This document shows, one piece after another, positions 1-64,000 of a DNA stretch of 64,000 nucleotides. Where the stretch lies: NCBI RefSeq assembly GCF_001677475.2, contig NZ_CP015229.1; one strand, written 5' to 3'. Under the pieces are notes generated by a model. It did not search any database. It had not been told where the DNA came from and saw only the letters and a list, made by a program, of their open reading frames with translations. This DNA is from Escherichia coli (GTDB lineage: Bacteria > Pseudomonadota > Gammaproteobacteria > Enterobacterales > Enterobacteriaceae). Within the stretch, counting starts at the first letter, position 1; each line of letters begins with the position of its first letter. The translations under genes and the position numbers were made by a program.

Positions 1-1473
1 TTCCTGTACGCGGAAGGATTTGTGCATGTTCATCGGCAGAATCGCCACCTGGAACGGCGCGATAGCGTCAGGCCATACGATGCCGCGTTCGTCGTAGTTC
101 TGCTCGATCGCCGCAGCTACTACACGCGTTACCCCGATACCGTAGCAACCCATCGTCAGGATTTGATTACGGCCATCTTCACCCTGTACGGAGGCTTTCA
201 GTGCTTCAGAGTACTTAGTACCCAGCTGGAAGATGTGACCGACTTCGATACCACGTTTGATCAGCAGCGTACCCTGGCCATCCGGGCTTGGATCGCCAGC
301 CACCACGTTACGGATATCCGCAACTTCCGGGGTAGCGACATCGCGATCCCAGTTGATACCGAAGTAGTGTTTACCATCGATGTTAGCACCAGCAGCGAAA
401 TCACTCATCGTCGCAACGGTACGGTCAATCACCACCGGAATCGGCATGTTTACCGGACCCAGTGAACCCGGACCGGCTTTAACCACGGCACGAATTTCTT
501 CTTCGGTCGCGAAAGTCAGCGGGCTTGCAACCTGCGGCAGTTTTTCTGCTTTAACTTCGTTCAGTTCGTGGTCACCGCGCACCAGCAGCGCAACCAGCGG
601 GAAGCTACTGCCTTCAACCGCTTTAACCAGCAGAGTCTTAACCGTTTTCTCAATCGGCAGATTGAACTGTTCAACCAGTTCAGCGATGGTTTTCGCGTTC
701 GGCGTATCAACCAGCGTCATTTCCTGGGTAGCAGCAGCGCGCGGCTCTTTCGGCGCGATAGCTTCTGCCAGTTCAATGTTCGCTGCATAGTCAGAGGTGT
801 CGGAGAAGACCACATCGTCTTCACCGCTCTGCGCCAGCACCTGGAATTCGTGAGAGGCGCTGCCGCCGATAGAACCGGTGTCGGCCTGTACGGCGCGGAA
901 ATCCAGCCCCATGCGGCTGAAGATTTTGCTGTAGGCCGCATACATTGCATCGTAGGTTTCCTGCAGGGATTCCTGAGAAGTATGGAAAGAGTAAGCATCT
1001 TTCATCAGGAATTCGCGGGAACGCATGACGCCGAAACGCGGACGCACTTCGTCGCGGAACTTGGTCTGGATCTGATAGAAGTTCAACGGCAGCTGTTTGT
1101 AAGAGCTAAGCTCGTTACGAATCAGGTCAGTGATAACTTCTTCGTGAGTTGGGCCGAGTACGAACGGACGCTCGCCACGGTCAACAAAACGCAGCAGTTC
1201 CGGACCGTACTGTTCCCAACGACCACTCTCTTGCCACAAATCGGCTGGCTGAACCACCGGCATCGACACCTCGATCGCACCGGCGTTGTTCATCTCTTCA
1301 CGCACGATGTTTTCGACTTTTTTCAGAACGCGCACGCCGGTCGGCAGCCAGGTATATAACCCGGAGGCCAGCTTGCGGATCATCCCGGCGCGCAGCATCA
1401 GCTGATGGCTGATCACCTCGGCGTCGGCAGGTGTCTCCTTGAGAGTGGAGAGCAGGTATTGGCTAGTACGCAT
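1..1473 (-). CDS. proS: Prolyl-tRNA synthetase, N-terminal ~491 codons; 3' end lies beyond the window start
   Basis: Reverse-complement translation from ATG at 1473..1471 reads [46 protein letters not shown]..., matching recalled E. coli ProS. Absent from ORF track because no stop falls inside the window. Confidence 0.9.
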
Positions 1474-1583
1474 GTTGTTACGGTTCCAGTTGGAAGGTAG
1501 AACAGGCTCAAGGCGAGCCTGGGACAAAAAAAGTGATTTAGTTTACCAGTGCAAAAGAAATGTCAAAAGAGAAGGGCGTGAAT

Positions 1584-2291
1584 TTAACGCGGTTCCAGCG
1601 CAAAGACTTCAAAACCTGCGTCGGTGACGCGCCAGCGAACGTTAAAATCATGCAGCCAGACGGCATAGGTTTTACCCGTTTCCTCACCTTTACGATAGGC
1701 CGGGCGCGGGTCCTGCGCCAGTACTTCGCGGATAAACAGCGTTAACTGCGGATAACGCTTCTCCAGCGCCAAAAGCTGCTTTTCGACCTCTGCGGTAAAA
1801 CTCACTGCCATTTCTGCCGCAGGCGCACTTTGCGCATAGCTGGCACTGGCATCGGGAAGCGATTCGGCAAAGGGGAGATACGGTTTGATATCCACCACCG
1901 GCGTCCCATCGACCAGATCCAGACTGCCGAGCTTCAGAATCACGCTGTCTTTATGGCAAACAACCTCTTTCAGCTCTACCAGCGACATACCAATTGGGTT
2001 AGGGCGAAAAGTGGAGCGTGTAGCGAAAACACCCATTCTGGCATTACCACCAAGACGAGGCGGACGCACAGTCGGACGCCAGCCGCCTTCCATCGTTTGA
2101 TGAAAGACGAAAAGGATCCATAAATGGCTGAATGCTTCCAGGCCGCGAACGGCGTCGGCCTGGTTGTAGGGAGCAATGAGATGCAGTTCGCCGTTGGCGC
2201 TTTTTACCAGACCTGGCTGGCGCGGAACGGCGAATTTTTCTTTATAGGGCGAGCGAATAACGCCTATTTGCTCGAACTGGAAACTGCTCAT
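1584..2291 (-). CDS. tsaA: tRNA (adenine37-N6)-methyltransferase TsaA (YaeB)
   Basis: 235-aa ORF MSSFQFEQIGVIRSPYKEKFAVPRQPGL...; conserved position downstream of proS. Confidence 0.88.
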   Translation of the reverse strand: MSSFQFEQIGVIRSPYKEKFAVPRQPGLVKSANGELHLIAPYNQADAVRGLEAFSHLWILFVFHQTMEGGWRPTVRPPRLGGNARMGVFATRSTFRPNPIGMSLVELKEVVCHKDSVILKLGSLDLVDGTPVVDIKPYLPFAESLPDASASYAQSAPAAEMAVSFTAEVEKQLLALEKRYPQLTLFIREVLAQDPRPAYRKGEETGKTYAVWLHDFNVRWRVTDAGFEVFALEPR

Positions 2292-2692
2292 TTCGCCGTA
2301 ATGTTAAGCGCAGAGCCGATACATACAGCCTGACGATAGCAGCCTGGTGTACCGCTGGTAACTTCGCAGCTATGCAGTAATACCGCATTGGCTTTCATTT
2401 TAGAGGCGTTGATTTGCATCCGCTTACGCGCGGTTGGAATGCTCGGCGGAGAGTCCTGATTAGAGGCCTGGCAAGAGTCGCCACTGACTTCACCGAGATC
2501 GCGGAACGGTTTGCCGACTAATTCTTCTGCATTGGTATAAATTCGGACCGGCGTGGCGCGCGGCGCTTTCGGTTTTGCAGGCTCCGCTTTCGGCTGGGGT
2601 GCAGTGCTTTGAACGGGTTCGACAGGGGATCTGCTTAACATGGAACAGCCGCTTAGCATGAGTGCTACTAAACAGATCGGTAAAGCACGCAT
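2288..2692 (-). CDS. rcsF: Outer-membrane lipoprotein RcsF (Rcs phosphorelay sensor)
   Basis: 134-aa ORF with lipobox MLSGCS and C-terminal Cys-rich domain; 4-nt overlap with tsaA. Confidence 0.9.
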   Translation of the reverse strand: MRALPICLVALMLSGCSMLSRSPVEPVQSTAPQPKAEPAKPKAPRATPVRIYTNAEELVGKPFRDLGEVSGDSCQASNQDSPPSIPTARKRMQINASKMKANAVLLHSCEVTSGTPGCYRQAVCIGSALNITAK

Positions 2693-2809
2693 AGTATTTC
2701 CTCAATGTATGATCAAAACGTCAATATTGAATCAGGAGCTTGTAAAAATGACAAGACGGGCAAGCGCCCGTCCTGAATGATATTACAAATTGTGGAAACA
2801 GCCTAAAAA

Positions 2810-3625
2810 TTACCAGCCTTTAACAGCGCCGCCGTTAAACACTTTGTTTGCTGCTTCGTAAACTTCGTCAGACTGATAAGCCTGGACGAATTTCTTCACG
2901 TTCTCGGCGTCTTTGTTATCTTCACGCGTTACGATCAGGTTTACGTACGGGGACTCTTTATCTTCGACAAAGATACCGTCTTTCGCCGGAGTCAGACCAA
3001 TCTGGCTGGCATAGGTGGTATTGATAACTGCCAGAGCGATTTGCGCGTCGTCCAGAGAACGCGGCAGCTGCGGTGCTTCCAGCTCAACAATTTTCAGATT
3101 TTTGGGGTTCTCAACAACATCAAGAACGGTCGGCAGCAGGCCAACGCCATCTTTCAGTTTGATCAAGCCCACTTTTTGCAGCAGCAGCAGTGAACGACCA
3201 AGGTTAGTTGGGTCGTTTGGCACGGCAACCTGCGAACCATCCTGCAGTTCATCCAGTGATTTGATTTTCTTGGAGTAACCTGCAATCGGATAAACAAAAG
3301 TGTTGCCTACTGCGACCAGTTTGTAGCCACGATCTTTCAGTTGCTGATCAAGGTACGGTTTATGCTGGAAGGCGTTGGCGTCGATATCGCCTTTGCTCAA
3401 TGCTTCGTTTGGCAGAACATAGTCGTTGAAGGTTACCAGCTCAACGTCCAGGCCATATTTGTCTTTCGCAACTTTCTGCGCGACTTCTGCAACCTGCTGT
3501 TCGGCACCAACAATCACGCCGACTTTAATGTGGTTTGGATCTTTTTCATCCTGACCGCAGCCTACCAGTGCCAGTGATCCGATCAGGGCTCCCACTGCCG
3601 CAAAGGTTTTGAATTTGAACGCCAT
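2810..3625 (-). CDS. metQ: D-methionine ABC transporter substrate-binding lipoprotein
   Basis: 271-aa ORF with lipoprotein signal (LALVGCGQ); NlpA-family sequence; synteny with metI/metN. Confidence 0.9.
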   Translation of the reverse strand: MAFKFKTFAAVGALIGSLALVGCGQDEKDPNHIKVGVIVGAEQQVAEVAQKVAKDKYGLDVELVTFNDYVLPNEALSKGDIDANAFQHKPYLDQQLKDRGYKLVAVGNTFVYPIAGYSKKIKSLDELQDGSQVAVPNDPTNLGRSLLLLQKVGLIKLKDGVGLLPTVLDVVENPKNLKIVELEAPQLPRSLDDAQIALAVINTTYASQIGLTPAKDGIFVEDKESPYVNLIVTREDNKDAENVKKFVQAYQSDEVYEAANKVFNGGAVKGW

Positions 3626-3664
3626 ACCTTATTCCTTCTTCAATTATTTATGTTGTGTTGAACG

Positions 3665-4318
3665 TTACTTGCGAGTGACAGCCCGGACGATGCGGTCGCC
3701 TGCGAACTGAATTAAATAAACCAGAATGACCAGCAATACCAGTACCGTATTCATCACCGTCGCGTTGTAGCCGATGTAGCCATACTGATAGCCAATCTGA
3801 CCTAAACCACCGGCACCGACTGCACCACCCATCGCGGAATAACCAACCAGGGTAATCAGGGTGATAGTTGCCGCATTCACCAGACCCGGCAGCGCTTCCG
3901 GTAACAGCACCTTACGGACGATCTGCATCGGCGTGGCACCCATTGCGCGGGAAGCTTCAATTAACCCGGTTGGGATCTCCAGCAGAGCGTTCTCGACCAT
4001 ACGGGCAATAAACGGTGCTGCACCAACGGTTAACGGAACAATCGCTGCCTGCAAACCAATCGATGTACCGACAATAACGCGGGTAAACGGAATCATCCAT
4101 ACCAGCAAGATAATGAACGGGATGGAACGGAAAATGTTCACAATCGCAGAAACGGTACGATACAGCTTCGCGTTAGCAATAATTTGCCCCGGACGCGTGA
4201 CATAAAGCAGAACGCCAACCGGCAGACCAATCACAAAGCCAAAAAAACCGGATACGAAGGTCATTGCCAGCGTTTCCCATACGCCACGAACCAGCAGCCA
4301 CATCATCGGCTCAGACAT
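3665..4318 (-). CDS. metI: D-methionine ABC transporter permease
   Basis: 217-aa multi-TM ORF; ABC permease EAA-like loop ([25 protein letters not shown]). Confidence 0.9.
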
Positions 4319-5342
4319 AACCCAGTACCTCTACTTTTACATGGTGTTCCTGCAGCCAGGCAATGGCGGCTTGCGTATCTTGTTGGGTGCCGTGCATTTC
4401 AGTCAGCATGATGCCGAACTTAACGCCACCGGCGTAATCCATCTGCGCGCTAATAATGTTGTTGTTGACGTTGAAACGACGCGCGGTTTCAGAAAGCAGC
4501 GGGGCATCGACCGATTGACCGGTAAACTCCAGACGCAGCATCGGCACGCAGTCAGTAAATGGCTCCGCTTGCAGACGTTCCTGGTAATCTTCCGGGATAT
4601 CCAGATGCAGGGTCGACTGAATAAACTTCTGCGCCAGCGGCGTTTTCGGATGCGAGAACACTTCACTTACCGTGTCCTGCTCGATCAGTTCGCCATTGCT
4701 GATGACCGCCACGCAATCACAAATGCGCTTCACAACGTCCATTTCGTGAGTGATCAACAGAATCGTCAAACCCAGACGGCGGTTGATGTCTTTCAGCAGT
4801 TCGAGAATAGAACGTGTCGTTGCCGGGTCCAGCGCGCTGGTGGCTTCATCACACAGCAATACTTTGGGATTGCTGGCTAACGCACGGGCAATTGCCACAC
4901 GTTGTTTCTGCCCACCGGAAAGATTCGACGGGTAGCTATCATGCTTATCGCCAAGACCAACCAATGACAGCAATTCCGTCACGCGACGTTTGATCTCGTC
5001 TTTCGGTGTGTTGTCCAGCTCCAGCGGCAGAGCCACGTTGCCAAAAACAGTACGCGAAGAGAGCAGGTTAAAATGCTGGAAAATCATACCAATCTGGCGG
5101 CGAGCTTTGGTCAACTCGGATTCTGACAGCGTGGTCAGTTCCTGGCCATCGACCAGCACGCTACCCTCGGTTGGGCGCTCCAGCAGGTTTACACAACGTA
5201 TAAGCGTACTCTTACCCGCGCCTGAGGCACCGATAACGCCATAAATTTGTCCAGCTGGCACATGCAGGCTGACGTTGTTCAACGCCTGGATGGTGCGGGT
5301 GCCCTGGTGGAACACTTTGGTGATATTCGAAAGTTTTATCAT
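4311..5342 (-). CDS. metN: D-methionine ABC transporter ATP-binding protein
   Basis: 343-aa ORF; Walker [13 protein letters not shown] signature LSGGQKQR, Walker [12 protein letters not shown]; C-terminal regulatory domain. Confidence 0.92.
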
Positions 5343-5529
5343 TGATTATTTATTATCGTCATTAAGTTAGTCGTGGCATTTCGAATGCCTGGAACGGGCA
5401 ACGCCGTCAATGAAATGGATGTTAAGGCATCCAGACGTCTAAATCAATCAGGTTTATGCGAAGAGCACTTTCTTGCAGGTCGAAACATGCGATACTAGCG
5501 TCACATGCCTTATTAAGGAGCTATAAAAG

Positions 5530-6102
5530 GTGGCGAAGAGCGTACCCGCAATTTTTCTTGACCGTGATGGCACCATTAATGTCGATCACGGCTATGTCCA
5601 TGAGATCGACAATTTTGAATTTATCGACGGTGTTATTGACGCCATGCGCGAGCTAAAAAAAATGGGCTTTGCGCTGGTGGTAGTAACCAACCAGTCTGGC
5701 ATTGCTCGCGGTAAATTTACTGAAGCGCAGTTTGAAACGCTGACCGAGTGGATGGACTGGTCGCTGGCGGACCGAGATGTCGATCTGGATGGCATCTATT
5801 ATTGCCCGCATCATCCGCAGGGTAGTGTTGAAGAGTTTCGCCAGGTCTGCGACTGCCGCAAACCACATCCGGGGATGCTTTTGTCGGCACGCGATTATTT
5901 GCATATTGATATGGCCGCTTCTTATATGGTGGGCGATAAATTAGAAGATATGCTGGCAGCGGCTGCGGCGAACGTGGGAACAAAAGTGCTGGTGCGTACG
6001 GGTAAACCTGTTACGCCTGAAGCAGAAAATGCAGCGGATTGGGTGTTAAATAGCCTGGCAGACCTGCCGCAAGCGATAAAAAAGCAGCAAAAACCGGCGT
6101 AA
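5530..6102 (+). CDS. gmhB: D-glycero-beta-D-manno-heptose-1,7-bisphosphate 7-phosphatase
   Basis: 190-aa ORF; HAD motif FLDRDGTIN; matches recalled GmhB. Confidence 0.9.
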
Positions 6103-6144
6103 TGATTAAAAGATGAGCGGTTGAAATAAAAATGCATTTTTCCG

Positions 6145-6173
6145 CTTGTCTTCCTGAGACGACTCCCTATAAT
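6145..6173 (+). promoter_or_regulatory. rrnH P1 promoter (-35 ttgtct / 16-bp spacer / -10 tataat, GC-rich discriminator, upstream A/T-rich UP-like tract)
   Basis: ttgtcttcctgagacgactccctataatgcgcctcc; classic rrn P1 architecture. Confidence 0.75.
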
Positions 6174-6254
6174 GCGCCTCCATCGACACGGCGGATGTGA
6201 ATCACTTCACACAAGCAGTCGGTTCGGTTGAAGAGAAAAATCCTGAGATTCAGG

Positions 6255-6283
6255 GTTGACTCTGAAAGAGGAAAGCGTAATAT
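6255..6283 (+). promoter_or_regulatory. rrnH P2 promoter (-35 gttgac / -10 taatat)
   Basis: gttgactctgaaagaggaaagcgtaatat with 16-bp spacer, ~110 bp downstream of P1. Confidence 0.7.
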
Positions 6284-6323
6284 ACGCCACCTCGCGACAG
6301 TGAGCTGAAAGCCGCGTCGCAAC

Positions 6324-6336
6324 TGCTCTTTAACAA
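6324..6336 (+). promoter_or_regulatory. boxA antitermination element of rrn leader
   Basis: tgctctttaacaa in the 16S leader. Confidence 0.75.
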
Positions 6337-6467
6337 TTTATCAGACAATCTGTGTGGGCACTCGAAGATACGGATTCTTAACGTCGCAAGACGAAAAATG
6401 AATACCAAGTCTCAAGAGTGAACACGTAATTCATTACGAAGTTTAATTCTTTGAGCATCAAACTTTT

Positions 6468-8009
<1,542 letters not shown>

Positions 8010-8077
8010 CCTTAAAGAACTGTGCTTTGCAGTGCTCACACAGATTGTCTGATGAAAATGAGCAGTAAAACCTCTAC

Positions 8078-8154
<77 letters not shown>

Positions 8155-8196
8155 AATTTGCACCGCAAATTTGAAGAGGTTTTAACTACATGTTAT

Positions 8197-8272
8197 GGGG
8201 CTATAGCTCAGCTGGGAGAGCGCCTGCTTTGCACGCAGGAGGTCTGCGGTTCGATCCCGCATAGCTCCACCA
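8197..8272 (+). tRNA. alaV: tRNA-Ala (TGC)
   Basis: ggggctatagctcagctgggagagcgcctgctttgcacgcaggaggtctgcggttcgatcccgcatagctccacca. Confidence 0.97.
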
Positions 8273-8455
8273 TCTCTGTAGTGATTAAATAAAAAATACT
8301 TCAGAGTGTACCTGCAAAGGTTCACTGCGAAGTTTTGCTCTTTAAAAATCTGGATCAAGCTGAAAATTGAAACACTGAACAACGAAAGTTGTTCGTGAGT
8401 CTCTCAAATTTTCGCAACACGATGATGCATCGAAAGAAACATCTTCGGGTTGTGA

Positions 8456-11359
<2,904 letters not shown>

Positions 11360-11456
11360 CAACGCCGAAGATGTTTTGGCGGATAGAGAGAAGATTTTCA
11401 GCCTGATACAGATTAAATCGACAGGTCAGAACATGACGTGTTGATAAAACAGAATT

Positions 11457-11576
11457 TGCCTGGCGGCCGTAGCGCGGTGGTCCCACCTGACCCCATGCCG
11501 AACTCAGAAGTGAAACGCCGTAGCGCCGATGGTAGTGTGGGGTCTCCCCATGCGAGAGTAGGGAACTGCCAGGCAT
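11457..11576 (+). rRNA. rrfH: 5S ribosomal RNA
   Basis: tgcctggcggccgtagcgcggtggtcccacctgacc...gggaactgccaggcat; 120 nt. Confidence 0.98.
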
Positions 11577-11628
11577 CAAATTAAGCAGTAAGCCGGTCAT
11601 AAAACCGGTGGTTGTAAAAGAATTCGGT

Positions 11629-11705
11629 GGAGCGGTAGTTCAGTCGGTTAGAATACCTGCCTGTCACGCAGGGGGTCGCGGGTTCGAGTCCCGTCCGTTC
11701 CGCCA
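11629..11705 (+). tRNA. aspU: tRNA-Asp (GTC), distal gene of rrnH
   Basis: ggagcggtagttcagtcggttagaatacctgcctgtcacgcagggggtcgcgggttcgagtcccgtccgttccgcca; identical to the aspV copy at 19852..19928. Confidence 0.97.
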
Positions 11706-11715
11706 CTTATTAAGA

Positions 11716-11745
11716 AGCCTCGAGTTAACGCTCGAGGTTTTTTTT
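11716..11745 (+). terminator. Rho-independent terminator of rrnH
   Basis: Stem cctcgag/ctcgagg with loop ttaacg followed by T8. Confidence 0.8.
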
Positions 11746-11867
11746 CGTCTGGATATCTATTATTGCCAGAATCGCAAAAATCCTCTGCGTTTTACGCTCT
11801 TTTTCCGCAACAGTCTGAAGCCCATAATCACCTCAGTTAACGAAAATAGCATTAAAAGAGGCATATT

Positions 11868-12671
11868 ATGGCTATCCCTGCATTTGGTTTAGGTACTTTC
11901 CGTCTGAAAGACGACGTTGTTATTTCATCTGTGAAAACGGCGCTTGAACTTGGTTATCGCGCAATTGATACCGCACAAATCTATGATAACGAAGCCGCAG
12001 TAGGTCAGGCGATTGCAGAAAGTGGCGTGCCACGTCATGAACTCTACATCACCACTAAAATCTGGATTGAAAATCTCAGCAAAGACAAATTGATCCCGAG
12101 TCTGAAAGAGAGCCTGCAAAAATTGCGTACCGATTATGTTGATCTGACGCTAATCCACTGGCCGTCACCAAACGATGAAGTCTCTGTTGAAGAGTTTATG
12201 CAGGCGCTGCTGGAAGCCAAAAAACAAGGGCTGACGCGTGAGATCGGTATTTCCAACTTCACGATCCCATTGATGGAAAAGGCGATTGCTGCTGTTGGCG
12301 CTGAAAACATCGCTACTAACCAGATTGAACTCTCTCCTTATCTGCAAAACCGTAAAGTGGTCGCCTGGGCTAAACAGCACGGCATCCATATTACTTCCTA
12401 TATGACGCTGGCGTATGGTAAGGCCCTGAAAGATGAGGTTATTGCTCGTATCGCAGCTAAACACAATGCGACTCCGGCACAAGTGATTCTGGCGTGGGCT
12501 ATGGGGGAAGGTTACTCGGTAATTCCTTCTTCTACTAGACGTGAAAACCTGGAGAGTAATCTTAAGGCACAAAATTTACAGCTTGATGCCGAAGATAAAA
12601 AAGCGATCGCCGCACTGGATTGCAACGACCGCCTGGTTAGCCCGGAAGGTCTGGCTCCTGAATGGGATTAA
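11868..12671 (+). CDS. dkgB: 2,5-diketo-D-gluconate reductase B / aldo-keto reductase
   Basis: 267-aa AKR-family [42 protein letters not shown]...; RBS aaaagagg upstream. Confidence 0.9.
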
Positions 12672-13582
12672 GCCTCTCTGACAGCTCCTTCGGGAGCTGT
12701 TTTTACATGCTCGCTAAGGAAATCGATAAAAGCCCGGATGCGCGTACTTACCGCACGGTCGCTGTAATAGACTGCACTAAATGGCATTTCCACTGGCAAC
12801 ACTTTATCTGCCATTAACTCCACCAATTCTCCGCGAGCGATTTCTCTGTCGATCATGTAGTCGGACAAACACGCAATCCCGTTGCCACTCAGGCAAAGCT
12901 GTTTCAGTGTTTCCCCACTATTGGATGACAAACCGTACTTCACCTCATGTAATTGTCCATCGCTACAGGCTATCGGCCAGGTATTGAGGGAAGCGGGTTC
13001 AGTGAATCCCAGGCAAACATGTTGCTTTAAATCGTCGAGCGTTTCTGGCTTCCCATAGAGGGAAATATAATCGGGGGAGGCGATAATTTTTCGATAACTG
13101 TTAAATAACGGTCTGGCACGTAAGCTGGAATCCGTTAACGTACCGGCGCGTATCGCAACATCCACTTTTCTTTCGATCAAATTAATAATCGTTTCAGAGG
13201 AGACAAGCGATAAAGTGACTTCCGGATAGCGTTCACGGAAAGGTTTAATTAACGGCATCAGGAAATGCAGCACCACGGGCGTCGCGGCATCGATGCGCAA
13301 CAGTCCACGCGGTGTATTACGCGTCTCCATAATTTCTGATTCTGCCGCTGCCATCTCCTGCAAAATTGACTGTACGCGACGAAAATAACGCTCGCCTTCT
13401 TCCGTTAGGCTAAGTTGTCGCGTGGTGCGATTAAGCAGGCTAACGCCAAGTTTCATCTCCAGCTTTTTCACCGCCCGGCTTACCGCTGAGTTTGCTTGCC
13501 CTAATTGTTCCGCTGCCCGGCTAAAGCTGCCGCTTTCGACGACCGAAACAAAAATGGCGAGTTCTTCCGACGTGGCTTTCAT
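12668..13582 (-). CDS. yafC: LysR-family transcriptional regulator
   Basis: 304-aa ORF; N-terminal HTH ([23 protein letters not shown]) and LysR substrate-binding domain. Confidence 0.88.
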
Positions 13583-13771
13583 TTTTGCTCCTGTTGCAAA
13601 ATAGATGAGATATTTTGAATTTATTTGTCATTAAACCATCAGGATGCGTGATATGTCATCCGATTTAATGTTCTCAATAATGAGCAAATTTCTGACCGGT
13701 GTAAGCACTTGCTTACATAACAATATACAATTGCTCGTTGAAAGAGTGAGCTAAAATCCCTATAACAGTAG

Positions 13772-14623
<852 letters not shown>

Positions 14624-14699
14624 GGTATGTCAGGTCTGCCACAGGGCAGACCAACGTTTGGCGCTGCCCTTTTTAATCAAACAATAAAAGGACAGCGCA

Positions 14700-15470
14700 A
14701 TGACAACACAATCCCACCATGACCACGTAGAAAAGCAGTTTAGCTCTCAAGCCAGCGAATATCTGACCAGTACCGTACATGCATCCGGACGAGATTTACA
14801 GCGCCTGGCGGTGCGTCTGGCTGATTATCCTGATGCAAGTGTACTTGATATGGGCTGCGGAGCAGGGCATGCCAGCTTTGTTGCTGCGCAAAACGTGAGC
14901 GCGGTGGTGGCGTATGACTTATCTGCCCAAATGCTGGATGTCGTGGCACAAGCTGCCGAAGCCCGGCAACTGAAAAATATCACCACCCGCCAGGGTTATG
15001 CCGAAAGTCTGCCATTTGCCGATAACGCATTTGATATTGTTATCAGCCGTTATTCTGCCCATCACTGGCATGATGTTGGTGCAGCACTGCGTGAAGTGAA
15101 CCGGATATTGAAACCTGGCGGTAGGCTGATTGTGATGGACGTAATGTCTCCGGGCCACCCAGTGCGCGACATCTGGTTACAGACGGTAGAAGCATTACGC
15201 GATACCTCTCACGTACGAAACTACGCCAGCGGTGAGTGGTTGACGTTAATCAATGAAGCCAATCTGGTAGTTGATAATTTAATTACAGATAAGTTACCGC
15301 TGGAATTTTCTTCATGGGTCGTGAGAATGCGTACGCCAGAAGCGTTAGTAGACGCTATTCGCATTTACCAACAGAGCGCATCGACAGAGGTGAGAACGTA
15401 TTTTTCCTTGCAGAATGATGGCTCTTTCATCAGTGATATCATCATGGTAGAAGCACATAAAGCGGCATAA
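14700..15470 (+). CDS. yafE: SAM-dependent methyltransferase (start may be internal; K-12 annotation is shorter)
   Basis: Class I MTase motif VLDMGCGAGHAS; 256-aa longest ORF. Confidence 0.8.
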   Translation: MTTQSHHDHVEKQFSSQASEYLTSTVHASGRDLQRLAVRLADYPDASVLDMGCGAGHASFVAAQNVSAVVAYDLSAQMLDVVAQAAEARQLKNITTRQGYAESLPFADNAFDIVISRYSAHHWHDVGAALREVNRILKPGGRLIVMDVMSPGHPVRDIWLQTVEALRDTSHVRNYASGEWLTLINEANLVVDNLITDKLPLEFSSWVVRMRTPEALVDAIRIYQQSASTEVRTYFSLQNDGSFISDIIMVEAHKAA

Positions 15471-15473
15471 ATA

Positions 15474-15510
15474 AAAAAGGCACCGGGGGAATCGGTGCCT
15501 TTTTATTATC
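15474..15510. terminator. Bidirectional Rho-independent terminator between yafE and mltD
   Basis: aaaaaaggcaccg-gggga-atcggtgcctttttatt palindrome flanked by A and T runs. Confidence 0.8.
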
Positions 15511-15517
15511 TGGTTTG

Positions 15518-16876
15518 TCAGGAATCTGGCATGTTGTTGTTTTTCACAAACAACGTCAGCTTATCGCCTGGTTGCAGATTCGCAGTGTCGCTGTTCCAGC
15601 GCATCACATCTTTAATGTTCACGCCGTGGCGTTTAGCAATGCTTGAAAGCGAATCGCCTTTGCGCACACGATACGTAATGCTATCGCTGTTGTTTGCCAA
15701 CCGCTGTGCGCTACTACCTGCGCCAATCGTCAAGCTTTGGCCTGGCTTCAGCTTAGATCCGCGCAGTTTGTTCCACTGCTGCAAATCCTTGGTGCTAACG
15801 CCGAGACGTGAAGCGATACTTGAAAGCGTGTCGCCAGAGCGTACGGTGTAAACACGGCTGTTAAGCGGCGTATTGTCGGCAACCAGCGTCGACTGTACAG
15901 CAGCAATTTCGCCCGAAGCCAGAGATTCACGCAGTTGATCTGCATGCTTCTTTGGCACCATCACGTACTGCGGACCACTTGCGCCCAGCGTGGAGCCTTT
16001 CACGCCAGCGTTGAATGTCTTCAGCTTGCTGACGGAAATCCCCGCCATATCTGCAACCTTCGCCATTTCAACCGGGCTGCTCAGGTGCACACGCGCCAGA
16101 GCACGGCTTTCATCGGTCGTTGGCAGACGTACGCCATAACGCTTGCTGTTTTTGAGAATATCACTCAATGCCAGCATTTTAGGCACGTACTGCTTCGTTT
16201 CCTGCGGCAACGGTAACGACCAGAAGTCCGTGGATTTCCCACGCGCTTTGTTCGTTTTAATTGCCTTCATGACCCGACCTTCGCCGCTGTTATAAGCCGC
16301 TACGGTCAGAAGCCAGTCGCCGTCAAACATCTTGTTCAGACGCTGCATCATGTTCAGCGCGGCAGTTGTTGAAGCAACAACATCGCGACGCGCGTCATAA
16401 TTGCGGGTCTGTTTCAAACCATAATTGCGCCCCGTGCTCGGAATGATCTGCCAGATGCCTGCGGCATTGGCGCCAGACGTTGCGTGAGGATCAAAAGCGC
16501 TCTCCACTATGGGTAGTAGTACCAGTTCCATAGGCATGTTACGTTTTTTAACTTGCCCGGCTATCCAGTACATATACGGCTCTGCCCGTAAAGTTACATC
16601 GTGGAGATAGCTCTTATTGCGTAAATATTTCTGTTTCTGTTCGCGAATCCGGTCATTTTCCGGAATTCCCATCTTTAGCTCGTCGCCAATGAAAGCCCAC
16701 AAGTCACCATCTGGCGCGATAGACGTCCCATCGTCCATCCATCGTGCCTGACTTGTAAACTTTGCTGCTTCCCCTTGACCAGCTGCAGAAAGGCTCTGTG
16801 CGTGCTGTTGAACGTTGCCGGTACTCTGGCAACCCACGAGCAGGACAGAGGCGAGTAATATCGCTTTTGCCTTCAT
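15518..16876 (-). CDS. mltD: Membrane-bound lytic murein transglycosylase D (LysM repeats)
   Basis: 452-aa ORF, lipoprotein signal (LLVGCQS), SLT domain, two C-terminal LysM repeats (YTVRSGDTLSSIA, YRVRKGDSLSSIA). Confidence 0.9.
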   Translation of the reverse strand: MKAKAILLASVLLVGCQSTGNVQQHAQSLSAAGQGEAAKFTSQARWMDDGTSIAPDGDLWAFIGDELKMGIPENDRIREQKQKYLRNKSYLHDVTLRAEPYMYWIAGQVKKRNMPMELVLLPIVESAFDPHATSGANAAGIWQIIPSTGRNYGLKQTRNYDARRDVVASTTAALNMMQRLNKMFDGDWLLTVAAYNSGEGRVMKAIKTNKARGKSTDFWSLPLPQETKQYVPKMLALSDILKNSKRYGVRLPTTDESRALARVHLSSPVEMAKVADMAGISVSKLKTFNAGVKGSTLGASGPQYVMVPKKHADQLRESLASGEIAAVQSTLVADNTPLNSRVYTVRSGDTLSSIASRLGVSTKDLQQWNKLRGSKLKPGQSLTIGAGSSAQRLANNSDSITYRVRKGDSLSSIAKRHGVNIKDVMRWNSDTANLQPGDKLTLFVKNNNMPDS

Positions 16877-16947
16877 GTGTGTGTCAATAGTTGCTTAAAA
16901 GACGACCGATCATAACGGCGAACGGAGCCGATGACAAGAAAGTTTTA

Positions 16948-17706
<759 letters not shown>

Positions 17707-17736
17707 TTACCTCTCAGTGTGAAACGGAAGGTTGTG

Positions 17737-18459
17737 ATGAAACCGGCAAGAGTCCCTCAAACTGTCGTGGCTCCTGATTGCTGGGGCGATTTGCCCTGGG
17801 GAGAGCTTTATCGCAAGGCGCTGGAGCGCCAGCTCAACCCGTGGTTCACTAAAATGTATGGTTTTCATCTGCTTAAGATTGGCAATTTAAGCGCAGAAAT
17901 CAATTGCGAAGCGTGCGCGGTTTCTCATCAAGTGAATGTTTCTGCGCAAGGAATGCCCGTCCAGGTGCAGGCGGACCCACTTCATCTTCCTTTTGCCGAT
18001 AAATCCGTTGATGTGTGTCTACTGGCACATACATTGCCGTGGTGCACCGATCCGCATCGTTTATTGCGTGAAGCCGATCGGGTATTGATTGATGATGGCT
18101 GGCTGGTGATTAGTGGCTTCAATCCCATAAGTTTAATGGGATTACGAAAACTTGTGCCGGTATTGCGCAAAACCTCGCCCTATAACAGCCGGATGTTTAC
18201 TCTGATGCGGCAGCTGGACTGGCTCTCTTTGTTGAATTTTGAAGTGCTACACGCCAGCCGTTTCCACGTTCTCCCGTGGAACAAACACGGTGGAAAACTA
18301 TTGAATGCGCATATTCCTGCGCTTGGTTGCTTACAACTTATTGTCGCCCGGAAACGGACTATTCCTTTAACGCTAAATCCGATGAAACAGAGTAAAAACA
18401 AGCCACGAATTCGCCAGGCGGTTGGAGCCACCCGGCAATGTCGTAAACCACAGGTTTAA
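17737..18459 (+). CDS. yafS: Class I SAM-dependent methyltransferase-like protein YafS
   Basis: ORF 17719..18459; [14 protein letters not shown]... start at 17737 matches recalled K-12 N-terminus. Confidence 0.8.
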
Positions 18460-18923
18460 ACTTCGACTTGATAGCCCGTATCTTCCAGTGTGGGATTCAT
18501 CGCTGCGGCACGAGCCAGTTCATCGCAACGTTCGTTTTCCGGGTGTCCGGCATGGCCTTTAACCCATTCCCATTTGATTTGATGCTGCCCCAACGCAGCA
18601 TCAAGACGTTGCCAGAGATCGACATTTTTTACTGGTTTTTTGTCTGCTGTTTTCCAGCCACGTTTTTTCCAGTTATGGATCCACTGGGTGATACCCTGGC
18701 GGACATACTGGCTGTCGGTACTCAAAATGACTTCGCAATGTTCTTTTAACGCCTCCAGCGCGATAATAGCGGCCATCAACTCCATACGGTTGTTGGTGGT
18801 GCGGGTGTAGCCTGCGCTAAAGGTTTTCTCGCGTCCGCGATAGCGTAAAATAGCGCCGTAACCCCCAGGTCCAGGATTGCCCAGACACGAACCATCGGTG
18901 AAAATTTCTACCTGTTTAAGCAT
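18456..18923 (-). CDS. rnhA: Ribonuclease HI
   Basis: [35 protein letters not shown]...; 155 aa from internal Met of the longer ORF. Confidence 0.93.
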
Positions 18924-18987
18924 CTCTGGTAGACTTCCTGTAATTGAATCGAACTGTAAAACGACAAGTCTGACATAAATGACCGCT

Positions 18988-19719
18988 ATGAGCACTGCAA
19001 TTACACGCCAGATCGTTCTCGATACCGAAACTACCGGTATGAACCAGATTGGTGCGCACTATGAAGGCCACAAGATCATTGAGATTGGTGCCGTTGAAGT
19101 GGTGAACCGTCGCCTGACGGGCAATAACTTCCATGTTTATCTCAAACCCGATCGGCTGGTGGATCCGGAAGCCTTTGGCGTACATGGTATTGCCGATGAA
19201 TTTTTGCTCGATAAGCCCACGTTTGCCGAGGTAGCCGATGAGTTCATGGACTATATTCGCGGCGCGGAGTTGGTGATCCATAACGCAGCGTTCGATATCG
19301 GCTTTATGGACTACGAGTTTTCGTTGCTTAAGCGCGATATTCCGAAGACCAATACCTTCTGTAAGATCACCGATAGCCTTGCGGTGGCGAGGAAAATGTT
19401 TCCCGGTAAGCGCAACAGCCTCGATGCGTTATGTGCCCGCTACGAAATAGATAACAGTAAACGAACGCTGCACGGGGCATTACTCGATGCCCAGATCCTT
19501 GCGGAAGTTTATCTGGCGATGACTGGTGGTCAAACGTCGATGGCTTTTGCGATGGAAGGAGAGACACAACAGCAACAAGGTGAAACAACAATTCAGCGCA
19601 TTGTGCGTCAGGCAAGTAAGTTACGCGTTGTTTTTGCGACAGATGAAGAGCTTGCGGCACATGAAGCCCGTCTCGATCTGGTGCAGAAAAAGGGCGGAAG
19701 CTGCCTCTGGCGGGCATAA
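18988..19719 (+). CDS. dnaQ: DNA polymerase III epsilon subunit (3'-5' proofreading exonuclease)
   Basis: [19 protein letters not shown]...; Exo motifs DTETTG, HNAAFD; divergent from rnhA. Confidence 0.93.
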
Positions 19720-19851
19720 ATACCTGTAAAAGGCGCTAAAAATAGCGACTTGGGCGATTTTTGCAGCAAACGATTCAAAAGATGAGAAAAACCGTTGACG
19801 AAGGGTGAGGCAATCCGTAATATTCGCCTCATTCCCAACGGAACACAACGC

Positions 19852-19928
19852 GGAGCGGTAGTTCAGTCGGTTAGAATACCTGCCTGTCACGCAGGGGGTC
19901 GCGGGTTCGAGTCCCGTCCGTTCCGCCA
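19852..19928 (+). tRNA. aspV: tRNA-Asp (GTC); integration site of the downstream island
   Basis: 77-nt sequence identical to aspU; followed by a hairpin terminator. Confidence 0.97.
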
Positions 19929-19937
19929 ATATTCAGA

Positions 19938-19975
19938 AAGCCCGAATCAGTAATGATTCGGGCTTTCGTCGTTTT
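19938..19975 (+). terminator. Rho-independent terminator after aspV
   Basis: aaagcccgaatc-agtaa-tgattcgggcttt followed by T-rich tract. Confidence 0.75.
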
Positions 19976-20059
19976 GGTGAAGCGAGAATTTTTCACTCCG
20001 CAAGTAAAACGAATATGATTTAAAAAATGGCCAGATAATATAAATTCTGGCCACTTCTG

Positions 20060-21106
20060 TTACTCCAGCGCATCCCATTTTTCCAGCAGTTCTACTGGAA
20101 TTTCATTTATTACCTCCGAGAAGCGTTTTCCGACCAGGCGTTCTGCCTGGCGCAGCAAAGGAATGGTCGGGCTGCTCGGTTCGCTGTGCTCAAACCAGCG
20201 ACGGATGACACGCAGGCGTTCCAGCGCGTCGTTCCGGTCGCGGATCTGCCGGGGTTCTGCGCCGGACATCGGTGATATTTCCTCCGCGATATGCACCGGT
20301 AGCGCAATCTGCTCTGATGATATCTCTTCAGTATGAACGATGGTGGTGCTCTCCGGCTGTTCAGCCACTGGTTGTGGCAGGATCTCCGGCGTGGTGGTCC
20401 GTATCGCTCCCGGCAACAGGGCCAGCAATTGTGTCAGACGGGATAGGTTCGGTGCCTGGTCATTCAGCGTTTCACGCGCATGGCGTTGCAGCCGCTCAGT
20501 GGTCTCTGCGGCCTGGCGAAAGGCATCCAGCGGCAGTGTGCCGCGCGCCTCCAGGTCGGCCAGTTGCTGGCGTACCGATTCTGGTGCCAGCGCATCCGCC
20601 GGGCGTGATGCAGACAGCGAACGCTCCACATCCCGTACCTGAAGGCGTATGGCAGCATTGTTTGACAGTGTAATGCCACGAATATCCGCTATTACGCCTT
20701 CATGGTCCAGCAACGCCGCCAGGGCGTTACTACGTGCCACTGCCGCCTCTTCGGCGGTGATATCTTCAGTCGCGAGCAGTTGAGGATGGATGGCGTTCGG
20801 GTACGTGGCGCACAACGTTTCCAGCAGCGCGAGCGCCTCCGCCAGTCCCCTGGCACCGGCCTGCTGGATACGGCAGCGCAGCAGGACAACCAGAATGCGG
20901 ATATCTTTGCTGCGCGTCAGCAGGCGGCAGGCATCCCGCTCAAGCTCCGCCCAGTTAATGGTTTCCGGCGTACTGACAAAATCGCCGTATTGCGCTTCTT
21001 CACGCGGTGCGGCGCGCGTGAACAGTAGCAGGTATTCCGGATCGTACTCCAGATCCGGGCCGCAGGGGCATTCTGCCGAAATTGGGTCAGACAGGGATGT
21101 ATCCAT
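20060..21106 (-). CDS. tssA: Type VI secretion protein TssA (ImpA-family N-terminal domain)
   Basis: 348-aa ORF at end of the tssE-F-G operon; size and context fit ImpA/TssA; family assignment from recall only. Confidence 0.6.
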   Translation of the reverse strand: MDTSLSDPISAECPCGPDLEYDPEYLLLFTRAAPREEAQYGDFVSTPETINWAELERDACRLLTRSKDIRILVVLLRCRIQQAGARGLAEALALLETLCATYPNAIHPQLLATEDITAEEAAVARSNALAALLDHEGVIADIRGITLSNNAAIRLQVRDVERSLSASRPADALAPESVRQQLADLEARGTLPLDAFRQAAETTERLQRHARETLNDQAPNLSRLTQLLALLPGAIRTTTPEILPQPVAEQPESTTIVHTEEISSEQIALPVHIAEEISPMSGAEPRQIRDRNDALERLRVIRRWFEHSEPSSPTIPLLRQAERLVGKRFSEVINEIPVELLEKWDALE

Positions 21107-21116
21107 TAAATTATCC

Positions 21117-22112
21117 TCAGTGCGCCAGGTAGTGTTCTGGTTCGAAAATCATGCCCGTCACCGGGTTTTCGTGCATGGCTTTACCCGCCCATGCGGTCCA
21201 GCCCAGTTGGTACGAACCACCGGTAACAGCCGGAGGGGCGGCGTGGGGCTTTAGCTGTAGCTCAATTTCCCAGCAGTATTCAAAACCGCTAAAGGAGCGG
21301 ACCAGTTCTGTCAGGACTGGCAGGTTATTGCCGCCAGGCAGAAAACGTCGGTAATCCTCCAGCGTCAGCGGGCCGATAACCAGCCGGAACTTATACTGCA
21401 TGTCCGGCACGGCCTGGCCGATGAGTGCACCGTTGCCAATAACGGAAGAGGGGGCTGGCATCCCCAGCCGGGTGATCTCATCGTCCGCCACGGCTATCCA
21501 GTGCAGGACATACTCCTGTATCCGGAAAGGTACACCGAAATAGTGCGCCAGCGTGGTGGCCAGACCGTCCGGATTGCGGGACTCACGCACCAGATGGGCC
21601 GATGCCGCCAGGCGAGCGTGATCCTGCAACGGGCTGTCGGCGCTCTCCCGCAAATCCTGCCCGCTGAGGCTGGCGATATAAAAGGCAAAACGGTCATGTT
21701 GCGGTTTATCCAGACCGCCCCCAGCGGACTGGGCGCTGCGCCATGCCTGGTAAAACTGCGTCAGCCAGCGGTGATGAAAAAGATCAGAAAAACGGGTTAG
21801 CGTCGGGTCTCTTCGGCTTTCAGTCCGGTTGTGCGCCAGTTCGGTGTAGTGCAGCGGCAGTGGACCGTTCGGCCCCCACAGCCCGAGACTGTACAAACTG
21901 ATATGCAGCCGCTCTTCCTGCCAGCTCACACTGGCGATTTCCCGTGGCGCAAAGGTCAGCGCGGGAGTTTGTCCGAGGCGAAATTTTTCCATCCGTGGTT
22001 GCCAGGTGTTGCCTGCCGGAACAGTACACAACTGCACATCCACGCGGCGCATCAGGTTCAGAAAACCGTAACGCCAGGGGGTTTCCTGCGCCTGAGTGAA
22101 ATCGTCGCTCAT
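21117..22112 (-). CDS. tssG: Type VI secretion baseplate protein TssG
   Basis: 331-aa ORF, 4-nt overlap with tssF; canonical tssE-tssF-tssG order. Confidence 0.8.
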   Translation of the reverse strand: MSDDFTQAQETPWRYGFLNLMRRVDVQLCTVPAGNTWQPRMEKFRLGQTPALTFAPREIASVSWQEERLHISLYSLGLWGPNGPLPLHYTELAHNRTESRRDPTLTRFSDLFHHRWLTQFYQAWRSAQSAGGGLDKPQHDRFAFYIASLSGQDLRESADSPLQDHARLAASAHLVRESRNPDGLATTLAHYFGVPFRIQEYVLHWIAVADDEITRLGMPAPSSVIGNGALIGQAVPDMQYKFRLVIGPLTLEDYRRFLPGGNNLPVLTELVRSFSGFEYCWEIELQLKPHAAPPAVTGGSYQLGWTAWAGKAMHENPVTGMIFEPEHYLAH

Positions 22113-23992
22113 ACGCTTCCCCGCTGTCCCGCCCTGGCAGGCCAGGTCATAATTTTGCCGCGCTGCATGCTGTGCAGCGTCATCTGCGAGAAGGTATTAA
22201 TGGAAACATGACGGGCGATATAGTGCTCCAACACCAGACCGAACAGATACGGACTGATACCGGAGAACCCCTCCTCATCCACGGTCAGTTCACAACTGAC
22301 GCCGCGCCCATAGACCAGCAGCCCGGAACCGGGCAGACGGCGGGTGACCGGGGTGGTGTTGCAGCCAATCAGGCTGCGCACCTGGCGCGACTGCGGACTG
22401 TCATGCGCCGGAATAAACAGGTTAAGCAGATCGCGCAGCGCCTGACCACCGGTACGGTGATCCAGATCGGCCAGCGGCAGATAGTTAAAGGATAACTGGC
22501 GGATCAACCGCCAGGCCATTTCACGTTCAGCCAGCGGAGGCTGCGGCGGACGCGGCGGACGGATAAGCCCCACGCCCGCCACCGGGATGGCCGCATCCAC
22601 GGTCAGATCGTCCCGTCCATTGCGGGCAATAAGACAGGGCAGATCGCGGTTGGTGACCATAGCCGTGATGGTGATATGGCGCAGATTTTCCGGGTATGGC
22701 GCTTCATACTGGTCAACCAGCGACAGGAACACTTCTGATCCTGTATAGGAGGTGCGGGTGCCATAGCGGCGGGCATTTTCCGACAACCGGCGCGGCTCCC
22801 GGCGCAGGGAAAAATAACGTCCGTGATTGCCTTCATCATTATTGCGGGTGTGGTAGAGCGGGCGAAAGGCCATCTTCCGTGTGGTGTCAGTTTCCAGCCC
22901 TTCCACTTCCTGGACCGAGAACACCTCATAATCCAGCGGATGGGTTCTGTCCACCACCAGATGCTGTTCCGTCGTGCTGTGCGTGACATCGATCCGGGCG
23001 GCGACTCGGGGAAACAGGTTGATAACCGGGGTACAGAACAGACTGAACTGTGCCGCGTTTGTCTGGTGGATCAGCCAGTCCGGCGGCAGGCGGTTCAGCA
23101 GGATAACAATCTCCGCCACTCCGCCTTCAATTTTCTGTAACCCGGCAGACAGGCCTGTCGGGGTGAAAAAAAAGAAGCGTTCCGGACAGGTAAAATATTC
23201 ATGTAGCAGGTTATGGCCGTGAAACACATTCCACGCCAGCGGCAACAGTCCCTGATCCGGATCCAGGCCTTCGTACATAACGGGCTGTTTCAGATTCACA
23301 TCCAGTGCGCCGTCAAAATGCCCCGGAATGCCAGCCAGGCTCGCGATGGCGCTGGTATGCAGTAGTTCGAACAGGTGTGAGGCCGTGCGCTCCTCGCCGC
23401 AGAGATAAAATGGTAGCTTGTTCAGCCCTGCAAGCTGACTGAACGTCAGTTCACCAAAGGTGCGCAGGGTAATACGCAGCGCACCAGCGACGTGAATGTT
23501 GGCTGGCAGGTAGCGGTGCAGGGCAGGCATATCCGGCGGCGCGGCGGTCAGGCGCACCTCTTCGATGGCAAGCGGCCACAGCGTCACATTCTGGCTGCTA
23601 CGAAACTGGCAGGCAGTACTTTCGCCTTCCGGAATGGCGGAAAAAAAGGCCGTGTTGCGCGGGACGGTGAATCCCTTCGCCAGATCGCCTTCTTCCGGAT
23701 CGGGATGAAGCTGCGCCACGCTCATTGAGGGCGTGGGTGTGACGTAATTGGGGCTGACCACTTCCAGCAGGCGCTGGGTGAAACGGGGGAATTCAGCGTC
23801 AATTTTTAGCTGCGTGCGGGCGGTCAGGAAGCTGAAGGCCTCGACCATTCGCTCCACATACGGATCGGCAATATCCGTTCCCTGCATACCCAGTCGGGCG
23901 GCGACTTTAGGATGACGGGCGGCAAATTCGGCTCCCGTTTCCCGCAGATAGCTCAGTTCGCGGTTGTAGTATTCCAGTAGCCGTGGATCCAT
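22109..23992 (-). CDS. tssF: Type VI secretion baseplate protein TssF
   Basis: 627-aa ORF; length and operon position. Confidence 0.85.
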   Translation of the reverse strand: MDPRLLEYYNRELSYLRETGAEFAARHPKVAARLGMQGTDIADPYVERMVEAFSFLTARTQLKIDAEFPRFTQRLLEVVSPNYVTPTPSMSVAQLHPDPEEGDLAKGFTVPRNTAFFSAIPEGESTACQFRSSQNVTLWPLAIEEVRLTAAPPDMPALHRYLPANIHVAGALRITLRTFGELTFSQLAGLNKLPFYLCGEERTASHLFELLHTSAIASLAGIPGHFDGALDVNLKQPVMYEGLDPDQGLLPLAWNVFHGHNLLHEYFTCPERFFFFTPTGLSAGLQKIEGGVAEIVILLNRLPPDWLIHQTNAAQFSLFCTPVINLFPRVAARIDVTHSTTEQHLVVDRTHPLDYEVFSVQEVEGLETDTTRKMAFRPLYHTRNNDEGNHGRYFSLRREPRRLSENARRYGTRTSYTGSEVFLSLVDQYEAPYPENLRHITITAMVTNRDLPCLIARNGRDDLTVDAAIPVAGVGLIRPPRPPQPPLAEREMAWRLIRQLSFNYLPLADLDHRTGGQALRDLLNLFIPAHDSPQSRQVRSLIGCNTTPVTRRLPGSGLLVYGRGVSCELTVDEEGFSGISPYLFGLVLEHYIARHVSINTFSQMTLHSMQRGKIMTWPARAGQRGSV

Positions 23993-24007
23993 CGGTTTCT
24001 CTCTGAA

Positions 24008-24502
24008 TTAAAAAAACGTAATGCGGCTCTGTTCCATATCCAGCGCGCTGCGTACCCGGAATGCCATCGGGTAGGGCTGCGTGAGGATCTCGCCGCGAAT
24101 TTCAAACTGTAATGTGTTATGGCCGCTCTGGTGGCGCTCATCCTGAAGTGGGATGATTTGCAGGGGGGACGCTTTCAGCCGGGGTTCAAACCGGATGATG
24201 GTACGCAAAATGGCCCTGTGAATATCGTCCCACTTGTGTTCATACAGAAAGCTGCCCGCCAGTGGCGGCAGGCCGTAGTTCAGTACGGACGCTGCCGCGT
24301 GCGGATAACGTGCAGCATCAATATCATCTTCATGGCTGACGGTGTTGAGCAGAAATGACAAATCCCGGCGAATGATCTCCTTAAGCTGAACCGGGCTGAC
24401 GCTGATATCGTGGTCGCGTTTCTGGTTTGGGGCATCATCACACAGGCGGTCAAACAGCGTGGGCAGCAGGTGATTGCCCGGACGCTGGCGGGAAGCGCTC
24501 AC
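24008..24502 (-). CDS. tssE: Type VI secretion baseplate protein TssE (phage gp25-like)
   Basis: 164-aa ORF; gp25/GPW-like size and sequence (LKEIIRRDLSFLLNT). Confidence 0.85.
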   Translation of the reverse strand: MSASRQRPGNHLLPTLFDRLCDDAPNQKRDHDISVSPVQLKEIIRRDLSFLLNTVSHEDDIDAARYPHAAASVLNYGLPPLAGSFLYEHKWDDIHRAILRTIIRFEPRLKASPLQIIPLQDERHQSGHNTLQFEIRGEILTQPYPMAFRVRSALDMEQSRITFF

Positions 24503-25329
24503 GCGTCGCTTCCTTCAGCGGTGTTAAAGGTACAGGTGGACAAATCCAGCAGGCTGATATCGCCGTGACCGGTGAGCCACACCCTCTGACCCAGCGCCTG
24601 TACCAGAGTCTCTCCCGGCCCGTCCTGCCAGACCGTTTTCCGGCACAGACGCAGGGAGTCGGCAGCCTTTTCAGAGCCGCTGTAGCGGGAAAACAGCCAG
24701 GCACTGTGTGTGTCGCCATTATTCAGTGTGACGTTGACGGGTTTCCAGATCAAATCGGTCAGATGCGCAGGCCGCGGCGATTTTAGCGAACAGATTTGTG
24801 AAAACGGCAACCAGATATATACTCCGCCCGCGATGAGTTCGAGTACCGGACCGGTACGGGAGTCGCTGTCGCTAATCCAGTCAAATGCGCCGCCATTCCA
24901 CTGTCCTGCAGTATCTGTTATGGCCTCAAGTGCGCGGCTGCGGTGGGCGTCAGCTTCCTGCGCTTCACCACGGGCGTTACAGGCGAGGGCGGTCAGCAGA
25001 TCCTCCATCCAGGCGGGCGGCGGGAGAATAAAATCGGGCCGCTGTTCTCCCTGAAAGCAGGCGTGGCGGTATATCTCACAGCGGATCAGCTCGCCAAATA
25101 CCTGCGCTTCGCGGGTATAATTTGCGTCCATCCGGGCGCATAGCTGGATCTGTTGCAGTGCCCGCGACCAGTCGCCTGCCACGCACAATAACTGAAACAG
25201 GCTGTGGCGGCGGGAGGCCTGCGCCGGGGGCATCCTGACCTGCTGCTCTGCCATCTGAATGCCCTCCGCCACGGAATAATCCCGCAGCAGCGCCGACAGG
25301 GTAGCCGGTAGCTCGTTATTGTTTGTCAT
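24499..25329 (-). CDS. tagJ: T6SS accessory protein TagJ (ImpE family)
   Basis: 276-aa ORF, 4-nt overlap with tssE; size and context fit ImpE/TagJ. Confidence 0.55.
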   Translation of the reverse strand: MTNNNELPATLSALLRDYSVAEGIQMAEQQVRMPPAQASRRHSLFQLLCVAGDWSRALQQIQLCARMDANYTREAQVFGELIRCEIYRHACFQGEQRPDFILPPPAWMEDLLTALACNARGEAQEADAHRSRALEAITDTAGQWNGGAFDWISDSDSRTGPVLELIAGGVYIWLPFSQICSLKSPRPAHLTDLIWKPVNVTLNNGDTHSAWLFSRYSGSEKAADSLRLCRKTVWQDGPGETLVQALGQRVWLTGHGDISLLDLSTCTFNTAEGSDA

Positions 25330-26230
25330 GAGATATCTCTCCGTGTTGTGCCGGGTTTATCCGATAATGGCTGTCAATGCCAATGATGCGATGCTCTTTG
25401 CGTGTCAGGTCGGGTAGAACGGTGTTATGCGCTGTTTCCGGTGCGCATTCCGGGGATAGCAGGTGCAGGATATCTGGGGGCGTCTTTTCGGCAGGCCAGG
25501 CGGTTTCCCCTTCGCCGGTGGCGTCCAGGACATCGAGAATAGCGTCAATGCTTAACCCGCCAGTGACCATATCCTGCAATGTCTCGGCTTCAGTGACCAG
25601 ATCACGCAATGAATCCAGATCCTGTGAGGAGGGCTCTTCGTTAAAGGGAAAAGGATCAGCATGGCGATGAAGATCTTGTTCAGGAGATAACAACGCCTCG
25701 CGGTATTCCTGATAAAGTCGAGTCAGGGCATTTTCTTTTTTAGCATCTTCTCCAGTGGAGGAGGCTCCATGAACAGGAATGATATCGAATGGATTTTGTG
25801 ATGTCAGATGCTGCTGCCTGAACCAATCCAGATCCAGATATTCGGTTATTGTTTCCGACATGGTGGCAGTCTGCGATGTCGTTTTTACTGCGCTCAGGTC
25901 CGGAGATGATGGATTGCCGTGCACAAGGCACCATGAAGATAACCCCCATTCTATCAGGTCGCCTTCATTCAGACGCATACGGTGATGAGGTTCCACAATC
26001 TGGTCGTTTACCGTACAGCAATATTCGGTAGACTGATTGATAATCCACCATGCTTCTTCGTGGCGGGTCAGACTGAGGGCAATCTTTACATCATCATTCA
26101 CCTCAAAAACAGGAATCCAGGGTGAGGTAACGGTGAAGATAATTTGGGTTCCTTCAGTCGCGTAAATTGTGTTATCGGCGATCCCGTGCGCCTGTATTTT
26201 TTGGAGTCCCCACGTAATATTTGGTTTCAT
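25316..26230 (-). CDS. T6SS-associated FHA-domain-like protein (first gene of leftward operon)
   Basis: 304-aa ORF; N-terminal region loosely FHA-like (…CTVNDQIVEPHHRMRLNEGDLIEWG…), acidic C-terminal half; divergent from clpV. Confidence 0.4.
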   Translation of the reverse strand: MKPNITWGLQKIQAHGIADNTIYATEGTQIIFTVTSPWIPVFEVNDDVKIALSLTRHEEAWWIINQSTEYCCTVNDQIVEPHHRMRLNEGDLIEWGLSSWCLVHGNPSSPDLSAVKTTSQTATMSETITEYLDLDWFRQQHLTSQNPFDIIPVHGASSTGEDAKKENALTRLYQEYREALLSPEQDLHRHADPFPFNEEPSSQDLDSLRDLVTEAETLQDMVTGGLSIDAILDVLDATGEGETAWPAEKTPPDILHLLSPECAPETAHNTVLPDLTRKEHRIIGIDSHYRINPAQHGEISHDKQ

Positions 26231-26562
26231 TGTGTATCACTGTGTAGAATGTTTCTTTCAAAAGAATAAGTTTTCTAAATTTTTAGATAAGCAATGCTGA
26301 TTAATTTACTTTATCAATATAAGTTTTCGCGGAAATATATAGTGGCGATTTTCAATTTAATATATTCATGGTATGTATGAAATTGGCTTGCTCTATTGAA
26401 TATCACCATGAAAAAGATACTACCTGCTATATTACATTGTGTTCTGTGATATGCATCATTGTTTCATTCGGCCTTTTTGATAATTCTATTAATTAGAAGT
26501 TTTAATCGATACAGTTATGTTTATGTATCATTTATATGTTCTTACATCATTAGGTGTAACAG

Positions 26563-29196
26563 ATGGACACTCCTGTTTCGCGCAGTGCACTGTATGGAAA
26601 GCTAACCAAATCTTTGTTTAGATCTTTGGAATCTGCGACGACGTTCTGTAAATTACGCGCTAATCCTTATGTCGAACTGACGCATTGGTTGCATCAGTTA
26701 ATACAACAACCAGAGAATGACATTCACAATGTGCTTCGACATTATCAAATAACATCTGCTGATGTTGAGAAGGCGTTAATTCAGCAATTGAATATATTGC
26801 CTGCCGGAGCGAGTGTAATTAACGATTTTTCCCATCATATCGATCTTTCTGTTGAAAAAGCCTGGATGTTGGCAAGTATCCGCTTTGGCGATCAAAAAAT
26901 TCGTAGTGGATGGTTATTACTTGCCTGGTTAACCACGCCAGAATTGTGTCGGGTGTTAAAAAATATTTGTGCGCCATTGGCAGAGCTGCCGGTAGATGAA
27001 CTATTAGATATTCTTCCGTCTTTAATCACTTCATCTCCTGAATTAACAGAAATGCCTTATGACTGCTCGGATTTAAATTCTGCAGTACCGGGGGAAGCTA
27101 GCCAGGTCTTTGCCGGCGAATCAACCGGAAGCAAATCCGCGCTGGCGAAATACTGCCAGGACATGACTGCGCTGGCCCGTGAAGGCAATATCGATCCGGT
27201 CACCGGTCGCGAACACGAGATCCGTACTATGACGGATATTCTGCTGCGCCGTCGCCAGAACAACCCGCTACTGACCGGCGAAGCGGGAGTCGGGAAAACG
27301 GCAGTGGTGGAAGGATTCGCGCTGGCGATTGCCGGGGGGGAAGTACCGCCTTCACTGCGTAACGTGCGGTTGCTGTCACTGGATGTTGGAGCGCTGCTGG
27401 CTGGGGCGTCCATGAAGGGTGAATTTGAATCCCGCCTGAAAGCGTTGCTAGAAGAGGCCGCGCGCTCGCCGCAGCCGGTAATCCTTTTTGTTGATGAAGT
27501 TCACACGCTGGTGGGCGCTGGTGGTACATCCGGTACGGGGGATGCTGCCAACCTGCTGAAACCGGCGCTGGCGCGTGGCACCCTGCGCACCATCGGCGCA
27601 ACCACCTGGAGCGAGTACAAACGCCATATCGAAAAGGATCCGGCGCTGACTCGGCGTTTTCAGGTATTGCAGGTTGCTGAGCCGGAAGAGGTTGCGGCTG
27701 TTGAGATGGTACGCGGGTTAGTCACCACGCTTGAAAAACACCATGACGTGCTGATCCTTGATGAGGCCGTGCGCGCCGCCGTACAGCTTTCTCACCGTTA
27801 CATTCCGGCCCGGCAACTACCGGATAAGGCCATCAGCCTGCTGGATACGGCGGCGGCCCGTGTAGCGCTGTCGCTGCATACCCCGCCTGCGAGAGTCCAG
27901 TATCTGCGCCAGCAGCTCAACGCTGCCGAACTGGAGCAGGTGTTGTTATTAAAGCAGGAAAAAATGGGTATCCGCTCGGAGCGGGGCGATGTACTGACGG
28001 CGCGGATTATATCGCTTAATGCCGATCTTTCTGACACCGAAGCGCGGTGGCAGCAGGAACTGGAGTTGGTTCGCAGTTTACAGGAGCAACGCGGCGCAGC
28101 GCCTGGCGAGCGCGACGAAATCACTCTACAACAGGCAGAAACGGCATTAAGAGGCTGGCAGGGTGAAAACCCCGTCGTGTACCCGGAAGTCAGTGCAACC
28201 GTGGTGGCAGAGATTGTCTCCGACTGGACCGGTATTCCCGCCGGACGGATGGTGAAAGATGAAGCCAGTCAGATACTGGAATTGCCCACCCGTTTGGCGC
28301 AGCGTGTTACCGGGCAGATGGATGCGTTGGCGCAGATTGGCGAGCGTATCCAGACCGCGCGGGCGGGTTTAGGTGACCCGCGTAAGCCTGTGGGTGTCTT
28401 TTTGCTGGCCGGGCCGTCCGGAGTAGGCAAGACTGAGACCGCGCTGGCACTGGTAGAAGCAATCTATGGCGGTGAACAGAATCTGATCACCATCAACATG
28501 AGCGAGTATCAGGAGTCTCACACAGTCTCCACTCTGAAAGGCGCGCCGCCCGGCTACGTCGGTTATGGCGAAGGCGGCGTGTTGACGGAAGCGGTACGCC
28601 GCCATCCCTGGAGCGTGGTATTGCTGGATGAAATTGAAAAAGCCCATCACGACGTCCACGAGCTGTTCTTCCAGGTGTTTGATAAGGGGGCGATGGAAGA
28701 TGGCGAAGGTGTCCACATCGATTTCAAAAATACCACGCTGTTGTTGACGACTAACGCGGGGGCGGAACTTATCAGCCAGCTCTGTGAGGATCCGGCGCTG
28801 ATGCCCGATTCGGCAGGGTTAAAAGAGGCGTTAATGCCGGAGTTACGTAAACACTTCCCGGCGGCTTTCCTGGGGCGTGTGACGGTTATTCCTTATTTAC
28901 CGCTGGATGAGACCGCGCGTGGTGTTATTGCCCGCCTGCATCTTGGCAGATTGATGGCTCGGATGGCGGAGCAGCATGGCGTTTCACTGGTGTATGGCGA
29001 TGAACTGATTACGCATATTGTGTCGCGCTGCCCGATGCACGAGACCGGCGCTCGTTTGCTCATCGGCTATATCGAACAACATATCCTCCCACAACTGTCC
29101 CGTTATTGGTTGCAGGCGATGACAGAGAAAACGGCCATCACGCAAATCCGCATTCGTGTTGATGAGGATGAACAGATTATTTTTGAAACGGATTAA
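26563..29196 (+). CDS. clpV: T6SS AAA+ ATPase ClpV (TssH)
   Basis: 877-aa ORF; two Walker A motifs (GEAGVGKTA, GPSGVGKTE), Clp N-domain. Confidence 0.92.
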   Translation: MDTPVSRSALYGKLTKSLFRSLESATTFCKLRANPYVELTHWLHQLIQQPENDIHNVLRHYQITSADVEKALIQQLNILPAGASVINDFSHHIDLSVEKAWMLASIRFGDQKIRSGWLLLAWLTTPELCRVLKNICAPLAELPVDELLDILPSLITSSPELTEMPYDCSDLNSAVPGEASQVFAGESTGSKSALAKYCQDMTALAREGNIDPVTGREHEIRTMTDILLRRRQNNPLLTGEAGVGKTAVVEGFALAIAGGEVPPSLRNVRLLSLDVGALLAGASMKGEFESRLKALLEEAARSPQPVILFVDEVHTLVGAGGTSGTGDAANLLKPALARGTLRTIGATTWSEYKRHIEKDPALTRRFQVLQVAEPEEVAAVEMVRGLVTTLEKHHDVLILDEAVRAAVQLSHRYIPARQLPDKAISLLDTAAARVALSLHTPPARVQYLRQQLNAAELEQVLLLKQEKMGIRSERGDVLTARIISLNADLSDTEARWQQELELVRSLQEQRGAAPGERDEITLQQAETALRGWQGENPVVYPEVSATVVAEIVSDWTGIPAGRMVKDEASQILELPTRLAQRVTGQMDALAQIGERIQTARAGLGDPRKPVGVFLLAGPSGVGKTETALALVEAIYGGEQNLITINMSEYQESHTVSTLKGAPPGYVGYGEGGVLTEAVRRHPWSVVLLDEIEKAHHDVHELFFQVFDKGAMEDGEGVHIDFKNTTLLLTTNAGAELISQLCEDPALMPDSAGLKEALMPELRKHFPAAFLGRVTVIPYLPLDETARGVIARLHLGRLMARMAEQHGVSLVYGDELITHIVSRCPMHETGARLLIGYIEQHILPQLSRYWLQAMTEKTAITQIRIRVDEDEQIIFETD

Positions 29197-29208
29197 TGGA
29201 GCATCCTT

Positions 29209-29773
29209 ATGGCAAAAGAATTAAGTGGCGCACTGTGGTTCAGTCGCTTTCCTGGAAGTTCTTCCACTAATGATTTGCAGGGGACTTTTCGTGCATCGGT
29301 AGATAATTTTTTGCGCGCGCATTGGTAATGCGCGTGCAAGGGTCAGTATCTCTGCAACATATCGCCCTCCCGCCAGAGCATATCTCATGCACTGGTCATG
29401 GTTGATTGCTCATGAAATCGTTCAGGCAAAAAACGTCCCGGCGATGGAGGGGGTGGATATTGAGTGGGTTCACCCGACTGAGCAAGCCTCGCTTGAAGCG
29501 GCGCAGGCTATGGTTACGGCCTATGGTATTAATAATCTGAATGTCGCGCCTGCACTGAGCTCCAACCATACACGCGGTACTGCGATAGATATGAATATCA
29601 GTTGGAGCGGAACATTAACAATTGCGGGGAGCAATGGTCAGAATGTTGCAATTAATACACTACCTCGAACCGGAATGAATGCCCAGCTTCAGGCGGTAGG
29701 TCTGGGTTACGGCGTCAGAAAATTTGTTGGCGGCAATACAGATATACCTCACTGGTCAATTGATGGACATTAA
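29209..29773 (+). pseudogene. Frameshifted peptidase M15 (VanY-like zinc D-Ala-D-Ala carboxypeptidase fold) candidate T6SS effector
   Basis: ATG 29209 with ggag RBS opens a 39-codon frame ending taa 29326..29328; peptidase frame continues in +1 from 29303 (track ORF 29387..29773) with SxHxxGxAxD (SNHTRGTAID) and distal His; T6 run 29307..29312 and (GC)4 are the likely slip site. Confidence 0.6.
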
Positions 29774-29775
29774 GT

Positions 29776-30066
29776 ATGACATTTCGTTATCCGATGTTGT
29801 TGACATTCCTGTTAATGATGTTCGCTTTCTGTGTTCAGGGGGAACCGCCTTTACCACAGGATGTGCAGCATTTTCTGAGTAATGCGGAAATGTGCCAGCA
29901 TCTTGCTGGTGAATGGGACAGTTCTTTACCAAAGAAGGATAAAAGAGACATCGAAAAGGGGGTTGATACCTGGTGTCCTCCGGCGAAGAAATCACTCCCT
30001 GTGCTGCGGGAAAAGTACAAAGAAAACAAAGAGATTATAAAAATACTCTCTGCGTATGATTTTTAA
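29776..30066 (+). CDS. Secreted small protein, candidate cognate immunity for the M15 peptidase
   Basis: 96-aa ORF starting 2 nt after the peptidase stop; N-terminal signal peptide (LLTFLLMMFAFCVQG). Confidence 0.5.
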   Translation: MTFRYPMLLTFLLMMFAFCVQGEPPLPQDVQHFLSNAEMCQHLAGEWDSSLPKKDKRDIEKGVDTWCPPAKKSLPVLREKYKENKEIIKILSAYDF

Positions 30067-30127
30067 ACTGTACCGTCGGGCCACTCTCCAGGTGGTCGTC
30101 GGCTGACTGATAAGGAAATGAAGGATT

Positions 30128-30673
30128 ATGGCTATCAACAACAGCGCGCAGAAGTTTATTGCCCGCAACCGCGCGCCCCGCGTGCAGATTGAGTATGACG
30201 TTGAGATTTACGGCTCCGAGAAAAAAATCGAACTGCCGTTTGTCATGGCGGTGCTGGCCGATCTGGCTGGTAAACCACGCGAAGAGCTGCCACCGGTCAC
30301 CGATCGTAAATTCCTTGATATTGATATCGATAACTTCAACGAGCGGATGAAAGCCATTGCGCCGCGCGTGGCGTTTGCTGTCCCCAATACGCTGACGGGC
30401 GAAGGGCAGTTAATGGTCGATATCACGCTGGAGAATATGGACGATTTTTCGCCTGCGCAGATTGCCCGTAAGGTGGATGCCCTGAACCAGCTGCTGGAAG
30501 CGCGTACTCAGCTTGCCAACCTACAAACGTATATGGATGGTAAAGCGGGAGCAGAAAATCTTATCAACAAACTATTACAAGACCCTACGTTACTGAAAGC
30601 TCTGGCTAGTGCGCCAAAACCTGTCGCTCAACAGGAAAGTGTCTTATCAGGTGAAACGGGAACAGCAGACTAA
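30128..30673 (+). CDS. tssB: T6SS contractile sheath small subunit TssB (VipA)
   Basis: 181-aa ORF MAINNSAQKFIARNRAPRVQIEYDVEIYGSEKKIELPFVMAVLADL... Confidence 0.92.
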   Translation: MAINNSAQKFIARNRAPRVQIEYDVEIYGSEKKIELPFVMAVLADLAGKPREELPPVTDRKFLDIDIDNFNERMKAIAPRVAFAVPNTLTGEGQLMVDITLENMDDFSPAQIARKVDALNQLLEARTQLANLQTYMDGKAGAENLINKLLQDPTLLKALASAPKPVAQQESVLSGETGTAD

Positions 30674-30697
30674 CTGCGATTTTATTAAGGAACTTCC

Positions 30698-32212
30698 ATG
30701 GTAAACGATACTCTTCTGGCGACTGGCGAACTCTCTGCTGCGCAAACCACTGCCTATCAGGACACTGAATTTGATTCGCTCTTGGATAAAGCCTTCCGTC
30801 CCAAGACACCTCAGGCAGCAAAGGCTGTTGAGGCAGCAGTTCAGACGCTGGCCCAACAGGCTTTGACAAATACCGTCACCGTCAGTGACGACGCTTATAA
30901 AAGTATTGCTGCGATTATTGAGCAGATCGATTTCAAATTAACTGAGCAGATCAAACTAATCCTGAGTCATCCGGAATTTCAGAAACTGGAGTCCTCCTGG
31001 CGTGGGATGGAACATTTGGTTTACAACACTGAAACCGATGAAAAATTAAAAATCCGTTTTATGAATCTTTCAAAGGATGAATTGCGGAAAAATATGAAGC
31101 GTTACAAAGGGATCGCCTGGGATCAAAGCCCCATGTTCAAAAAGCTTTATGAAGCTGAATATGGACAGTTAGGCGGAGAACCTTACGGTTGTATCATTGC
31201 GGATTATTATTTTGATCACACGCCACCGGATGTAGATCTGCTCGGCTCCATTGCCAAAGTGGCAGCCTCAGCCCATGCGCCGTTTATTGCTGGGGCCTCT
31301 CCGTCAGTGTTGCAGATGGACTCCTGGCAGGAACTGGCTAACCCGCGTGATCTGACCAAAATTGTGACCCAAAACCTCGAATACGCACCGTGGAACTCGC
31401 TGCGAAAAAGTGAGGATTCTCGCTACATTGGCCTGACGATGCCACGTTTTCTCTCCCGTTTGCCTTATGGTGCGAAAACAAACCCTGTCGATGAGTTTGA
31501 TTTTGAAGAAGATGCGGATGGCGCAGATCACAGCAAATATGTCTGGAGCAATGCCGCCTATGCAATGGGTGTAAATATCAACCGCTCTTTCAAACATTAC
31601 GGTTGGTGTACGTTGATCCGTGGTGTTGAATCTGGTGGCGCGGTGGAAAATCTGCCCTGTCATACCTTCCCGACCGATGACGGCGGCGTGGATATGAAAT
31701 GCCCGACAGAAATTGCCATCTCTGACCGTCGTGAAGCTGAACTGGCGAAAAATGGTTTTATCCCACTTATCCACCGCAAAAACTCTGATTACGCCGCCTT
31801 TATTGGCGCGCAGTCTCTACAAAAACCGCAGGAGTATTACGATCCGGACGCTACGGCCAACGCCAATCTCTCTGTTCGTTTGCCATATCTTTTCGCCTGT
31901 TCACGGTTTGCGCACTTCCTCAAATGTATCGTGCGCGACAAGATCGGCTCGTTCAAAGAGCGTGAAGATATGCAGCGCTGGCTCAATGAGTGGATCATGA
32001 ACTACGTCGATGCCGATCCGGTGAACTCCTCACAGGAAACCAAAGCTCGTCGCCCACTGGCAGCTGCTGAAGTGGTGGTGGAAGAGGTGGAAGGTAATCC
32101 GGGTTATTACGATGCCAAATTCTTCCTGCGCCCGCATTTTCAGCTTGAAGGGTTAACAGGATCACTGCGTCTGGTCACAAAACTGCCGTCTGTAAAACAG
32201 GGTAATGCCTGA
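30698..32212 (+). CDS. tssC: T6SS contractile sheath large subunit TssC (VipB)
   Basis: 504-aa ORF directly after tssB. Confidence 0.92.
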   Translation: MVNDTLLATGELSAAQTTAYQDTEFDSLLDKAFRPKTPQAAKAVEAAVQTLAQQALTNTVTVSDDAYKSIAAIIEQIDFKLTEQIKLILSHPEFQKLESSWRGMEHLVYNTETDEKLKIRFMNLSKDELRKNMKRYKGIAWDQSPMFKKLYEAEYGQLGGEPYGCIIADYYFDHTPPDVDLLGSIAKVAASAHAPFIAGASPSVLQMDSWQELANPRDLTKIVTQNLEYAPWNSLRKSEDSRYIGLTMPRFLSRLPYGAKTNPVDEFDFEEDADGADHSKYVWSNAAYAMGVNINRSFKHYGWCTLIRGVESGGAVENLPCHTFPTDDGGVDMKCPTEIAISDRREAELAKNGFIPLIHRKNSDYAAFIGAQSLQKPQEYYDPDATANANLSVRLPYLFACSRFAHFLKCIVRDKIGSFKEREDMQRWLNEWIMNYVDADPVNSSQETKARRPLAAAEVVVEEVEGNPGYYDAKFFLRPHFQLEGLTGSLRLVTKLPSVKQGNA

Positions 32213-32262
32213 TTTTTATGGATATTTTAATGAATGATGCCGGGTAATACACAGGGGAATAT

Positions 32263-32670
32263 ATGGCATATGTTTATGGACTGGTAGATTCATTACAGGG
32301 CACTGACATGGTGGGAATGGCGGGGGCAGGAGACAGAAAGGAATGTGTGTTCTTAGTTCAGGTATATGCACATGTGGGGAATACTGGAGCCTGGAAGCAG
32401 GGGCGAAAGGTTTTTGGGGATAAATCGATCCCCAGAGGAACAGCAATTGCCACTTTTGTTAACGGAAAGTATCCCTCGAGGCAGAATGAGCATAAGCATG
32501 CCGCTTTCTATCTGGAACAGGATAGTCAGTATATTTATGTTATGGACCAGTGGACAGGTAAAACCACGAAAGTCTCTGCACGCCCTATTTCCCGAAAAGG
32601 TGGAATGCGCAGCGATGGAACATATCCTGATGCCAGTAATAATGCGGAAGCTTTTTATATTATTGAGTAG
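32263..32670 (+). CDS. Small Cys/His-containing protein without signal peptide; candidate T6SS effector (possibly Tae2-like amidase)
   Basis: 135-aa AT-rich ORF between tssC and hcp; Cys in KECVFLV and His in EHKHAAFY; family assignment tentative. Confidence 0.4.
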   Translation: MAYVYGLVDSLQGTDMVGMAGAGDRKECVFLVQVYAHVGNTGAWKQGRKVFGDKSIPRGTAIATFVNGKYPSRQNEHKHAAFYLEQDSQYIYVMDQWTGKTTKVSARPISRKGGMRSDGTYPDASNNAEAFYIIE

Positions 32671-32682
32671 AGGATAGATTCA

Positions 32683-33135
32683 ATGGGAACACGTTTTATT
32701 TTTTCTCTGTTGTTGGGTTTTATGTTGTTTTATTCACCATTTGTTGCAGCGTGGGAAGTCAGTTGCCCCGTGTTTATCAATATAAAATCCTCAACAACAG
32801 TACTGGAGCCAGATATATCTGCATCGTGGCAGAGATCTTCCCGCTATGAACCCCGTCTGTGGTTGGACGGGGTAGGGATGTCGCAGGGAAAACCTGAAAA
32901 TCGGGTGGATCTAAAACCAGAGACAGAGACAATAAAGGGTGAAACCAGGCAAATATGGGATACCACAATGGCCAGTAATCAGAATAGTGAACGTTACTGG
33001 GTTTCCTGTATTTATAACCATGGACAGGTTTGGTTATCACAACCGGTCCCTGCATTGGCGACACAGTGCCAGGCATCTTCTTTGCCGGGGCAGCGGGTAC
33101 CAGGAGAGTCATCGGTATCTGTGACATGTAAATAG
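32683..33135 (+). CDS. Secreted Cys-containing protein; candidate immunity partner
   Basis: 150-aa ORF with N-terminal signal peptide (FSLLLGFMLFYSPFVAAWE), 12 nt after preceding gene. Confidence 0.4.
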   Translation: MGTRFIFSLLLGFMLFYSPFVAAWEVSCPVFINIKSSTTVLEPDISASWQRSSRYEPRLWLDGVGMSQGKPENRVDLKPETETIKGETRQIWDTTMASNQNSERYWVSCIYNHGQVWLSQPVPALATQCQASSLPGQRVPGESSVSVTCK

Positions 33136-33308
33136 AAGTAATACATTCATTTTGTGAATTAATGACGTGCCGGTATCTCATTACCGGAAATTATACAGCC
33201 TTCTATTCTTCTGAAATTAAGGAGAGGGGGGTCTGTACGGCCATGGTTTACCTGAATTCATATGCGAAGATAAACCAGGGATTATTTTAAGTAATTCTTA
33301 ATAAGGAA

Positions 33309-33800
33309 ATGAAAATGGCTTATGACATTTTTCTGAAAATTGACGGCATTGACGGCGAGTCAATGGATGACAAACATAAAAATGAAATTGAGGTGCTGAG
33401 CTGGCGCTGGAATATCCACCAGGAGTCCACCATGCACGCGGGTAGCGGTCTGGGATCCGGCAAAGTCTCCGTGACTAACCTGGAGTTTGAACATTACATC
33501 GATCGCGCTAGCCCGAACCTGTTCAAATACTGCGCCTCTGGTAAGCATATTCCAAAGTCCATCCTTGTCATGCGCAAAGCAGGCGGCAATCCGCTGGAAT
33601 ACCTCAAATATACCTTCACTGACCTGATTGTGGCTGTTGTTTCCCCCAGTGGTAGTAAGGAGGGTGAGATCGCCTCCCGCGAGAGAGTCGAACTATCTTT
33701 CAGCACCGTGAAGCAGGAATACGTGGTGCAGAACCAGCAGGGCGGCAGCGGCGGCACAATCACGGCAGGTTACGATTTCAAAGCTAACAAAGAAATTTAA
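33309..33800 (+). CDS. hcp: T6SS inner tube protein Hcp (TssD)
   Basis: 163-aa ORF MAYDIFLKIDGIDGESMDDKHKNEIEVLSWRWNIHQ...; strong RBS. Confidence 0.93.
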   Translation: MKMAYDIFLKIDGIDGESMDDKHKNEIEVLSWRWNIHQESTMHAGSGLGSGKVSVTNLEFEHYIDRASPNLFKYCASGKHIPKSILVMRKAGGNPLEYLKYTFTDLIVAVVSPSGSKEGEIASRERVELSFSTVKQEYVVQNQQGGSGGTITAGYDFKANKEI

Positions 33801-33867
33801 GCAACATTTTCCCGGCCAGGTATATAGCCTGGCCGGTTTTTATTATTTGATTTTAAAGGAAATTACA

Positions 33868-34401
33868 GTGAATAAATGGCGTAACCCCGGTGGGTGGTTA
33901 TGTGCGGTAGCTTTGTCTTTTGTCTTCCTGCTTTCCGGGTGCAGCATTGACAGTGACGACGTGCCGGACCTGATGTCACAAAGACTCGATCTGGTGATTA
34001 AGGCTTCCGATAAGGTGAATCCTGACAATCAGAAAAAAGCCGCGCCCATAGAGATACGCATTTATGAACTGAAAAATGATGCAGCTTTCACGGCGGCGGA
34101 CTGGTGGTCCCTTCAGGACAATGACAAGGCTGTTCTTGCCGATGATTTACTCCACCGCGACAGCTTTATCCTGCGTCCGGGCGAGGAGAAAAAATTACGC
34201 CGCGCCCTCAATAAGGAAACTACCACGCTGGGGATCCTCGCCGGATACCGCAATCTGGGAAAATCGGTCTGGCGGGCTACATATAAAATTCCTGATCCAC
34301 CGGAAAAAAGTTGGTACAGCCGCTTTATGCCAAAGAAAAAAGTCGAATTGGATGCTGGCATAGAGCAAAGCGCCATAGTGATTAAAGAACGGGATGAGTA
34401 A
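33868..34401 (+). CDS. tssJ: T6SS outer-membrane lipoprotein TssJ
   Basis: Lipobox LLSGCS; probable GTG start at 33868 with aagga RBS (track ORF begins 33847). Confidence 0.82.
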   Translation: MNKWRNPGGWLCAVALSFVFLLSGCSIDSDDVPDLMSQRLDLVIKASDKVNPDNQKKAAPIEIRIYELKNDAAFTAADWWSLQDNDKAVLADDLLHRDSFILRPGEEKKLRRALNKETTTLGILAGYRNLGKSVWRATYKIPDPPEKSWYSRFMPKKKVELDAGIEQSAIVIKERDE

Positions 34402-34404
34402 ATT

Positions 34405-35748
34405 ATGAGTTGGAATAACCGGGTGGTCTGGAGTGAAGGACAATTTTTGTTGCCACAGATGTTTCAGCAGCAGGAACGCTATCTGGAACATGTCATTCAT
34501 TATCGCAGTTTGCCTCTTTCACCTTTTTACTGGGGTTTCAATGAGTATGGTATTGGTAGTGAGGCGCTGAACATCGGAAAACTGGTACTTACGAAGGCTT
34601 CCGGGGTATTTGCTGACGGTACACCTTTTAATGCGCCGGGTCATACACCACTCCCGCCGCCGCTGACCATCCTTCCAGAACATCTTAACCAGTTGATTTA
34701 TCTGGCTGTGCCAATACGTACGCCGAACAGTGAAGAAACCAGTTTCGACAATAACCCTGAATCACTGGCACGTTTTTCGGTACATGAAAGTGAAATCCGT
34801 GATGCCAATTCGCTGGGGCGAGGCGCGCAACTGCTGCAACTTAGCCACCTGCGCTTGCGACTGTTACCGGAAAAGGCGGTGACAGACGCGTGGATCGGCC
34901 TGCCGCTGACGCGCATCACGGCGCTGCATCCCGATGGTCGGGTCGATATAGACAAAGAGTTGATCCCGCCAGTGGCGAACTACCAGGCCAGTACGCTGAT
35001 ATGTACCTGGCTGTCGTGGATTAACGATCTGATAAAAATGCGTGCAGATTCGCTGGCGGAACGATTGACGGGGAGCGACAAACACGGTCATGAAGCGGCG
35101 GAAGTGTCGGATTACCTGCTTCTGCAAGTTCTTAATCGTTTCGGCCCCTTATTGATCCATATGTCGAAAACGCCGCTATCGCCTGAAGTACTTTATCGTA
35201 ACCTCTGCGCACTGGCCGGAGAACTCTCTACCTACGTGCGTCCGCAAACACGTCGTCCGGAAGAATATAAAGAATATAAGCACCTGACGCCCTATGCCGG
35301 GCTGAAATCGGTGGTGGACGAGGTTCAGTATCTACTGAATGCTGTGCTAATACGTGGGGCGCAGCGAATCCCTCTGGAAGAGGGAACTTACGGTATTCTC
35401 AATGCGGTGGTTGAACCTACCGAACTGTCAGATTTCAGCTCGTTAGTATTGGCGGTGAAGGCACAGATGTCCGCCGACACCTTACTACAACATTTTTCGG
35501 CTCAGACCAAAATAGGGCCGTCAGAACGCCTGCCGGAACTGATTCGCTCGCACCTTCCTGGTCTTGTTCTACAGGTGCTGCCAGTGCCACCGCGTCAGAT
35601 CCCGTTCCAGTCCGGTTACATCTATTACGACATCCGCCGCGACGGCGTGTTGTGGGAACATATCGCCCGCTATGGTGGCATGGCAATGCATACCGCCGGA
35701 GAGTTTCCAGGGCTGGAGCTGGAGCTGTGGGGAGTTCGCGATAAATGA
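34405..35748 (+). CDS. tssK: T6SS baseplate protein TssK
   Basis: 447-aa ORF; position between tssJ and tssL. Confidence 0.88.
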   Translation: MSWNNRVVWSEGQFLLPQMFQQQERYLEHVIHYRSLPLSPFYWGFNEYGIGSEALNIGKLVLTKASGVFADGTPFNAPGHTPLPPPLTILPEHLNQLIYLAVPIRTPNSEETSFDNNPESLARFSVHESEIRDANSLGRGAQLLQLSHLRLRLLPEKAVTDAWIGLPLTRITALHPDGRVDIDKELIPPVANYQASTLICTWLSWINDLIKMRADSLAERLTGSDKHGHEAAEVSDYLLLQVLNRFGPLLIHMSKTPLSPEVLYRNLCALAGELSTYVRPQTRRPEEYKEYKHLTPYAGLKSVVDEVQYLLNAVLIRGAQRIPLEEGTYGILNAVVEPTELSDFSSLVLAVKAQMSADTLLQHFSAQTKIGPSERLPELIRSHLPGLVLQVLPVPPRQIPFQSGYIYYDIRRDGVLWEHIARYGGMAMHTAGEFPGLELELWGVRDK

Positions 35749-36464
35749 CCGACGATATTCTGACGCAACCTGCGGTGAATACCCTGCAATTACAGCCTTC
35801 AATGAGGGGAACAAGGTCGCCTGATAATGACGGTTACGATACGCTCGTCCAGGACAGCCTTCGCAGGGAAGATATAAAGGTGGTGGTTGAAGACGGGCCA
35901 GATTTGAAGCTCCGCTTGGCTGAGATCACTGCTGCTGTGAATCCTCTTCTGGCGGCGGCCAGCCCTCTGTTATGCGCGCTGGCGCAAATGCCCCGTGAAC
36001 TTTCCCCTGGTTTTGTCGAACATTATCGCGCCCTACTGGAGCGTGAAGTCCGCCGGTATCAGACGCTGTGCGACCAGGCAAACCTGCGCCGCGAACATGT
36101 GCTGGCGGTACGTTACTGCGTGTGCACGGCGCTGGATGAAGCTGCCAACAACACCGTCTGGGGGCGACGCGGTGTCTGGGCCGGGAAGAGCCTGCTGGTG
36201 ACTTTTCATGGCGAAAGTGAAGGCGGCATCAAGCTGTTTCAGATAATCGGGCGTCTGGCCGCCAGCTTCCAGGAGCACAGCGATGTACTGGAAATCATTT
36301 ACCACATTCTGGGACTGGGTTTTGAAGGCCGCTACAGTGTACGGCCTGACGGGCGTAAACAACTGGACGATATCCGCCAGCAACTGCTGACTCAACTGGT
36401 CCAGCGTCGCGATCCGATCACGCCGACGCTCTTGCCGGGTTTTGCCGGTGCCGTCAGTGGGTGA
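35745..36464 (+). CDS. tssL: TssL cytoplasmic DotU-like domain (239 aa), ends at in-frame TGA before its expected membrane anchor
   Basis: 4-nt overlap with tssK; no TM helix in this ORF; stop 36462..36464 immediately followed in-frame by ATG of the next ORF. Confidence 0.7.
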   Translation: MTDDILTQPAVNTLQLQPSMRGTRSPDNDGYDTLVQDSLRREDIKVVVEDGPDLKLRLAEITAAVNPLLAAASPLLCALAQMPRELSPGFVEHYRALLEREVRRYQTLCDQANLRREHVLAVRYCVCTALDEAANNTVWGRRGVWAGKSLLVTFHGESEGGIKLFQIIGRLAASFQEHSDVLEIIYHILGLGFEGRYSVRPDGRKQLDDIRQQLLTQLVQRRDPITPTLLPGFAGAVSG

Positions 36465-37061
36465 ATGCGGCGGATGCGCCGGGTGCCGGTCTGGCTGAGC
36501 GCCGGAATCGCCCTGCTGGTGATGCTGACGCTGTTTGGCCTTTACAGCCACCGGATGAACCTCGCCACCGAAACCGTACAACAGCGTATCGACGCCATTG
36601 GTAAAAATCTTCCGCCGCCACCCGTTCCGGTGCATAAACTGCGGTTGAAAATCCTGCTGGCGAACGAAATCGCCCGTGGCCTGCTGACGGTGGAGGAAGA
36701 TGACCATCACAGCCGTGTAATCTTTCGTGGCGATACGATGTTTATACCGGGGCAGAAAACCGTGAATGATGCGCTGCGCCCGGTGATTGACAAGGCCGCG
36801 CGTGAGATTGCGCGTGTGGGGGGCGCGGTGACGGTGACCGGCCACACGGACAGCCAGCCGATCCACTCCGCTGAATTCCCGTCCAACCAGGTATTGTCGG
36901 AAAAACGTGCGGCAGAAGTAGCTTCGCTGCTGACATCTGGTGGCGTTCCGGCTAGCCGAATTCGGGGTGTCGGTAAAGGGGATACTATGCCGGTGGCTGA
37001 TAATAGTACTAAAACTGGACGAGCGCAGAATCGCCGGGTGGAAATTCTGGTGGTGGAGTGA
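36465..37061 (+). CDS. TM helix plus OmpA/MotB-like peptidoglycan-binding domain (expected C-terminal part of a long-form TssL)
   Basis: 198-aa ORF; TM segment WLSAGIALLVMLTLFGLY then OmpA-like motifs (TGHTDSQP…NQVLSEKRA…NRRVEI). Confidence 0.7.
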   Translation: MRRMRRVPVWLSAGIALLVMLTLFGLYSHRMNLATETVQQRIDAIGKNLPPPPVPVHKLRLKILLANEIARGLLTVEEDDHHSRVIFRGDTMFIPGQKTVNDALRPVIDKAAREIARVGGAVTVTGHTDSQPIHSAEFPSNQVLSEKRAAEVASLLTSGGVPASRIRGVGKGDTMPVADNSTKTGRAQNRRVEILVVE

Positions 37062-37069
37062 ATTAATAA

Positions 37070-37755
37070 TGGAAAAGCTAGAGTGTAATGCGTCTAACCA
37101 TTCGCCAGTGTGGGGAGTAACAGAATTTATATTCTGGAAACTGGCGCCTAAAAAATGGGGGGGAGGCGTAGCATTTGGGCGTTATTTTAAAGATGGTTGG
37201 GTGAAGCATAACGGTCTTTTGATCAATGCAGCTGCAAATGCCTGGCATTTACCTGCCCCCTTACTTGCTGGAGTTTGTTGGATTGAAGTAGGGGGTGATC
37301 CTCAGATTATAGACACGCTGGCATTTGAATTTCGTGCTATGAGTTGGAGTGGGCCTGAATGGGTTGATGAACATATCACAATCGCTTCGAAACCAGAAAA
37401 AACTTCTTTTGGTGCGGTGAGTATGCAATTGCGAACTGCAGCCAGAACACTCGGGCTTGATGAGACTAAAATGGACAACTCTCAGTTGCGTGAGCTGGCA
37501 AATTGTCTCCAGCATGATGTGTTTAATATACAATTAGCTGCAAGACATCTTTATCAATTGGCTGAAAAAGATGGTTTTCAGGTATCCTTACCTCACCTGA
37601 CAAAAGAACAAATAAGAATTATTGGAGCTCGTTATAATCGAGGTGTTTCCCTTAGTCTGGAAAAAATAAAGGAAGATACCAGCTATGGCGATTTTATTAT
37701 AAATAACTGGTTACATTTCTCTAGTTTATTAATAACTACCTGGAAGTCTTCATGA
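37070..37755 (+). CDS. Lysozyme-like / lytic-transglycosylase-like protein without signal peptide; candidate Tge-type effector or T6SS-associated murein hydrolase
   Basis: AT-rich; start MEKLECN chosen after OmpA ORF stop (track 36940 start overlaps it); motifs CWIEVGG, FGAVSMQL, IGARYNRG resemble GH23 E…S / GLMQ / AYN-G. Confidence 0.4.
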
Positions 37756-38039
37756 GAAAAATAATTCAGATATCAGGGTGGTTATTATTTATTATGGGAT
37801 TGGTCACTATCATGCTTTTTTCCGGGAGTGAGTACCAGTGGATGCAGGATATGGACCCTTCAATAACAGCATTACCTCAGGGAAACGGAAATAGAGATGT
37901 AATCAGAAAATTAATTTATTCTATTTCAGTGGCTATTCAGATTGTTCTTTATTTTCTTTCAGTATCGCGTACAGGAAAGGGATTTTCAGCCCTGGGTATT
38001 TTGCTATTACTGATTACCGCATGGAGCTCTGAACAATAA
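37752..38039 (+). CDS. Small two-TM membrane protein; candidate immunity
   Basis: 95-aa ORF coupled (ATGA) to the upstream gene; hydrophobic segments WLLFIMGLVTIMLF and LGILLLLITAW. Confidence 0.4.
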   Translation: MRKIIQISGWLLFIMGLVTIMLFSGSEYQWMQDMDPSITALPQGNGNRDVIRKLIYSISVAIQIVLYFLSVSRTGKGFSALGILLLLITAWSSEQ

Positions 38040-41000
38040 TGCAAAAATTTCTCAGTCTGCTGTTTTCCCGCCGCACACTGGCCGTTGTCGGCGTGGTGGT
38101 GCTGGCGTTGCTGGTCTGGTTTATCGGGCCGCTGGTGGCGTTTGACACCTTGCATCCGCTTGCGTCCGTGGGTAGCCGGGTAGTCACTATCGTTCTGTTA
38201 CTGATGTTCCTTGCACTGTGGCTGGTTAACTGGTCGATGAGCATCATTGGCGTTACGGTTCTGTGCCTGGTTATCGGCTTTGTCTCACCGTTGCTGGCCT
38301 TCGGTGATGTTTATCCATTTGCGCCGCTGTGGCTGCGTCTGACGCTTATCGGCCTGATCCTTCTGTCTTATACGCTGTATGGCCTGTACCGATTGTGGCG
38401 GGCGCTGCGTCTGGATGAACAACTGCTGCGCCGTTTCCTGCATCCGCGCGGGGAAGATGTTCCGGTGGCAGGGGAAATTAAAGCCGACTTACGCACCGTC
38501 AGCCATATTGTCACTCGCGCTATTCGGCAACTGAAGCAACTGCGCGTAGACCTGCCGGGTTGGCGTAAGGTGCTGGAAGGAAAGCGTTTTCTGTACGAAC
38601 TGCCGTGGTTCATGGTTATCGGCAGCCCCGGTGATGGTAAAACTACCGCGCTGCTTAACACCGGGCTACAGTTTCCGCTGGCGGAGCAGATGGAGCAGAC
38701 CGCGCATATCCTTACCGTGCCGGGCGGCGGCACGCTGCACTGCGACTGGTGGTTCACCAACGAAGCGGTGCTCATTGACACTGCCGGGCGCTATGCCCGC
38801 CACGATGACGGCGGTGAAATCAGTGCGACCCAGCGCAACGCCGGGGAATGGCAGGGGTTTCTGGGACTGCTGCGTAAACACCGTCCCGGCGCACCGCTGA
38901 ACGGCGTTATCCTGACGCTAAACGTGGCGGATCTGACCGCGCAGTCCCCGGCGGAACGACTGGCTGCCTGTGCGGCTTTGCGTGCGCGGCTGGCTGAACT
39001 GCGTGAGACGCTGGGTATTCGTTTCCCGGTTTATCTGGTTGTCACTAAGATGGATCTGCTGCCGGGCTTTACGGAGTATTTCCGTGGGCTGACCAGTCAC
39101 CTGCGTGCCCAGGTCTGGGGCTTCACCCTGCCATACAGCCGCAGGCGTCACGCCAGCGATCCGCAGTCGTTGCATGCGCTCTGTGGCCAGGAACTGGCAA
39201 ATCTGACGCTGCGGCTGGATCAGGGGCTGGATACCCGGTTGCAGGAAGAGTACGACCTTAAAAGCCGTCAACGGCTCTACCGCTTTCCGCGCGAATTTGC
39301 CGCGCTGGGCGCGCCGCTGCTGGAAGCCATTGAACAGATTTTCCTCGATTCAAAATTTGACGCCACTCAGCTTAACAACACCCTACGCGGCGTATTTTTT
39401 ACCAGCGCCGCACAGGCGCAGGCAGACGCGGTGGCCGATCAGACGGGCATCTGGCAGCGCTTTGTCCGGGCGATCAAAGGGAAAGTGGAGTCACCTTCTC
39501 ATACCTTACCGGACGGCAACCGCAGCTATTTTCTTCATGACCTACTGACCCAGTTTATCTTCCGTGAAGCACACCTGGTGGAGCCGAATCTTCAATGGGC
39601 CTGGCGTTATCGCCTGCTGCGTACTGGCGGGCATCTGCTGGTACTAGCGTTGGCTTTCTGGTTGTGGCAGGGAATGCAGGGCAGCCAGCAGGGTAACAGC
39701 GGCTATCTGAATGAAATCGCCAGCCGGACGGTCCAACTGGATGGTGACGTCAAAGCCTATACCGGAAAACCTGCTATGCAGCCTGTCCCAGTCCTGTTGA
39801 ACCAGGCGCGGGCGCTCTCTGCCTGGCCGGGGCTGGACCCGGACTCACCGCCGCTGGCCTGGCGTTATGGTCTTTACAGCGTTCCGCCAGTAATGGAGAG
39901 CGTCGCATCCCTGTATGACCGTCTGCTGGACCAGCTCCTATTGCCGCCACTGGTGAAGCGCATGGAATATGTGCTTTCAGATGCCATTGCTCGTCAGGAC
40001 AGCAAAGCCGCGTATGACGCTCTGCATGTTTATCTGCTGCTGAATCTTGATAAAGACCACGAGGACAAATACAACGCAGCGGAGATCCACGCCTGGGTAC
40101 TGAACGATCTGGAAAACCGCGATAGCGTGGCGGAGTTCGGCGGCCGTGCAGCAGTGCTGGAACATATCGACGCCCTGTTTGACGGCAGCCGTGTGGTGCA
40201 TTCGCCTTATGACAAAGATGAGGGACTGATCCGCATGGCGCGGGCTTTCCTTGACGGTCATACCAGCACCGAGCGTATCTATACTCGAGCCCTGGCTTCC
40301 ATGGAGAGCGAAGCACCGCAGGAGTTTTCGCTGGTTCGCGCGGTGGGCGCGGATGCGGGGACGGTTTTTGTCCGCACGGATGGCGCGCCACTGGATAGGG
40401 GCGTGCCCGGCATCTTTACTCGCGAAGGCTACCGGGAACTGTTCGACAAACGGCTGTCGGAGTTTGTCGCCTCCGCATCAGCGGACGACGCCTGGGTAAT
40501 GGGCCGGGAAAACGCGCAAAAAAAAACGACTGATATTGTGATGAGCCAGTTGCCGGGGCAGGAACTCCCGGTTACCCGTGAGGTACGCCGCCTGTATCTG
40601 GCTGAATATGCCCGCCGCTGGCAGGATTTTCTGGCTAGTATTCACAGCATCAACAGTGCCGGGGAAGACGGTAGTCCCGGACTGGCGTATGACCTTCAGG
40701 TGCTTCGCACACTGGCCTCGCCTGACTCACCTCTGATGCGCCTGAGTAAAGCGGTGGTGGAGCAGACCACGCTGGTACCGCCGCTGGATGCGCAGGCCAG
40801 ACAAAAACAAATGGCCCAGCGCGCGCAGGACCGGCTCTCCGGTAATGCGGGTAAAGCAGTGCAGACGGCAAAGCTGTTGCAGGATATCCACCCGGAAGAG
40901 CGGCTGGAAAAATCGCTGGTGGATGACCGTTTCGCCGCTCTGCGGGAAGTGGTTTCCGGGCGGACGGACAGTGGACAGGGGGGCGGGGCGCCGCAGTTAA

Positions 41001-41905
41001 ATTCGCTGCTGACAATGCTCAATGAGTATTACACCCAGCTCACCATCGCCGACAGTGCATTGGCAGCGAGCACATTACCGGGCCGCATTTCGGCGGCGGA
41101 TAAACTACAACTGGAAGCGGCAAAACTGCCCGCACCGCTGAAAAATATTCTGCTGGATCTCACGCAGCAGGGAACGCGAAAGATCAACGCCGGCACCGGT
41201 GAAGTGCTGAACGCGCAGATGGAGGCGGTGATCGGTGATGAGTGCCGTGACGCCATTGACGGGCGCTATCCCTTCACCGACAGCCCGCAGGAAGTCAGCG
41301 CGGACGATTTTAACCGTATCTTTGCTAGCGGCGGTGTGCTGGATGCCTTCTGGACGAAGCAACTGGCCCCGCTGGCGGATACCGCCAGCAACCCGTGGCG
41401 ATACAAACCGACCGAAGGCAACATGACTTTACAGGGGCCGGACCTGACGCCGTTTCAGGAGGCGAAACAGATCCGCAGCGTGTTTTTTAACGGCGACGGC
41501 GGGAAAAAGTTCTCCTGGGCGATGCAGGTCCGCGTCGTGGATATGGACCCGGCCATCACCGAACTGGTGATTGACATTGACGGCCAGGTACTGCGTTACG
41601 CTCACGGCCCGGTCAGGCCGCTGAAAGTGAACTGGCCGGGTCCGCGCAACGGCTCAATGGCGGAAATAACCGCCAGCCCGCGCATCCGCCAGGACACCTC
41701 GACGCTGCTGACTAATGGACCGTGGGCGCTGTTTCACCTGCTGGATGCGGGAAAAGCGCAAGAAACGGCGGTACGGGGAATACAGCAGGTGGAGTACAGC
41801 TTTGACGGGCGGCGGGTGATACTGGAAATCACCGCCGGACGGGATTTTGACCCAGTGGATCGCGGACTATTGCAACTCTTCGCCTGCCCGGAGCGAGCGC
41901 TGTGA
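38039..41905 (+). CDS. tssM: T6SS membrane complex protein TssM (IcmF)
   Basis: 1288-aa ORF; N-terminal TM helices; Walker A GSPGDGKTT. Confidence 0.92.
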   Translation: MQKFLSLLFSRRTLAVVGVVVLALLVWFIGPLVAFDTLHPLASVGSRVVTIVLLLMFLALWLVNWSMSIIGVTVLCLVIGFVSPLLAFGDVYPFAPLWLRLTLIGLILLSYTLYGLYRLWRALRLDEQLLRRFLHPRGEDVPVAGEIKADLRTVSHIVTRAIRQLKQLRVDLPGWRKVLEGKRFLYELPWFMVIGSPGDGKTTALLNTGLQFPLAEQMEQTAHILTVPGGGTLHCDWWFTNEAVLIDTAGRYARHDDGGEISATQRNAGEWQGFLGLLRKHRPGAPLNGVILTLNVADLTAQSPAERLAACAALRARLAELRETLGIRFPVYLVVTKMDLLPGFTEYFRGLTSHLRAQVWGFTLPYSRRRHASDPQSLHALCGQELANLTLRLDQGLDTRLQEEYDLKSRQRLYRFPREFAALGAPLLEAIEQIFLDSKFDATQLNNTLRGVFFTSAAQAQADAVADQTGIWQRFVRAIKGKVESPSHTLPDGNRSYFLHDLLTQFIFREAHLVEPNLQWAWRYRLLRTGGHLLVLALAFWLWQGMQGSQQGNSGYLNEIASRTVQLDGDVKAYTGKPAMQPVPVLLNQARALSAWPGLDPDSPPLAWRYGLYSVPPVMESVASLYDRLLDQLLLPPLVKRMEYVLSDAIARQDSKAAYDALHVYLLLNLDKDHEDKYNAAEIHAWVLNDLENRDSVAEFGGRAAVLEHIDALFDGSRVVHSPYDKDEGLIRMARAFLDGHTSTERIYTRALASMESEAPQEFSLVRAVGADAGTVFVRTDGAPLDRGVPGIFTREGYRELFDKRLSEFVASASADDAWVMGRENAQKKTTDIVMSQLPGQELPVTREVRRLYLAEYARRWQDFLASIHSINSAGEDGSPGLAYDLQVLRTLASPDSPLMRLSKAVVEQTTLVPPLDAQARQKQMAQRAQDRLSGNAGKAVQTAKLLQDIHPEERLEKSLVDDRFAALREVVSGRTDSGQGGGAPQLNSLLTMLNEYYTQLTIADSALAASTLPGRISAADKLQLEAAKLPAPLKNILLDLTQQGTRKINAGTGEVLNAQMEAVIGDECRDAIDGRYPFTDSPQEVSADDFNRIFASGGVLDAFWTKQLAPLADTASNPWRYKPTEGNMTLQGPDLTPFQEAKQIRSVFFNGDGGKKFSWAMQVRVVDMDPAITELVIDIDGQVLRYAHGPVRPLKVNWPGPRNGSMAEITASPRIRQDTSTLLTNGPWALFHLLDAGKAQETAVRGIQQVEYSFDGRRVILEITAGRDFDPVDRGLLQLFACPERAL

Positions 41906-42093
41906 TACGCCGGGCGGCGGCAGTATCGTTGGCAGACTACCGGACCCATGTGACTATGCTAAAGGCTGCATTCACGGATGTCTTGACGTGGAGTTGTATG
42001 CTAAAACAGGCCGTTGCACCAGGTGAGCAAAAAGTCACCATTAATGTCACTTATATACTGAGATGGCAGGGCAACGACGCAACAAAACTATAA
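41902..42093 (+). other. Short ORF whose 5' end is a degenerate duplicate of the tagF start (probable insertion scar)
   Basis: tgtgatacgccgggc…ggcagactaccggacc at 41901..41946 parallels ttgtgatgcgccgggc…ggcagactgccggacc at 43504..43560; peptide MIRRAAAVS vs TagF MMRRAEIS. Confidence 0.45.
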
Positions 42094-42151
42094 ACTTTCT
42101 TAAACCGACGTTATAGCGACCATCCTACTACCGTGATTCAGGAAGCATGAT

Positions 42152-42847
42152 ATGCAACAATATACGCGTTTTTTTATTATTTTTTTGTTATATGCCATGT
42201 CAGGAAATGTTTTTGCTGATATCAGAAAAAACACAGGAACTATTGACCCCGATTATATTAATCTCAGTGCGCAGGAATTTTTGTCATTTTATGCTCGTGG
42301 AACGTCACAGGAAAAAGAAAATGTTCTGATGTATGTCCTTGGTGTGAGTGATGCGACAGAAAGTAAAACCTGGTGTGGATATAATAAGATTAATGAAATA
42401 GAACTTTATTCATCGGTACTGACATATCTTAATCAGCAGTCGGTTAACGATATGAATATGCGAGCTTCAACTCTGATTGAACAAGCGATGGTCAGGCTGT
42501 TTCCCTGCCCGGATATGGCATCACCGGAAAAAAAATCTCCCCGGCAGTCATCTGTTTCACACCTGACCTCTGGCGCGTTCGATCTGAACGGAGATGATTT
42601 TTTCCGCTTCTGGCAGTCAGATAACAGGCAGGATAGGCTTAATGCGAAAATCTATCTTTTGGGTATAGAAGATGCCACGGAAAGAAAAACATGGTGCGAT
42701 TATAAAACGATTAAAACAGTTACACTGGATGAGATTATTTACTGGTATTTCAGAAAAAAAACGTCAGATAAACTGAATGAACGGGCTGCAAATATTATTA
42801 TTGAGGCACTAAGTAAACACTCCTGTGATAAAGGAAATAATAAATGA
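42152..42847 (+). CDS. Secreted protein with two tandem homologous domains; candidate immunity for Tae4
   Basis: 231-aa AT-rich ORF; signal peptide (FFIIFLLYAMSGNVFA); internal repeat (…VLMYVLGVSDATESKTWCGYNKI… vs …IYLLGIEDATERKTWCDYKTI…). Confidence 0.4.
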   Translation: MQQYTRFFIIFLLYAMSGNVFADIRKNTGTIDPDYINLSAQEFLSFYARGTSQEKENVLMYVLGVSDATESKTWCGYNKINEIELYSSVLTYLNQQSVNDMNMRASTLIEQAMVRLFPCPDMASPEKKSPRQSSVSHLTSGAFDLNGDDFFRFWQSDNRQDRLNAKIYLLGIEDATERKTWCDYKTIKTVTLDEIIYWYFRKKTSDKLNERAANIIIEALSKHSCDKGNNK

Positions 42848-43320
42848 AACCTTCATTTTTCACACTTAAAAAAAAACATTACTCATCAGTTCAGATTGAT
42901 GGTGATGTTTTGTACAGTGAAGTGGGTTATAACTATGAAGCACTGCAACAGCAAAATGCTGGTTATGTAAATACCTGTGCCACACGTATGAGTCTGGCGC
43001 TGATTAAATCAGGCGTCAGCTTTAACGGGCGACTGACGATCAAAAGTGGTGACTGGAAAGGGAAGAAAATAGAAACCGGTGCGAAATTACTGGCAGATCA
43101 GCTTTCCCGAGCTGATGTTTTTGGAAGACCAGTTATCTGGTGTGACTCAGAAAAATTTAAAACAGACACCAGTAATAAAAGAGGAGTGGTCTTTTTCTGG
43201 AAGATTACGGGTTACGGTGGCGGTCATATTGATCTTATTGAGCCTTCTACCACAGGTGCTATATGTCATTCACATTGCTATTTTAGCTGCAAGGAAATCT
43301 GGTTCTGGGAACTGAATTAA
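42844..43320 (+). CDS. tae4: Tae4-family T6SS amidase effector (peptidoglycan D-Glu-mDAP amidase family)
   Basis: 158-aa ORF, ATGA-coupled; Cys45 in NTCATRMSLAL and His128 in GGGHIDLIE, then CHSHCYF, as recalled for Tae4; no signal peptide. Confidence 0.6.
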   Translation: MKPSFFTLKKKHYSSVQIDGDVLYSEVGYNYEALQQQNAGYVNTCATRMSLALIKSGVSFNGRLTIKSGDWKGKKIETGAKLLADQLSRADVFGRPVIWCDSEKFKTDTSNKRGVVFFWKITGYGGGHIDLIEPSTTGAICHSHCYFSCKEIWFWELN

Positions 43321-43505
43321 CAATTTTATTGGAAGCTGATTCCTGTTCTCTTTGTTGGGGGGATGCCCGAGCGATTTTATTATAAATGCTCTGATTCCTG
43401 TGGAAGAAAATTAATCCTGATATCTGACTTTATTATTGAAATGAAGAATTATGTTATGTATTACCGGGAATTGCTGAAAAACTTCACCTGTCCGGTAAGG
43501 ACGTT

Positions 43506-44276
43506 GTGATGCGCCGGGCAGAGATATCGGCCCCGGCGATGTTCGGCAGACTGCCGGACCAGCGGGACTATGTGCGCTGGCGGGTGAGCGCGAACGAAGG
43601 GCAGGTGTGGCAGGCGTGGCTGAACCAGCAAACGTGGCTGGGACAGGGGCGGCATATTGTTCTGCCGGAAGGAACGGATGCTGCGAAGACCGGAGTAAAT
43701 GACGGTTGGATGCACCTGTCACCGAGCGAGAAAACGGCGGTGCCGGAACACCATCCGCTACCGTGGAGCTTTGTATTATCGCCGGGATTTTTATCCATTG
43801 GTGGGCGCGATGAGTGGCTGACCGGGGTACTGACCGCCTCGCGTGACAGCACGGGCAGGCCGTGGCCGCTGGTGATTTACCAGCGTGCCGGACGGGAATG
43901 GCTGGAAGAGAGTCTGGATGAAACGCAAGGCTGGCTGTACTGGCTGGCAAGACTGGCGGCAGTACATGTCTCACCACAGACAGAACGCTGCGGGCGGCTG
44001 GCGGAGCAGGCAGACCAGCTGTGGGCGATGTGGCGACCGGGGCCGCGCTGGGCGCAGTGGTTGCGTGGTTTGCGGCGTGTACCGCAGCGCAGCCGGGAAC
44101 TCACCGGCCTGCCGGACGCACCGGTAGTGGAACTGCCCGGCGTGCGGCACCTGCCGTGGCCGGGCTGGCCGGACAAAATGCTGACGCAGGCACAACAAGG
44201 GCAGGGCTGGTTCTGGCAGCAGAACAGCGAGGGGCGGTATGTGGATGCGCTGCGGCTGACGGGGCAATCCTCATAA
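43506..44276 (+). CDS. tagF: T6SS-associated protein TagF (ImpM/DUF2094)
   Basis: 256-aa GC-rich ORF; N-terminal FGRLPDQRDYV resembles TagF F(Y)GKLPxxGDF motif. Confidence 0.55.
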   Translation: MMRRAEISAPAMFGRLPDQRDYVRWRVSANEGQVWQAWLNQQTWLGQGRHIVLPEGTDAAKTGVNDGWMHLSPSEKTAVPEHHPLPWSFVLSPGFLSIGGRDEWLTGVLTASRDSTGRPWPLVIYQRAGREWLEESLDETQGWLYWLARLAAVHVSPQTERCGRLAEQADQLWAMWRPGPRWAQWLRGLRRVPQRSRELTGLPDAPVVELPGVRHLPWPGWPDKMLTQAQQGQGWFWQQNSEGRYVDALRLTGQSS

Positions 44277-44342
44277 TATATAAAATCATATTTCCCCCCA
44301 AAATATTTCAGATGAAACCAGATAATATTTAACGAGAATAAA

Positions 44343-45044
44343 ATGACCAAGCTTAAATATGATGAAAACGGCCTGCTAGCAGAATACTATGCAAAAACAG
44401 ATATTGACGGTGATGTCATCACTCACAAAGATGACAGAATGACGTATTTATTAAATAAAAATACTGGCTCTATTTCTGTAGTGATAAAGTGGAAGTATGA
44501 GTGGTATAAGGATAATACCGTTACAGATGACTGGACTGTATTGGAAAAAGCTATTTTCATGAGATCAGTATATTTATCTGTTCAACAGGCATGGAATGGG
44601 AAAATAACTTATTCTGTTTCCGGTGAATCTGAGTTCGCTAAAAAATTTCAGGGGAAAGCTTTGCCTTTTGATGTGAGGATAATCCCTGTATCTCAGAATG
44701 AAGACTGGTTGGTAATTGCAACTAAAGTTTTGCCTGGTGCTGATTTAAGAACGTATGTTGATTTTAAGAACAGCACGGTTCATGTTGACTCAGCAGACCT
44801 GGAAAAAGTAGCAAAATGTTTTAATTGTAACAATACAGTGCAAATAAATATACCACATGAAGCCGGACATGTACTTGGTTACTTAGATGATGATTATGAT
44901 TCTTCGTCTCCGTATGTTGGAGATGTTAGTGGGCTGATGAATATGGGAATGGAACTCCGGGAAAGATATCTTAAAAACTCAACTATAACGTTGAATGTAA
45001 TAATGCCTGATACTAACTTCACTCTATTGAATGTAACCAAATGA
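44343..45044 (+). CDS. Putative zinc metallopeptidase toxin (HExxHxxGxxD motif), no signal peptide; candidate T6SS effector
   Basis: 233-aa AT-rich ORF; HEAGHVLGYLDD; immediately upstream of vgrG. Confidence 0.5.
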   Translation: MTKLKYDENGLLAEYYAKTDIDGDVITHKDDRMTYLLNKNTGSISVVIKWKYEWYKDNTVTDDWTVLEKAIFMRSVYLSVQQAWNGKITYSVSGESEFAKKFQGKALPFDVRIIPVSQNEDWLVIATKVLPGADLRTYVDFKNSTVHVDSADLEKVAKCFNCNNTVQINIPHEAGHVLGYLDDDYDSSSPYVGDVSGLMNMGMELRERYLKNSTITLNVIMPDTNFTLLNVTK

Positions 45045-45427
45045 AATTAATCTGTATTATAGTGTTCTTTCTTTCAATAAATTACGTAATCACAGCAAAT
45101 GTTTTCGAGCCTTCTGTAGTTTTTCAATCTCCCAGGTATTATGAGGAAAATGATATACAGAATGGAAATAACGATGCTTTTTTTGTGAAAAAATACGGCC
45201 CGCCTGTTCATGAGTTCATGAAGCCACGATATAAGTTTGCCGGTGAATATTATATCGGCTTGAATCAGACTTATCGCATCACAAACCCTGAATTTAAAGA
45301 TGTGCCTATTAAAGAAATGTTCTGGAATCTGCAAGAGGATTTAAATCTTACATGCTGGTTCCATTATAAAGACGGGCAGTGGCGGGTTATTTCTTATATT
45401 TTTTGGCCACCAGGGGCTAAATTTTAA
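45041..45427 (+). CDS. Secreted small protein, candidate immunity for the metallopeptidase
   Basis: 128-aa ORF, ATGA-coupled; N-terminal signal peptide (MKLICIIVFFLSINYVITANVF). Confidence 0.45.
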   Translation: MKLICIIVFFLSINYVITANVFEPSVVFQSPRYYEENDIQNGNNDAFFVKKYGPPVHEFMKPRYKFAGEYYIGLNQTYRITNPEFKDVPIKEMFWNLQEDLNLTCWFHYKDGQWRVISYIFWPPGAKF

Positions 45428-45451
45428 TCCGGTATTAAAGGAGTAAACACC

Positions 45452-47665
45452 ATGAGTTTTGTATCTACGGGTAATAAACCAGTTGGAAACGGTAGACCCG
45501 TCATCACCACACCACCAATAGCTCGCGAAAGTGGCGGTATGAGCGCAAGTTCAGCCGCAACCGATGTAGCTGATGCAGCCGAACAGATGGCAGAACAGGC
45601 AGTTGCAGATCTATTTGGTGCGCTTCCAGAACCGTCAGGACTGGTTAAAGCTGCAGTAGCTGCTGCGCAGGCCGCCGCCGCCGCGGCAGGGATCTCGGAT
45701 ATGGCTGGTGCAGCTCAGGATGCGGCGGCATCGCTTGCTGCCGCTGGTTCGGGGGCGCATAACGTCACAGTAAGTGGTAGTGCGGTGCCGGCGCAGATGC
45801 TGCTGTTCGCAGGTATGAATGGTTCGGAAGGGCTTGGGAATCTGTTTTCCTATACAGTACAGCTTAAAACGCCTGACACCCTGAACCTCGGATATGTCTC
45901 CCCTGCTGCCAATCTGCCGCTCAAACCGATGGTGGGCAAAGACCTGTGCGTCAATATTGAACTGGAGGGCGGCGGCAAACGGCATATCAGCGGGCTGGTG
46001 ACGGCTGCGAGGGTAGTCGGTCACGAGGGGCGCTCGGTCACGTATGAATTGCGCATTGAACCGTGGTTGAAGCTGCTGACCCACACCAGCGACTACAAAG
46101 CCTTCCAGAACAAAACCGTGGTGGATATTCTCGATGAAGTCCTGGCTGAATATTCCTTTCCGGTGGAAAAGCGGCTGGTGGAAAATTATCCGCCCCGCGC
46201 CTGGCAGGTGCAGTATGGTGAAACCGATTTTGATTTCATCCAGCGCCTGATGCAGGAATGGGGTATCTACTGGTGGTTTGAGCACAGCGAGAACAGCCAC
46301 ACGCTGGTACTGGCTGATGCCATCAATGGTCATAAAACGTGCCCGGACTCGCCGCTGGTAGAGTGGCACCAGGAAGGACTGAAGCTCGATAAGGAATTTA
46401 TCCACACCATTACGGCCAGTGAGAGGCTGCGTACTGGAAAGTGGGTGCTGGACGATTTTGATTTTATGAAGCCGCGTTCACTGCTGAAAAGTACCGTGGC
46501 TAATCCGCGTGATACCGGTCATGCTGAATATGAGCATTACGAATGGCCTGGTGATTACTTCACTATGGGGGAAGGCGAGATGCTGACGCGCATTCGTATG
46601 GAAGCGCAGCGCAGCCCTGGCAGCCGGGTTGGAGGGGCGGGGAATATCCGCACCCTCATGACTGGTTACACCTTTACGTTGATGAATCATCCGACGGCGG
46701 AGGTCAACCAGGAATATCTGCTGGTGCAGACCACACTGTTTTTACGGGACAATGCGCAGTACAGCGGCCAGGACCAGCATTTTACCTATGTCACCACGTT
46801 CGAACTGCACCCTACCAGTGAAGTCTACCGCCCACAGCGAACCCTGAGCAAACCTCATACCAAAGGCCCGCAGAGCGCCATCGTCACCGGTCCGGCGGGG
46901 CAGGAAATCTGGACGGATAAATATGGCCGGGTGAAGGTGCAGTTTGGCTGGGATCGTTATGGTAACAATGACGAAAACAGCTCCTGCTGGGTCCGTGTTA
47001 GCTATCCGTGGGCGGGAAAAGGATTCGGCATGATCCAGATCCCGCGTATTGGCCAGGAAGTGCTGGTGGATTTCAAAAATGGTGACCCGGATTTACCCAT
47101 CATCGTGGGGCGTACCTATAACCAGGACACGATGCCGCCGTGGGGATTGCCTGGCATGGCGTCGCAGAGCGGGATATTCAGCCATTCGTTACAGGGGGGG
47201 CCGACCAACGGAAACATGCTGCGCTTTGATGACAAAACGGGGGCGGAAGAGGTGAAGTTCCATGCGGAAAAAGACCTCAATACCACAGTAAAAAACAATG
47301 AAACCCACACGGTCATGGTCGATCGCACAAAAACCATTGTCAAAAATGAAACCATCAGCGTGGGAGAAGACCGTAATGCCACCATCACAAACAATGATGG
47401 GCTTTCCGTCAAACTAGCTCAAACCATCAATGTCGGGACGACATATCGTCTGGACGTTGGCGAGCAATTTACCCTTCGCTGCGGCAATGCAGCGCTTGTA
47501 TTACACAAGGATGGCTCGATTGAGTTTTGCGGAAAACAACTTTTACTGCACGCCAGCGATGTGATGCAACTCATTGGCAGTGGTATTGATATGAATCCGG
47601 ATGGCGGAAAAGCCATTACTGCGAATGATATTGCCCCAGTACCCACTCCGGATGCTTCTGAATAA
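45452..47665 (+). CDS. vgrG: T6SS spike protein VgrG (TssI) with ~100-aa Ala-rich N-terminal extension
   Basis: 737-aa ORF; RBS aaggag before ATG 45452; canonical VgrG region begins near residue 105 ([34 protein letters not shown]). Confidence 0.88.
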
Positions 47666-47688
47666 AAAATAATAAAAGGATTTTATCT

Positions 47689-48132
47689 ATGACCAGCCTT
47701 TACCGTATTCAGGAGGGCAGCTTTGCCCTGCCTGAAACTTTTCTTGATCGCACCGTCAATATCTTCGTCCCGTCGGGCAATGAGAGGGCAACTCCCAGTC
47801 TGAATATTTCCCGCGACACGCTCAGGCCCGAGGAAAACCTGACCACCTACATTGACCGCCAGATAGCCTTGATGAAAAAAAACCTGGGTCAGCACCGGGT
47901 ACTTTCGCGGGGAACGGCAGTGGCGGGAACTGGCGAAGCTGCCATGGCAGGTGAACAAATTCTCGCAACTCACCGTTCTGGAAAAACAGAAGTGTATCAG
48001 CGTCAGGCCGGGTTTATCACCGGGCCAGGAAAGGTTCTGGTGTTAACCCTGACCTGTCAACGTCCTTTTGATGAGCATACTGACCAGCTATGGACTGTCT
48101 GGTTGACCAGTTTTCAGCCCGCTAAGAGTTAA
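47689..48132 (+). CDS. eagR: DUF1795-family Eag chaperone (EagR-like) for the downstream prePAAR-Rhs effector
   Basis: 147-aa ORF between vgrG and rhs; size and position typical of Eag chaperones. Confidence 0.6.
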
Positions 48133-48137
48133 AATAA

Positions 48138-52623
<4,486 letters not shown>

Positions 52624-52628
52624 TGCCG

Positions 52629-52669
52629 AAAAAAGCCGGGAACAATATTAAATCTTCCCGGCTTTTTAT
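52629..52669. terminator. Bidirectional Rho-independent terminator between rhs-immunity operon and symE-like gene
   Basis: aaaaagccgggaa…ttcccggcttttt inverted repeat with flanking A/T runs. Confidence 0.75.
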
Positions 52670-52672
52670 TAT

Positions 52673-52966
52673 TTAATTATCGTTCAGCATACTAAACATC
52701 CCGTCACGCATCCCCTTAACCGCCTGTTTGACCTGGTAAAGTTCCCTGCGCAGTTCCTGTACTTCGTTGTTATCCGCTAGCAGGATCAGGCAACCTTCCG
52801 AGATCTTCACGGTAACGCCCGTGCCGATCTCAAATCCCGCTTCTCTCAGCCATTTGGCGCTGATTTTGATCACCGGCGTGTCGCTGCGGTTGGGCAGATA
52901 GCCCACGGTACAGTGGCGCTGTGTTTTGGAAATGGTGACTTCTGGCGTAATATCGTGTTCAGCCAT
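52673..52966 (-). CDS. SymE-family (AbrB-fold) type I toxin-like protein
   Basis: 97-aa ORF; RHCTVGY…ISAKWLREAGFEIGTGVTVKISEGCLILLA parallels recalled SymE (RHVTVGY…[31 protein letters not shown]). Confidence 0.6.
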   Translation of the reverse strand: MAEHDITPEVTISKTQRHCTVGYLPNRSDTPVIKISAKWLREAGFEIGTGVTVKISEGCLILLADNNEVQELRRELYQVKQAVKGMRDGMFSMLNDN

Positions 52967-53166
52967 GATTAACTACCTTGATTAGTTGCTTGTGGTGAGC
53001 GGTGATTAAGGGGGGGGCAGCCCCAGGGAAAGATCACATAACGTTGTTTTTTGCACTAAATAATTCGCACTATATATTCAATAATTGAGTAATTCCTTAT
53101 TACTCAAAACTGTTTTTCACAGCTTATATATAATCAAATACTCCTTACATAAATAAGGAGAACAAA

Positions 53167-53610
53167 ATGGTACTTAAAAAATGATGGAGCATATTTCTAT
53201 TATCCCTGATTACAGACAAGCCTAGAAAGTGGAACATAATTTGTCAGATATTCTACTGTTGACTATTTGTGCCGTCATTTTCGGGGCTGAAGGATAGGAA
53301 GATATAGAGGATTTTGGAGAAACACATCTCGATTTTTTGAAGCAATATGGTCATTTTAAAAATGGCATCCCCGTTCACGATTCCATTGCCAGAGTTGGAT
53401 CCTGTATCAGTCCTGCAAAATTTTAACTGGATGCGTGACTGCCATTCCTCAAATGATAAAGACATTATCGCAATTGATGGAAAAACGCTCCGGCACTCTT
53501 ATGATAAGAGTCGCCGCAAGGGAGCGATTCATGTCATTAGTGCGTTCTCAACTATGCACAGTCTGAGCCTTGGGCAGATTAAGACAGATGAGAAATCCAA
53601 TGAGATTACA
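53167..53610 (+). pseudogene. yafF: Truncated, mutated ISAs1-family (H-repeat) transposase remnant, yafF-like
   Basis: Matches recalled YhhI/H-rpt N-terminus (…MEHISIIPDYRQA…ICAVI…[13 protein letters not shown]…NWMRDCHSS…[33 protein letters not shown]…[10 protein letters not shown]) but with TGG->TAG stops, frameshifts and truncation after ~150 codons. Confidence 0.8.
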
Positions 53611-53674
53611 GTGACCGCGCGTCAGTCCTTGCGGAGGGCGTCTACCCAGCCCCTTCCCTAAAAACAACGCCCAC

Positions 53675-54445
53675 TCACAGCAACCTGAACCCATCCGCGT
53701 CCTGCCATGCCGGGAATTTTTCACGATATTCTCGTAATGCCACCATCGAAAGTTCTGCATCAATGCGTGTGGCCTGGTGTGGTTCGGCGCTAGCGAGAGT
53801 TTCGCCTTGCGGATTAATCACCCGACTGTCGCCGCGATAGTGGCAGCCATTGCCATCGCTACCCACGCGATTACATCCAGCCACATACGCCTGATTTTCA
53901 ATAGCGCGAGCCGTCAGCAAAGCCTGCCAGTGCAGAGAGCGCGGGGCAGGCCAGTTGGCGACGTAGATTGCCAGGTCATAATCGTTGAAATTGCGCGACC
54001 ACACCGGAAAACGTAAGTCGTAGCACACCAGCGGCAAAATACGCCAGCCGCGCCATTCCACAATCACTCGCGCATTGCCCGCTTTATAATGCAGATGCTC
54101 ATCTGCCATGCGGAACAGATGACGCTTATCATAAAAATGTACCGTGCCGCCCGGCTCAACCAGCAAAAAGCGGTTAACCGAACCAGACTCCGTTTGTAAT
54201 GCAACACTGCCTGCAATCAGCGCATTGCACTGCTGCGCTTTAGCTGTCATCCAGTTCACTACGTCATCTTGTGCTAGCGACGAAGCTGCCGCTTCCATGG
54301 CAAAGCCGCTGGTAAACATCTCCGGTAGAACGATCACATCGCGTCCGGTAATACCTTCCAGTTGACGATCAAAATGGCGCAGGTTGGCAGGACCATCCAT
54401 CCACACCAGTGGTTGCTGTAAAAGCGTAATCTTCAAACCAGGCAC
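53675..54445 (-). CDS. yafV: Omega-amidase / nitrilase-family hydrolase YafV
   Basis: Nitrilase-superfamily motifs (…LPEMF…, CYDLRFP); GTG start at 54445 with aaggag RBS. Confidence 0.88.
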   Translation of the reverse strand: MPGLKITLLQQPLVWMDGPANLRHFDRQLEGITGRDVIVLPEMFTSGFAMEAAASSLAQDDVVNWMTAKAQQCNALIAGSVALQTESGSVNRFLLVEPGGTVHFYDKRHLFRMADEHLHYKAGNARVIVEWRGWRILPLVCYDLRFPVWSRNFNDYDLAIYVANWPAPRSLHWQALLTARAIENQAYVAGCNRVGSDGNGCHYRGDSRVINPQGETLASAEPHQATRIDAELSMVALREYREKFPAWQDADGFRLL

Positions 54446-54598
54446 GGTGTACAACTCCTTTATGCGAAGGGTTTTATAACTCTAACACCTTATCAGGCAG
54501 TTGCCTTAGCGCAGAATAAATTGATAACAAATGCTGATATTGGAAATATCTGATTTGCAAATCATCGTGTTATCGCCAGGCTTTAGGAGGTTAATAAC

Positions 54599-55072
54599 AT
54601 GGGCAGGATAAGCTCGGGAGGAATGATGTTTAAGGCAATAACGACAGTCGCCGCACTGGTCATCGCCACCAGTGCAATGGCACAGGATGATTTAACCATT
54701 AGCAGCCTTGCAAAGGGCGAAACCACCAAATCTGCATTTAATCAGATGGTGCAAGGGCATAAGCTGCCAGCCTGGGTGATGAAAGGCGGTACTTATACCC
54801 CTGCACAAACCGTGACATTGGGAGATGAGACGTATCAGGTGATGAGCGCGTGCAAACCGCATGACTGTGGCTCGCAACGTATCGCTGTGATGTGGTCCGA
54901 GAAATCTAATCAGATGACGGGGCTGTTCTCGACTATTGATGAGAAAACGTCGCAAGAGAAACTCACCTGGCTGAATGTGAACGATGCGCTTTCGATTGAT
55001 GGTAAAACGGTGCTGTTCGCGGCGTTGACCGGCAGCCTGGAAAACCATCCGGATGGCTTTAATTTTAAATAA
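54599..55072 (+). CDS. ivy: Inhibitor of vertebrate lysozyme
   Basis: 157-aa ORF with signal peptide and CKPHDC loop. Confidence 0.93.
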   Translation: MGRISSGGMMFKAITTVAALVIATSAMAQDDLTISSLAKGETTKSAFNQMVQGHKLPAWVMKGGTYTPAQTVTLGDETYQVMSACKPHDCGSQRIAVMWSEKSNQMTGLFSTIDEKTSQEKLTWLNVNDALSIDGKTVLFAALTGSLENHPDGFNFK

Positions 55073-55085
55073 TTAGCGGATAAAG

Positions 55086-55112
55086 AAACGGAGCCTTTCG
55101 GCTCCGTTATTC
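55086..55112. terminator. Bidirectional terminator between ivy and fadE
   Basis: aacggagcc-tttc-ggctccgtt hairpin. Confidence 0.7.
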
Positions 55113-55114
55113 AA

Positions 55115-57559
55115 TTACGCGGCTTCAACTTTCCGCACTTTCTCCGGCAACTTTACCGGCTTCGTCGCCAGCTCTTCCGGATCAAAGTCATCAACGTTAA
55201 TACTGCGCAGACGGCTTTCTTCAGCTTTCACCAGCATAGCGGCTTCATCTTTATCAATCAGCCCCTTCGCCAGCGCGTTGTGCGCCAGTTCATCCAGACG
55301 GGTAAACGGCAGGTTTTTACCCAGCTCTTTACAGATCCGCTGATGAATCGGGTCGGCGGCAATCACATCCACTAGCGCCTCTTCCAGTAAACCAACTGGG
55401 TTATGCTCGCTCGGCGTCAGGTACTGACCGCGACCAATGCGGGAACGGGTGGCGTTCGGCACTTGTAAAATCTTCGCCACCTTATGATCCAGCTTGTCAG
55501 ACGGTGCCAGATAATGACGTCCGGTCGGGAAGATCACCACATTCAGCAGCCCGGCAACCACGCGGTTCGGGAAGTTTTGCAGTAAATCGTCCATCGCCTG
55601 TTCTGCCTGATACAGCGCATCCTGTACGCCCCAGTGCACCAGCGGCAGGTCGGCTTCATTACGGCCTTCGTCGTCATAACGCTTCAGAACGGCAGAGGCG
55701 AGGTAAAGCTGGCTTAAAATATCCCCCAGACGTGCCGAGATACGCTCGCGACGTTTCAGGCTGCCGCCCAGCACAGCCATCGAGACATCAGAAAGCAGGG
55801 CGAGGTTGGCGCTCAGGCGGTTCAGGTGTTGATAGTAGCGTTTAGTGGCATCGCCGGTTGGCGTGCTGCTGGTTAAACCGCGCGTCAGGCCCAGCCAGAA
55901 GCTGCGAACTTTGTTGCTACCGACGTGACCGATATGTTTAAACAGGAGTTTATCGAACGCGTTGACGTCATTGTTCTTCGCCGCTTCCATCTCTTCCAGC
56001 ACGTACGGATGGCAACGAATCGCTCCTTGTCCGAAGATCATCATGCTGCGGGTCAGAATGTTAGCCCCTTCAACGGTGATGGCAATCGGTGCGCCCTGGT
56101 AAGCACGCGCCAGGAAGTTGCTCTGCCCGAGCATAATGCCTTTGCCACCAGTGATATCCATCGCATCAATAATCGACTGCTGCCCACGGTGGGTACAGTG
56201 ATACTTAACGATAGCCGACAGCACGGCAGGTTTCTCACCGAGCATAATGCCGTAGGTAATCAGCGACGCCGCAGCATCCATTACGTACGCATTACCGGCA
56301 ATACGCGCGAGCGGCTCTTCAATCCCTTCCATCTTACCAATAGAAATTTTGAACTGACGGCGAATGTGCGCATACGCACCCGTTGCCAGCGCTACCGATT
56401 TCACGCCGCCGGTTGAGTTGGAAGGCAGGGTGATGCCGCGGCCTACCGAGAGGCACTCCACCAGCATCCGCCAGCCTTGCCCGGCCATTTTTGGTCCGCC
56501 GATAATGTAATCGATCGGTACGAAGACATCTTTACCGCGCGTCGGTCCGTTCTGGAACGGTACGTTCAGCGGGAAATGGCGACGACCAATTTCCACGCCC
56601 GGCGTGGTGGTCGGGATCAGCGCACAGGTAATACCTAAATCTTCTGCGCCACCCAGCAGTTTTTCCGGGTCGGAGAGTTTAAACGCCAGCCCAAGCACGG
56701 TCGCAATCGGTGCCAGCGTAATGTAGCGTTTGTTCCAGGTCAGACGCATCCCCAGCACCTGCTGGCCCTGCCATTCCCCCATGCAGACAATTCCGGTATC
56801 CGGGATCGCGCCCGCATCGGAACCCGCTTCCGGGCTGGTCAGTGCAAAGCAAGGGATTTCCTGACCACGCGCCAGACGCGGCAGATAGTGATTTTTCTGC
56901 TCGTCAGTGCCGTAATGTTGCAGCAGCTCGCCCGGACCTAATGAGTTCGGCACGCCGACGGTAATCGCCAGGATCCCGCTCACGCCGGAGAGTTTTTGCA
57001 GCACGCGAGACTGGGCATAAGCCGAGAACTCCAGCCCGCCGTACTCTTTTTTGATGATCATCGCGAAGAAACGATGCTCTTTAAGGTACGCCCACAACTC
57101 CGGCGGCAAATCAGCCAGCTCATGAGTAATCTGGAAATCATTCGCCATCCGGCAGGCTTCTTCTACCGGGCCGTCGAGAAACGCTTGCTCTTCTGCGGTC
57201 AGGCGTGGCTGCGGATAGTTATGCAGCTTTTTCCAGTCCGGCTTGCCCTGGAACAAATCGCCTTCCCACCAGGTGGTGCCTGCGTCGATTGCTTCTTTCT
57301 CAGTGCGCGACATCGGCGGCATTACCTTACGGAAACCGCGAAATACCGGCGCGGAAATCATCGACTTACGCATAGGCGCAAAGTTAAATGGCACGAGGAT
57401 AATGGCCAGAGGCACCAGTACCCACGCCGACCACAGACCAGCAACGCCGAGGGCGGCTGTCCAGGCGAGCAAAATCAGACTGCTGATAAATAAGCTCACG
57501 CGGTGATAGAACAACGCGCCGAGCAGGACAACCGTAGCGAGAATACTCAAAATCATCAT
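55115..57559 (-). CDS. fadE: Acyl-CoA dehydrogenase FadE
   Basis: Start [20 protein letters not shown] at 57559 matches recalled FadE; track ORF extends to 57637. Confidence 0.92.
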
Positions 57560-57798
57560 AACGAAAAGCCCCTTACTTGTAGGAGGTCTGACCACTTGTG
57601 ATGATATGGTTGTAGTGGATGTAAAAACATTTAGCAATGTGTTTACAATATAATTACAACAAAGCTCACATTGTTGCTGTTTTTATCCGCACTTCAGGTC
57701 AAAAAGTCCTGGTCATAGCACCTGCCCGTACTTCTCGCTTTTGGCGGTATCCGGTACACTGCATTTTGTCTATTACATTTATGCTGAAGGATATCCTC

Positions 57799-58377
57799 AT
57801 GTACCAGGATCTTATTCGTAACGAACTGAACGAAGCGGCGGAAACGCTGGCTAACTTTTTAAAAGATGACGCCAATATTCACGCCATTCAGCGCGCGGCG
57901 GTCCTGTTAGCAGACAGCTTTAAAGCTGGTGGCAAAGTGCTTTCCTGCGGCAACGGCGGCTCCCATTGCGACGCTATGCACTTTGCCGAAGAGTTGACCG
58001 GTCGCTACCGTGAAAACCGTCCGGGCTACCCGGCGATTGCCATTTCTGACGTTAGTCATATTTCCTGCGTCGGTAACGATTTTGGTTTCAATGATATTTT
58101 CTCCCGTTACGTTGAAGCGGTAGGTCGCGAAGGCGATGTACTGCTGGGGATCTCCACCTCCGGTAACTCTGCAAACGTGATCAAAGCGATCGCGGCGGCG
58201 CGTGAGAAGGGGATGAAAGTGATCACCCTGACAGGTAAAGACGGCGGCAAAATGGCTGGCACGGCGGATATTGAAATTCGCGTTCCGCACTTTGGTTATG
58301 CCGACCGCATTCAGGAGATCCACATTAAAGTGATCCATATCCTGATCCAGTTAATTGAAAAAGAGATGGTTAAGTAA
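57799..58377 (+). CDS. gmhA: D-sedoheptulose 7-phosphate isomerase (GmhA/LpcA)
   Basis: 192-aa SIS-domain protein from [21 protein letters not shown]…; longer track ORF is an upstream in-frame extension. Confidence 0.93.
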
Positions 58378-58498
58378 GGGCTTTTCTCCCTCTCCCTTTC
58401 AGGGAGAGGGCCGGGGTGAGGGTAACAGCCTGCACCTTTTTACTTTTTAATCAATCTTCGCCGGGGGCCATGCGCTCCCGCTGTTGTGGAGGTTACCC

Positions 58499-59266
58499 AT
58501 GTGCGAATTGCTCGGGATGAGCGCCAACGTCCCTACCGATATCTGCTTTAGTTTCACCGGGCTTGTACAGCGTGGTGGTGGAACCGGGCCACATAAAGAT
58601 GGCTGGGGCATCACCTTTTACGAAGGTAAAGGCTGTCGCACATTTAAAGATCCACAACCCAGCTTTAATTCCCCCATCGCCAAACTTGTCCAGGACTACC
58701 CGATAAAATCCTGTTCGGTGGTGGCTCATATTCGCCAGGCGAATCGGGGCGAGGTGGCGCTGGAAAATACTCACCCATTTACCCGCGAGTTATGGGGGCG
58801 TAACTGGACTTATGCCCATAACGGACAACTGACGGGCTACAAATCACTGGAAACCGGCAACTTCCGCCCGGTCGGTGAAACCGACAGCGAAAAAGCCTTC
58901 TGCTGGCTCCTGCATAAATTAACGCAGCGTTACCCGCGTACGCCGGGCAATATGGCGGCAGTGTTTAAATATATCGCCTCACTGGCGGATGAACTGCGGC
59001 AGAAGGGCGTTTTCAACATGCTGCTTTCTGACGGGCGCTATGTAATGGCGTATTGCTCGACTAATTTACACTGGATCACCCGCCGCGCGCCGTTTGGCGT
59101 GGCAACGTTGCTGGATCAGGATGTGGAAATCGACTTCAGCTCGCAGACCACACCGAATGATGTGGTCACGGTGATTGCGACACAGCCGCTGACGGGCAAT
59201 GAAACCTGGCAAAAGATTATGCCAGGCGAATGGCGCTTATTTTGCCTCGGGGAGCGTGTAGTTTGA
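58499..59266 (+). CDS. yafJ: Class II glutamine amidotransferase-like protein YafJ
   Basis: N-terminal [11 protein letters not shown] (Ntn-type Cys2). Confidence 0.88.
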
Positions 59267-59977
59267 TGCCAGCTGTGGCTGCACAACTTCGTGGCTTAAC
59301 GGCTTGCTGACCACGTAACGACCATTGACCACAGAAACGGTCGGTGGCTTACGGGTTTGCTCAAAGTAGTCGTAACCTGGCTTCAGCTGCTCCCAGAAGT
59401 CCTTAAAGTTGGAATATTTATGGCGCTTCATATTGGCGTCGGTCATGCGGAACGGGTAAATACTCACTTGCACGCTCGGCTGACCAAACACCAGCGCACC
59501 AGTAACGAACTGGAAGATCTCATCAATACCCTGATTGGTCATCGCGTAGCAGCCGATGGAAACACAATCGCCGTGGATCATCAGATATTTCCCTTCATAA
59601 CCATGCGCACGGTCATAAGCATTGGGGAATCCAATATTAATCGCTTTGTAGTAACGGCTGTCTGGTTTTAACTGATTACGCTGGACGCTATAAAACCCTT
59701 CCGGGCTTTTGAAATCGCCCTGACGCTGTTTTGGCCCTAAGCCGCCGGAATATTTACAGATTTTATAGCTGTCGAGCAGTTGATATTGCTCGCCCATTTT
59801 GACGTAGAGATCGAGCGTACGTTCTTCCTTGAAGATCTGGATGTAGACAGGGGATCCCATCAACTGCTGCTTATACTCTTTGCTCACTGGCGTGGTCGAG
59901 CTACTGCTGCCCAGCAAACCGGCAAACGAAACGCACGGGATCAACAACATCGCAAGAATTAATGCGATTTTACGCAT
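59237..59977 (-). CDS. yafK: L,D-transpeptidase-like periplasmic protein YafK
   Basis: 246-aa ORF with signal peptide; YkuD-like motif ([12 protein letters not shown]). Confidence 0.88.
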
Positions 59978-60132
59978 ACTGCTTATTCCTTGATAAAACG
60001 GTTACACACGCCAGGACGGCAAAATGGATCCCAAATCGGAATAGTCTGGATTTGGAAGGCTCACATTATCACCAAAAGAGTTTTACGCAAGCCTGTCGGC
60101 GCAGGGTTTACAAATTTCATCGGAAGCGGGCT

Positions 60133-60411
60133 TTACCCAAATAGCGCCGCGTGAGTTCCAGTTCTCTCAAATCGTAAAAGTTTATCGGTAAGTTTGTAAA
60201 TCAGGATCCAGTCCGGCTCGACATGAGCATCGCGATAACCTTTCCATGAACCTTGCAGCGGGTGGTCTTTATAAACAGCTGGAAGCGGTAAAGTATTATT
60301 GATAAGAAGCGTCATAAGATATTTCAATTTATTCATATCCTTATGACGCTTTTGTGCAAGTTTTACATCCTTTGAAAATTGTCCCGAGTATTCAATATCC
60401 CTTTGAATCAT
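60133..60411 (-). CDS. yafQ: mRNA interferase toxin YafQ (RelE family)
   Basis: 92-aa ORF MIQRDIEYSGQFSKDVKLAQKRHKDMNKLKYLM…. Confidence 0.93.
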   Translation of the reverse strand: MIQRDIEYSGQFSKDVKLAQKRHKDMNKLKYLMTLLINNTLPLPAVYKDHPLQGSWKGYRDAHVEPDWILIYKLTDKLLRFERTGTHAALFG

Positions 60412-60413
60412 AT

Positions 60414-60674
60414 TTAAATTCCTAATTTATCAAATAAATCATCGGCGTCTTTGGCCTTATGAACATCAACGCCAGCTTCGCTGTTTTTAATTGATTGAAT
60501 GGTTAATTGATTAGGCTCGCGTAAATCAAACGGCAATGCCTTTTCACGCGCGACTTTTGTGAGGGTTATGCGAACCAGGTCAGAGATGGTCAGCCCCATC
60601 CCGGCCAGTACGTCCGCCGCCTGATTCTTCAGATCTTCATCGATTCGGGCGCGAACAAACGCGTTAGCAGCCAT
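60414..60674 (-). CDS. dinJ: Antitoxin DinJ
   Basis: 86-aa ORF MAANAFVRARIDEDLKNQAADVLAGMGLTISDLVRITLTKVAREKALPFDL…; 2 nt upstream of yafQ. Confidence 0.93.
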   Translation of the reverse strand: MAANAFVRARIDEDLKNQAADVLAGMGLTISDLVRITLTKVAREKALPFDLREPNQLTIQSIKNSEAGVDVHKAKDADDLFDKLGI

Positions 60675-60690
60675 TGGGGTATCTCCTGTG

Positions 60691-60706
60691 CTGTATATTT
60701 ATTCAG
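60691..60706. promoter_or_regulatory. LexA (SOS) box in dinJ-yafQ promoter
   Basis: ctgtatatttattcag = CTG-N10-CAG palindrome just upstream of dinJ start. Confidence 0.7.
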
Positions 60707-60883
60707 CTTGAATTGTAGCTCAAATGAGCAACAGCGACAATCCATGAGTAATTTAATAAACGGATGTTTTTACATAATTAACTGAAATATATTTATTAAT
60801 TTTATAATAATGGTTTATTAAGTTTGTTCAGGTACGGGCCGGGATACACTGCAACATCAATGCATGACCAGCCATTATTGAGA

Positions 60884-61633
60884 ATGTCTTTGCCGTCGAT
60901 TCCCTCTTTTGTGTTGTCGGGATTATTGTTGCTTTGCTTGCCGTTTTCTTCATTTGCCAGCGCCACCACATCACATATCTCTTTCAGCTACGCCGCCCGC
61001 CAGCGGATGCAAAACCGTGCGCGTTTATTAAAACAGTACCAAACCCATCTGAAAAAACAGGCCAGCTATATTGTGGAAGGCAATGCCGAAAGCAGAAAGG
61101 CGCTGCGCCAGCACAACCGCGAACAGATAAAACAGCATCCAGAATGGTTTCCTGCGCCGCTCAAGGCGAGTGACAGACGCTGGCAGGCGCTGGCGGAGAA
61201 CAACCATTTCTTAAGCAGCGACCATCTACACAACATCACCGAAGTGGCGATTCACCGCCTGGAGCAGCAGCTTGGTAAGCCTTACGTCTGGGGCGGTACG
61301 CGGCCCGATCAAGGCTTCGACTGTAGCGGGTTGGTTTTTTATGCCTACAACAAGATCCTCGAGGCGAAGCTCCCGCGTACGGCCAATGAGATGTATCACT
61401 ACCATCGGGCAACGATTGTGGCGAATAACGACCTGCGCCGGGGAGATTTGCTGTTTTTCCATATTCACAGCCGTGAGATTGCCGATCATATGGGCGTGTA
61501 TCTGGGAGACGGGCAATTTATCGAATCGCCACGCACCGGGGAAACCATACGGGTAAGCCGGTTAGCCGAACCTTTCTGGCAGGATCATTTTTTGGGCGCG
61601 CGACGGATTTTGACGGAAGAGACGATTTTGTAG
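60884..61633 (+). CDS. yafL: NlpC/P60-family lipoprotein peptidase YafL
   Basis: MSLPSIPSFVLSGLLLLCLPF… start; NlpC/P60 catalytic region (…DCSGLVFYAY…, …HMGVYLG…). Confidence 0.85.
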   Translation: MSLPSIPSFVLSGLLLLCLPFSSFASATTSHISFSYAARQRMQNRARLLKQYQTHLKKQASYIVEGNAESRKALRQHNREQIKQHPEWFPAPLKASDRRWQALAENNHFLSSDHLHNITEVAIHRLEQQLGKPYVWGGTRPDQGFDCSGLVFYAYNKILEAKLPRTANEMYHYHRATIVANNDLRRGDLLFFHIHSREIADHMGVYLGDGQFIESPRTGETIRVSRLAEPFWQDHFLGARRILTEETIL

Positions 61634-61635
61634 AA

Positions 61636-61712
61636 CGGATAAGGCGTTCACGCCGCATCCGGCGGTTATGCGCTGGTGCCTGATGCGACGCTGGCGCGTC
61701 TTATCAGGCCTA
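61636..61712. repeat. REP (repetitive extragenic palindrome) element(s)
   Basis: gccgcatccggcgg… and gcctgatgcgacgctggcgcgtcttatcaggcctac palindromic units. Confidence 0.7.
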
Positions 61713-61809
61713 CGAGTCTGAGAATTTTTTGCGAGCAGCTTTCCCGATGTAACACAACCTAATTGTCGACTTTTCCTTTTTCTCTTACCGTTGAGAAATA
61801 GGAGTCGCT

Positions 61810-62307
61810 ATGTCTGAATATCGTCGTTATTACATCAAGGGGGGAACATGGTTTTTCACGGTAAATTTACTGAATCGTCGAAGCCAGCTTTTGACCACCC
61901 AGTACCAGACGCTCCGTAACGCCATTGTTAAAGTTAAGCGAGCCAGACCTTTTGAAATTAACGCCTGGGTAGTTTTGCCGGAGCATATGCACTGTATCTG
62001 GACATTACCCGAAAGCGATGATGATTTTTCCTCTCGCTGGCGGGAGATTAAAAAGCAATTTACCCATGCTTGTGGATTGAAAAATATCTGGCAACCGCGT
62101 TTTTGGGAGCACGCCATCCGCAATACGAAAGATTATCGCCATCATATTGATTATATTTATATAAATCCAGTAAAGCATGGTTGGGTAAAGCAGGTGAGTG
62201 ATTGGCCATTCTCAACGTTCCATCGCGATGTCGCGCAAGGGTTATATCCCATCGATTGGGCGGGAGACGTAACGGATTTTAGTGCCGGGGAGCGTATCAT
62301 TTTATAA
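61810..62307 (+). CDS. rayT: REP-associated tyrosine transposase RayT (YafM)
   Basis: 165-aa IS200/IS605-like TnpA (HuH motif PEHMHCIW), flanked by REP elements. Confidence 0.85.
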   Translation: MSEYRRYYIKGGTWFFTVNLLNRRSQLLTTQYQTLRNAIVKVKRARPFEINAWVVLPEHMHCIWTLPESDDDFSSRWREIKKQFTHACGLKNIWQPRFWEHAIRNTKDYRHHIDYIYINPVKHGWVKQVSDWPFSTFHRDVAQGLYPIDWAGDVTDFSAGERIIL

Positions 62308-62309
62308 TT

Positions 62310-62515
<206 letters not shown>

Positions 62516-62518
62516 TGC

Positions 62519-64000
62519 CTACATCAACGCCCCCATAATCTTCAACTCCAGCTCATCCGGCACTTCGTTATACGACAGCACATGCAGCCCCGGCGCAAAC
62601 AATCTCGCATAGCGCTCCAGTAAAGGGCGTAACTGCGGCGGCACCAACAACACCGGGTCTTTCCCTGCAGCTTTCATCTGCTCCTTCACCTGCGGCATCG
62701 TGCTCTGGAACTGGTTGAGCATATTCGGGTCCACCGGCACGCTGTCGAGCATCACTTTCCCGCCCTGTTGCGCCTGACTCACCACATTGGTCAGCAGATT
62801 TTCCAGCTCATTATTCAGCGTATATACCGTCAGCTCCTGCTTGCGAACGAACGGATGGGTAATGCTACGCCGCAGCGCCAGGCGCACATCGGCTGCCAGC
62901 AGAATATGATCTTTGGTCACTGTACTACTGGCAACCAGCACGGTGGCGATGGTGACGATATCGCGCAGGGAAACGCCCTCGGTCAGCAGCGCACGGTACA
63001 CTTTCAGCAACTGGCTGTAATTCAGCGCCGCGCTTAAGTCTTCCGCCAGGCGCGGCGCCATCGACGACAAACGGTTATGTAACTGCGTAATATCGTCATA
63101 GTTAAACAAATCAGGGATATAGCTGCGCACAATCTTGTTCACATGGGTGGCAATCACGCTGGCGCTGTCGATCACCTGATACCCCATATTCAGCGCCTTC
63201 GCTTTCTGCGCAGGCTGGATCCAGGTCACCGGCATCCCATACGCCGGGTCATTCCCCAGCACGCCGTCTATCTCGCCGTAAGTTTCGCTGGAGGGCAGCG
63301 CCATCAGTTTATCCGCCGGAATATCCGCTTCATCAGCCTTTATGCCGTTGATGAAAATAGCGTACTGGCTGGGCTTGAGGCGGAAGTTTTCCCGAATGCG
63401 GATCTCCGGCAGCAGCACGCCGTTACCGTCGGATATCACCTGCCGCACGCCGCGAATCCGCTGGGTGAGCGGGTTACCTTGGGCTTTATCGACCAGCGCC
63501 ACCAGCTTGTAGCCGAGGCTTAAGCTGATGGGCTCGATCAGCGGAATGGTTTCCCAACTGACCTGTTGCTCGCTGGTTTCGGTGATGGTTCGGGTCAGCG
63601 TTTCGAGGCTTTTCTCCTCCGCCTCCGCCGCCTGCGGGCGTTTGCTCATCCGCCAGCCGGTAAAGCCAAGCAGGGCGCTGAACAGCAAAAATGGCAGATG
63701 CGGCATCCCCGGCACCACCGCCAGCACAAACATGATCCCGGTGGCGGTGTAGAGCACCGACGGGCTTGCCAGCAGCTGGTGGCGCACGTCATGGGCGATA
63801 TCGCCGTTGTCGCTGACGCGGGTGACGATAATTGCCGCCGCGGTGGAGAGCAGCAGGGACGGGATCTGCGCCACCAGGCCGTCGCCGATGGTCATCAGCA
63901 CATATTGCTGGAAGGCGGCGTCGGCGCTCAGGTTGTATTTGAAGATGCCGATACAGACGCCGCCGATCAGGTTGATCGCCAGAATCATCATCCCGGCGAT
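62519..64000 (-). CDS. lfhA: FlhA-family export-gate protein of the Flag-2 locus, C-terminal part; N-terminus beyond window end
   Basis: Open frame on minus strand from stop at 62519 to window edge; FlhA-like sequence (…LSLGYKLVALVD…, …VRGVRQVISDGNGVLLPEIRIRENF…). Confidence 0.8.
   Translation of the reverse strand: MAGMMILAINLIGGVCIGIFKYNLSADAAFQQYVLMTIGDGLVAQIPSLLLSTAAAIIVTRVSDNGDIAHDVRHQLLASPSVLYTATGIMFVLAVVPGMPHLPFLLFSALLGFTGWRMSKRPQAAEAEEKSLETLTRTITETSEQQVSWETIPLIEPISLSLGYKLVALVDKAQGNPLTQRIRGVRQVISDGNGVLLPEIRIRENFRLKPSQYAIFINGIKADEADIPADKLMALPSSETYGEIDGVLGNDPAYGMPVTWIQPAQKAKALNMGYQVIDSASVIATHVNKIVRSYIPDLFNYDDITQLHNRLSSMAPRLAEDLSAALNYSQLLKVYRALLTEGVSLRDIVTIATVLVASSTVTKDHILLAADVRLALRRSITHPFVRKQELTVYTLNNELENLLTNVVSQAQQGGKVMLDSVPVDPNMLNQFQSTMPQVKEQMKAAGKDPVLLVPPQLRPLLERYARLFAPGLHVLSYNEVPDELELKIMGALM

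Follow-up and report, generated by a model that had tools for sequence, protein, structure and literature searches.

A Tae4 cassette with a tandem Rap1a immunity protein between duplicated copies of the tssM/tagF junction in an Escherichia coli type VI secretion cluster

In an Escherichia coli type VI secretion cluster, the core genes tssM and tagF are separated by an island that carries a Tae4-family effector gene and a gene for a two-domain Rap1a-family immunity protein, and the tail of tssM and the head of tagF are repeated on both sides of this island (z of 6 to 9.5). We consider it quite probable that the island is an antibacterial cassette, pairing Tae4 with a pseudo-dimeric immunity protein, which entered the tssM/tagF junction by duplicative insertion and later spread. 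The toxin-immunity pair is of a known kind; what is notable is the duplication of the junction and the fusion within the immunity protein.

The 64-kb window, which is the whole stretch of DNA analyzed, holds a type VI secretion cluster located at tRNA-Asp on the E. coli chromosome, with the layout of Salmonella SPI-6 (i3). The tssL gene of this strain contains a nonsense codon, so the type VI machine may be inactive here. The island occupies 1600 nt (positions 41906-43505) and has a GC content of 0.34-0.43, compared with 0.59-0.62 in its flanks, which bears out the ~1.6-kb AT-rich segment described in an earlier sequence-only reading. Its features are listed in Table 1. A 63-aa read-through open reading frame (41902-42093) starts at a remnant GTG and has its tail within the upstream spacer. 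RefSeq orthologues of tagF are named TagF domain-containing protein and start at an ATG (window position 43509).

Table 1. Features of the tssM-tagF region (window positions)
Feature	Position	Strand	Description
tssM	38039..41905	+	1288 aa, left core gene; NCBIfam TIGR03348, 1051.8 bits; RefSeq orthologues annotated tssM
tssM 3' end	41846-41905 (~60 nt)	+	functional left copy of duplicated junction
R'	41902..41958	+	degenerate, frame-broken copy of tagF 5' end; begins at tssM stop (GTGA); repeat family D6
Upstream island spacer	41959..42151	+	no detectable homologue; no similarity to flanks of homologous cassettes
Immunity gene	42152..42847	+	231 aa, two Pfam PF18602 (Rap1a) domains
Sec-type signal peptide	42152-42220	+	immunity protein residues 1-23
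Rap1a domain 1	42239-42514	+	immunity protein residues ~30-121
Fast-evolving linker			immunity protein residues 122-142
Rap1a domain 2	42578-42835	+	immunity protein residues ~143-228
tae4	42844..43320	+	158 aa, Ssp1-like peptidoglycan endopeptidase effector; Cys45 codon 42976-42978, His128 codon 43225-43227
Downstream AT-rich spacer	43321..43459	+	neither homologue nor convincing terminator found
L'	43460..43509	+	degenerate copy of tssM 3' end, just upstream of tagF; repeat family D2
tagF	43506..44276	+	256 aa from GTG, right core gene; TIGR03373 E 4e-10 (39.9 bits; curated cut-off, 41.2)
tagF 5' end	starts 43506	+	functional right copy of duplicated junction

The effector and its two-domain immunity protein

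The tae4 product spans the Pfam Tae4 model (PF14113) from end to end (model positions 1-125 of 125; E 1e-15) and matches Serratia Ssp1 (PDB 4BI3) over its full length (E 2.4e-57; phmmer, PDB chains). Cys45 and His128, the residues from which a Tae4-like protein had been proposed, align to the catalytic pair, and the position of Cys45 corresponds to the one mutated in the C50A chain of Ssp1. The gene overlaps the upstream immunity gene by ATGA and has a dN/dS of 0.09-0.20. RefSeq names the orthologues of the pair "T6SS effector amidase Tae4 family protein" and "Rap1a/Tai family immunity protein." The 158-aa protein is a Tae4 closely related to Ssp1, predicted to be toxic and probably delivered into the periplasm of rivals. 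It is without five residues of the Tyr17-bearing loop of Ssp1, and the effector-immunity interface would therefore be altered relative to that of Serratia.

The 231-aa protein was matched twice by the Pfam Rap1a model, at residues 49-119 (E 1e-10) and 154-223 (E 3e-9). Its two halves are 32% identical over 77 residues, with an alignment score of 142 against 25.6 ± 4.6 for shuffled sequences, as expected of the signal-peptide protein with two homologous domains that had been described. Domain 2 matches Serratia Rap1a (3ZFI) with an E value of 5e-26, and no Pfam Tai4 match was found in the protein even at E <= 10. On these matches, the protein is assigned to the Rap1a/"Tai4a" family and not to canonical Tai4. 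The departure from canonical tae4-tai4 noted in the sequence-only reading therefore stands insofar as the immunity gene lies upstream and is internally duplicated, but neither trait is peculiar to this locus. In every Rap1a-Tae4 pair examined, the immunity gene is upstream of the effector gene, and tandem Rap1a with Tae4 recurs as a module in four further genomic locations. The tandem arrangement is conserved and recurrent, not a quirk of this cluster.

The AlphaFold2 prediction for the immunity protein, a single model built from an 18-sequence alignment, has a pLDDT of 85 and a pTM of 0.81, with a disordered linker. Each modeled domain superimposes on 3ZFI in Foldseek with a TM score of 0.95 and an rmsd of ~1 Å. 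Both disulfide cysteines are present in both domains. When the 15 dimer-interface residues listed in PMC3852654 were scored, domain 1 had 12 of them unchanged and domain 2 had 10. Among the 12 positions that contact Ssp1, domain 2 retains T-V-T..E and otherwise shows conservative changes, with conservation across the family, whereas domain 1 is identical at 2 of 12 and varies between relatives. The helix that blocks Ssp1 is retained by domain 2 only. Since the dimer interface is present in both domains and the blocking helix in just one, a single-chain pseudo-dimer is likely. The modeled protein is probably a one-chain version of the Rap1a homodimer, its domains packing through the conserved helix-2 dimer surface. 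Judged from the Serratia contact residues, domain 2 is the likely inhibitor of Tae4, and domain 1 may be kept as its dimer partner with a hypervariable outer face.

Domain 1 could also be an immunity domain in its own right, fused to domain 2 and directed against another Tae4 (that of competitors or of a second cassette), while domain 2 neutralizes the adjacent effector. This dual specificity is possible but doubtful. The single-domain proteins closest to domain 1 are each encoded immediately before their own Tae4 (P0105), so that domain 1 might serve to inhibit a Tae4 as well and not as a scaffold, and some strains carry two diverged tandem-Rap1a/Tae4 cassettes within one cluster (L003). Both domains are under purifying selection (dN/dS 0.05-0.35), which for domain 1 fits a second specificity, as does the hypervariability of its putative effector-binding face among relatives, of the kind seen in an arms race. 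However, the most conserved residues of domain 1 are those of the dimer interface and not those of the contact face. Furthermore, domains 1 and 2 of enterobacterial proteins form separate clades, and each tandem protein lies beside one Tae4 only. Tandem Rap1a also appears to have had several origins, one of them a recent internal duplication (P0084), and this is better explained by selection for a covalent dimer than by a second specificity.

The duplicated junction and its distribution

The sequence-only reading had described a copy of the tagF start after the tssM stop. This copy was recovered: R' aligns to 43506-43572 with 48 matches, 6 mismatches, and 16 gap columns (z = 9.5, 2000 shuffles) and carries a 10-nt deletion relative to tagF. 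The extent proposed was too small, since L' matches the 3' end of tssM (z = 6.1 against shuffles) and includes an AAGGA ribosome-binding-like motif ahead of the tagF start. The presence of a tssM tail before tagF indicates that the whole tssM/tagF junction, and not just the 5' end of tagF, was duplicated. Within repeat family D2, positions 41871-41915 and 43475-43519 are 73% identical, and in ungapped register the junction remnants are ~22-30% diverged (73-82% identity); they may have started as local copies or been brought in from a foreign allele. The R' remnant, including its 10-nt deletion, is common to all island alleles examined (L002, L003, and L011). L003, a diverged allele, has a longer and clearer repeat, in which L' covers 57 nt at 75% and a further 30 nt match at 87%.

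Among 114 complete E. coli genomes with the cluster, the Tae4 island is present in only 10, and the other 104 alleles are empty. In ~100 of the 114, tssM and tagF overlap (GTGA), and L006 and L010, both more distant clusters, have the same contiguous junction, in agreement with the earlier proposal that the cassette entered a formerly uninterrupted junction. No allele with a duplicated junction and no cargo was found in this survey. Remnants of core-gene ends at cassette borders recur in related clusters: in L001 and L012, a repeat of the tagF 3' end flanks a Tge2/Tgi2PP cassette, and in L006, a homologous Tae4 cassette is flanked by a repeat of an immunity-gene tail and the vgrG head. In related E. 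coli alleles, Tlde1 and Tge2/Tgi2PP fill neighboring slots.

Nine genomes share the cassette at 99.3-99.7% identity. When the window is compared with L002, a ~2.6-kb block (~41100-43738) differs by ~0.5%, and its flanks differ by 5-12%. The breakpoints of this recent transfer lie ~800 nt into tssM and ~230 nt into tagF, away from the repeats. L002 and the empty allele L001 are 98.7% identical in the tssM 3' region.

Proposed arrival and spread of the cassette

In the account that we favor, tssM and tagF overlapped in the ancestor, and the cassette would have been inserted at their junction in a duplicative event that was not site specific, with ~100 nt of the junction copied to both sides. Because of this copying, tssM, tagF, and the ribosome-binding-like motif before tagF would have survived. 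The unused halves of the copies would then have decayed, and ordinary homologous recombination within tssM and tagF would later have carried the island and its remnants from one diverged E. coli allele to another. Tae4 is presumably sent to the periplasm of rivals, and the 231-aa protein would be exported to the periplasm and neutralize the toxin.

The order of tssM tail, tagF-head remnant, cassette, tssM-tail remnant, and tagF is also exactly what a Campbell-type single crossover would leave if the cassette had arrived on a circular intermediate with a copy of the junction; excision between the repeats could then restore the empty junction and a mobile circle. Repeat-flanked cassettes at other junctions and the occurrence of empty and occupied alleles on very similar tssM backgrounds fit such a circle, but we consider it unlikely. 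The present repeats (73-87% identical, with short exact runs) are too diverged for efficient RecA exchange, and the recent transfer did not break within them. Simple excision does not account for L001, whose tagF head is unlike that of the island alleles. The circle covers spread but not the origin of the first junction-bearing molecule. It is far less probable that the island is ancestral at this site and that contiguous alleles are secondary deletions. If a deletion joined the repeats at their common GTGAT/CGCCGGGC core, an intact junction would result, and L001 is nearly identical to island alleles over the last 500 nt of tssM. However, a decayed tagF head after tssM and a decayed tssM tail before tagF require a prior contiguous junction, L006 and L010 are contiguous although more distant, most E. 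coli alleles are empty, and island GC is ~20 points below that of the cluster. Chance, or convergence on translation-initiation signals, was considered since the repeat segments are short (~55 and ~50 nt) and GC rich like the surrounding genes. The similarity reaches well past any ribosome-binding site, the z values are high, and the repeat is clearer in L003; in addition, the best local match of the right junction across the window is the left junction (score, 37; next unrelated match, 22.5). We therefore rejected this explanation as having a negligible probability.

Comparison with known systems

The closest comparison is with Ssp1-Rap1a of Serratia marcescens (PDB 4BI3, 3ZFI, and complex 4BI8; PMC3852654, PMC3533786), which has the same type of effector, aligned over its full length. 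Serratia Rap1a and domain 2 share the disulfide cysteines, dimer-interface residues, and T-V-T..E blocking helix. Serratia Rap1a has a single domain and pairs with itself, with two Ssp1 molecules flanking the homodimer (PMC3852654), whereas the E. coli protein fuses two diverged Rap1a domains, which makes its two effector-binding faces nonequivalent. The E. coli pair also has a different place in the cluster, between tssM and tagF.

Canonical Tae4-Tai4 of Salmonella Typhimurium and Enterobacter cloacae (PMC3695027) has an effector of the same Pfam family and, likewise, a periplasmic immunity protein encoded beside it in an SPI-6-type cluster. The fold of Rap1a/"Tai4a" differs from that of Tai4 (PMC3852654), and phmmer against PDB chains returned no Salmonella or Enterobacter Tae4 or Tai4 match at E <= 1-10. 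In Agrobacterium tumefaciens Tae4-Tai4 (PDB 6IJE, 6IJF; PMC6277958), the effector matches that of E. coli (E 5e-21), and Tai4 is matched by residues 60-121 of domain 1 (E 2e-7); it is a single-domain protein that fits the model less well (TM 0.6-0.7). This "Tai4" thus resembles Rap1a domain 1 in sequence.

Salmonella SPI-6 (i3), with VR1-VR3, shares the tRNA-Asp insertion site (PMC13224477, PMC12994826). Its variable regions between structural genes hold the periplasm-acting pairs Tae4, Tlde1, and Tge2 (PMC13224477, PMC12994826), with Tae4-Tai4 in variable region 1, downstream of tssC (PMC13224477). In these two papers, which give the regions by gene content, we found no description of a cassette that splits the tssM/tagF overlap or of core-gene ends duplicated at the borders of cassettes. 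Illegitimate recombination facilitated by homology, with later spread through homologous recombination, has been proposed both for the effector-immunity modules of Vibrio cholerae (PMC5361080) and for C-terminal displacement in rhs (PMC2935791). As in those sequential displacement arrays, a new toxin module lies beside conserved sequence, and remnants of the conserved part are left. There, the incoming module displaces the old effector and orphans its immunity gene, whereas the E. coli cassette displaces nothing: with a gene-gene overlap duplicated on both sides of the cargo, two machinery genes are left intact, unlike in displacement arrays.

Setting of the island and the duplicated junction

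The 1,600 nt between tssM and tagF contain two overlapping plus-strand open reading frames, which encode a 231-aa putative immunity protein and a 158-aa putative effector. The order of products around this island is ClpV, TssB/C, Hcp, TssJ, TssK, TssL, a small island, TssM, the 1,600-nt island, TagF, a third small island, VgrG, a DcrB-like protein, and Rhs, and the insertion-site tRNA of the cluster, tRNA-Asp, also lies within the window. The GC content of the core genes is about 0.59 to 0.62, versus 0.32 to 0.43 for the three islands. Judged from gene content and order, this layout matches that of SPI-6-type i3 clusters, which are located at tRNA-Asp and have three variable regions holding effector/immunity pairs (PMC12994826, PMC13224477). 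Like the variable-region effector-immunity cassettes of such clusters, the island is AT-rich, strain-variable cargo with conserved structural genes on either side, and alternative cargo occupies the neighboring slots of related alleles. Exact copies of the island proteins were found in Escherichia records only.

The two neighboring islands are also AT-rich. The one between tssL and tssM codes for two proteins, of 227 aa and 95 aa (the latter hydrophobic), neither of which matched Pfam, NCBIfam, or PADLOC, and is probably another effector/immunity pair; elsewhere, this slot holds a Tlde1 pair (strains VCSW7 and JNEC-KY177) or a second, diverged tandem-Rap1a/Tae4 pair (L003, a diverged island allele). 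The island between tagF and vgrG also codes for two proteins, one of 233 aa with a HEAGH metalloprotease-like motif and one of 128 aa whose N terminus resembles a signal peptide, with no family match for either; a 90% cluster from this island has 373 members, from E. coli and Shigella. In tssL, a TGA is present where two related E. coli alleles have CGA (Arg), so that TssL is split in two: a DotU half and, restarting at the following ATG, a transmembrane/OmpA half. Because of this nonsense codon, the secretion system of the window strain may be inactive and may no longer fire. Frameshifts were also found in tssM of a Dutch isolate (L012) and of strain A20 and in vgrG of JNEC-KY177, and the cluster is therefore often decaying in E. 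coli. The Dutch isolate additionally carries a class 1 integron and IS1 upstream of tssM. A 94-nt tRNA-His called by ARAGORN inside a 627-aa open reading frame of the secretion cluster is probably a false positive.

Coordinates and settings of features in the window and in related loci
Feature	Sequence	Position	Strand	Remark
tRNA-Asp	window	19852-19928		insertion-site tRNA of cluster
tRNA-His call	window	22233-22326	-	ARAGORN
tssL	window	35745-37061		TGA at 36462-36464
tssL-tssM island	window	37072-38039
tssM end	window	41905	+
63-aa open reading frame	window	41902-42093
Immunity gene	window	42152-42847	+	231 aa
tae4	window	42844-43320	+	158 aa
tagF start	window	43506 (GTG) or 43509 (ATG)	+
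tagF-vgrG island	window	44343-45427
111-nt tagF 3' repeat	VCSW7 (L001)	7247-7357 vs 8348-8458
111-nt tagF 3' repeat	L012	7250-7360 vs 8350-8460
Class 1 integron (intI1, dfrA17) with IS1, and repeat of at least 550 nt	L012	1-2741 and 9526-12174		one small hypothetical ORF between integron/IS1 and tssM
vgrG head and upstream region, three copies	L006	5416-5507, 7682-7773, 9096-9187		between successive cassettes
tagF 3' remnant	L006	4269-4349 vs 7809-7889
Tandem-Rap1a/Tae4	L003			TssL-TssM slot, some E. coli
Tandem-Rap1a/Tae4	L006			TagF-VgrG region, Enterobacter-like cluster
Tandem-Rap1a/Tae4	L008			beside housekeeping genes
Tandem-Rap1a/Tae4	L010			between hcp and tssE, distant cluster

The sequence-only reading had proposed that a degenerate copy of the tagF start follows the tssM stop codon, and alignment confirmed this (48 matches, 6 mismatches, and 16 gap columns; z = 9.5); in multi-sequence alignments, the remnant shows a single 10-nt deletion relative to the tagF head. 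That reading had missed a counterpart on the other side, where the 45 to 60 nt preceding tagF are a decayed tssM 3' end (z = 6.1). With both remnants in place, the order reads tssM tail, tagF-head remnant, cassette, tssM-tail remnant, tagF, so that about 100 nt covering the entire junction occur in two copies. In L003, this repeat is easier to recognize (57 nt at 75% and 30 nt at 87%). As a test of local or foreign origin, the tssM-tail remnant was compared over a short stretch of 30 nt, in which it matched local alleles at 21/30 positions and alleles of the Enterobacter-like locus L006 at 23/30. A 63-aa open reading frame (62 aa in the further loci L004 and L005) begins at the remnant tagF GTG overlapping the tssM stop and is annotated by some gene callers; it may be translated by coupling and looks like a by-product of the duplication.

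The tssM-tagF pair is present in 114 of 5,426 complete E. coli genomes, 10 of which contain the cassette. In sampled empty genomes, the matched span was 1,197 to 1,200 nt, as expected of adjoining genes. According to the RefSeq annotation of three empty alleles, tssM and tagF overlap by 4 nt in VCSW7, where the junction is GTGA, and by 1 nt in L012 and L013. These contiguous junctions uphold the earlier proposal that the cassette entered a formerly contiguous tssM-tagF junction. The reverse history, deletion from an ancestral island state, is strongly disfavored, since decayed halves of both genes lie on the "wrong" sides of the island, which can only have come from a once-contiguous junction, and since the two genes are also contiguous in two more distant clusters. 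In 4/4 island alleles examined, among them A20 and L003, whose cassette is approximately 95% identical, the tagF-head remnant recurs with its 10-nt gap aligned at one position, which points to one insertion event. When the monophyly of the island alleles was tested, the flanking trees were incongruent because of recombination; therefore, it is the shared 10-nt deletion by itself that supports a single origin.

The Tae4 effector and the tandem Rap1a protein

The 158-aa protein matches Pfam PF14113 (Tae4) from end to end (model positions 1 to 125 of 125; E = 1e-15), as well as Serratia marcescens Ssp1 (PDB 4BI3; E = 2.4e-57) and Agrobacterium Tae4 (E = 5e-21). Cys45 (NTCATRMS) is aligned with the Ala of the Ssp1 C50A mutant chain, and His128 lies within a GGHIDLIEP motif identical to that of Ssp1, whose catalytic pair is Cys50 and His133; the catalytic Cys and His of the Tae4 family are both present. 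The full-length match and the two motifs substantiate the initial description of a Tae4-like protein with the Cys/His spacing of the family, and the effector is a close relative of Ssp1 (Tae4, Ssp1 subgroup); as such, it would be a toxic peptidoglycan DL-endopeptidase delivered through the secretion system. Its gene, between tssM and tagF, overlaps the immunity gene by 4 nt. The N terminus, MKPSFFTLKKKHYSS, is without a hydrophobic core, indicating that the protein has no signal peptide of its own. NCBIfam and PADLOC returned nothing for either island protein. For the effector and the two immunity domains, dN/dS was 0.05 to 0.35, and all three are under purifying selection.

The 231-aa protein contains two Pfam PF18602 (Rap1a) domains; aligning one half with the other gave 32% identity and a score about 25 standard deviations above shuffles. 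Its N terminus is hydrophobic and ends in VFA followed by D, as predicted for a periplasmic export signal. A signal-peptide protein with two tandem homologous domains is thus what had been proposed and what was found. In Foldseek, the modeled domains aligned to 3ZFI with a TM score of 0.95 and an rmsd of about 1 Å, consistent with the five-helix Rap1a fold. Domain 2 (residues 131 to 228) matches Rap1a, the cognate immunity protein of Ssp1 (E = 5e-26), and the sole match of domain 1 is Agrobacterium "Tai4" (E = 2e-7). The cysteines of the stabilizing disulfide (Cys78-Cys122 in Rap1a) are retained in both domains: among 18 aligned tandem relatives, C75, C182, and C225 never vary and at least 90% have C119, and tandem relatives down to 23% identity retain two cysteines per domain.

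Identity as a canonical Tai4, with the fold of Rap1b, Rap2a, Rap2b, EcTai4, and STTai4, was rejected in both sequence and fold. The 231-aa protein had no Tai4 Pfam match at E ≤ 10, and Salmonella or Enterobacter Tai4 chains were absent from its PDB sequence matches at E ≤ 10 and from the best 50 of 54 Foldseek matches (E ≤ 10). Rap1a itself is called "Tai4a" because its fold is unlike that of Salmonella and Enterobacter Tai4 (PMC3852654). The immunity gene is directly upstream of Tae4 in every Rap1a-Tae4 pair examined. The pair had been set apart from canonical tae4-tai4 by its internal duplication and upstream immunity gene; both features stand, but since the protein is Rap1a-like and not Tai4-like, the contrast is really one of family.

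In Serratia, the Rap1a homodimer is symmetric, with one Ssp1 on each side (PMC3852654). The AlphaFold2 model of the 231-aa protein (pLDDT, 85; pTM, 0.81) has a disordered linker, which is also the fastest-evolving part of the protein; the pTM value despite this linker argues for a fixed arrangement of the two domains. Using the residues listed for Rap1a in PMC3852654, we mapped the interfaces and found dimer-interface residues identical to those of Rap1a at 12/15 positions in domain 1 and 10/15 in domain 2. At the 12 Ssp1-contact positions, domain 2 has T-V-T..E of the blocking helix together with conservative changes, a pattern shared by the whole family. In domain 1, 2/12 are retained, with wide variation between relatives. 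Our reading is that the 231-aa protein is probably a pseudo-dimer within a single chain, with domain 2 as the inhibitor of the neighboring Tae4; the partly conserved contact residues of domain 2 suggest that the protein would bind and neutralize its cognate effector. Domain 1 could instead carry a second specificity, since a single-domain relative of domain 1 adjoins its own Tae4.

An exhaustive search found two-domain length in about 12 of 144 family representatives, the rest being single domains of 120 to 145 aa. Besides tssM-tagF, a tandem gene followed by a Tae4 gene occupies four further positions (see the table). In a rough neighbor-joining tree, enterobacterial domain-1 and domain-2 sequences fell into separate clades; at least three independent origins of tandem proteins elsewhere are only suggestive, because the tree is without support values.

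Spread between alleles and recurrent scars

Cassette identity is 99.3 to 99.7% in nine genomes, while the flanking tssM and tagF alleles differ by 5 to 12%. The window and JNEC-KY177 diverge by about 0.5% over approximately 41100-43738, with abrupt ends inside tssM and tagF, whereas tssM at 40400-41100 of the window is nearly identical to that of A20. This mosaic, A20-like and then JNEC-KY177-like from about 41100, therefore places a recombination breakpoint inside tssM. The tssM 3' regions of JNEC-KY177 (occupied) and VCSW7 (empty) are 98.7% identical. A near-identical cassette on diverged flanks, with breakpoints in tssM and tagF, indicates that ordinary homologous recombination within the flanking genes, and not exchange through the repeats, carries the island from allele to allele.

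For the original insertion, a site-specific mobile cassette (integron-like or transposon) was considered and rejected. The island flanks have no inverted repeats, the flanks of the homologous cassettes (window, L003, L006, L008, and L010) share no att-like or other common motif, and the duplication of about 100 nt is far longer than a transposase target duplication (2 to 15 nt). RefSeq annotation of the orthologous stretches includes no recombinase gene, although one could be among the unmatched proteins of the two neighboring islands. Nothing related to the spacers at 41959-42151 and 43321-43459 was detected. The one Rfam match at E ≤ 1 was at chance level, to a human lncRNA model (23 bits versus a gathering score of 55). 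Promoter and terminator scans of the cassette were at or below shuffle expectation, and the cassette is probably transcribed by read-through from tssM.

Other junctions carry scars of this type. In VCSW7 and L012, a Tge2-like glucosaminidase cassette (accompanied by Tgi2PP in VCSW7) lies between 111-nt direct repeats of the tagF 3' end, 82 to 86% identical; RefSeq lists the second copy in VCSW7 as a partial TagF pseudogene. Repeats of an immunity-gene tail plus the vgrG head border the homologous Tae4 cassette of L006, where a tagF 3' remnant comes before the next cassette and the first cassette has an effector that looks frameshifted. In L012, two cassettes are separated by a repeat of at least 550 nt, consisting of an immunity-gene tail and a vgrG head.

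Such duplications could have arisen by homology-facilitated illegitimate recombination, as suggested for the arrays of Vibrio and rhs (PMC5361080), by Campbell-type crossover of a circle bearing the junction, or by template switching. Selection suffices as a filter: given the overlap of tssM and tagF, an insertion keeps both genes and the AAGGA ribosome-binding-like motif before tagF only if it duplicates the junction.

Significance and comparison with known systems

Little is documented about how secretion clusters gain toxin-immunity pairs while keeping their tightly packed, overlapping machinery genes intact. The tssM-tagF locus offers a clean before/after pair, about 100 empty versus 10 occupied alleles, with a clear molecular scar of a kind that recurs at other junctions; the insertion mechanism is therefore open to modeling and testing. 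A joint reading, to which we give a rather low probability, is that SPI-6-type core-gene junctions are reusable docking sites, to which cargo is added by recombinase-independent duplicative insertion that rebuilds both flanking genes, and that the tandem Rap1a protein is a repeatedly evolved single-chain heterodimer with a conserved inhibitor face and a hypervariable face, maybe conferring immunity to foreign Tae4 variants. If the docking-site reading is true, decaying core-gene ends would be a datable footprint and a general route of effector-arsenal growth. For an obligate-dimer inhibitor, the double-domain protein amounts to a natural experiment, one that could show whether linking the subunits frees one face for new specificity.

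Cargo in the variable regions of SPI-6-type clusters is established. In the literature searched, mostly outside subscription journals, we found no description of this E. coli cassette, of a fused two-domain Rap1a protein as a functional unit, of the tssM/tagF overlap as an insertion site, or of duplicated core-gene ends as a recurring footprint. Present in 0.2% of complete genomes, the pair brings a rare cell-wall toxin of the Ssp1 type into the E. coli arsenal and is a further Ssp1-Rap1a member, already so named by RefSeq annotation. Unlike Ssp1, the E. coli effector is missing five residues of the loop that carries Tyr17. Rap1a of Serratia is a single-domain subunit that forms a symmetric homodimer with two effectors, whereas the 231-aa protein has two nonidentical domains in one chain and is a variant architecture of the Rap1a/"Tai4a" family.

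Follow-up and report, generated by a model that had tools for sequence, protein, structure and literature searches.

We found two overlapping genes, lying between tagF and vgrG of an Escherichia coli type VI secretion system (T6SS) island, that probably form an antibacterial effector-immunity cassette, in which the effector would be a metzincin-fold zinc hydrolase directed at a substrate in the cell envelope. Both genes lie in a 64,000-nucleotide stretch of E. coli DNA, which we refer to as the window. The features discussed here are as follows, in window positions:

43506-44276, plus strand: tagF, the left edge of the variable slot (TIGR03373 TagF, E 4e-10)
44343-45044, plus strand: candidate T6SS cargo effector of 233 aa (26.5 kDa), a predicted metzincin-fold zinc peptidase with no signal peptide
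44856-44897, plus strand: zinc-binding signature HEAGHVLGYLDDDY, effector residues 172-185 (H172, E173, H176, G179, D183, D184, Y185)
44937-44939, plus strand: candidate Met-turn methionine M199 (in SGLMNMG)
45041-45427, plus strand: candidate cognate immunity protein of 128 aa, ATGA-coupled, with a Sec-type N-terminus at residues 1-19
45452-47665, plus strand: vgrG, 737 aa, the right edge of the slot and presumed effector carrier (an open reading frame whose relatives are annotated Vgr family protein)
47689-48132, plus strand: DcrB/Eag-like chaperone gene downstream of vgrG, context only (annotation of homologous E. coli loci; Pfam DcrB at the Salmonella locus)
48153-52295, plus strand: PAAR-Rhs effector gene downstream of vgrG, context only (annotation of homologous E. 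coli loci; Pfam PAAR and RHS at the Salmonella locus)

The original prediction had placed ATGA-coupled genes for 233-aa and 128-aa proteins at 44343-45427, immediately upstream of vgrG, and had assigned a signal peptide to the second protein and none to the first; the open reading frames and hydropathy bear out each of these points. The partner's ATG overlaps the effector stop (ATGA at 45041-45044), and 24 nt separate the partner's stop from the vgrG start. The signal-peptide calls for both proteins were made by inspecting hydropathy and N-terminal pattern. The effector begins with a hydrophilic stretch (its first 15-residue Kyte-Doolittle windows are all negative) and has no N-terminal hydrophobic segment. 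The partner reaches its Kyte-Doolittle maximum of 2.73 at residues 3-17, followed by ITA-NV, and homologous partners display a like N-terminal pattern, for example SFA-Q and IFA-S. At 35.9% and 35.4% GC, the effector and partner genes differ from tagF (64.9%), tssM (59.4%) and vgrG (53.9%) and resemble the other cargo cassettes of the island, namely tai4/tae4 (38-40%) and the Rhs C-terminal toxin (35%). A promoter and terminator scan gave nothing above shuffled expectation that bears on the pair.

Searches against Pfam, NCBIfam, PADLOC and PDB sequences returned nothing significant for either protein, the sole Pfam match of the effector being DUF7445 at E 0.34. A word-indexed search recovered only 8 close clusters (78-100% identical, from E. 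coli, Citrobacter farmeri and Enterobacter), and few distant members emerged when word-indexed protein searching was combined with the family profile. When 1.84 billion cluster representatives were searched exhaustively with the profile, 206 clusters matched at E<=1e-3 and 86 of these at E<=1e-10, so that the family comprises at least 206 clusters (50% identity) in public data, mostly proteins of 200-290 aa.

We assessed conservation in an alignment of 127 homologues reaching down to about 22% identity. H172, E173 and H176 are each present in all 127 sequences, and because of this invariance the HExxH of the effector is, as judged from the alignment, not a chance match. Conservation extends to D183 (125/127), an acidic residue at 184 (E or D, 126/127) and Y185 (123/127), and G179 is found in 87 of 116 aligned sequences. 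Position 199 is Met in 106 homologues and Leu in 15, within S-[IL]-M-N-x-G, where the flanking N200 and G202 occur in 107 and 125 sequences; R206 (112/127) and R208 (122/127) follow. The resulting family signature is HEFGHxxG-x(n)-DEY-x8-D-xx-S-[IL]-M-N-x-G-xx-[LV]-R-x-R-H. The window protein differs from the family consensus at several conserved residues, having D in place of H121, Y in place of H209, G in place of S197 and A in place of F174. It carries the extended zinc motif HExxHxxGxx(H/D) as HEAGHVLGYLDD, with the conserved Asp at +11, as in M64, and not at +10. In enterobacterial members a pair of Cys residues sits just before the active-site helix.

A structural model predicted from the 127-sequence alignment scored pLDDT 93.6 and pTM 0.88; a model from a 7-sequence alignment was discarded (pLDDT 34.8). 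The model consists of a long helix (66-84), a beta-sheet, a motif-bearing helix (169-177) with the loop after it, and a C-terminal helix (207-220). Foldseek comparison with the PDB ranked MMP-1, karilysin and ADAMs first, as weak matches, and the predicted catalytic domain is similar in fold to solved metzincins. The top PDB profile match was 3p1v, an M64-like peptidase (E 0.059), whose HEFGHSFGGLADEY aligns with the family motif. In AFDB50 the same fold recurs at TM 0.8-0.86 and 22-30% identity in Sphingomonas, Tenacibaculum, Sorangium, Sulfitobacter, Bacteroides, Stieleria and others, nearly all of these proteins being uncharacterised. We found no significant profile match of the window protein to snapalysin (M7), Reprolysin/adamalysin (M12B), IgA peptidase (M64) or matrixin (M10). 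The protein had been described as a snapalysin-like metzincin: the metzincin part of that assignment stands, on a confident model and a conserved motif, but the snapalysin part finds no support, the PDB profile match to that enzyme having an E-value of 1.6. The nearest fold class is the metzincin clan, which includes the adamalysins/ADAMs (M12B), snapalysin (M7), igalysin/IgA peptidase (M64), the MMPs (M10) and the astacins, and on the predicted model the effector family is a separate, distant family of metzincin type, outside every curated peptidase family.

The pair is embedded in an aspV-linked, SPI-6-like E. coli T6SS island that starts after tRNA-Asp (19852-19928). The first 6 kb of the window (proS, metNIQ) are 99% identical to E. 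coli chromosomes. The island genes are tssH, tssB, tssC, hcp, tssJ, tssK, tssL and then tssM (38039-41905), followed by a Tai4-like gene and Tae4 at 42152-43320, which gives the gene order tssM-tai4-tae4-tagF-pair-vgrG-eag-rhs. The vgrG of the window is 93-94% identical to those of loci L001-L003. At all the enterobacterial loci that we examined (in E. coli, Escherichia sp., Enterobacter, Citrobacter and Salmonella), a complete T6SS cluster carries the pair between its tagF and vgrG genes, and 6 further loci besides the window use this slot. A loci search with an 8-sequence alignment gave 3 loci only, among species-representative genomes.

The slot is variable in content. Compared with E. coli 2014C-3338, the DNA is homologous up to 44258, at the end of tagF, and again from 45210, in the conserved half of the immunity gene, a break which indicates that the effector was exchanged as a unit with the variable half of its immunity gene. 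Other strains carry in the same slot either a glucosaminidase-domain gene with a partner or two tandem modules of the effector family. Four loci (L002, L003, L004 and L019) hold two modules in tandem, each with its own partner. Remnants of the tagF 3' end flank the modules, joined in L002, L003 and L005 by remnants of the vgrG 5' end: the tandem modules of L002 and L003 have one vgrG 5' remnant and a 109-bp tagF 3' remnant between them, and a vgrG remnant precedes the module of L005. In L004 the first effector has been cut to its last ~80 codons and its immunity gene is intact, that is, an orphan. Among 5426 complete E. coli genomes, 34 encode a member of the 233-aa subfamily, with a nucleotide identity of about 89%; strains MB20 and GF4-3 are examples of isolates that carry the cassette at this level of identity. 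Within the 90%-identity clusters, shortened effector fragments are common among entries from E. coli and Shigella flexneri. As read from these sequences, the pair behaves as a polymorphic, horizontally exchanged cassette that appears to leave orphan immunity genes behind, and in Enterobacteriaceae the effector family occupies a hot-swappable slot beside vgrG.

Such remnants also bear on whether the cassette is deployed in this strain. In tssL, the CGA of E. coli 2014C-3338 is replaced by an in-frame TGA (36462-36464), which splits TssL into a 239-aa cytoplasmic piece and a 198-aa piece that contains the membrane and OmpA-like portions. If the TGA is no sequencing error and the two pieces do not function, the T6SS of this strain may be inactive, leaving the cassette undelivered. 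It is somewhat unlikely, in our estimate, that the cassette is real and undeployed here, either as a relic or kept for immunity against attackers with the same effector; the interrupted tssL, the prevalence of truncated effectors in E. coli and Shigella and the orphan immunity gene in L004 all fit that account. Against it, both open reading frames of the pair are intact and full length in the window, and an ATG directly follows the tssL stop, so that two TssL pieces might still be made.

The second gene of the cassette travels with the first. A partner homologue comes after every enterobacterial effector homologue, and identities to the window proteins are as follows:

Escherichia sp. E1V33: effector 88%, partner 79%
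Enterobacter ENT03: effector 80%, partner 71%
Salmonella Okatie, first module: effector 49%, partner 71%
Salmonella Okatie, second module: effector 45%, partner 57%
L010: effector 42%, partner 58%
E. coli 2014C-3338: effector 39%, partner 52%
Citrobacter amalonaticus: effector 36%, partner 59%

Partners combine a variable hydrophobic N-terminus with a conserved C-terminal region of ~85 residues ending in FWPPGAKF. The partner family forms 50 clusters (90% identity) in Escherichia, Salmonella, Citrobacter, Enterobacter and Hafnia, for which no Pfam domain and no PDB relative was found. Farther afield, a metagenomic effector 26% identical to that of the window is followed by an open reading frame matching the partner profile (E 4.7e-6, in a small database), and other distant effector members are followed by unrelated small open reading frames, such as a lipoprotein-like 116-aa one in L011. 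That the 128-aa protein behaves as a cognate immunity protein is well supported by comparative sequence evidence, and the role rests on genetics: as the original prediction of an effector/immunity pair would have it, an exported partner is co-inherited and co-diverges with the effector, and an orphan partner is kept after effector decay. The same observations make it very unlikely that the effector is an anti-eukaryotic, host-directed protease with a downstream gene unrelated to immunity, as the exported partner is strictly co-inherited, each tandem module keeps a partner of its own, and the partner outlives the effector when the latter decays.

We then considered where an antibacterial effector of this kind might act. 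A periplasmic target, probably linked to peptidoglycan, is likely from the sequences, because the partner is predicted to be exported, a Cys pair precedes the active-site helix and the effector lacks a signal peptide. Among 77 family members scanned singly, we found fused LysM domains in 3, PG_binding_1 in 1 and an OmpA-like domain in 1; on inspection of the sequences, these domains are N-terminal and the proteins have no signal peptides. AFDB relatives annotated as LysM- or peptidoglycan-binding-domain proteins agree with the fusions. The peptidoglycan-binding fusions place the family at the cell wall and indicate location, not substrate.

The context of distant members was mostly uninformative, since most of their contigs are shorter than 3 kb. 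The effector homologue in L011 is followed by open reading frames with weak VgrG matches and by GH-E toxin, ankyrin and Imm70 genes, and P0052 lies between ImpE/TagJ and TssE. One distant homologue is on a Planctomycete-like contig with no T6SS genes nearby, from which it follows that the wider family is not exclusively T6SS-linked.

Two substrates deserve weight within the preferred reading of an envelope-directed antibacterial effector. The first is peptidoglycan itself. We tentatively propose, as a possibility on the doubtful side, that the family represents a new class of peptidoglycan-directed hydrolase on a metzincin scaffold, delivered by T6SS and perhaps by other routes without a Sec signal, distributed over Proteobacteria, Bacteroidota and Myxococcota, and countered by an immunity fold without known relatives, perhaps through the invariant FWPPGAKF tail. 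If so, T6SS would gain a sixth or seventh mode of enzymatic attack on the cell wall, and the metzincin clan an activity new to it. To our knowledge, known peptidoglycan peptidases are not metzincins, and for this reason peptidoglycan cleavage would be unusual for the fold.

The second is a protein, and a wall-tethered protein substrate is a serious alternative because all structural relatives of the effector are proteinases, which act on polypeptides. Under this account the pair would be the same, but the enzyme would be a true protease cutting a protein in the periplasm or outer membrane of the target cell (for example Lpp, OmpA/Pal-type tethers or a protein of cell-wall synthesis) and not peptidoglycan, and we grant it a comparably modest chance. 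The peptidoglycan-binding fusions would equally suit an attack on proteins tethered to peptidoglycan, and the metallopeptidase effector VgrG2b of Pseudomonas aeruginosa offers a precedent, as it acts in the periplasm by mechanisms that a later paper calls "unclear". On the other side, the neighbouring variable slots are dominated by effectors that target peptidoglycan (Tae4, Tlde1, Tge2).

Peptidoglycan could also be the target in the producer. TagX in Acinetobacter opens the producer's own peptidoglycan for T6SS assembly, and the position of our gene inside a T6SS cluster, together with relatives bearing peptidoglycan-binding domains, would accommodate a housekeeping or T6SS-accessory remodelling enzyme of this type. 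This we regard as the least probable of the readings, with hardly any likelihood, given that the protein has no signal peptide or membrane anchor with which to reach its own periplasm, that few E. coli genomes encode it and other strains have different genes in the slot, and that the gene is of low GC, cassette-like in structure and paired with a dedicated exported partner. Distribution and the absence of an export signal led us to reject the TagX-like reading.

Taken together, the data suggest the following course for the preferred antibacterial cassette. The 233-aa protein would be made in the cytoplasm without a signal peptide, exported by the T6SS, with the VgrG spike, whose gene begins 24 nt after the pair, as its most likely carrier, and delivered into the periplasm of neighbouring Gram-negative cells. 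There it would act as a zinc-dependent, metzincin-fold hydrolase in which H172, H176 and D183 bind zinc, E173 serves as general base and M199 forms the Met-turn under the metal site. Its substrate would be a component of the cell envelope, most probably peptidoglycan peptides or something held on peptidoglycan. Sister cells would be protected by the Sec-exported 128-aa partner, which would bind and block the enzyme in the periplasm.

The original prediction had also ranked this as an undescribed effector family, a claim that is unsupported because Salmonella homologues have already been catalogued. Blondel et al. 2023 (PMC10469887) reported, in silico, two 243-aa cargo candidates in variable region 2 of Salmonella SPI-6, a 'Reprolysin_4' protein (SESEF3709_03438) and a 'Peptidase_M64' protein (NCTC7411_03656), each encoded together with an immunity protein in a bicistronic unit; these immunity proteins are 84-144 aa long and bear either a signal peptide or a transmembrane segment. 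The activity label published for these candidates is 'amidase', from weak domain matches. The S2 Table of a 2026 paper (PMC12994826) lists 'STox_19, metallopeptidase, cargo, antibacterial', citing Blondel 2023. In Salmonella Okatie, the SPI-6 order is tssM, tagF, tgi2P, 243 aa, 144 aa, IS, 243 aa, 120 aa, vgrG, dcrB, rhs, and both 243-aa proteins are homologous to the window effector (identities as listed above) and retain its HExxH...D[ED]Y motif; a weak Reprolysin_4 match was obtained for one of them and no Pfam match for the other. The Okatie proteins are very likely the Blondel 2023 candidates, an identification that rests on size, position, species and domain match and not on identity to the published sequences. 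Likewise, the family in the window is probably STox_19, matched by description and not by published sequence. In the literature searched, we found no report of secretion, toxicity or substrate for any member of the effector family. The window protein is an E. coli-specific new member of an uncharacterised candidate effector family.

The main interest of the cassette lies in the substrate of the effector and the fold of the immunity protein. T6SS effectors decide the winners of contact-dependent fights between strains in the gut, and each new enzymatic activity among them shows where the bacterial envelope is vulnerable. Knowing the substrate would tell whether metzincins act on peptidoglycan or on a specific envelope protein, and it would assign a role to the widely distributed 'hypothetical proteins' of this family found in E. 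coli, Shigella, Salmonella, Citrobacter and Enterobacter. As systems of this kind are well known, the practical benefit is modest.

Among known systems, the closest are the Salmonella 243-aa candidates, with which the window pair shares the tagF-vgrG slot, the motif and homologous partners; the E. coli protein differs from them in belonging to a distinct 233-aa subfamily that is annotated only as 'hypothetical protein'. The metallopeptidase effectors described in papers on E. coli STEC, Enterobacter, Salmonella Dublin and structural bioinformatics belong to other families. The C-terminal metallopeptidase domain of P. aeruginosa VgrG2b, which has its own immunity protein, acts as a toxin in the periplasm of target cells (Wood et al. 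2019, PMC6899460), and shares with the window effector the zinc-metallopeptidase type and the HExxH motif. VgrG2b and the other T6SS metallopeptidase effectors in the literature (Rhs-M91, Rhs-MPTase4 and VgrG-gluzincin) are different proteins. In organization, the pair resembles Tae4-Tai4 and Tlde1-Tldi1, which likewise combine a small, AT-rich, signal-less effector with an immunity protein of the periplasm and occupy variable slots in islands of this type, although the folds of Tae4 (a papain-like amidase) and Tlde1 (an L,D-transpeptidase) are unrelated to that of the window effector. The Tae4 pair is further distinguished by gene order, its immunity gene preceding the effector, whereas in the window pair the effector comes first.

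The VgrG encoded next to the candidate effector-immunity module has an Ala-rich stretch, roughly 110 residues long, at its very start, ahead of the canonical gp27-like start (vgrG 5′ end, window 45452-45780). We found that the tandem modules of other genomes are flanked by short remnants of the vgrG 5′ end, together with tagF 3′ remnants of 60-109 bp. Such vgrG 5′/tagF 3′ remnants were located at the following positions in four loci carrying homologous modules:

L002, 6772-6880 and 8212-8985
L003, 3908-4016 and 5412-5610
L005, 6652-6747
L019, 5219-5278

It is as if modules had been gained by recombination through these vgrG and tagF flanks.

A family member was also seen outside a T6SS context. 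On a Planctomycete-like contig (L023, 9001-9633), a 210-aa homologue of the candidate effector is flanked by PSCyt/PSD and HXXSHH-domain genes. Neither T6SS genes nor an obvious partner were seen on the contig around it, which suggests a different delivery route or role for the protein in that lineage.

The island carries further small gene pairs:

42152-43320, + strand: Rap1a/Tai-family immunity gene (231 aa), then an overlapping Tae4-family amidase effector gene (158 aa)
32263-33135, + strand: two genes lying between tssC and hcp, for a BPSL0067-family protein (135 aa) and, after it, one of the STY0301 family (150 aa)

In the first of these the immunity gene precedes the effector gene; its Tai-family and Tae4-family proteins are 98.7% and 99.4% identical, respectively, to their counterparts in an E. 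coli relative, from which both labels were transferred. The BPSL0067-family and STY0301-family genes are probably another effector-immunity pair of the island.

Towards the distal end of the island lie these features:

51900-52623, + strand: Rhs C-terminal toxin region and an overlapping downstream 111-aa ORF
52673-52966, − strand: 97-aa ORF matching endoribonuclease SymE (E 1.8e-12, under the curated cut-off)

The Rhs region extends about 130 aa past the RHS core at 34.6% GC, and the 111-aa ORF has 32% GC. Apart from the Rhs core, neither matched any NCBIfam family, and together they resemble an Rhs toxin of unclassified type and the immunity gene that goes with it. The SymE-matching ORF lies at the island's distal edge, directly before yafV-like, ivy-like and fadE-like genes. 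Elsewhere in the window, ARAGORN called one further feature:

22233-22326, − strand: 94-nt tRNA-His, within a 627-aa ORF (22109..23992)

This call is probably a false positive.

Within tssL (window 35745-37061) we found an in-frame TGA at 36462-36464, where E. coli 2014C-3338, a strain with a related T6SS cluster, has CGA. The stop interrupts the long-form TssL, leaving a DotU part of 239 aa and a membrane/OmpA-like part of 198 aa, the second of which begins at an ATG directly after the stop. Given this split, the T6SS may be inactive in the window strain.

Downstream lies an AT-rich pair:

37069-37755, + strand: 228-aa protein, 41% GC
37752-38039, + strand: hydrophobic 95-aa protein, 37% GC

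Neither protein matched NCBIfam, and the 228-aa protein had no Pfam match. A similar pair (224 aa and 95 aa, with weak DUF2645 similarity) occurs at L010, another locus with a homologous module. The two genes occupy the slot between tssL and tssM that in E. coli 2014C-3338 holds Tlde1 and its immunity gene. They possibly encode another uncharacterised effector-immunity pair.

Follow-up and report, generated by a model that had tools for sequence, protein, structure and literature searches.

The VgrG proteins known as 'evolved' carry additional C-terminal modules, as in V. cholerae VgrG1-ACD and VgrG3 and in EAEC VgrG1 (DUF2345/TTR; PDB 6SJL). To our knowledge, all the well-studied VgrG add-ons are found at this C-terminal tip, where the effectors mount, and we know of no system in which a conserved add-on at the interface between the Hcp tube and the baseplate has been explained. 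The VgrG analyzed here has an orthologue, VgrS of Salmonella Typhimurium (STM0289 / SL1344_0284; PDB 9MLP), which is 85-90% identical over the full length. In the sole structural study of this orthologue residues 1-80 were deleted as "predicted disorder", with no function assigned to them, because the full-length protein was insoluble (10.1101/2024.12.20.629533). The remaining protein (residues 81-729) was soluble and crystallized in an unusual form, with a domain-swapped, open hub whose enlarged cup measured ~52 Å, and in gel filtration it showed no binding to Hcp2; the authors list other causes that may account for the open hub and the missing binding (10.1101/2024.12.20.629533). The gene and its appendage are already documented, and in the literature we found no described function for a VgrG N-terminal or alanine-rich extension. 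The extension occurs in model pathogens, including the Salmonella SPI-6 T6SS, Shigella flexneri and some E. coli.

The window, that is, the whole stretch of E. coli DNA that we analyzed (64,000 nucleotides; NZ_CP015229.1), carries at 45452-47665 (+) an open reading frame encoding a 737-residue product, a canonical TssI/VgrG spike with a gp27-like hub, an OB fold and a gp5-like needle. The hub (45827-46753, +; residues 126-434) matches Pfam Phage_GPD with E = 1.1e-101 (340 bits against a cut-off of 30), the OB-fold domain (46916-47119, +; residues 489-556) matches Phage_base_V with E = 3e-14, and the beta-helix needle (47168-47491, +; residues 573-680) matches Gp5_trimer_C with E = 1.2e-29, the last two also above their cut-offs. 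An earlier note, made from the sequence alone, had placed the beginning of the conserved VgrG region near residue 105, and Pfam, TIGR03361 and the solved VgrGs bear this out, with an onset at residues ~97-105. Thus, TIGR03361 matched the ORF with 555 bits (cut-off of 186), its model position 7 corresponding to residue 112, and residues 1-19 of the solved VgrGs 4MTK, 4UHV, 7Q5P and 8QJA pair with residues 99-115 of the query (residue 1 of 8QJA with residue 99), in an alignment that extends to residue 724. All the non-enterobacterial VgrGs, among the matches listed, align only from residue 103-122 onward. In the plasmid collection 267 of the 270 matching records showed less than 60% identity, and in the three plasmid records checked the annotated start was located 4-15 codons upstream of the alignment onset.

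The gene belongs to a T6SS cluster in which TssA, G, F, E, J, K, L and Hcp were recognized by Pfam; TssM was assigned from the annotation of an orthologous E. coli cluster, and ClpV, TssB and TssC by position and size only. In gene content (short ImpA_N TssA, TagJ, TagF) the cluster resembles the P. aeruginosa H1-T6SS. Downstream of vgrG, at 47689-52295 (+), are encoded an Eag-type chaperone (DcrB/DUF1795) and a prePAAR-PAAR-Rhs effector (Pfam DcrB, prePAAR_I, PAAR_motif and RHS_repeat), which would be loaded on the tip of this VgrG. The DcrB gene comes next after vgrG in all the annotated loci, and the prePAAR-Rhs gene is present in all of them but L009, for which none is listed.

The residues that precede the conserved region have an unusual composition. 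Alanine accounts for 31% of the first 104 residues and for 43% of residues 31-100, the latter being the lowest-entropy and most Ala-rich 70-residue stretch of the 64-kb window (1266 such stretches from 38 long ORFs). The earlier note had called this sequence low in complexity, quoting a peptide that corresponds to residues 67-102; the description is right as to composition, but strictly conserved, non-repetitive motifs are found inside it. A simple-sequence slippage tract was considered and excluded, since no tandem DNA repeat underlies the Ala tract at a TRF score of 30 or more (short two-copy matches only) and the Ala codons of the extension are mixed (GCA 10, GCT 9, GCC 7 and GCG 6). Segment I (45452-45538, +; residues 1-29) is a Gly/Pro/Thr-rich tail (MSFVST...TTPP) in which M1, F3, S5, T6, K9, T20, P21 and P22 are invariant in alignments A1 and A3; its pN/pS is 0.34, and both AF2 runs left it without secondary structure. 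Segment II (45539-45610, +; residues 30-53) is an acidic, Ala-rich predicted helix (AAEQMAEQA; five acidic and no basic residues), placed at 33-55 and 35-54 in the two AF2 runs with low pLDDT, and is the most variable segment of the extension (pN/pS 0.47). Segment III (45611-45658, +; residues 54-69) contains a near-invariant motif that includes LPEPSGLVK: L54, G56 and L58-K66 are invariant in alignments A1, A2 and A3, A67-V69 are invariant in A1 and A2 and conserved to 90% or more in A3, and the 13-residue motif, which begins with L[FM], was found in 171 of 175 N-termini. Segment IV (45659-45745, +; residues 70-98; pN/pS 0.31) is an Ala-rich spacer with two predicted helices, whose length varies between alleles by in-frame deletions or duplications of roughly 5-18 residues. 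The junction (45746-45790, +; residues 99-113; GGPGAHN), with G99, H103, N104, T106 and S108-P113 invariant in the three alignments, fuses the extension to the gp27-like hub right at its first strand. In the homologues the whole extension measures 88-106 residues. Such a pattern, invariant motifs with variable, length-polymorphic, low-complexity flanks, is typical of a tethered linear motif. Consistent with such an arrangement, the extension is predicted to be without a confident autonomous fold: AF2 modelling of residues 1-150 gave a pLDDT of ~40 and weak hints of three helices (35-54, 61-78 and 85-97) from shallow alignments (21-23 close sequences), while the full-length VgrG was modelled with a pLDDT of 29, even the core being unresolved (23 close homologues).

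The carriers of the extension are E. coli/Shigella, E. marmotae, Citrobacter and Salmonella (SPI-6 VgrS), with products of 729-737 residues in Salmonella, Shigella, E. marmotae and Citrobacter, as read from source names and lengths, and no loss of it is seen in Escherichia/Shigella, Citrobacter or Salmonella. Beyond this lineage of VgrGs, phmmer, word-indexed search, motif scan and tblastn against phages detected no homologue. The phmmer search of residues 1-104 against 1.84 billion representatives returned 24 close relatives, fragments and nothing else, and the word-indexed search returned short fragments only. Scanning 100,044 species genomes for the motif identified Escherichia sp. and Citrobacter amalonaticus only, which is a lower bound because some known carriers were missed, and tblastn of the extension against phages found only two tiny, mislabelled Salmonella/E. 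coli records. Residues 1-104 had no significant family in Pfam-A, NCBIfam or PHROGs, the best profile matches having E = 0.13-4.4 (Bromo_coat, T3SSipB and a tape-measure PHROG; none in NCBIfam). Among PDB sequences 9MLP alone matches the extension, over the junction, and a search elsewhere in the window for a paralogue or a mimic, for instance of Hcp or TssA, gave only chance-level matches.

We then compared the alleles. The frame is open in all ten diverged DNA alleles and every indel is in frame. By the Nei-Gojobori method dN/dS is ~0.22 in the extension and 0.08 in the core, and in the motif of segment III pN/pS is 0.10 at a pS of 0.50, with synonymous sites near saturation, which indicates that the constraint acts on the protein and not on the DNA. 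These values show the extension to be a lineage-specific appendage of ~100 residues under purifying selection at the protein level, much of which, outside the motif, is only loosely constrained (dN/dS 0.3-0.5).

This result bears on where translation starts, for which the earlier note had offered either an internal start or an unusual N-terminal appendage. The ATG at 45452-45454 (+; Met1) is the first start codon past the upstream in-frame stop, and is the NCBI start in E. coli, the long form being annotated in the three E. coli genomes inspected. The Shine-Dalgarno site AAAGGAGU (45437-45444, +) lies 7-8 nt upstream, and its duplex with the 16S 3' end (anti-SD) has an energy of -8.2 kcal/mol, the top score among the in-frame ATG, GTG and TTG codons of the first 135 codons; the strong ribosome binding site described previously was thus confirmed. 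If the annotation were an artefact, the real start would be Met84 (45701-45703, +) or Met116/Met122, and the 100 upstream codons would be an open but untranslated leader. Typical VgrGs do start near residue 97-105, VgrS 81-729 folds and is soluble, and Met84, the internal candidate that the earlier note had singled out for RBS scoring, has a moderate SD-like site (GGCAGGG, -6.2 kcal/mol), which is weaker than that at 45452, all the remaining candidates scoring between 0 and -3.9. However, an untranslated leader would not be expected to keep its frame open in ten alleles at a pS of ~0.5 with in-frame indels only, nor to have dN/dS values of 0.22 in the extension and 0.10 in the motif. Moreover, when the orthologous N-termini were aligned the long frame was kept and the internal Mets were variable: Met84 is Ile or deleted in L007, L008, L009 and others, which led us to reject it as a conserved start, Met116 is replaced by Ala or Leu in some alleles, and in 12 of 120 full-length homologues the stretch from the motif to the core lacks any Met. 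By contrast, the SD is kept as AAGGAG in eight of the ten alleles, with purine-rich variants in L003 (AAAGGAA) and L008, MSFVST is common to all the alleles, L008 included, and the SD and ATG persist in L008 even though the upstream DNA of this allele is unrelated. No structured RNA or leader was recognized by Rfam in 44000-46500. We infer that translation initiates at ATG 45452, so the long start is worth keeping in annotations, and we regard the artefact as extremely improbable.

A variant of the internal start, in which a long (Met1) and a short (internal Met) form are both made, and are either mixed in the spikes or have distinct roles, seems to us very unlikely. In its favor are the SD-like site of Met84 in the window and the presence of some Met between motif and core in 108 of the 120 homologues, a count dominated by one Salmonella allele family; but the E. 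coli and Salmonella types have this Met in different alignment columns, other alleles lack it, and a conserved internal SD was not seen. The appendage itself, as opposed to an internal start, is what the conserved frame, the in-frame indels, the purifying selection and the conserved SD and ATG support.

The 5' part of the gene has a history of its own. Among Salmonella alleles, codons 1 to ~150 (45452-45901, +), comprising the extension and the first ~45 hub residues, are 65-84% identical at the nucleotide level, while the remainder of the gene is mostly 94-100% identical, falling to 79-87% in columns 401-450. The first 100 codons have a GC3 of 0.34-0.40, which rises to 0.56-0.76 over codons 101-600; all ten alleles follow this trend. 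The extension and the first ~45 core residues together form a mosaic 5' block that recombines. Upstream of vgrG, at 44343-45427 (+), are two overlapping ORFs (233 and 128 residues) with GC3 values of 0.32 and 0.36, for which we found no match in Pfam, NCBIfam or PDB. We considered whether they could be Tvp accessory proteins (PMC13373197) and rejected this, since those are DUF2169/DUF4150 proteins and the ORFs match no family. Other genes stand in their place in L002, L006 and L009, and these ORFs are probably a variable cassette adjoining the extension, which in its GC3 resembles the AT-rich upstream cassettes and, within the 5' block, recombines with them. A one-to-one pairing of extension allele and upstream cassette was also rejected: L001 and L002 have near-identical extensions and different cassettes, so there is no simple pairing. 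In E. coli GF4-3 a duplicated 5' vgrG remnant, with the whole extension, is found behind a second cassette.

These observations would fit a translated but dispensable extension, a harmless by-product of fusion or recombination whose DNA would provide the homology at which cassettes are exchanged. The base composition of the extension, which fits the cassettes and not the core, the mosaic block, the GF4-3 remnant, a spacer that accepts large indels and the existence of related VgrGs that do without the extension all speak for this possibility. Against it, the motif is invariant as protein where the synonymous sites are near saturation, which points to a selected peptide, and the three groups of carriers have retained the extension without loss. 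We therefore consider dispensability unlikely, although less so than the two alternatives on initiation.

The reading that we favor, and hold to be reasonably probable, combines the start at ATG 45452 and a selected appendage with a role for the latter as a flexible tether that displays a docking motif where the base of the spike faces Hcp. The extension would be a flexible, conditionally folding tether, present in three copies per spike, that presents the short docking motif at the tube-proximal end. It would most likely lie inside the gp27 cup or the first Hcp ring, or at the opening of either, where it could bind a partner during assembly, be it Hcp, TssA, baseplate proteins or a lumenal cargo. 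Such binding could help the hub to close and nucleate the tube.

A different use of the same position would be that of a lumenal payload, the Ala-rich helices being a membrane-active or toxic peptide held in the tube or cup and delivered with the spike. The insolubility of full-length VgrS, the most hydrophobic 19-residue stretch of the extension (Kyte-Doolittle maximum of 1.49) and a similarity, no better than chance (E = 0.13), to the Ala-rich coiled coil in the T3SS protein SipB could be read in this way. But on this admittedly crude scale no stretch of ~19 residues reaches the usual transmembrane threshold of ~1.6, so that no transmembrane or signal segment was detected in the extension, the extension has low hydrophobic moments (0.20-0.32) and a net acidic charge (9 D/E against 4 K/R), the SipB and tape-measure matches are not significant and no immunity logic is apparent. 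We think a payload improbable, about as much so as dual initiation.

A more specific and bolder form of the favored tether would be an 'N-terminally evolved' VgrG, in which three acidic, Ala-rich tethers reach into the gp27 cup and the first Hcp ring and LPEPSGLVK either triggers hub closure and Hcp-tube nucleation or holds a lumenal cargo. We put this forward as speculative and on balance doubtful. If it were true, the extension would be a covalent internal plug or adaptor unlike anything in the described T6SSs, and the open hub of truncated VgrS and its missing Hcp2 binding could be explained. Independently of this, a selected extension built on an invariant motif offers a concrete target for mutagenesis, and constructs made from a truncated VgrG may miss a functional element.

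How does this VgrG compare with the known systems? The closest of them, VgrS, shares with it the N-terminal extension, the motif and the junction, and all the VgrS-type hallmarks (~90-105 residues before the hub, the L[FM] motif and the junction) are present in the window allele; the VgrS locus likewise has downstream genes for an Eag-type chaperone and a prePAAR-Rhs protein. They differ in that the window allele is of the E. coli/Shigella type, with 737 residues compared to the 729 of VgrS, an Ala spacer that is 8 residues longer and a different variable segment, and in the upstream cassettes. The canonical VgrG/TssI proteins, P. aeruginosa VgrG1 (PA0091; 4MTK, 4UHV and 6H3L) and the 645-residue VgrG of 7Q5P, share the core, aligning over residues 115-724 with E = 1e-126 to 1e-133, but VgrG1 (4MTK) and the 7Q5P protein begin at the equivalent of residue ~97-100 and lack the N-terminal appendage. 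Since these related spikes function without it, the extension is not a general requirement.

The spike-complex component IglG of Francisella also has a lineage-specific N-terminal extension, which is reported to be required for virulence (PMC5014421). IglG differs in being a PAAR-like cap at the tip and not a VgrG, and in having no sequence relationship with the protein analyzed here. In phage tails and extracellular contractile injection systems the hub cavity is occupied by tape-measure proteins, such as T4 gp29 in the gp27 hub and Afp14/Pvc14. The analogy with these is conceptual only, that of an Ala-rich, helical, poorly folded chain that may be located inside the hub or tube; there is no homology (the PHROGs match, E = 4.4, is at chance level), and, unlike the tape-measure proteins, the extension is covalently joined to the hub, and it is much too short to measure a T6SS tube. 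Finally, the 'evolved' VgrGs, one of which (6SJL) matched the window VgrG, are like it spikes with an added module. Their modules, however, sit outside the tube at the C-terminal tip and have recognizable effector or adaptor-binding folds, whereas the module of the window VgrG is at the opposite, tube-facing end of the spike and has no recognizable fold.

In solved VgrG structures the first residues align at positions 99-115 of the window VgrG (8QJA residue 1 with residue 99; 4MTK residue 16 and 7Q5P residue 19 with residue 115), and position 7 of the NCBIfam model TIGR03361 (TssI/VgrG) aligned to residue 112. When plasmids and chromids were searched by tblastn with residues 1-233, the listed VgrGs outside Escherichia and Salmonella aligned only from residue 103-122, and 267 of the 270 matching records were less than 60% identical. 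The annotated start of three such records lies 4-15 codons upstream of the alignment onset, indicating that the N-terminus encoded here is about 95-100 residues longer than that of a normal VgrG. These results support the earlier note, which had placed the beginning of the conserved VgrG region only near residue 105. Further along the 737-aa product (ORF 45452-47665, plus strand), Pfam recognises a gp27-like hub (Phage_GPD, residues 126-434), an OB fold (residues 489-556) and a gp5-like needle (residues 573-680).

The intervening stretch is, as had been claimed, of low complexity: alanine accounts for 43% of residues 31-100, the most alanine-rich and lowest-entropy 70-residue stretch of 1266 windows from the long ORFs of the 64-kb window. 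TRF found no DNA repeat under the alanine tract, whose Ala codons are evenly GCA, GCT, GCC and GCG. Five successive segments emerge from three alignments, with 10, 21 and 23 distinct sequences. Residues 1-29 form a Gly/Pro/Thr-rich tail, with M1, F3, S5, T6, K9, T20, P21 and P22 invariant in both N-terminal alignments. Residues 30-53 are acidic and Ala-rich (AAEQMAEQA), with five acidic and zero basic residues, and are the most variable part (pN/pS 0.47). Residues 54-69 carry a near-invariant motif, whose pattern, starting L[FM], was found in 171 of 175 retrieved N-termini. An Ala-rich spacer (residues 70-98), in which alleles differ by in-frame deletions or duplications of about 5-18 residues, leads to a highly conserved junction into the hub (residues 99-113), and the total length of the extension varies from 88 to 106 residues across homologues. 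Several deposited N-terminal fragments (among P0001-P0063) shift frame right after the alanine tract (...GISD, then unrelated sequence); these may reflect misassembly or real pseudogenes, and sequencing through the tract may be prone to error.

Which start codon is used? ATG 45452, the earliest start codon downstream of the preceding stop, has AAAGGAGU 7-8 nt upstream, and its anti-SD pairing energy (-8.2 kcal/mol) is the best of all in-frame starts in the first 135 codons, confirming the strong ribosome-binding site proposed previously. The SD and the ATG are conserved among alleles, and the Salmonella locus L008 still opens with MSFVST despite unrelated DNA 5' of the ATG. The three E. coli genomes inspected have the long form in their NCBI annotation, and source names and lengths indicate products of 729-737 aa in other taxa; that the long form is purely an annotation artefact is very unlikely. 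The alternative raised in the earlier note, an internal start such as Met84 (45701), fared badly. Met84 pairs more weakly with the anti-SD (-6.2 kcal/mol), and several alleles have Ile in its place or lack the codon; others carry Ala or Leu instead of Met116, and among 120 full-length homologues 12 have no Met anywhere from the motif to the hub. A conserved dual initiation is unlikely. We compared ten DNA alleles: that of the window plus four loci from Escherichia, one from Citrobacter and four from Salmonella. In all ten the frame is open from the shared ATG and every length difference is in frame, and mean dN/dS (Nei-Gojobori) is 0.22 for the extension versus 0.08 for the remainder of the protein, in agreement with purifying selection on a genuine N-terminal appendage. 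This comparison establishes the long start as real in evolutionary terms, and constitutes strong comparative evidence that the extension is translated. In columns 54-70, pN/pS was 0.10 at a pS of 0.50, implying many silent changes around an unchanged motif peptide. Judged from the alleles, the extension is a module specific to this lineage, kept under selection and containing an invariant motif.

The vgrG gene belongs to a complete T6SS island, adjoined by a tRNA-Asp gene (19852-19928) that marks the island insertion site; about 130 bp separate it from tssA (20060-21106, minus strand), the first of the T6SS genes. Upstream of the island, 8078-11705 holds tRNA genes arranged as in an rRNA operon (Ile-GAT, Ala-TGC, then Asp-GTC); a 94-nt 'tRNA-His' call within tssF (22233-22326, minus strand) is probably spurious. 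Pfam matches identify TssA (short ImpA_N type), TssG, TssF, TssE, TagJ, Hcp, TssJ, TssK, TssL, an OmpA-like protein, TagF and a Rap1a/Tae4 pair; TssM was identified through the annotation of orthologous E. coli loci, and ClpV, TssB and TssC by position only. The low-GC Rap1a-family immunity and Tae4 amidase effector genes (42152-43320) separate tssM (end at 41905) from tagF (43506-44276), whereas in the E. coli loci L002 and L003 tagF directly follows tssM. On the 3' side of vgrG, Pfam recognises a DcrB/Eag-type chaperone gene and then a prePAAR-PAAR-Rhs effector gene, whose stop codon is overlapped by a small ORF (52288-52623), likely an immunity gene. A DDE transposase fragment (53347-53661), ivy and fadE follow, the last 98.6% identical to that of E. 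coli.

With residues 1-104 as query, phmmer retrieved 24 proteins from 1.84 billion cluster representatives, mostly short fragments and all close relatives at least 60% identical; Pfam, NCBIfam, PHROGs and PDB profiles gave no significant match, and no look-alike was found elsewhere in the 64-kb window. The carriers identified are E. coli, Shigella flexneri, E. marmotae, another Escherichia sp., Citrobacter farmeri, C. amalonaticus and Salmonella enterica, and the locus is uncommon in complete E. coli genomes (144 of 5426). GC3 is 0.34-0.40 in vgrG codons 1-100 and 0.56-0.76 in codons 101-600, with a step from ~0.35 to ~0.65 along the 5' block (45452-45901); it is lower in the extension than in the core in all ten alleles. 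The extension thereby resembles the AT-rich cassettes just 5' of vgrG (0.32-0.36), not codons 101-600 or tssM, hcp and tagF of the T6SS core (0.61-0.72). In the Salmonella alleles (L006-L009) the first ~150 codons show 65-84% nucleotide identity, versus mostly 94-100% for the gene remainder. Together, these contrasts mark the extension and the first ~45 hub residues as a mosaic block recombining along with the upstream variable region. E. coli GF4-3 (NZ_CP053258.1) carries a second, truncated 5' copy of vgrG (L001, 2070-2930; 252 codons then stop), which has the complete extension. It is preceded by a two-gene cassette of another type and followed downstream by the intact cassette and vgrG; the truncated copy looks like a relic of cassette exchange via recombination in the vgrG 5' end. 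In the window the cassette comprises ORFs of 233 aa (44343-45044, GC3 0.32) and 128 aa (45041-45427, GC3 0.36), which overlap by 4 nt, have no Pfam, NCBIfam or PDB match and probably form an uncharacterised effector/immunity or accessory cassette. Other loci have at this site a 268+120-aa pair, DUF2195 plus a 173-aa gene, or a 279-aa gene, and no one-to-one pairing of extension allele with cassette type was found among the compared loci. The GC composition and the mosaic 5' block support a translated yet dispensable fusion that mainly reflects cassette recombination, but this leaves the protein-level invariance of the motif unexplained and we consider it somewhat unlikely.

Since the invariant short motif sits between variable, length-tolerant and poorly folding flanks, we propose that the extension is a tether presenting a docking motif. 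AlphaFold2 gave low confidence both for the full-length protein (23 close homologues; mean pLDDT 29, the core also failing) and for residues 1-150 (pLDDT 40); both runs placed helices at ~33-55, 61-78 and 84-97 and none in 1-30, a weak hint of three predicted helices. Being fused to the first hub strand, the extension must leave the spike at its Hcp-facing base, in three copies. The tether could sit in the cup or first Hcp ring, where it might aid hub closure or tube nucleation, or hold lumenal cargo. A delivered membrane-active peptide is a poorly supported and improbable alternative; the extension is net acidic (9 D/E versus 4 K/R), and its most hydrophobic 19-mer, with a mean of 1.49 (Kyte-Doolittle), stays under the usual transmembrane threshold.

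The window VgrG is the E. coli/Shigella-type member of the VgrS-type VgrGs already deposited: an identical record exists from E. coli, its 90% cluster takes in Shigella flexneri and E. marmotae, and its orthologue is Salmonella VgrS (STM0289). Full-length VgrS was reported to be insoluble, and the only solved structure of this lineage (PDB 9MLP) lacks residues 1-80 (10.1101/2024.12.20.629533). In the truncated trimer the hub is unusual, being open and domain-swapped, and the protein did not bind Hcp2 in gel filtration, for which the authors give N-terminal tag placement as one possible cause; the paper says nothing further on the N-terminal region and does not consider whether loss of the extension contributes to the open, non-binding hub (10.1101/2024.12.20.629533). 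Beyond this preprint we found no literature on a VgrG N-terminal or alanine-rich extension; the appendage had been noticed before, but only as 'disorder' for deletion. Four facts fit a location in the cup or first ring, and none demonstrates it: the extension is acidic, the cup floor is electropositive, the full-length protein is insoluble, and the truncated form is open and does not bind Hcp. Related spikes, as in the solved VgrGs, work without the extension that the window VgrG carries, which makes any role it plays specific to this enterobacterial lineage.

What the first reader, a model, noticed from the sequence alone, without database searches (positions are those of the whole stretch)
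52673..53660. SymE-like toxin gene and decayed ISAs1 remnant form the right island boundary
The small AbrB-fold SymE homologue is convergent with the Rhs immunity gene. In K-12, symE is SOS-regulated and silenced by an antisense sRNA, but I found no CTG-N10-CAG LexA box upstream here; an antisense RNA over its 5' end is possible. The adjacent H-repeat remnant has TGG->TAG stops, frameshifts and truncation, and corresponds to K-12 yafF, so the boundary predates loss or gain of the T6SS.
Basis: partly seen in the sequence, partly recalled or inferred. Interest (0 to 1): 0.4.

Follow-up and report, generated by a model that had tools for sequence, protein, structure and literature searches.

The report
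SymE-like gene, cut SymR, IS relic
At the right edge of a type VI secretion/Rhs island sits an intact SymE-family "toxin" gene whose SymR-type antisense RNA gene has been cut by an old, decayed ISAs1 insertion sequence; all parts are known kinds, so this is an ordinary but instructive relic.

Summary
The 97-aa ORF at 52673..52966 (-) is a SymE-family protein (Pfam 55 bits, cutoff 29) but not a K-12 SymE orthologue (NCBIfam 47 bits, cutoff 132). It converges on the Rhs/putative immunity pair across a two-way terminator. No LexA box is present.

A covariance model built without K-12 or the window finds K-12 symR exactly (E 2e-9) and window 52961..53049 (+) (E 2e-9). The -10 box is conserved in 31/31 family loci. 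The pairing covaries and fits the antisense strand only.

In the window the ISAs1 left end (53024) lies 57 bp upstream of the ATG. It removes the 3' arm of SymR hairpin 2. It also takes the place of the upstream HTH gene and promoter seen in the closest E. coli relatives.

The IS remnant (53024..~53646) has two TGG>TAG stops, a frameshift, a 14-nt deletion and a 644-nt internal deletion. K-12 yafF is the non-overlapping C-terminal piece of the same insertion. K-12, E. coli N3 and the window share the IS/yafV junction.

Verdict: a known kind, probably a silenced relic. Interest is low to moderate.

The parts
48153..52295 (+). Rhs protein (1380 aa), the last T6SS-linked effector gene of the island. 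Its C-terminal tip weakly resembles the HYD1 ADP-ribosyltransferase toxin.
   Evidence: ORF. Pfam Tox-ART-HYD1 E 0.0012, 19.8 bits, below the cutoff of 25. VgrG and other T6SS genes lie upstream.
52288..52623 (+). 111-aa ORF overlapping the Rhs stop. Putative immunity gene, by position only.
   Evidence: ORF. No Pfam, NCBIfam or PADLOC hit. This segment is replaced by unrelated sequence in the same locus of metagenome contig L113.
52630..52667 (.). Bidirectional intrinsic terminator hairpin between the convergent immunity and symE-like genes.
   Evidence: 13-bp stem with U-runs on both strands. Energy -18.7 (+ strand) and -21.4 (- strand) kcal/mol, z -4.13 and -4.70, 0/200 shuffles as good.
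52673..52966 (-). Intact SymE-family gene (97 aa). A paralogue of K-12 symE.
   Evidence: Pfam PF08845 55.1 bits (cutoff 29). NCBIfam SymE equivalog 47.2 bits (cutoff 132). 92% identical to an E. coli cluster named 'SymE family toxin'. 34% identical to K-12 SymE, with the conserved VGY...WLxxAGFxxG...VKxxxGC motifs.
52926..52953 (+). Antisense (SymR-type) promoter inside the first 14 codons of symE-like: -35 TTGGAA (52926..52931), 16-nt spacer, -10 TAATAT (52948..52953).
   Evidence: The -10 lies at the same position as the K-12 symR -10 TAGAAT (CDS nt 14-19). TAnnnT is present at that position in 31 of 31 family loci found independently of the promoter, while the encoded residues vary. It was not reported by the generic scan because it matches 8/12.
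52961..53023 (+). SymR-like antisense RNA gene, truncated. The predicted start is A52961, six nt inside the CDS. Hairpin 1 (52962..52996) covers the start codon and exposes the anti-Shine-Dalgarno sequence. Only the 5' arm (53001..53012), the loop and 3 nt of the 3' arm of hairpin 2 remain.
   Evidence: Model R1 hit 52961..53049, 47.3 bits, E 2.2e-9. The same model finds annotated K-12 symR at 5836..5916 of L003, 47.6 bits. Folding drops from z -5.44 in the intact relative to z -1.06 in the window.
53024..53646 (+). Decayed ISAs1-family (ISEc1-like, 'H-repeat') element. It keeps the left inverted repeat, the left-end hairpin that sequesters the transposase Shine-Dalgarno sequence (53141..53160), transposase codons 1-153 with two TAG stops, a frameshift and a 14-nt deletion, a 644-nt internal deletion at 53611/53612, 22 nt of the 3' end (53619..53640), and a partly deleted right repeat.
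   Evidence: NCBIfam ISAs1 transposase 78 bits. The same internal deletion junction occurs in metagenome contigs L113 and L105.
53650..54454 (-). Start of conserved core DNA. yafV is at 53675..54454, followed by ivy and fadE.
   Evidence: 93.9% identical to K-12 from 53650. Up to 97.4% identical to E. coli genomes.

Best explanation
The right end of the aspV T6SS/Rhs island is a relic of a SymE/SymR-type module that an ISAs1 element disrupted long ago.

Shown:
- The 97-aa gene is an intact SymE-family paralogue.
- Its first 14 codons carry the conserved SymR-type antisense promoter.
- The + strand from 52961 encodes the first hairpin of a SymR homologue. This hairpin is complementary to the start codon and the ribosome-binding site.
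- The IS left end at 53024 removes the 3' arm of the second hairpin.
- In the closest E. coli relatives an HTH repressor gene lies 81 nt upstream in the same operon. In the window that position is taken by the IS, and no HTH gene or LexA box is present.
- The IS is the same insertion whose other fragments survive as K-12 yafF and as a near-full-length pseudogene in E. coli N3.

Inferred:
- With its operon promoter and HTH partner gone, the symE-like gene is probably transcribed weakly or not at all.
- Whatever mRNA is made would still be blocked at translation initiation by antisense transcripts, as SymR does in K-12.
- Those antisense transcripts now lack their 3' stem-loop and probably run into the IS.
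- The module is therefore most likely a silenced, slowly decaying passenger and not an SOS-inducible toxin.
- It probably reached this place as the distal flank of an Rhs tip/immunity cassette.
For: Family membership.

SymR homology:
- Alignment A2 of 24 antisense sequences folds into two hairpins.
- 97.2% of cells are paired, 10 of 12 pairs of hairpin 2 show compensatory changes, and 0/500 shuffles reach the observed score.
- Pairing is 99.0% and 95.5% canonical on the antisense strand against 72.2% and 84.0% on the mRNA strand.
- Model R1, built without K-12 or the window, finds K-12 symR at its annotated 5' end and the window at the same score.
- R1 hits 29 places in 67 loci, all ending at ATG+5 on the antisense strand.
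- The -10 box is conserved in 31/31 loci.
- Rfam's own symR model gives 50.5 bits at the predicted place in a Salmonella HTH-symE locus.

Truncation by the IS.

HTH partner in relatives: L072 (E. coli EC10) has HTH 5409..5801 and symE-like 5034..5327, and the same locus in strain HD12481 is split by ISEc1 with target duplication GCTATCTCAA.

No HTH homologue in the window. No LexA box.

Shared IS/yafV junction.

Same arrangement in other samples: metagenome contigs L113, L105, L117 and L091. The symE-like gene is frameshifted in L113 and intact in the others.

Experimental precedent in relatives: K-12 SymR (PMC1891008). Salmonella IsrA is antisense to STM0294.1n with inverse expression (PMC2330248). 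The Rfam isrA model lies antisense within SymE-family CDSs.
Against: - No expression data exist for this organism, so neither the antisense RNA nor silence of the sense gene is shown.
- The ORF is intact and 92-95% identical to relatives. This fits ongoing selection as well as recent recombination.
- yafV lies upstream on the same strand, so read-through could supply sense transcripts. Only a weak terminator-like hairpin at 53160..53141 intervenes.
- The generic promoter scan did not report the antisense promoter because it matches 8/12.
- Rfam symR does not detect the window at E<=10.
- E-values from my model are rough.
- 18 of the 24 model-building sequences (the metagenome-derived ones) were collected with a pattern that fixed promoter and 5' bases. 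The tests used loci found by protein similarity.
Confidence: 0.7

Rival explanations
1. The module is still an active type I toxin-antitoxin pair. In this view symE-like is transcribed by read-through from yafV or from a promoter in the IS left end, and the shortened SymR-like RNA remains a sufficient antitoxin. The locus would then still act as an addiction or stress module that stabilises the Rhs end of the island.
For: The ORF is intact. The antisense promoter and the whole target-pairing hairpin 1 are intact. The same junction persists in several independent samples, three of four with intact ORFs. yafV lies on the same strand upstream.
Against: No convincing sense promoter lies between 52967 and 53170. 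The only - strand match (53278..53250) lies 280 nt upstream inside the transposase region, and the region's promoter-like matches are about at chance level (6 found against 3.5 +/- 1.8 expected). The native operon promoter and HTH gene are missing. The copy at the same locus in L113 is frameshifted. Loss of hairpin 2 removes most of the RNA's predicted stability.
Confidence: 0.2
2. The symE-like gene has no function of its own here. It is kept only as the conserved outer flank (homology arm) through which Rhs tip/immunity cassettes are exchanged by recombination.
For: About half of 63 species-level loci have an Rhs core end 0.7-1.1 kb downstream on the opposite strand. Several show arrays of Rhs-fragment/symE-fragment units (L128). 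Between the window and L113 the Rhs core (96.9%) and the symE-to-yafV stretch from 52698 are homologous, while tip, immunity gene and terminator are replaced. The 97-aa and 109-aa gene types share an identical 5' end and IS junction.
Against: Family-wide conservation of protein motifs, of the antisense promoter and of the covarying RNA indicates selection on the module itself. Many family members, K-12 symE included, are not next to Rhs. Use as a recombination arm was not tested directly.
Confidence: 0.1
3. There is no antisense RNA. In this view the nucleotide conservation around the start codon only reflects translation signals and N-terminal protein sequence.
For: The Shine-Dalgarno sequence and start codon are in the conserved block. 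Rfam symR gives no hit in the window.
Against: 79 G-U pairs in hairpin 1 would be A-C mismatches on the mRNA strand (99.0% against 72.2% canonical). Hairpin 2 lies outside the coding and ribosome-binding region and covaries at 10 of 12 pairs. The model recovers the experimentally defined K-12 SymR to the nucleotide at its 5' end. The -10 box is kept in 31/31 loci while the overlapping codons change.
Confidence: 0.03

Closest known systems
E. coli K-12 symE/symR (type I toxin-antitoxin; Kawano et al. 2007, PMC1891008)
   Same: Same protein family. Both have an antisense RNA gene starting 6 nt inside the CDS. The -10 box is at the same codons. The two-hairpin RNA architecture is the same, with hairpin 1 over the start codon and ribosome-binding site.
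   Different: Only 34% protein identity, and the score is below the equivalog cutoff. No LexA box or SOS promoter. Hairpin 2 is cut by an IS. The genomic setting is the distal end of an Rhs array and not the hsd/mcr region. Rfam symR does not reach it.
HTH-SymE operons next to primase-helicase genes (described by gene neighbourhood in PMC1891008, Fig. 7)
   Same: The nearest E. coli relatives of the window gene (94% nt identity) are of this type: HTH, an 81-nt spacer, then symE-like, with divergent primase and XerC-like integrase genes.
   Different: The window has lost the HTH, primase and integrase genes. That paper proposed transcription-factor and sRNA control as alternatives. In these loci the SymR-like gene sits in the HTH-symE spacer, so both are present.
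Salmonella IsrA / STM0294.1n (PMC2330248) and Rfam isrA RF01385
   Same: IsrA is a detected RNA, antisense to the 5' part of STM0294.1n in the aspV-linked island, with inverse expression. The Rfam isrA model scores above its cutoff on the antisense strand of 109/110-aa SymE-family genes (118, 104, 91, 82 and 80 bits). It scores 31.9 bits in the window at 52803..52910.
   Different: The window is below the isrA cutoff of 51 because its 97-aa gene type lacks the 12-residue insert. IsrA is reported as 423 nt, far longer than SymR. I could not fetch LT2 itself to place its ends.
Shigella flexneri Ssr1 (PMC4782007) and Rfam RF02627
   Same: Same chromosomal position, between an Rhs gene and yafV. 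The 3' half of the 654-nt Rfam model aligns to the terminator and the antisense strand of symE-like (274 bits).
   Different: The Rfam model is the whole predicted intergenic interval. The RNA seen on the northern blot was ~150 nt with its 5' end at model position 131, in the part not conserved in the window. The hit therefore reflects symE-like homology and is not an Ssr1 gene. It is far below the cutoff of 820.
K-12 yafF and the Rhs-associated H-repeat (ISEc1, ISAs1 family; e.g. yhhI)
   Same: Same IS family, same orientation, and the same right junction with yafV.
   Different: yafF keeps codons ~286-378, while the window keeps codons 1-153 plus the last ~7. In K-12 the left break joins yafU. 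In the window the left end joins symE-like. In E. coli N3 it joins an Rhs fragment.

Membership tests
SymE family (Pfam PF08845 SymE_toxin) | Profile match at or above the curated cutoff | tested here: met
   55.1 bits against 29, E 7.9e-15, residues 16-62.
SymE proper (NCBIfam NF010128 equivalog, K-12 type) | Whole-protein score at or above 132 bits | tested here: not met
   47.2 bits. 34% identity to K-12 SymE.
SymE family | AbrB/MazE-like swapped-hairpin fold | tested here: inconclusive
symE/symR type I toxin-antitoxin | Cis-antisense RNA gene with its own promoter, overlapping the start codon and ribosome-binding site | tested here: met
   R1 hit 52961..53049, E 2.2e-9, equal to the hit on annotated K-12 symR. 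Promoter TTGGAA-16-TAATAT at the homologous position. Sequence-level evidence only.
symE/symR type I toxin-antitoxin | Complete two-hairpin SymR RNA | tested here: not met
   The 3' arm of hairpin 2 is replaced by the ISAs1 left end at 53024. Fold z -1.06 against -5.44 for an intact relative.
symE/symR type I toxin-antitoxin | LexA box / SOS-regulated sense promoter | tested here: not met
   No CTG-N10-CAG in 52601..53700. The K-12 control is positive.
symE/symR type I toxin-antitoxin | Growth inhibition by the protein and its repression by the RNA | not testable with these tools
   Needs expression experiments. K-12 SymE is reported to condense the nucleoid and not to cleave RNA (citing Thompson et al. 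2022).
Rfam symR RF01809 | Score at or above 61 bits | tested here: not met
   No hit at E<=10 in 51500..54500. K-12 control 95.3 bits.
Rfam isrA RF01385 / Ssr1 RF02627 | Score at or above the gathering cutoff (51 / 820 bits) | tested here: not met
   31.9 and 274.4 bits. Both hits are explained by homology of the symE-like CDS on the other strand.
ISAs1 family insertion sequence (ISEc1-like) | Transposase homology and terminal inverted repeat | tested here: met
   NF033564 78 bits against 70. 87% nt identity to ISEc1 positions 1-603, including the left repeat CAGGGAAAGATC.
ISAs1 family insertion sequence (ISEc1-like) | Intact transposase with DDE domain and both ends (a functional element) | tested here: not met
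   Two stops, a frameshift, a 14-nt deletion and a 644-nt deletion that removes codons ~154-368. The right repeat is partly deleted.
Same insertion as K-12 yafF | Shared IS right end and flanking sequence next to yafV | tested here: met
   Alignment A1: the transposase 3' end GCGTCAGTCCTTGCGG and the following flank are collinear in the window, K-12 and N3.
Same insertion as K-12 yafF | The retained transposase segments correspond | tested here: not met
   yafF matches codons 284-378, while the window matches codons 5-153. blastn finds no window/yafF match apart from the terminal ~22 nt.

The most novel reading that the evidence does not exclude
SymE/SymR modules, often with an HTH partner, may be the conserved distal end of mobile Rhs tip/immunity cassettes delivered by small primase-integrase elements. 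In this reading the module acts both as an addiction device and as the right-hand recombination anchor for tip replacement. ISAs1 elements would preferentially insert at the SymR terminal hairpin, disarming the module.

Observations that prompt this:
- In E. coli HD12481 and EC10, 91-nt Rhs core-end repeats flank a unit of tip, immunity, symE, HTH, primase and integrase genes.
- The right-hand homology breakpoint between the window and the related contig L113 falls inside symE-like, and the 97-aa and 109-aa gene types share an identical 5' end and IS junction.
- IS ends lie at three or more different positions within ~25 bp of hairpin 2.

None of this was tested beyond these observations.
Probability: 0.2. 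Interest if true: 0.6.

Novelty: new member of a known kind. Interest (0 to 1): 0.3.

Why it matters
For this window it settles the annotation. The right edge of the aspV T6SS/Rhs island is a SymE-family gene, a truncated SymR-type RNA gene and a decayed ISAs1 copy. K-12's yafF is the other end of that same copy, which indicates that the IS/yafV junction is older than the split of these lineages and suggests that K-12 lost sequence to the left of it by deletion.

More generally, three points follow:
- SymR-type antisense genes accompany SymE-family genes far beyond the narrow Rfam symR family, including copies that also have an HTH partner.
- Two 'island sRNA' families in Rfam (isrA, Ssr1) largely represent the antisense strand of SymE-family genes.
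- Rhs arrays in many Enterobacterales end in such a module.

These points are useful for annotation and for people studying Rhs tip exchange. They do not overturn anything.

Tried and rejected
- **Rfam on the region.** No symR hit. The Ssr1 and isrA hits looked like direct evidence for an antisense sRNA. I rejected them as such after reading the source papers and scanning related loci, because both models overlap SymE-like coding sequence.
- **K-12 yafF as the direct counterpart of the remnant.** Rejected, because the fragments do not overlap.
- **An IS in opposite orientation in Escherichia sp. E1V33 and S. flexneri (L004, L069).** This was my first reading. It was corrected to a deletion derivative in the same orientation that keeps the last 34 bp of the IS.
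- **Synonymous-site conservation profile.** Discarded as evidence, because the sequences had been collected with a pattern that fixed bases in the first 15 codons. It was replaced by the promoter count on loci found by protein search and model hits.
- **An outward sense promoter in the IS left end.** Nothing above chance.
- **A promoter upstream of the isrA model start.** None seen in five loci.
- **Structural confirmation of the AbrB fold.** Inconclusive.
- **PADLOC and PHROGs.** No entry for the SymE-like protein.
- **Exact counterpart in 5,426 complete E. coli genomes.** None has this junction. The best match covering most of the region is 87.8% identical. It was found only in metagenome contigs.
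Full report
**1. What is at the coordinates**

The window runs from the rrnH operon through dnaQ and aspV. tRNA-Ile, tRNA-Ala and tRNA-Asp lie at 8078..11705, and aspV is at 19852..19928. K-12 homology stops at 19935 and resumes at 53650.

The ~33.7 kb between these points carries T6SS genes: TssA-, TssF-, ClpV-, TssC-, TssK-, TssM- and VgrG-type proteins. It ends with an Rhs gene (48153..52295) and a 111-aa ORF (52288..52623). The Rhs tip weakly resembles the HYD1 ADP-ribosyltransferase toxin, below the Pfam cutoff. The 111-aa ORF has no family match and is called immunity by position only.

A 13-bp hairpin with U-runs on both strands (52630..52667; z -4.1 and -4.7) separates these genes from the convergent ORF 52673..52966 (-). 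The core flank (yafV-ivy-fadE) is at most 97.4% identical to any of 5,426 complete E. coli genomes. The host is therefore an Escherichia lineason at the edge of, or just outside, typical E. coli.

**2. The SymE-like gene**

The 97-aa product matches Pfam SymE_toxin above its cutoff (55.1 against 29 bits). It falls far below the NCBIfam equivalog model for K-12 SymE (47.2 against 132 bits).

It is 34% identical to K-12 SymE and shares the family motifs. It is 92% identical to an E. coli cluster and 95% identical to a copy in Escherichia sp. E1V33. Public annotation calls such proteins 'SymE family type I addiction module toxin'. It is therefore a paralogue within a populous family.

'Toxin' is an annotation. 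The K-12 record now names SymE a nucleoid-associated protein. A 2024 review reports that no RNase activity was found.

**3. No LexA box, but a SymR homologue**

No CTG-N10-CAG occurs in 52601..53700, while the K-12 control has CTGTATATATCATCAG just upstream of symE. Rfam's symR model finds K-12 symR at 95 bits but nothing in the window.

Lining up the antisense strand of many family members nevertheless shows a conserved layout:
- -35 TTGGAA
- a 16-nt spacer
- a -10 box TAnnAT
- 7 nt
- a start at the A of AGCCAT, six nt inside the CDS

This is exactly the geometry of K-12 symR.

In 31 of 31 loci that were found by protein similarity or by the RNA model, and not by the promoter, the -10 position reads TAnnnT. 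The variants are TAGAAT 19, TAATAT 6, TACAAT 3, TATGAT 2 and TAAAAT 1. The overlapping codons meanwhile encode different residues.

Twenty-four antisense sequences fold into two hairpins:
- Hairpin 1 pairs the anti-start-codon end with a downstream segment and leaves the anti-Shine-Dalgarno sequence in its loop.
- Hairpin 2 varies in sequence, and 10 of its 12 pairs show compensatory changes.

Overall 97.2% of cells pair, no shuffle out of 500 reaches the observed covariation, and sliding the partners destroys the pairing.

The pairs are canonical on the antisense strand (99.0% and 95.5%) but much less so on the mRNA strand (72.2% and 84.0%). This is because 79 + 36 G-U pairs become A-C mismatches on the mRNA strand.

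A covariance model from this alignment contains neither K-12 nor the window. It finds annotated K-12 symR from its exact 5' end (47.6 bits, E 1.9e-9) and window 52961..53049 (47.3 bits, E 2.2e-9). In 67 other loci it gives 29 hits. Every hit is on the antisense strand and ends at ATG+5, including Thalassomonas and Aquabacterium.

Rfam's own symR model gives 50.5 bits at the predicted spot in a Salmonella HTH-symE locus. Transcription in this organism remains untested.

**4. What the IS did**

The ends of ISEc1 were defined from two identical copies in E. coli HD12481: CAGGGAAAGATC... to ...TCTTGCCCTG, 1291 bp, with a 10-bp target duplication GCTATCTCAA.

In the window the left end starts at 53024, 57 bp from the symE-like ATG. 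An intact relative reads GGTGGTTAAGGG-TGGCAG-CCCTTAATCATC-GCGCT (E. coli EC10). The window reads GGTGATTAAGGG-GGGGGCAG-CCC followed by the IS. Nine of the twelve nucleotides of the 3' arm of hairpin 2 are therefore gone.

The predicted fold falls from -35.8 kcal/mol (z -5.4) in the intact relative to -23.3 kcal/mol (z -1.1) in the window.

In EC10 an HTH (Cro/cI-type) gene ends 81 nt upstream of symE-like. It is followed by divergent primase and XerC-like integrase genes. In HD12481 ISEc1 has split this HTH-symE pair.

The window has no HTH homologue. I found no sense promoter above chance between the ATG and the transposase start.

I therefore infer that the gene has lost its native transcription and protein partner, while the antisense promoter and the pairing hairpin survive.

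The same junction, with different lengths of the G-run, occurs in metagenome contigs L091, L105, L113 and L117. L113 and L105 continue into yafV and so represent the same locus. Their symE-like copies are of the 109-aa type, frameshifted in L113 and intact in L105.

**5. The ISAs1 remnant and yafF**

Window 53025..53611 matches ISEc1 positions 1-603 at 87%. It carries:
- a 1-nt deletion after codon 5
- TGG>TAG at 53223 and 53295
- a 14-nt deletion

ISEc1 positions 604-1247 are then missing, and 22 nt of the transposase 3' end follow.

Relatives show stepwise decay. The internal deletion and the second TAG are shared with L105 and L113. The 14-nt deletion is shared with L113 only. The first TAG is seen only in the window.

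K-12 yafF translates to transposase codons ~286-378. It is the complementary end and not the same piece.

The transposase 3' end and the flank up to yafV are collinear in K-12, E. coli N3 and the window. K-12 and N3 share derived changes in the right repeat, while the window has a 17-nt deletion there.

N3 keeps a near-full-length pseudogene whose left flank is an Rhs fragment, with no symE-like gene.

The left junctions differ and have probably been reshuffled by recombination among IS or Rhs copies.

**6. Wider context**

In about half of 63 species-level loci from many Enterobacterales genera, an Rhs core end lies 0.7-1.1 kb downstream of the symE-like gene on the opposite strand. These loci often show arrays of fragments.

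This association was sketched in 2007 (PMC1891008) and noted in passing elsewhere.

Only a minority of loci have an upstream HTH gene, and those still carry the SymR-like gene.

Two Rfam 'island sRNA' families overlap these genes:
- Ssr1 is the whole predicted Rhs/yafV intergenic interval of S. flexneri 301.
- isrA scores above its cutoff only on the antisense strand of 109/110-aa SymE-family CDSs.

IsrA was shown experimentally to be antisense to STM0294.1n with inverse expression. This is relevant precedent, although I could not map its ends.

**7. Verdict**

Three corrections apply: the yafF correspondence, the paralogue status of the gene, and the IS having cut the antisense gene and displaced the HTH partner.

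All components belong to known kinds, so this is a new member of a known kind.

The most likely state is a silenced, decaying SymE/SymR relic at the distal end of an Rhs cassette. My confidence is ~0.7 for the anatomy and lower for 'silenced'. Interest is 0.3.

Noticed in passing
L001 7127..15543 and L072 (E. coli HD12481 / EC10): A unit of Rhs tip (HYD1 ART), immunity gene, symE-like, HTH, primase and XerC-like integrase is bracketed by 91-nt Rhs core-end repeats that are 82% identical. It could be an integrative element that delivers Rhs tips.
   Followed up: partly
window 53024; L097, L001 8416, L004/L069 (locus coordinates near the symE-like ATG): ISAs1 ends lie at three or more different positions within ~25 bp around SymR-like hairpin 2. 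A fourth type keeps only the last 34 bp of the IS, fused to hairpin 1 through the near-repeat GCTTG(T/C)GG(T/G)GAGCGG. This may be an insertion hot spot or selection for disarming the module.
   Followed up: partly
window 52284..52936 (+) and 52803..52910 (+); L128, L105, L113, L069: The Rfam families Ssr1 (RF02627) and isrA (RF01385) largely model the antisense strand of SymE-family coding sequence. Ssr1's model is an entire predicted intergenic interval. This is a curation issue.
   Followed up: yes
L018, L031, L034, L055, L067, L072 (spacer between HTH stop and symE-like ATG): Loci with an HTH gene upstream of symE-like also carry a full SymR-like gene in the 70-90-nt spacer. Protein and RNA regulators therefore co-occur and do not replace each other.
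   Followed up: partly
window 53013..53020; L105, L113, L117, L091: The G-run left in the loop of the cut hairpin varies between samples: GGGGGGGG, GGGGGG or GGGGGTGG. This is probably slippage in a sequence no longer under constraint.
   Followed up: no
window 53141..53160: The hairpin CTCCTTACATAAATAAGGAG in the IS left end pairs the transposase Shine-Dalgarno sequence (z -5.4). This is the usual protection against translation from read-in transcripts, such as those from the SymR-like promoter. The scan also flags it as a terminator-like site on the - strand.
   Followed up: partly
window 8078..11705 and 19852..19928: There are two identical tRNA-Asp genes. The first follows tRNA-Ile/tRNA-Ala and so ends an rrn operon (aspU of rrnH by K-12 synteny, from memory). 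The second is aspV, the island's insertion site.
   Followed up: partly
L128 (Salmonella enterica contig, 3623 bp): Three successive units of a small reverse-strand ORF plus a symE-like gene (65, 77 and 110 aa), followed by a DDE transposase fragment. It is an orphan-cassette array in which symE-like copies alternate with putative immunity genes.
   Followed up: no
L129 2492..2694 (Salmonella enterica): Rfam isrK and phage-type C4 antisense RNA hits lie immediately upstream of another 97-aa symE-like gene. Their relation to the module is unknown.
   Followed up: no
window 18768..18822 (+): Weak hit of the SymR-like model (16.8 bits, E 0.041) just upstream of where the rnhA-dnaQ homology to K-12 begins (18921). 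Probably chance.
   Followed up: no

What the first reader, a model, noticed from the sequence alone, without database searches (positions are those of the whole stretch)
62519..64000. FlhA-family lfhA reading frame stays open for at least 490 codons to the window edge
In K-12 the Flag-2 lateral flagellar locus is a deletion remnant with a fragmentary lfhA. Here the FlhA-like frame is uninterrupted to the window end, so this strain may keep a fuller Flag-2 cluster.
Basis: partly seen in the sequence, partly recalled or inferred. Interest (0 to 1): 0.25.

Follow-up and report, generated by a model that had tools for sequence, protein, structure and literature searches.

The report
Partial lfhA of intact Flag-2 cluster
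The window ends inside lfhA, the export-gate gene of E. coli's optional second (lateral, Flag-2) flagellar system; the open frame alone cannot separate intact from K-12-type deleted loci, but a contig identical to the window runs on into a complete gene and cluster, which is a known and common polymorphism.

Summary
On the minus strand, 62519-64000 is one open frame of 493 sense codons plus a TAG stop. It encodes residues 205-697 of the 697-aa FlhA paralogue LfhA, next to rayT and a REP array, as at the K-12 locus.

The inference does not follow. The K-12 remnant keeps 567 lfhA codons and is open over this same stretch. The lfhA-lafU deletion junction lies about 220 nt beyond the window end. 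The window part of lfhA is in 5383 of 5426 complete E. coli genomes, 4087 carry the junction, and 1290 (24%) carry the lfhA 5' end plus lfhB.

The hedged conclusion is nevertheless right. Draft contig NJSK01000030.1 is 100% identical to window 38153-64000. It continues 612 nt to a full-length lfhA start, then lfhB, lfiRQPNM, lafK and lfiEF. Five window proteins match exactly one 5,498,453-bp contig (four seen as ANO87372-87404). That contig codes full-length LfhA as ANO87405, directly after RayT, and LafU as ANO87446, which fits an uninterrupted 42-gene cluster.

This is a known gene in a known presence/absence polymorphism, so interest is low. One side observation: the identical deletion junction sits on several flanking haplotypes.

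The parts
62519..64000 (-). 3' 71% of lfhA: codons 205-697 plus the TAG stop at 62519-62521. By analogy with FlhA (inferred from family knowledge), this covers the end of the cytoplasmic loop, TM5-8, the linker and the whole C-terminal cytoplasmic domain. The 5' 612 nt (codons 1-204) lie beyond the window edge.
   Evidence: Translation is open. TIGR01398 FlhA model positions 192-677 match at E 3e-125. 7amy residues 204-695 align. The segment is identical to residues 205-697 of the 697-aa LfhA of L005/L028.
62308..62518 (.). REP (BIME-like) array of two 95-nt tandem units plus a partial third copy. It fills the spacer between the convergent genes rayT and lfhA.
   Evidence: the repeat finder family D2 has 2 copies of 95 nt at 99% identity. 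Spacer length among relatives with the same RayT is 21, 116 or 211 nt. Draft contigs break here (L012, L014).
61810..62307 (+). rayT (yafM), the REP-associated tyrosine transposase. It is the conserved left-hand neighbour of lfhA and marks the locus as the K-12 yafL-rayT-lfhA position.
   Evidence: NCBIfam NF047646 matches at E 1.2e-52. The gene order matches annotated K-12 and AR_0077. The exact protein is ANO87404.1.

Best explanation
The segment is the distal 493 codons of lfhA, the FlhA paralogue of the Flag-2 (lateral-type, secondary) flagellar locus of E. coli. The locus sits at its usual chromosomal site between rayT and dinB.

Shown: in the genome lineage the window comes from, the gene is full length at 697 aa. 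Its start codon lies 612 nt beyond the window end. It is the last gene of a minus-strand lfiMNPQR-lfhBA unit, and the lfhB stop overlaps the lfhA start by 17 nt. The rest of the about 38-kb, 42-gene cluster (lafK, lfiEFGHIJ, glycosyltransferase genes, lfgNMA, lfgB-L, lafW, lafZ, lafA-F, lafSTU) is present up to dinB.

Inferred from what is established for FlhA/SctV proteins: LfhA would form the nonameric export gate of the lateral flagellar type III export apparatus. Its N-terminal eight-helix membrane domain would use the ion-motive force. Its C-terminal cytoplasmic ring, wholly inside the window, would dock chaperone-substrate complexes for ordered export of hook, junction, cap and flagellin (LafA) subunits. 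By analogy with Vibrio parahaemolyticus, expression would depend on the sigma-54 activator LafK and the lateral sigma factor LafS.

Whether the system is expressed or makes flagella in this strain is not shown.
For: Family and region. The full-length relative scores 773.5 bits against the TIGR01398 cut-off of 772.1. The window part scores 554 bits to 7amy and 288 bits to the 692-aa FlhA 36hw.

Locus: the order yafL-rayT-REP-lfhA matches annotated K-12 and AR_0077.

Direct extension: contig NJSK01000030.1 of GCA_002516285.1 is 100% identical to the window over 38153-62295 (L015) and over 50884-64000 with 0 mismatches in 13,117 nt, including the two-unit REP array (L028). It continues through the K-12 junction position to a 697-aa lfhA, then lfhB, lfiR, lfiQ, lfiP, lfiN, lfiM, lafK, lfiE and lfiF.

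Finished genome: the exact window proteins TssH, TssM, VgrG and RayT are ANO87372.1, ANO87383.1, ANO87390.1 and ANO87404.1. The window's PAAR-Rhs is also on record exactly. All five lie on one 5,498,453-bp contig. The 697-aa LfhA whose last 493 residues equal the window translation is ANO87405.1 on that same contig. LfhB is 87406, LfiF 87414, LfiI 87417, the glycosyltransferase 87420, LfgE 87428, LafS 87444 and LafU 87446. These numbers match a count of 42 consecutive protein-coding genes, as seen in the draft walk.

The window spans a complete rrn operon, so it comes from a finished assembly. Each exact look-up whose size histogram I read (LfhA, Rhs, LfgD, LafZ, YafL) found exactly one contig over 1 Mb.
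Against: The window itself stops 220 nt short of the position that separates intact from deleted loci, so nothing in the window proves the state.

I could not read the DNA of the 5,498,453-bp contig, so identity of source and record rests on exact protein matches and accession order.

A close relative (L011: 2 mismatches in 5,040 nt, same REP array) has the K-12-type deletion. The deleted state is three times more common in E. coli.

The LfgK sequence of the draft relatives is not on the 5.5-Mb contig, so at least one Flag-2 protein differs there.

Function of Flag-2 in E. coli is doubtful in the strains studied. In 042 lfgC carries a frameshift and a swarming assay was negative. In W and Crooks swarming occurred, but the assay is not specific to Flag-2 (PMC3032704, PMC6993521).
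Confidence: 0.92

Rival explanations
1. The source genome carries the K-12-type lfhA-lafU deletion. The frame seen in the window would then be the 3' part of the promoterless fhiA/lfhA pseudogene, which would end about 220 nt beyond the window in the lafU remnant.
For: The base rate favours it: 4087 of 5426 complete genomes hold the junction. The K-12 remnant is open over this whole stretch. Relative L011, with 2 mismatches in the lfhA segment and an identical REP array, has the deletion.
Against: The window has T at 62616 (Glu666), whereas L011 has G (Ala). The Glu666 allele is on record only as the full-length 697-aa protein, in 41 contigs. The contig that is 100% identical to window 38153-64000 is intact. 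In the finished genome with five exact window proteins, the protein after RayT is the full-length LfhA.
Confidence: 0.03
2. lfhA is full length, but the Flag-2 system of the source is inactivated elsewhere by a frameshift, an internal stop or an IS. Such lesions exist in E. coli 042 (lfgC) and AR_0077 (lfgD). The locus would then be a decaying cluster rather than a working second flagellum.
For: Such lesions are common. About 22% of enterobacterial flag-2 loci lack at least one conserved gene (PMC6993521). AR_0077 has an internal stop in lfgD. The LfgK of the draft relatives is not found exactly on the 5.5-Mb contig. REP and boxC-like repeats have been inserted in four lfg spacers of this lineage.
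Against: All 42 genes are called at full length in the draft of the same lineage. Accession numbers ANO87405 to ANO87446 leave no gap for a pseudogene without a protein id. dN/dS of lfhA is 0.02-0.04, though this is equally low for remnants and so is weak evidence.
Confidence: 0.12
3. The frame is the primary (Flag-1) flhA gene rather than lfhA.
For: RefSeq annotation names it simply 'flagellar biosynthesis protein FlhA'.
Against: The position next to yafL-rayT is far from the flhBAE operon context. The neighbours in relatives are the lfhB, lfiR-M and lafK set and lafA, annotated 'lateral flagellin LafA'. The window protein scores 554 bits to the 702-aa FlhA 7amy but only 288 bits to the 692-aa FlhA 36hw. 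Each genome has one place for this DNA, at the rayT locus.
Confidence: 0.01

Closest known systems
lfhA of the Flag-2 locus of E. coli 042 and other Flag-2-positive E. coli (Ren et al. 2005, as summarised in PMC6993521 and PMC3032704)
   Same: Same gene, same chromosomal site and same cluster order: lfhAB-lfiRQPNM-lafK-lfiEFGHIJ, then the lfg and laf genes, ending at lafU next to dinB. The protein is 98-99% identical to common E. coli LfhA clusters.
   Different: The DNA allele is unusual. No RefSeq complete E. coli genome exceeds 96.2% identity in this 1.48 kb, although housekeeping DNA of the window reaches 98.9%. This lineage lacks the two-gene toxin-antitoxin insert between lafW and lafZ that AR_0077 carries (reported for 042 in PMC3032704). 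No frameshift was seen in lfgC of the draft relative.
fhiA / lfhA pseudogene of E. coli K-12 (with mbhA / lafU remnant)
   Same: Homologous over the whole window segment at 94.1% DNA identity. Same stop, same rayT neighbour, and the frame is open over the same 493 codons.
   Different: K-12 lacks codons 1-130 and everything up to nt 155 of lafU. The junction lies 1704 nt from the stop with a 3-nt GAT overlap. The contig identical to the window runs through that point into intact sequence.
FlhA of Vibrio parahaemolyticus, solved as a nonamer (PDB 7amy; the organism is recalled from memory, not given by the tool)
   Same: It is the best solved relative: E 1.6e-165 with alignment over the full window segment. 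This fits the lateral-type ancestry of Flag-2.
   Different: Different genus. The structure says nothing about expression or function in E. coli.
Primary flagellar FlhA of Salmonella/E. coli (PDB 36hw, 3a5i and others) and injectisome SctV (7alw)
   Same: Same FHIPEP/FlhA-SctV export-gate family and domain order.
   Different: Much lower similarity (288 bits and 149 bits against 554 bits), a different locus and different operon partners.

Membership tests
FlhA / FHIPEP export-gate family (NCBIfam TIGR01398, Pfam PF00771) | Whole-protein score at or above the curated equivalog cut-off | tested here: met
   The window fragment scores 419.1 bits, below the 772.1 cut-off, because only 71% of the protein lies in the window. 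The full-length protein of the identical contig and allele (L005/L028) scores 773.5 bits against 772.1.
FlhA / FHIPEP export-gate family (NCBIfam TIGR01398, Pfam PF00771) | Colinear alignment through the C-terminal cytoplasmic domain | tested here: met
   Model positions 192-677 of 678 are matched. The alignment to solved FlhA 7amy covers residues 204-695, and to FlhA_C structures covers query residues 142-488.
Flag-2 lfhA (secondary, lateral-type flagellar locus of Enterobacterales) | Chromosomal position: left end of the locus next to rayT (yafM), with dinB beyond lafU | tested here: met
   The left flank yafL-rayT-REP lies in the window and matches annotated K-12 and AR_0077. The right flank lafU-dinB was seen only in relatives of the same lineage.
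Flag-2 lfhA (secondary, lateral-type flagellar locus of Enterobacterales) | Operon partners lfhB-lfiRQPNM upstream and divergent lafK-lfiEFGHIJ | tested here: met
   These are not in the window. They are present in the contig 100% identical to window 38153-64000 and in the finished genome as ANO87406-87417.
Flag-2 lfhA (secondary, lateral-type flagellar locus of Enterobacterales) | Production of functional lateral flagella | not testable with these tools
   This needs expression and motility assays. The literature doubts function in the E. coli strains studied (PMC3032704, PMC6993521).
K-12-type lfhA (fhiA) deletion remnant | Fusion of lfhA codon 131 to lafU nt 156 at a GAT microhomology, 1704 nt from the lfhA stop | tested here: not met
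   The position (window-equivalent 64220-64222) lies outside the window, so it could not be tested on the window itself. In the identical contig L028 the sequence continues as intact lfhA. In the finished genome the protein after RayT is the 697-aa form.

The most novel reading that the evidence does not exclude
The lfhA-lafU deletion is usually read as one ancestral event. It has the same junction (a 3-nt GAT overlap inside a 17-of-28-nt imperfect repeat) in all four deletion carriers I aligned, and a junction-centred probe matches 4087 complete genomes. Yet it sits on at least three different flanking haplotypes. Each of these matches a different intact Flag-2 haplotype to within 12-42 nt on the lfhA side and 33 nt on the lafU side. 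One carrier (L011) is identical to the window's intact allele right up to the junction. The remnants also show dN/dS as low as intact genes. This could mean the deletion recurs at a hotspot, or that it is repeatedly moved between backgrounds by recombination with crossovers very close to the junction. In either case the Flag-2 presence/absence state would turn over much faster than a single old loss implies.
Probability: 0.2. Interest if true: 0.35.

Novelty: already known. Interest (0 to 1): 0.1.

Why it matters
It matters little beyond annotation. Flag-2 presence or absence is a documented polymorphism: about a quarter of E. coli strains are positive, and the rest carry the lfhA/lafU scar. 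The practical lesson is methodological. The 3' 1.7 kb of lfhA is retained and open in deleted strains, so only sequence beyond codon 131 (or lfhB) tells the two states apart. This strain belongs to the minority with a complete, apparently uninterrupted 42-gene cluster. It could therefore serve as a candidate for testing whether Flag-2 is ever functional in E. coli.

Tried and rejected
1. I looked for the source in the 5,426 RefSeq complete E. coli genomes. The best match is 96.2% in lfhA and 98.9% in housekeeping DNA, so neither the source nor a near relative is in that set.

2. I tested whether the window's exact allele ever occurs as a remnant, using exact look-ups of hypothetical remnant products: 543 aa and 579 aa built from the intact allele. 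None is on record. The control, the 543-aa product of the real deleted relative L011, is also not on record. Remnants are often annotated as pseudogenes without a protein, so this test is uninformative and I did not use it.

3. I asked whether dN/dS separates intact genes from remnants. It does not: values are 0.02-0.04 in all pairs, K-12 included.

4. Allele matching alone is insufficient. lfhA alleles are mosaics, and L011 (deleted) equals the intact allele from offset 200 to the junction.

5. The synonymous SNP at 58197 that separates L005 from the window could not be used for a protein look-up.

6. Ren et al. 2005 (PMC545627) is not held. Its content is cited only through PMC6993521 and PMC3032704.

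7. I did not scan genome contigs or metagenome contigs. GTDB holds one representative per species, so it was unlikely to hold this lineage.

Full report
OBSERVATION

On the minus strand, window 62519-64000 translates without interruption into 493 residues followed by a TAG stop at 62519-62521. The ORF list gives 62519..63991, 490 aa. That count starts at the first in-frame Met, which is internal; the frame is open to the last base of the window. Because the gene is on the minus strand, the window edge removes the 5' end of the gene.

The product matches positions 192-677 of the 678-position NCBIfam FlhA equivalog model (E 3e-125). It also aligns over its full length to solved FlhA proteins. 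The best is the 702-aa chain 7amy at 554 bits. The 692-aa FlhA 36hw scores 288 bits and an injectisome SctV 149 bits.

WHAT IT IS

Upstream lie yafL (an NlpC/P60 protein), rayT at 61810-62307 (NF047646, E 1.2e-52) and a REP array of two 95-nt units at 62308-62518. This is the gene order of the K-12 locus yafL-rayT-lfhA-lafU-dinB and of the Flag-2-positive strain AR_0077. In AR_0077 the same gene is 697 aa long. It is followed by lfhB, lfiRQPNM, lafK, lfiEFGHIJ, the lfg genes, lafA ('lateral flagellin LafA') and lafU next to dinB. The frame is thus lfhA, the FlhA paralogue of the Flag-2 locus, and the window holds its residues 205-697.

- In K-12 the remnant keeps lfhA residues 131-697, and the frame stays open for 603 codons back from the stop.
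- The deletion junction is 1704 nt from the first base of the stop codon, at window-equivalent 64220-64222. It has a 3-nt GAT overlap and joins to nt 156 of lafU.
- The window ends 220 nt before that point, so K-12 and every other deleted strain show the same open frame over 62519-64000.
- In 5,426 complete RefSeq E. coli genomes, the window part of lfhA is present in 5,383. A 300-nt probe centred on the junction is matched in one piece by 4,087. The lfhA 5' end plus lfhB is present in 1,290, or 24%.
- De Maayer et al. report the same picture: 24 of 100 E. coli strains have flag-2, and all 76 others carry the truncated copies (PMC6993521).
- The window observation therefore carries essentially no information about the state of the locus, and the prior favours deletion three to one.

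WHAT THE STATE REALLY IS

No complete RefSeq genome is close. The best identity is 96.2% in lfhA and 98.9% in the mltD-dnaQ region.

An exact look-up of the window's RayT returned relatives of both kinds:
- L005 is intact, with 0 mismatches in the 1,482 nt of lfhA and 2 in the 10.5 kb upstream.
- L010 is intact, with 3 mismatches.
- L011 carries the K-12-type deletion, with only 2 mismatches and the same REP array.

Allele similarity alone was therefore not decisive. lfhA alleles are mosaics, and L011 equals the intact allele from offset 200 up to the junction.

Two further lines settle it. First, the window's exact 1380-aa PAAR-Rhs protein occurs on only about a dozen contigs. One of these, NJSK01000030.1 of GCA_002516285.1, is 100% identical to window 38153-62295. 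A second look-up on the same contig showed 0 mismatches over window 50884-64000, including the two-unit REP array. That contig continues for 612 nt to the lfhA start codon. The resulting 697-aa product is identical to that of L005. It then carries lfhB (overlapping lfhA by 17 nt), lfiR, lfiQ, lfiP, lfiN and lfiM, and the divergent lafK, lfiE and lfiF.

Second, five window proteins are on record exactly on one 5,498,453-bp contig. Four of them, TssH, TssM, VgrG and RayT, are ANO87372.1, 87383.1, 87390.1 and 87404.1; the fifth is the Rhs protein. The full-length LfhA is ANO87405.1 on that same contig.

Walking the cluster in a draft of the same lineage (100% identical to L013 in the 11.5-kb overlap) gave 42 full-length genes from lfhA to lafU, then dinB. 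Their exact products carry ANO87406 (LfhB), 87414 (LfiF), 87417 (LfiI), 87420 (glycosyltransferase), 87428 (LfgE), 87444 (LafS) and 87446 (LafU). This is the numbering expected if all 42 genes are annotated as proteins, with no pseudogene gap.

The window also spans a complete rrn operon, so it must come from a finished assembly. Each exact look-up whose contig-size histogram I read found exactly one contig over 1 Mb. I conclude with about 0.92 confidence that the source has a full-length lfhA and a complete Flag-2 cluster.

HOW IT MOST LIKELY WORKS

The following is inferred from the FlhA/SctV family, not shown here. LfhA would assemble as a nonamer at the base of the lateral flagellar type III export apparatus. 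The membrane domain (eight helices, of which TM1-4 are encoded beyond the window) would couple export to the ion-motive force. The cytoplasmic ring, encoded wholly inside the window, would bind chaperone-substrate complexes and order the export of rod, hook, junction, cap and LafA flagellin.

Gene order and the 17-nt lfhB/lfhA overlap indicate co-transcription and translational coupling with lfiMNPQR-lfhB. A sigma-54 activator (lafK) is encoded divergently, and a FliA-type sigma factor (lafS) lies near the right end. This parallels the Vibrio parahaemolyticus lateral hierarchy (recalled from Stewart and McCarter 2003). Whether the system is expressed is unknown. In 042 lfgC carries a frameshift and a swarming assay was negative. 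In W and Crooks swarming occurred, but the assay is not specific to Flag-2 (PMC3032704, PMC6993521).

COMPARISON AND NOVELTY

This is a member of a known gene family, at a known locus, in a known presence/absence polymorphism, so nothing about lfhA here is new. Two minor particulars apply:
- The DNA allele is unusual for E. coli (at most 96.2% identity to any complete RefSeq genome) although the protein is 98-99% identical.
- The differences are almost all synonymous, with dN/dS 0.02-0.04 and dS up to 0.26.

SIDE OBSERVATIONS

The identical deletion junction occurs on several haplotypes that each resemble a different intact allele very close to the junction. K-12's remnant shows no relaxation of dN/dS. 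This hints at recurrent deletion or very active recombination at the locus, and I did not resolve it.

Other relatives show a different deletion that joins yafL directly to lfgK (L031, L032). The Flag-2 spacers of this lineage carry REP and boxC-like insertions.

VERDICT

The feature is ordinary and already known, so interest is low.

Noticed in passing
window 62308-62518 (and 61630-61687): A REP/BIME array of two 95-nt tandem units lies between convergent rayT and lfhA. Relatives with an identical RayT have spacers of 21, 116 or 211 nt, so the unit number varies among near-identical strains. Short-read contigs break here.
   Followed up: partly
window 61810-64000 versus L001, L002, L005-L011: Identity to relatives changes abruptly at the rayT/REP boundary. 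L007, for example, is 99.5% identical upstream and 94.3% inside lfhA. Within lfhA the mismatches come in blocks, so alleles are recombination mosaics. dS between E. coli alleles reaches 0.26 with dN/dS 0.02-0.04.
   Followed up: partly
L011:5262, L001 about 7703 (window-equivalent 64220-64222, outside the window): The K-12-type lfhA-lafU junction (GAT overlap; 17 of 28 flanking positions alike by my own hand count of the printed sequences) is identical in four carriers. Its flanks match three different intact haplotypes within 12-42 nt on the left and 33 nt on the right. A junction-centred probe matches 4087 of 5426 genomes.
   Followed up: partly
L031:10001-12233, L032, L034: Some assemblies carry a different Flag-2 deletion. 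In L031 and L032, yafL is followed directly by lfgK-lfgL-lafW-lafZ, so rayT, lfhA and everything up to lfgJ are missing. The L034 contig ends at yafL. All three have a Transposase_mut (IS256-family) gene upstream near the Rhs immunity gene.
   Followed up: no
L022:10715-10857, 12798-12975, 13762-13967, 16048-16255: In the window's lineage, four lfg spacers are 120-130 nt longer than in L023. The lfgD-E and lfgF-G spacers hold REP elements. The lfgG-H and lfgJ-K spacers hold GC-rich palindromic 'CCCTCTCCC...GGGAGAGGG' (boxC-like) repeats, which also occur at window 58380-58437.
   Followed up: partly
window about 20000-52700: A complete type VI secretion cluster is present. It includes TssH at 26563-29196, TssM at 38039-41905, a Rap1a-like/Tae4 immunity-effector pair at 42152-43320, VgrG at 45452-47665, a DcrB-like gene, a PAAR-Rhs at 48153-52295 with a 111-aa downstream ORF, and then a SymE-like toxin gene. 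The exact Rhs is on only about a dozen contigs, and the listed named members of its 90% cluster are almost all E. marmotae proteins.
   Followed up: no
window 6468-11702: A complete rrn operon is present: 16S, two tRNAs, 23S, 5S and one tRNA. This shows that the window comes from a finished assembly.
   Followed up: yes
protein P0001, P0004, P0095, P0102 (relatives, not in the window): Public LfhA variants include in-frame internal deletions (659 aa, 573 aa) and a 680-aa form with an internal duplication on the remnant background. The gene is thus decaying in several independent ways in E. coli.
   Followed up: no
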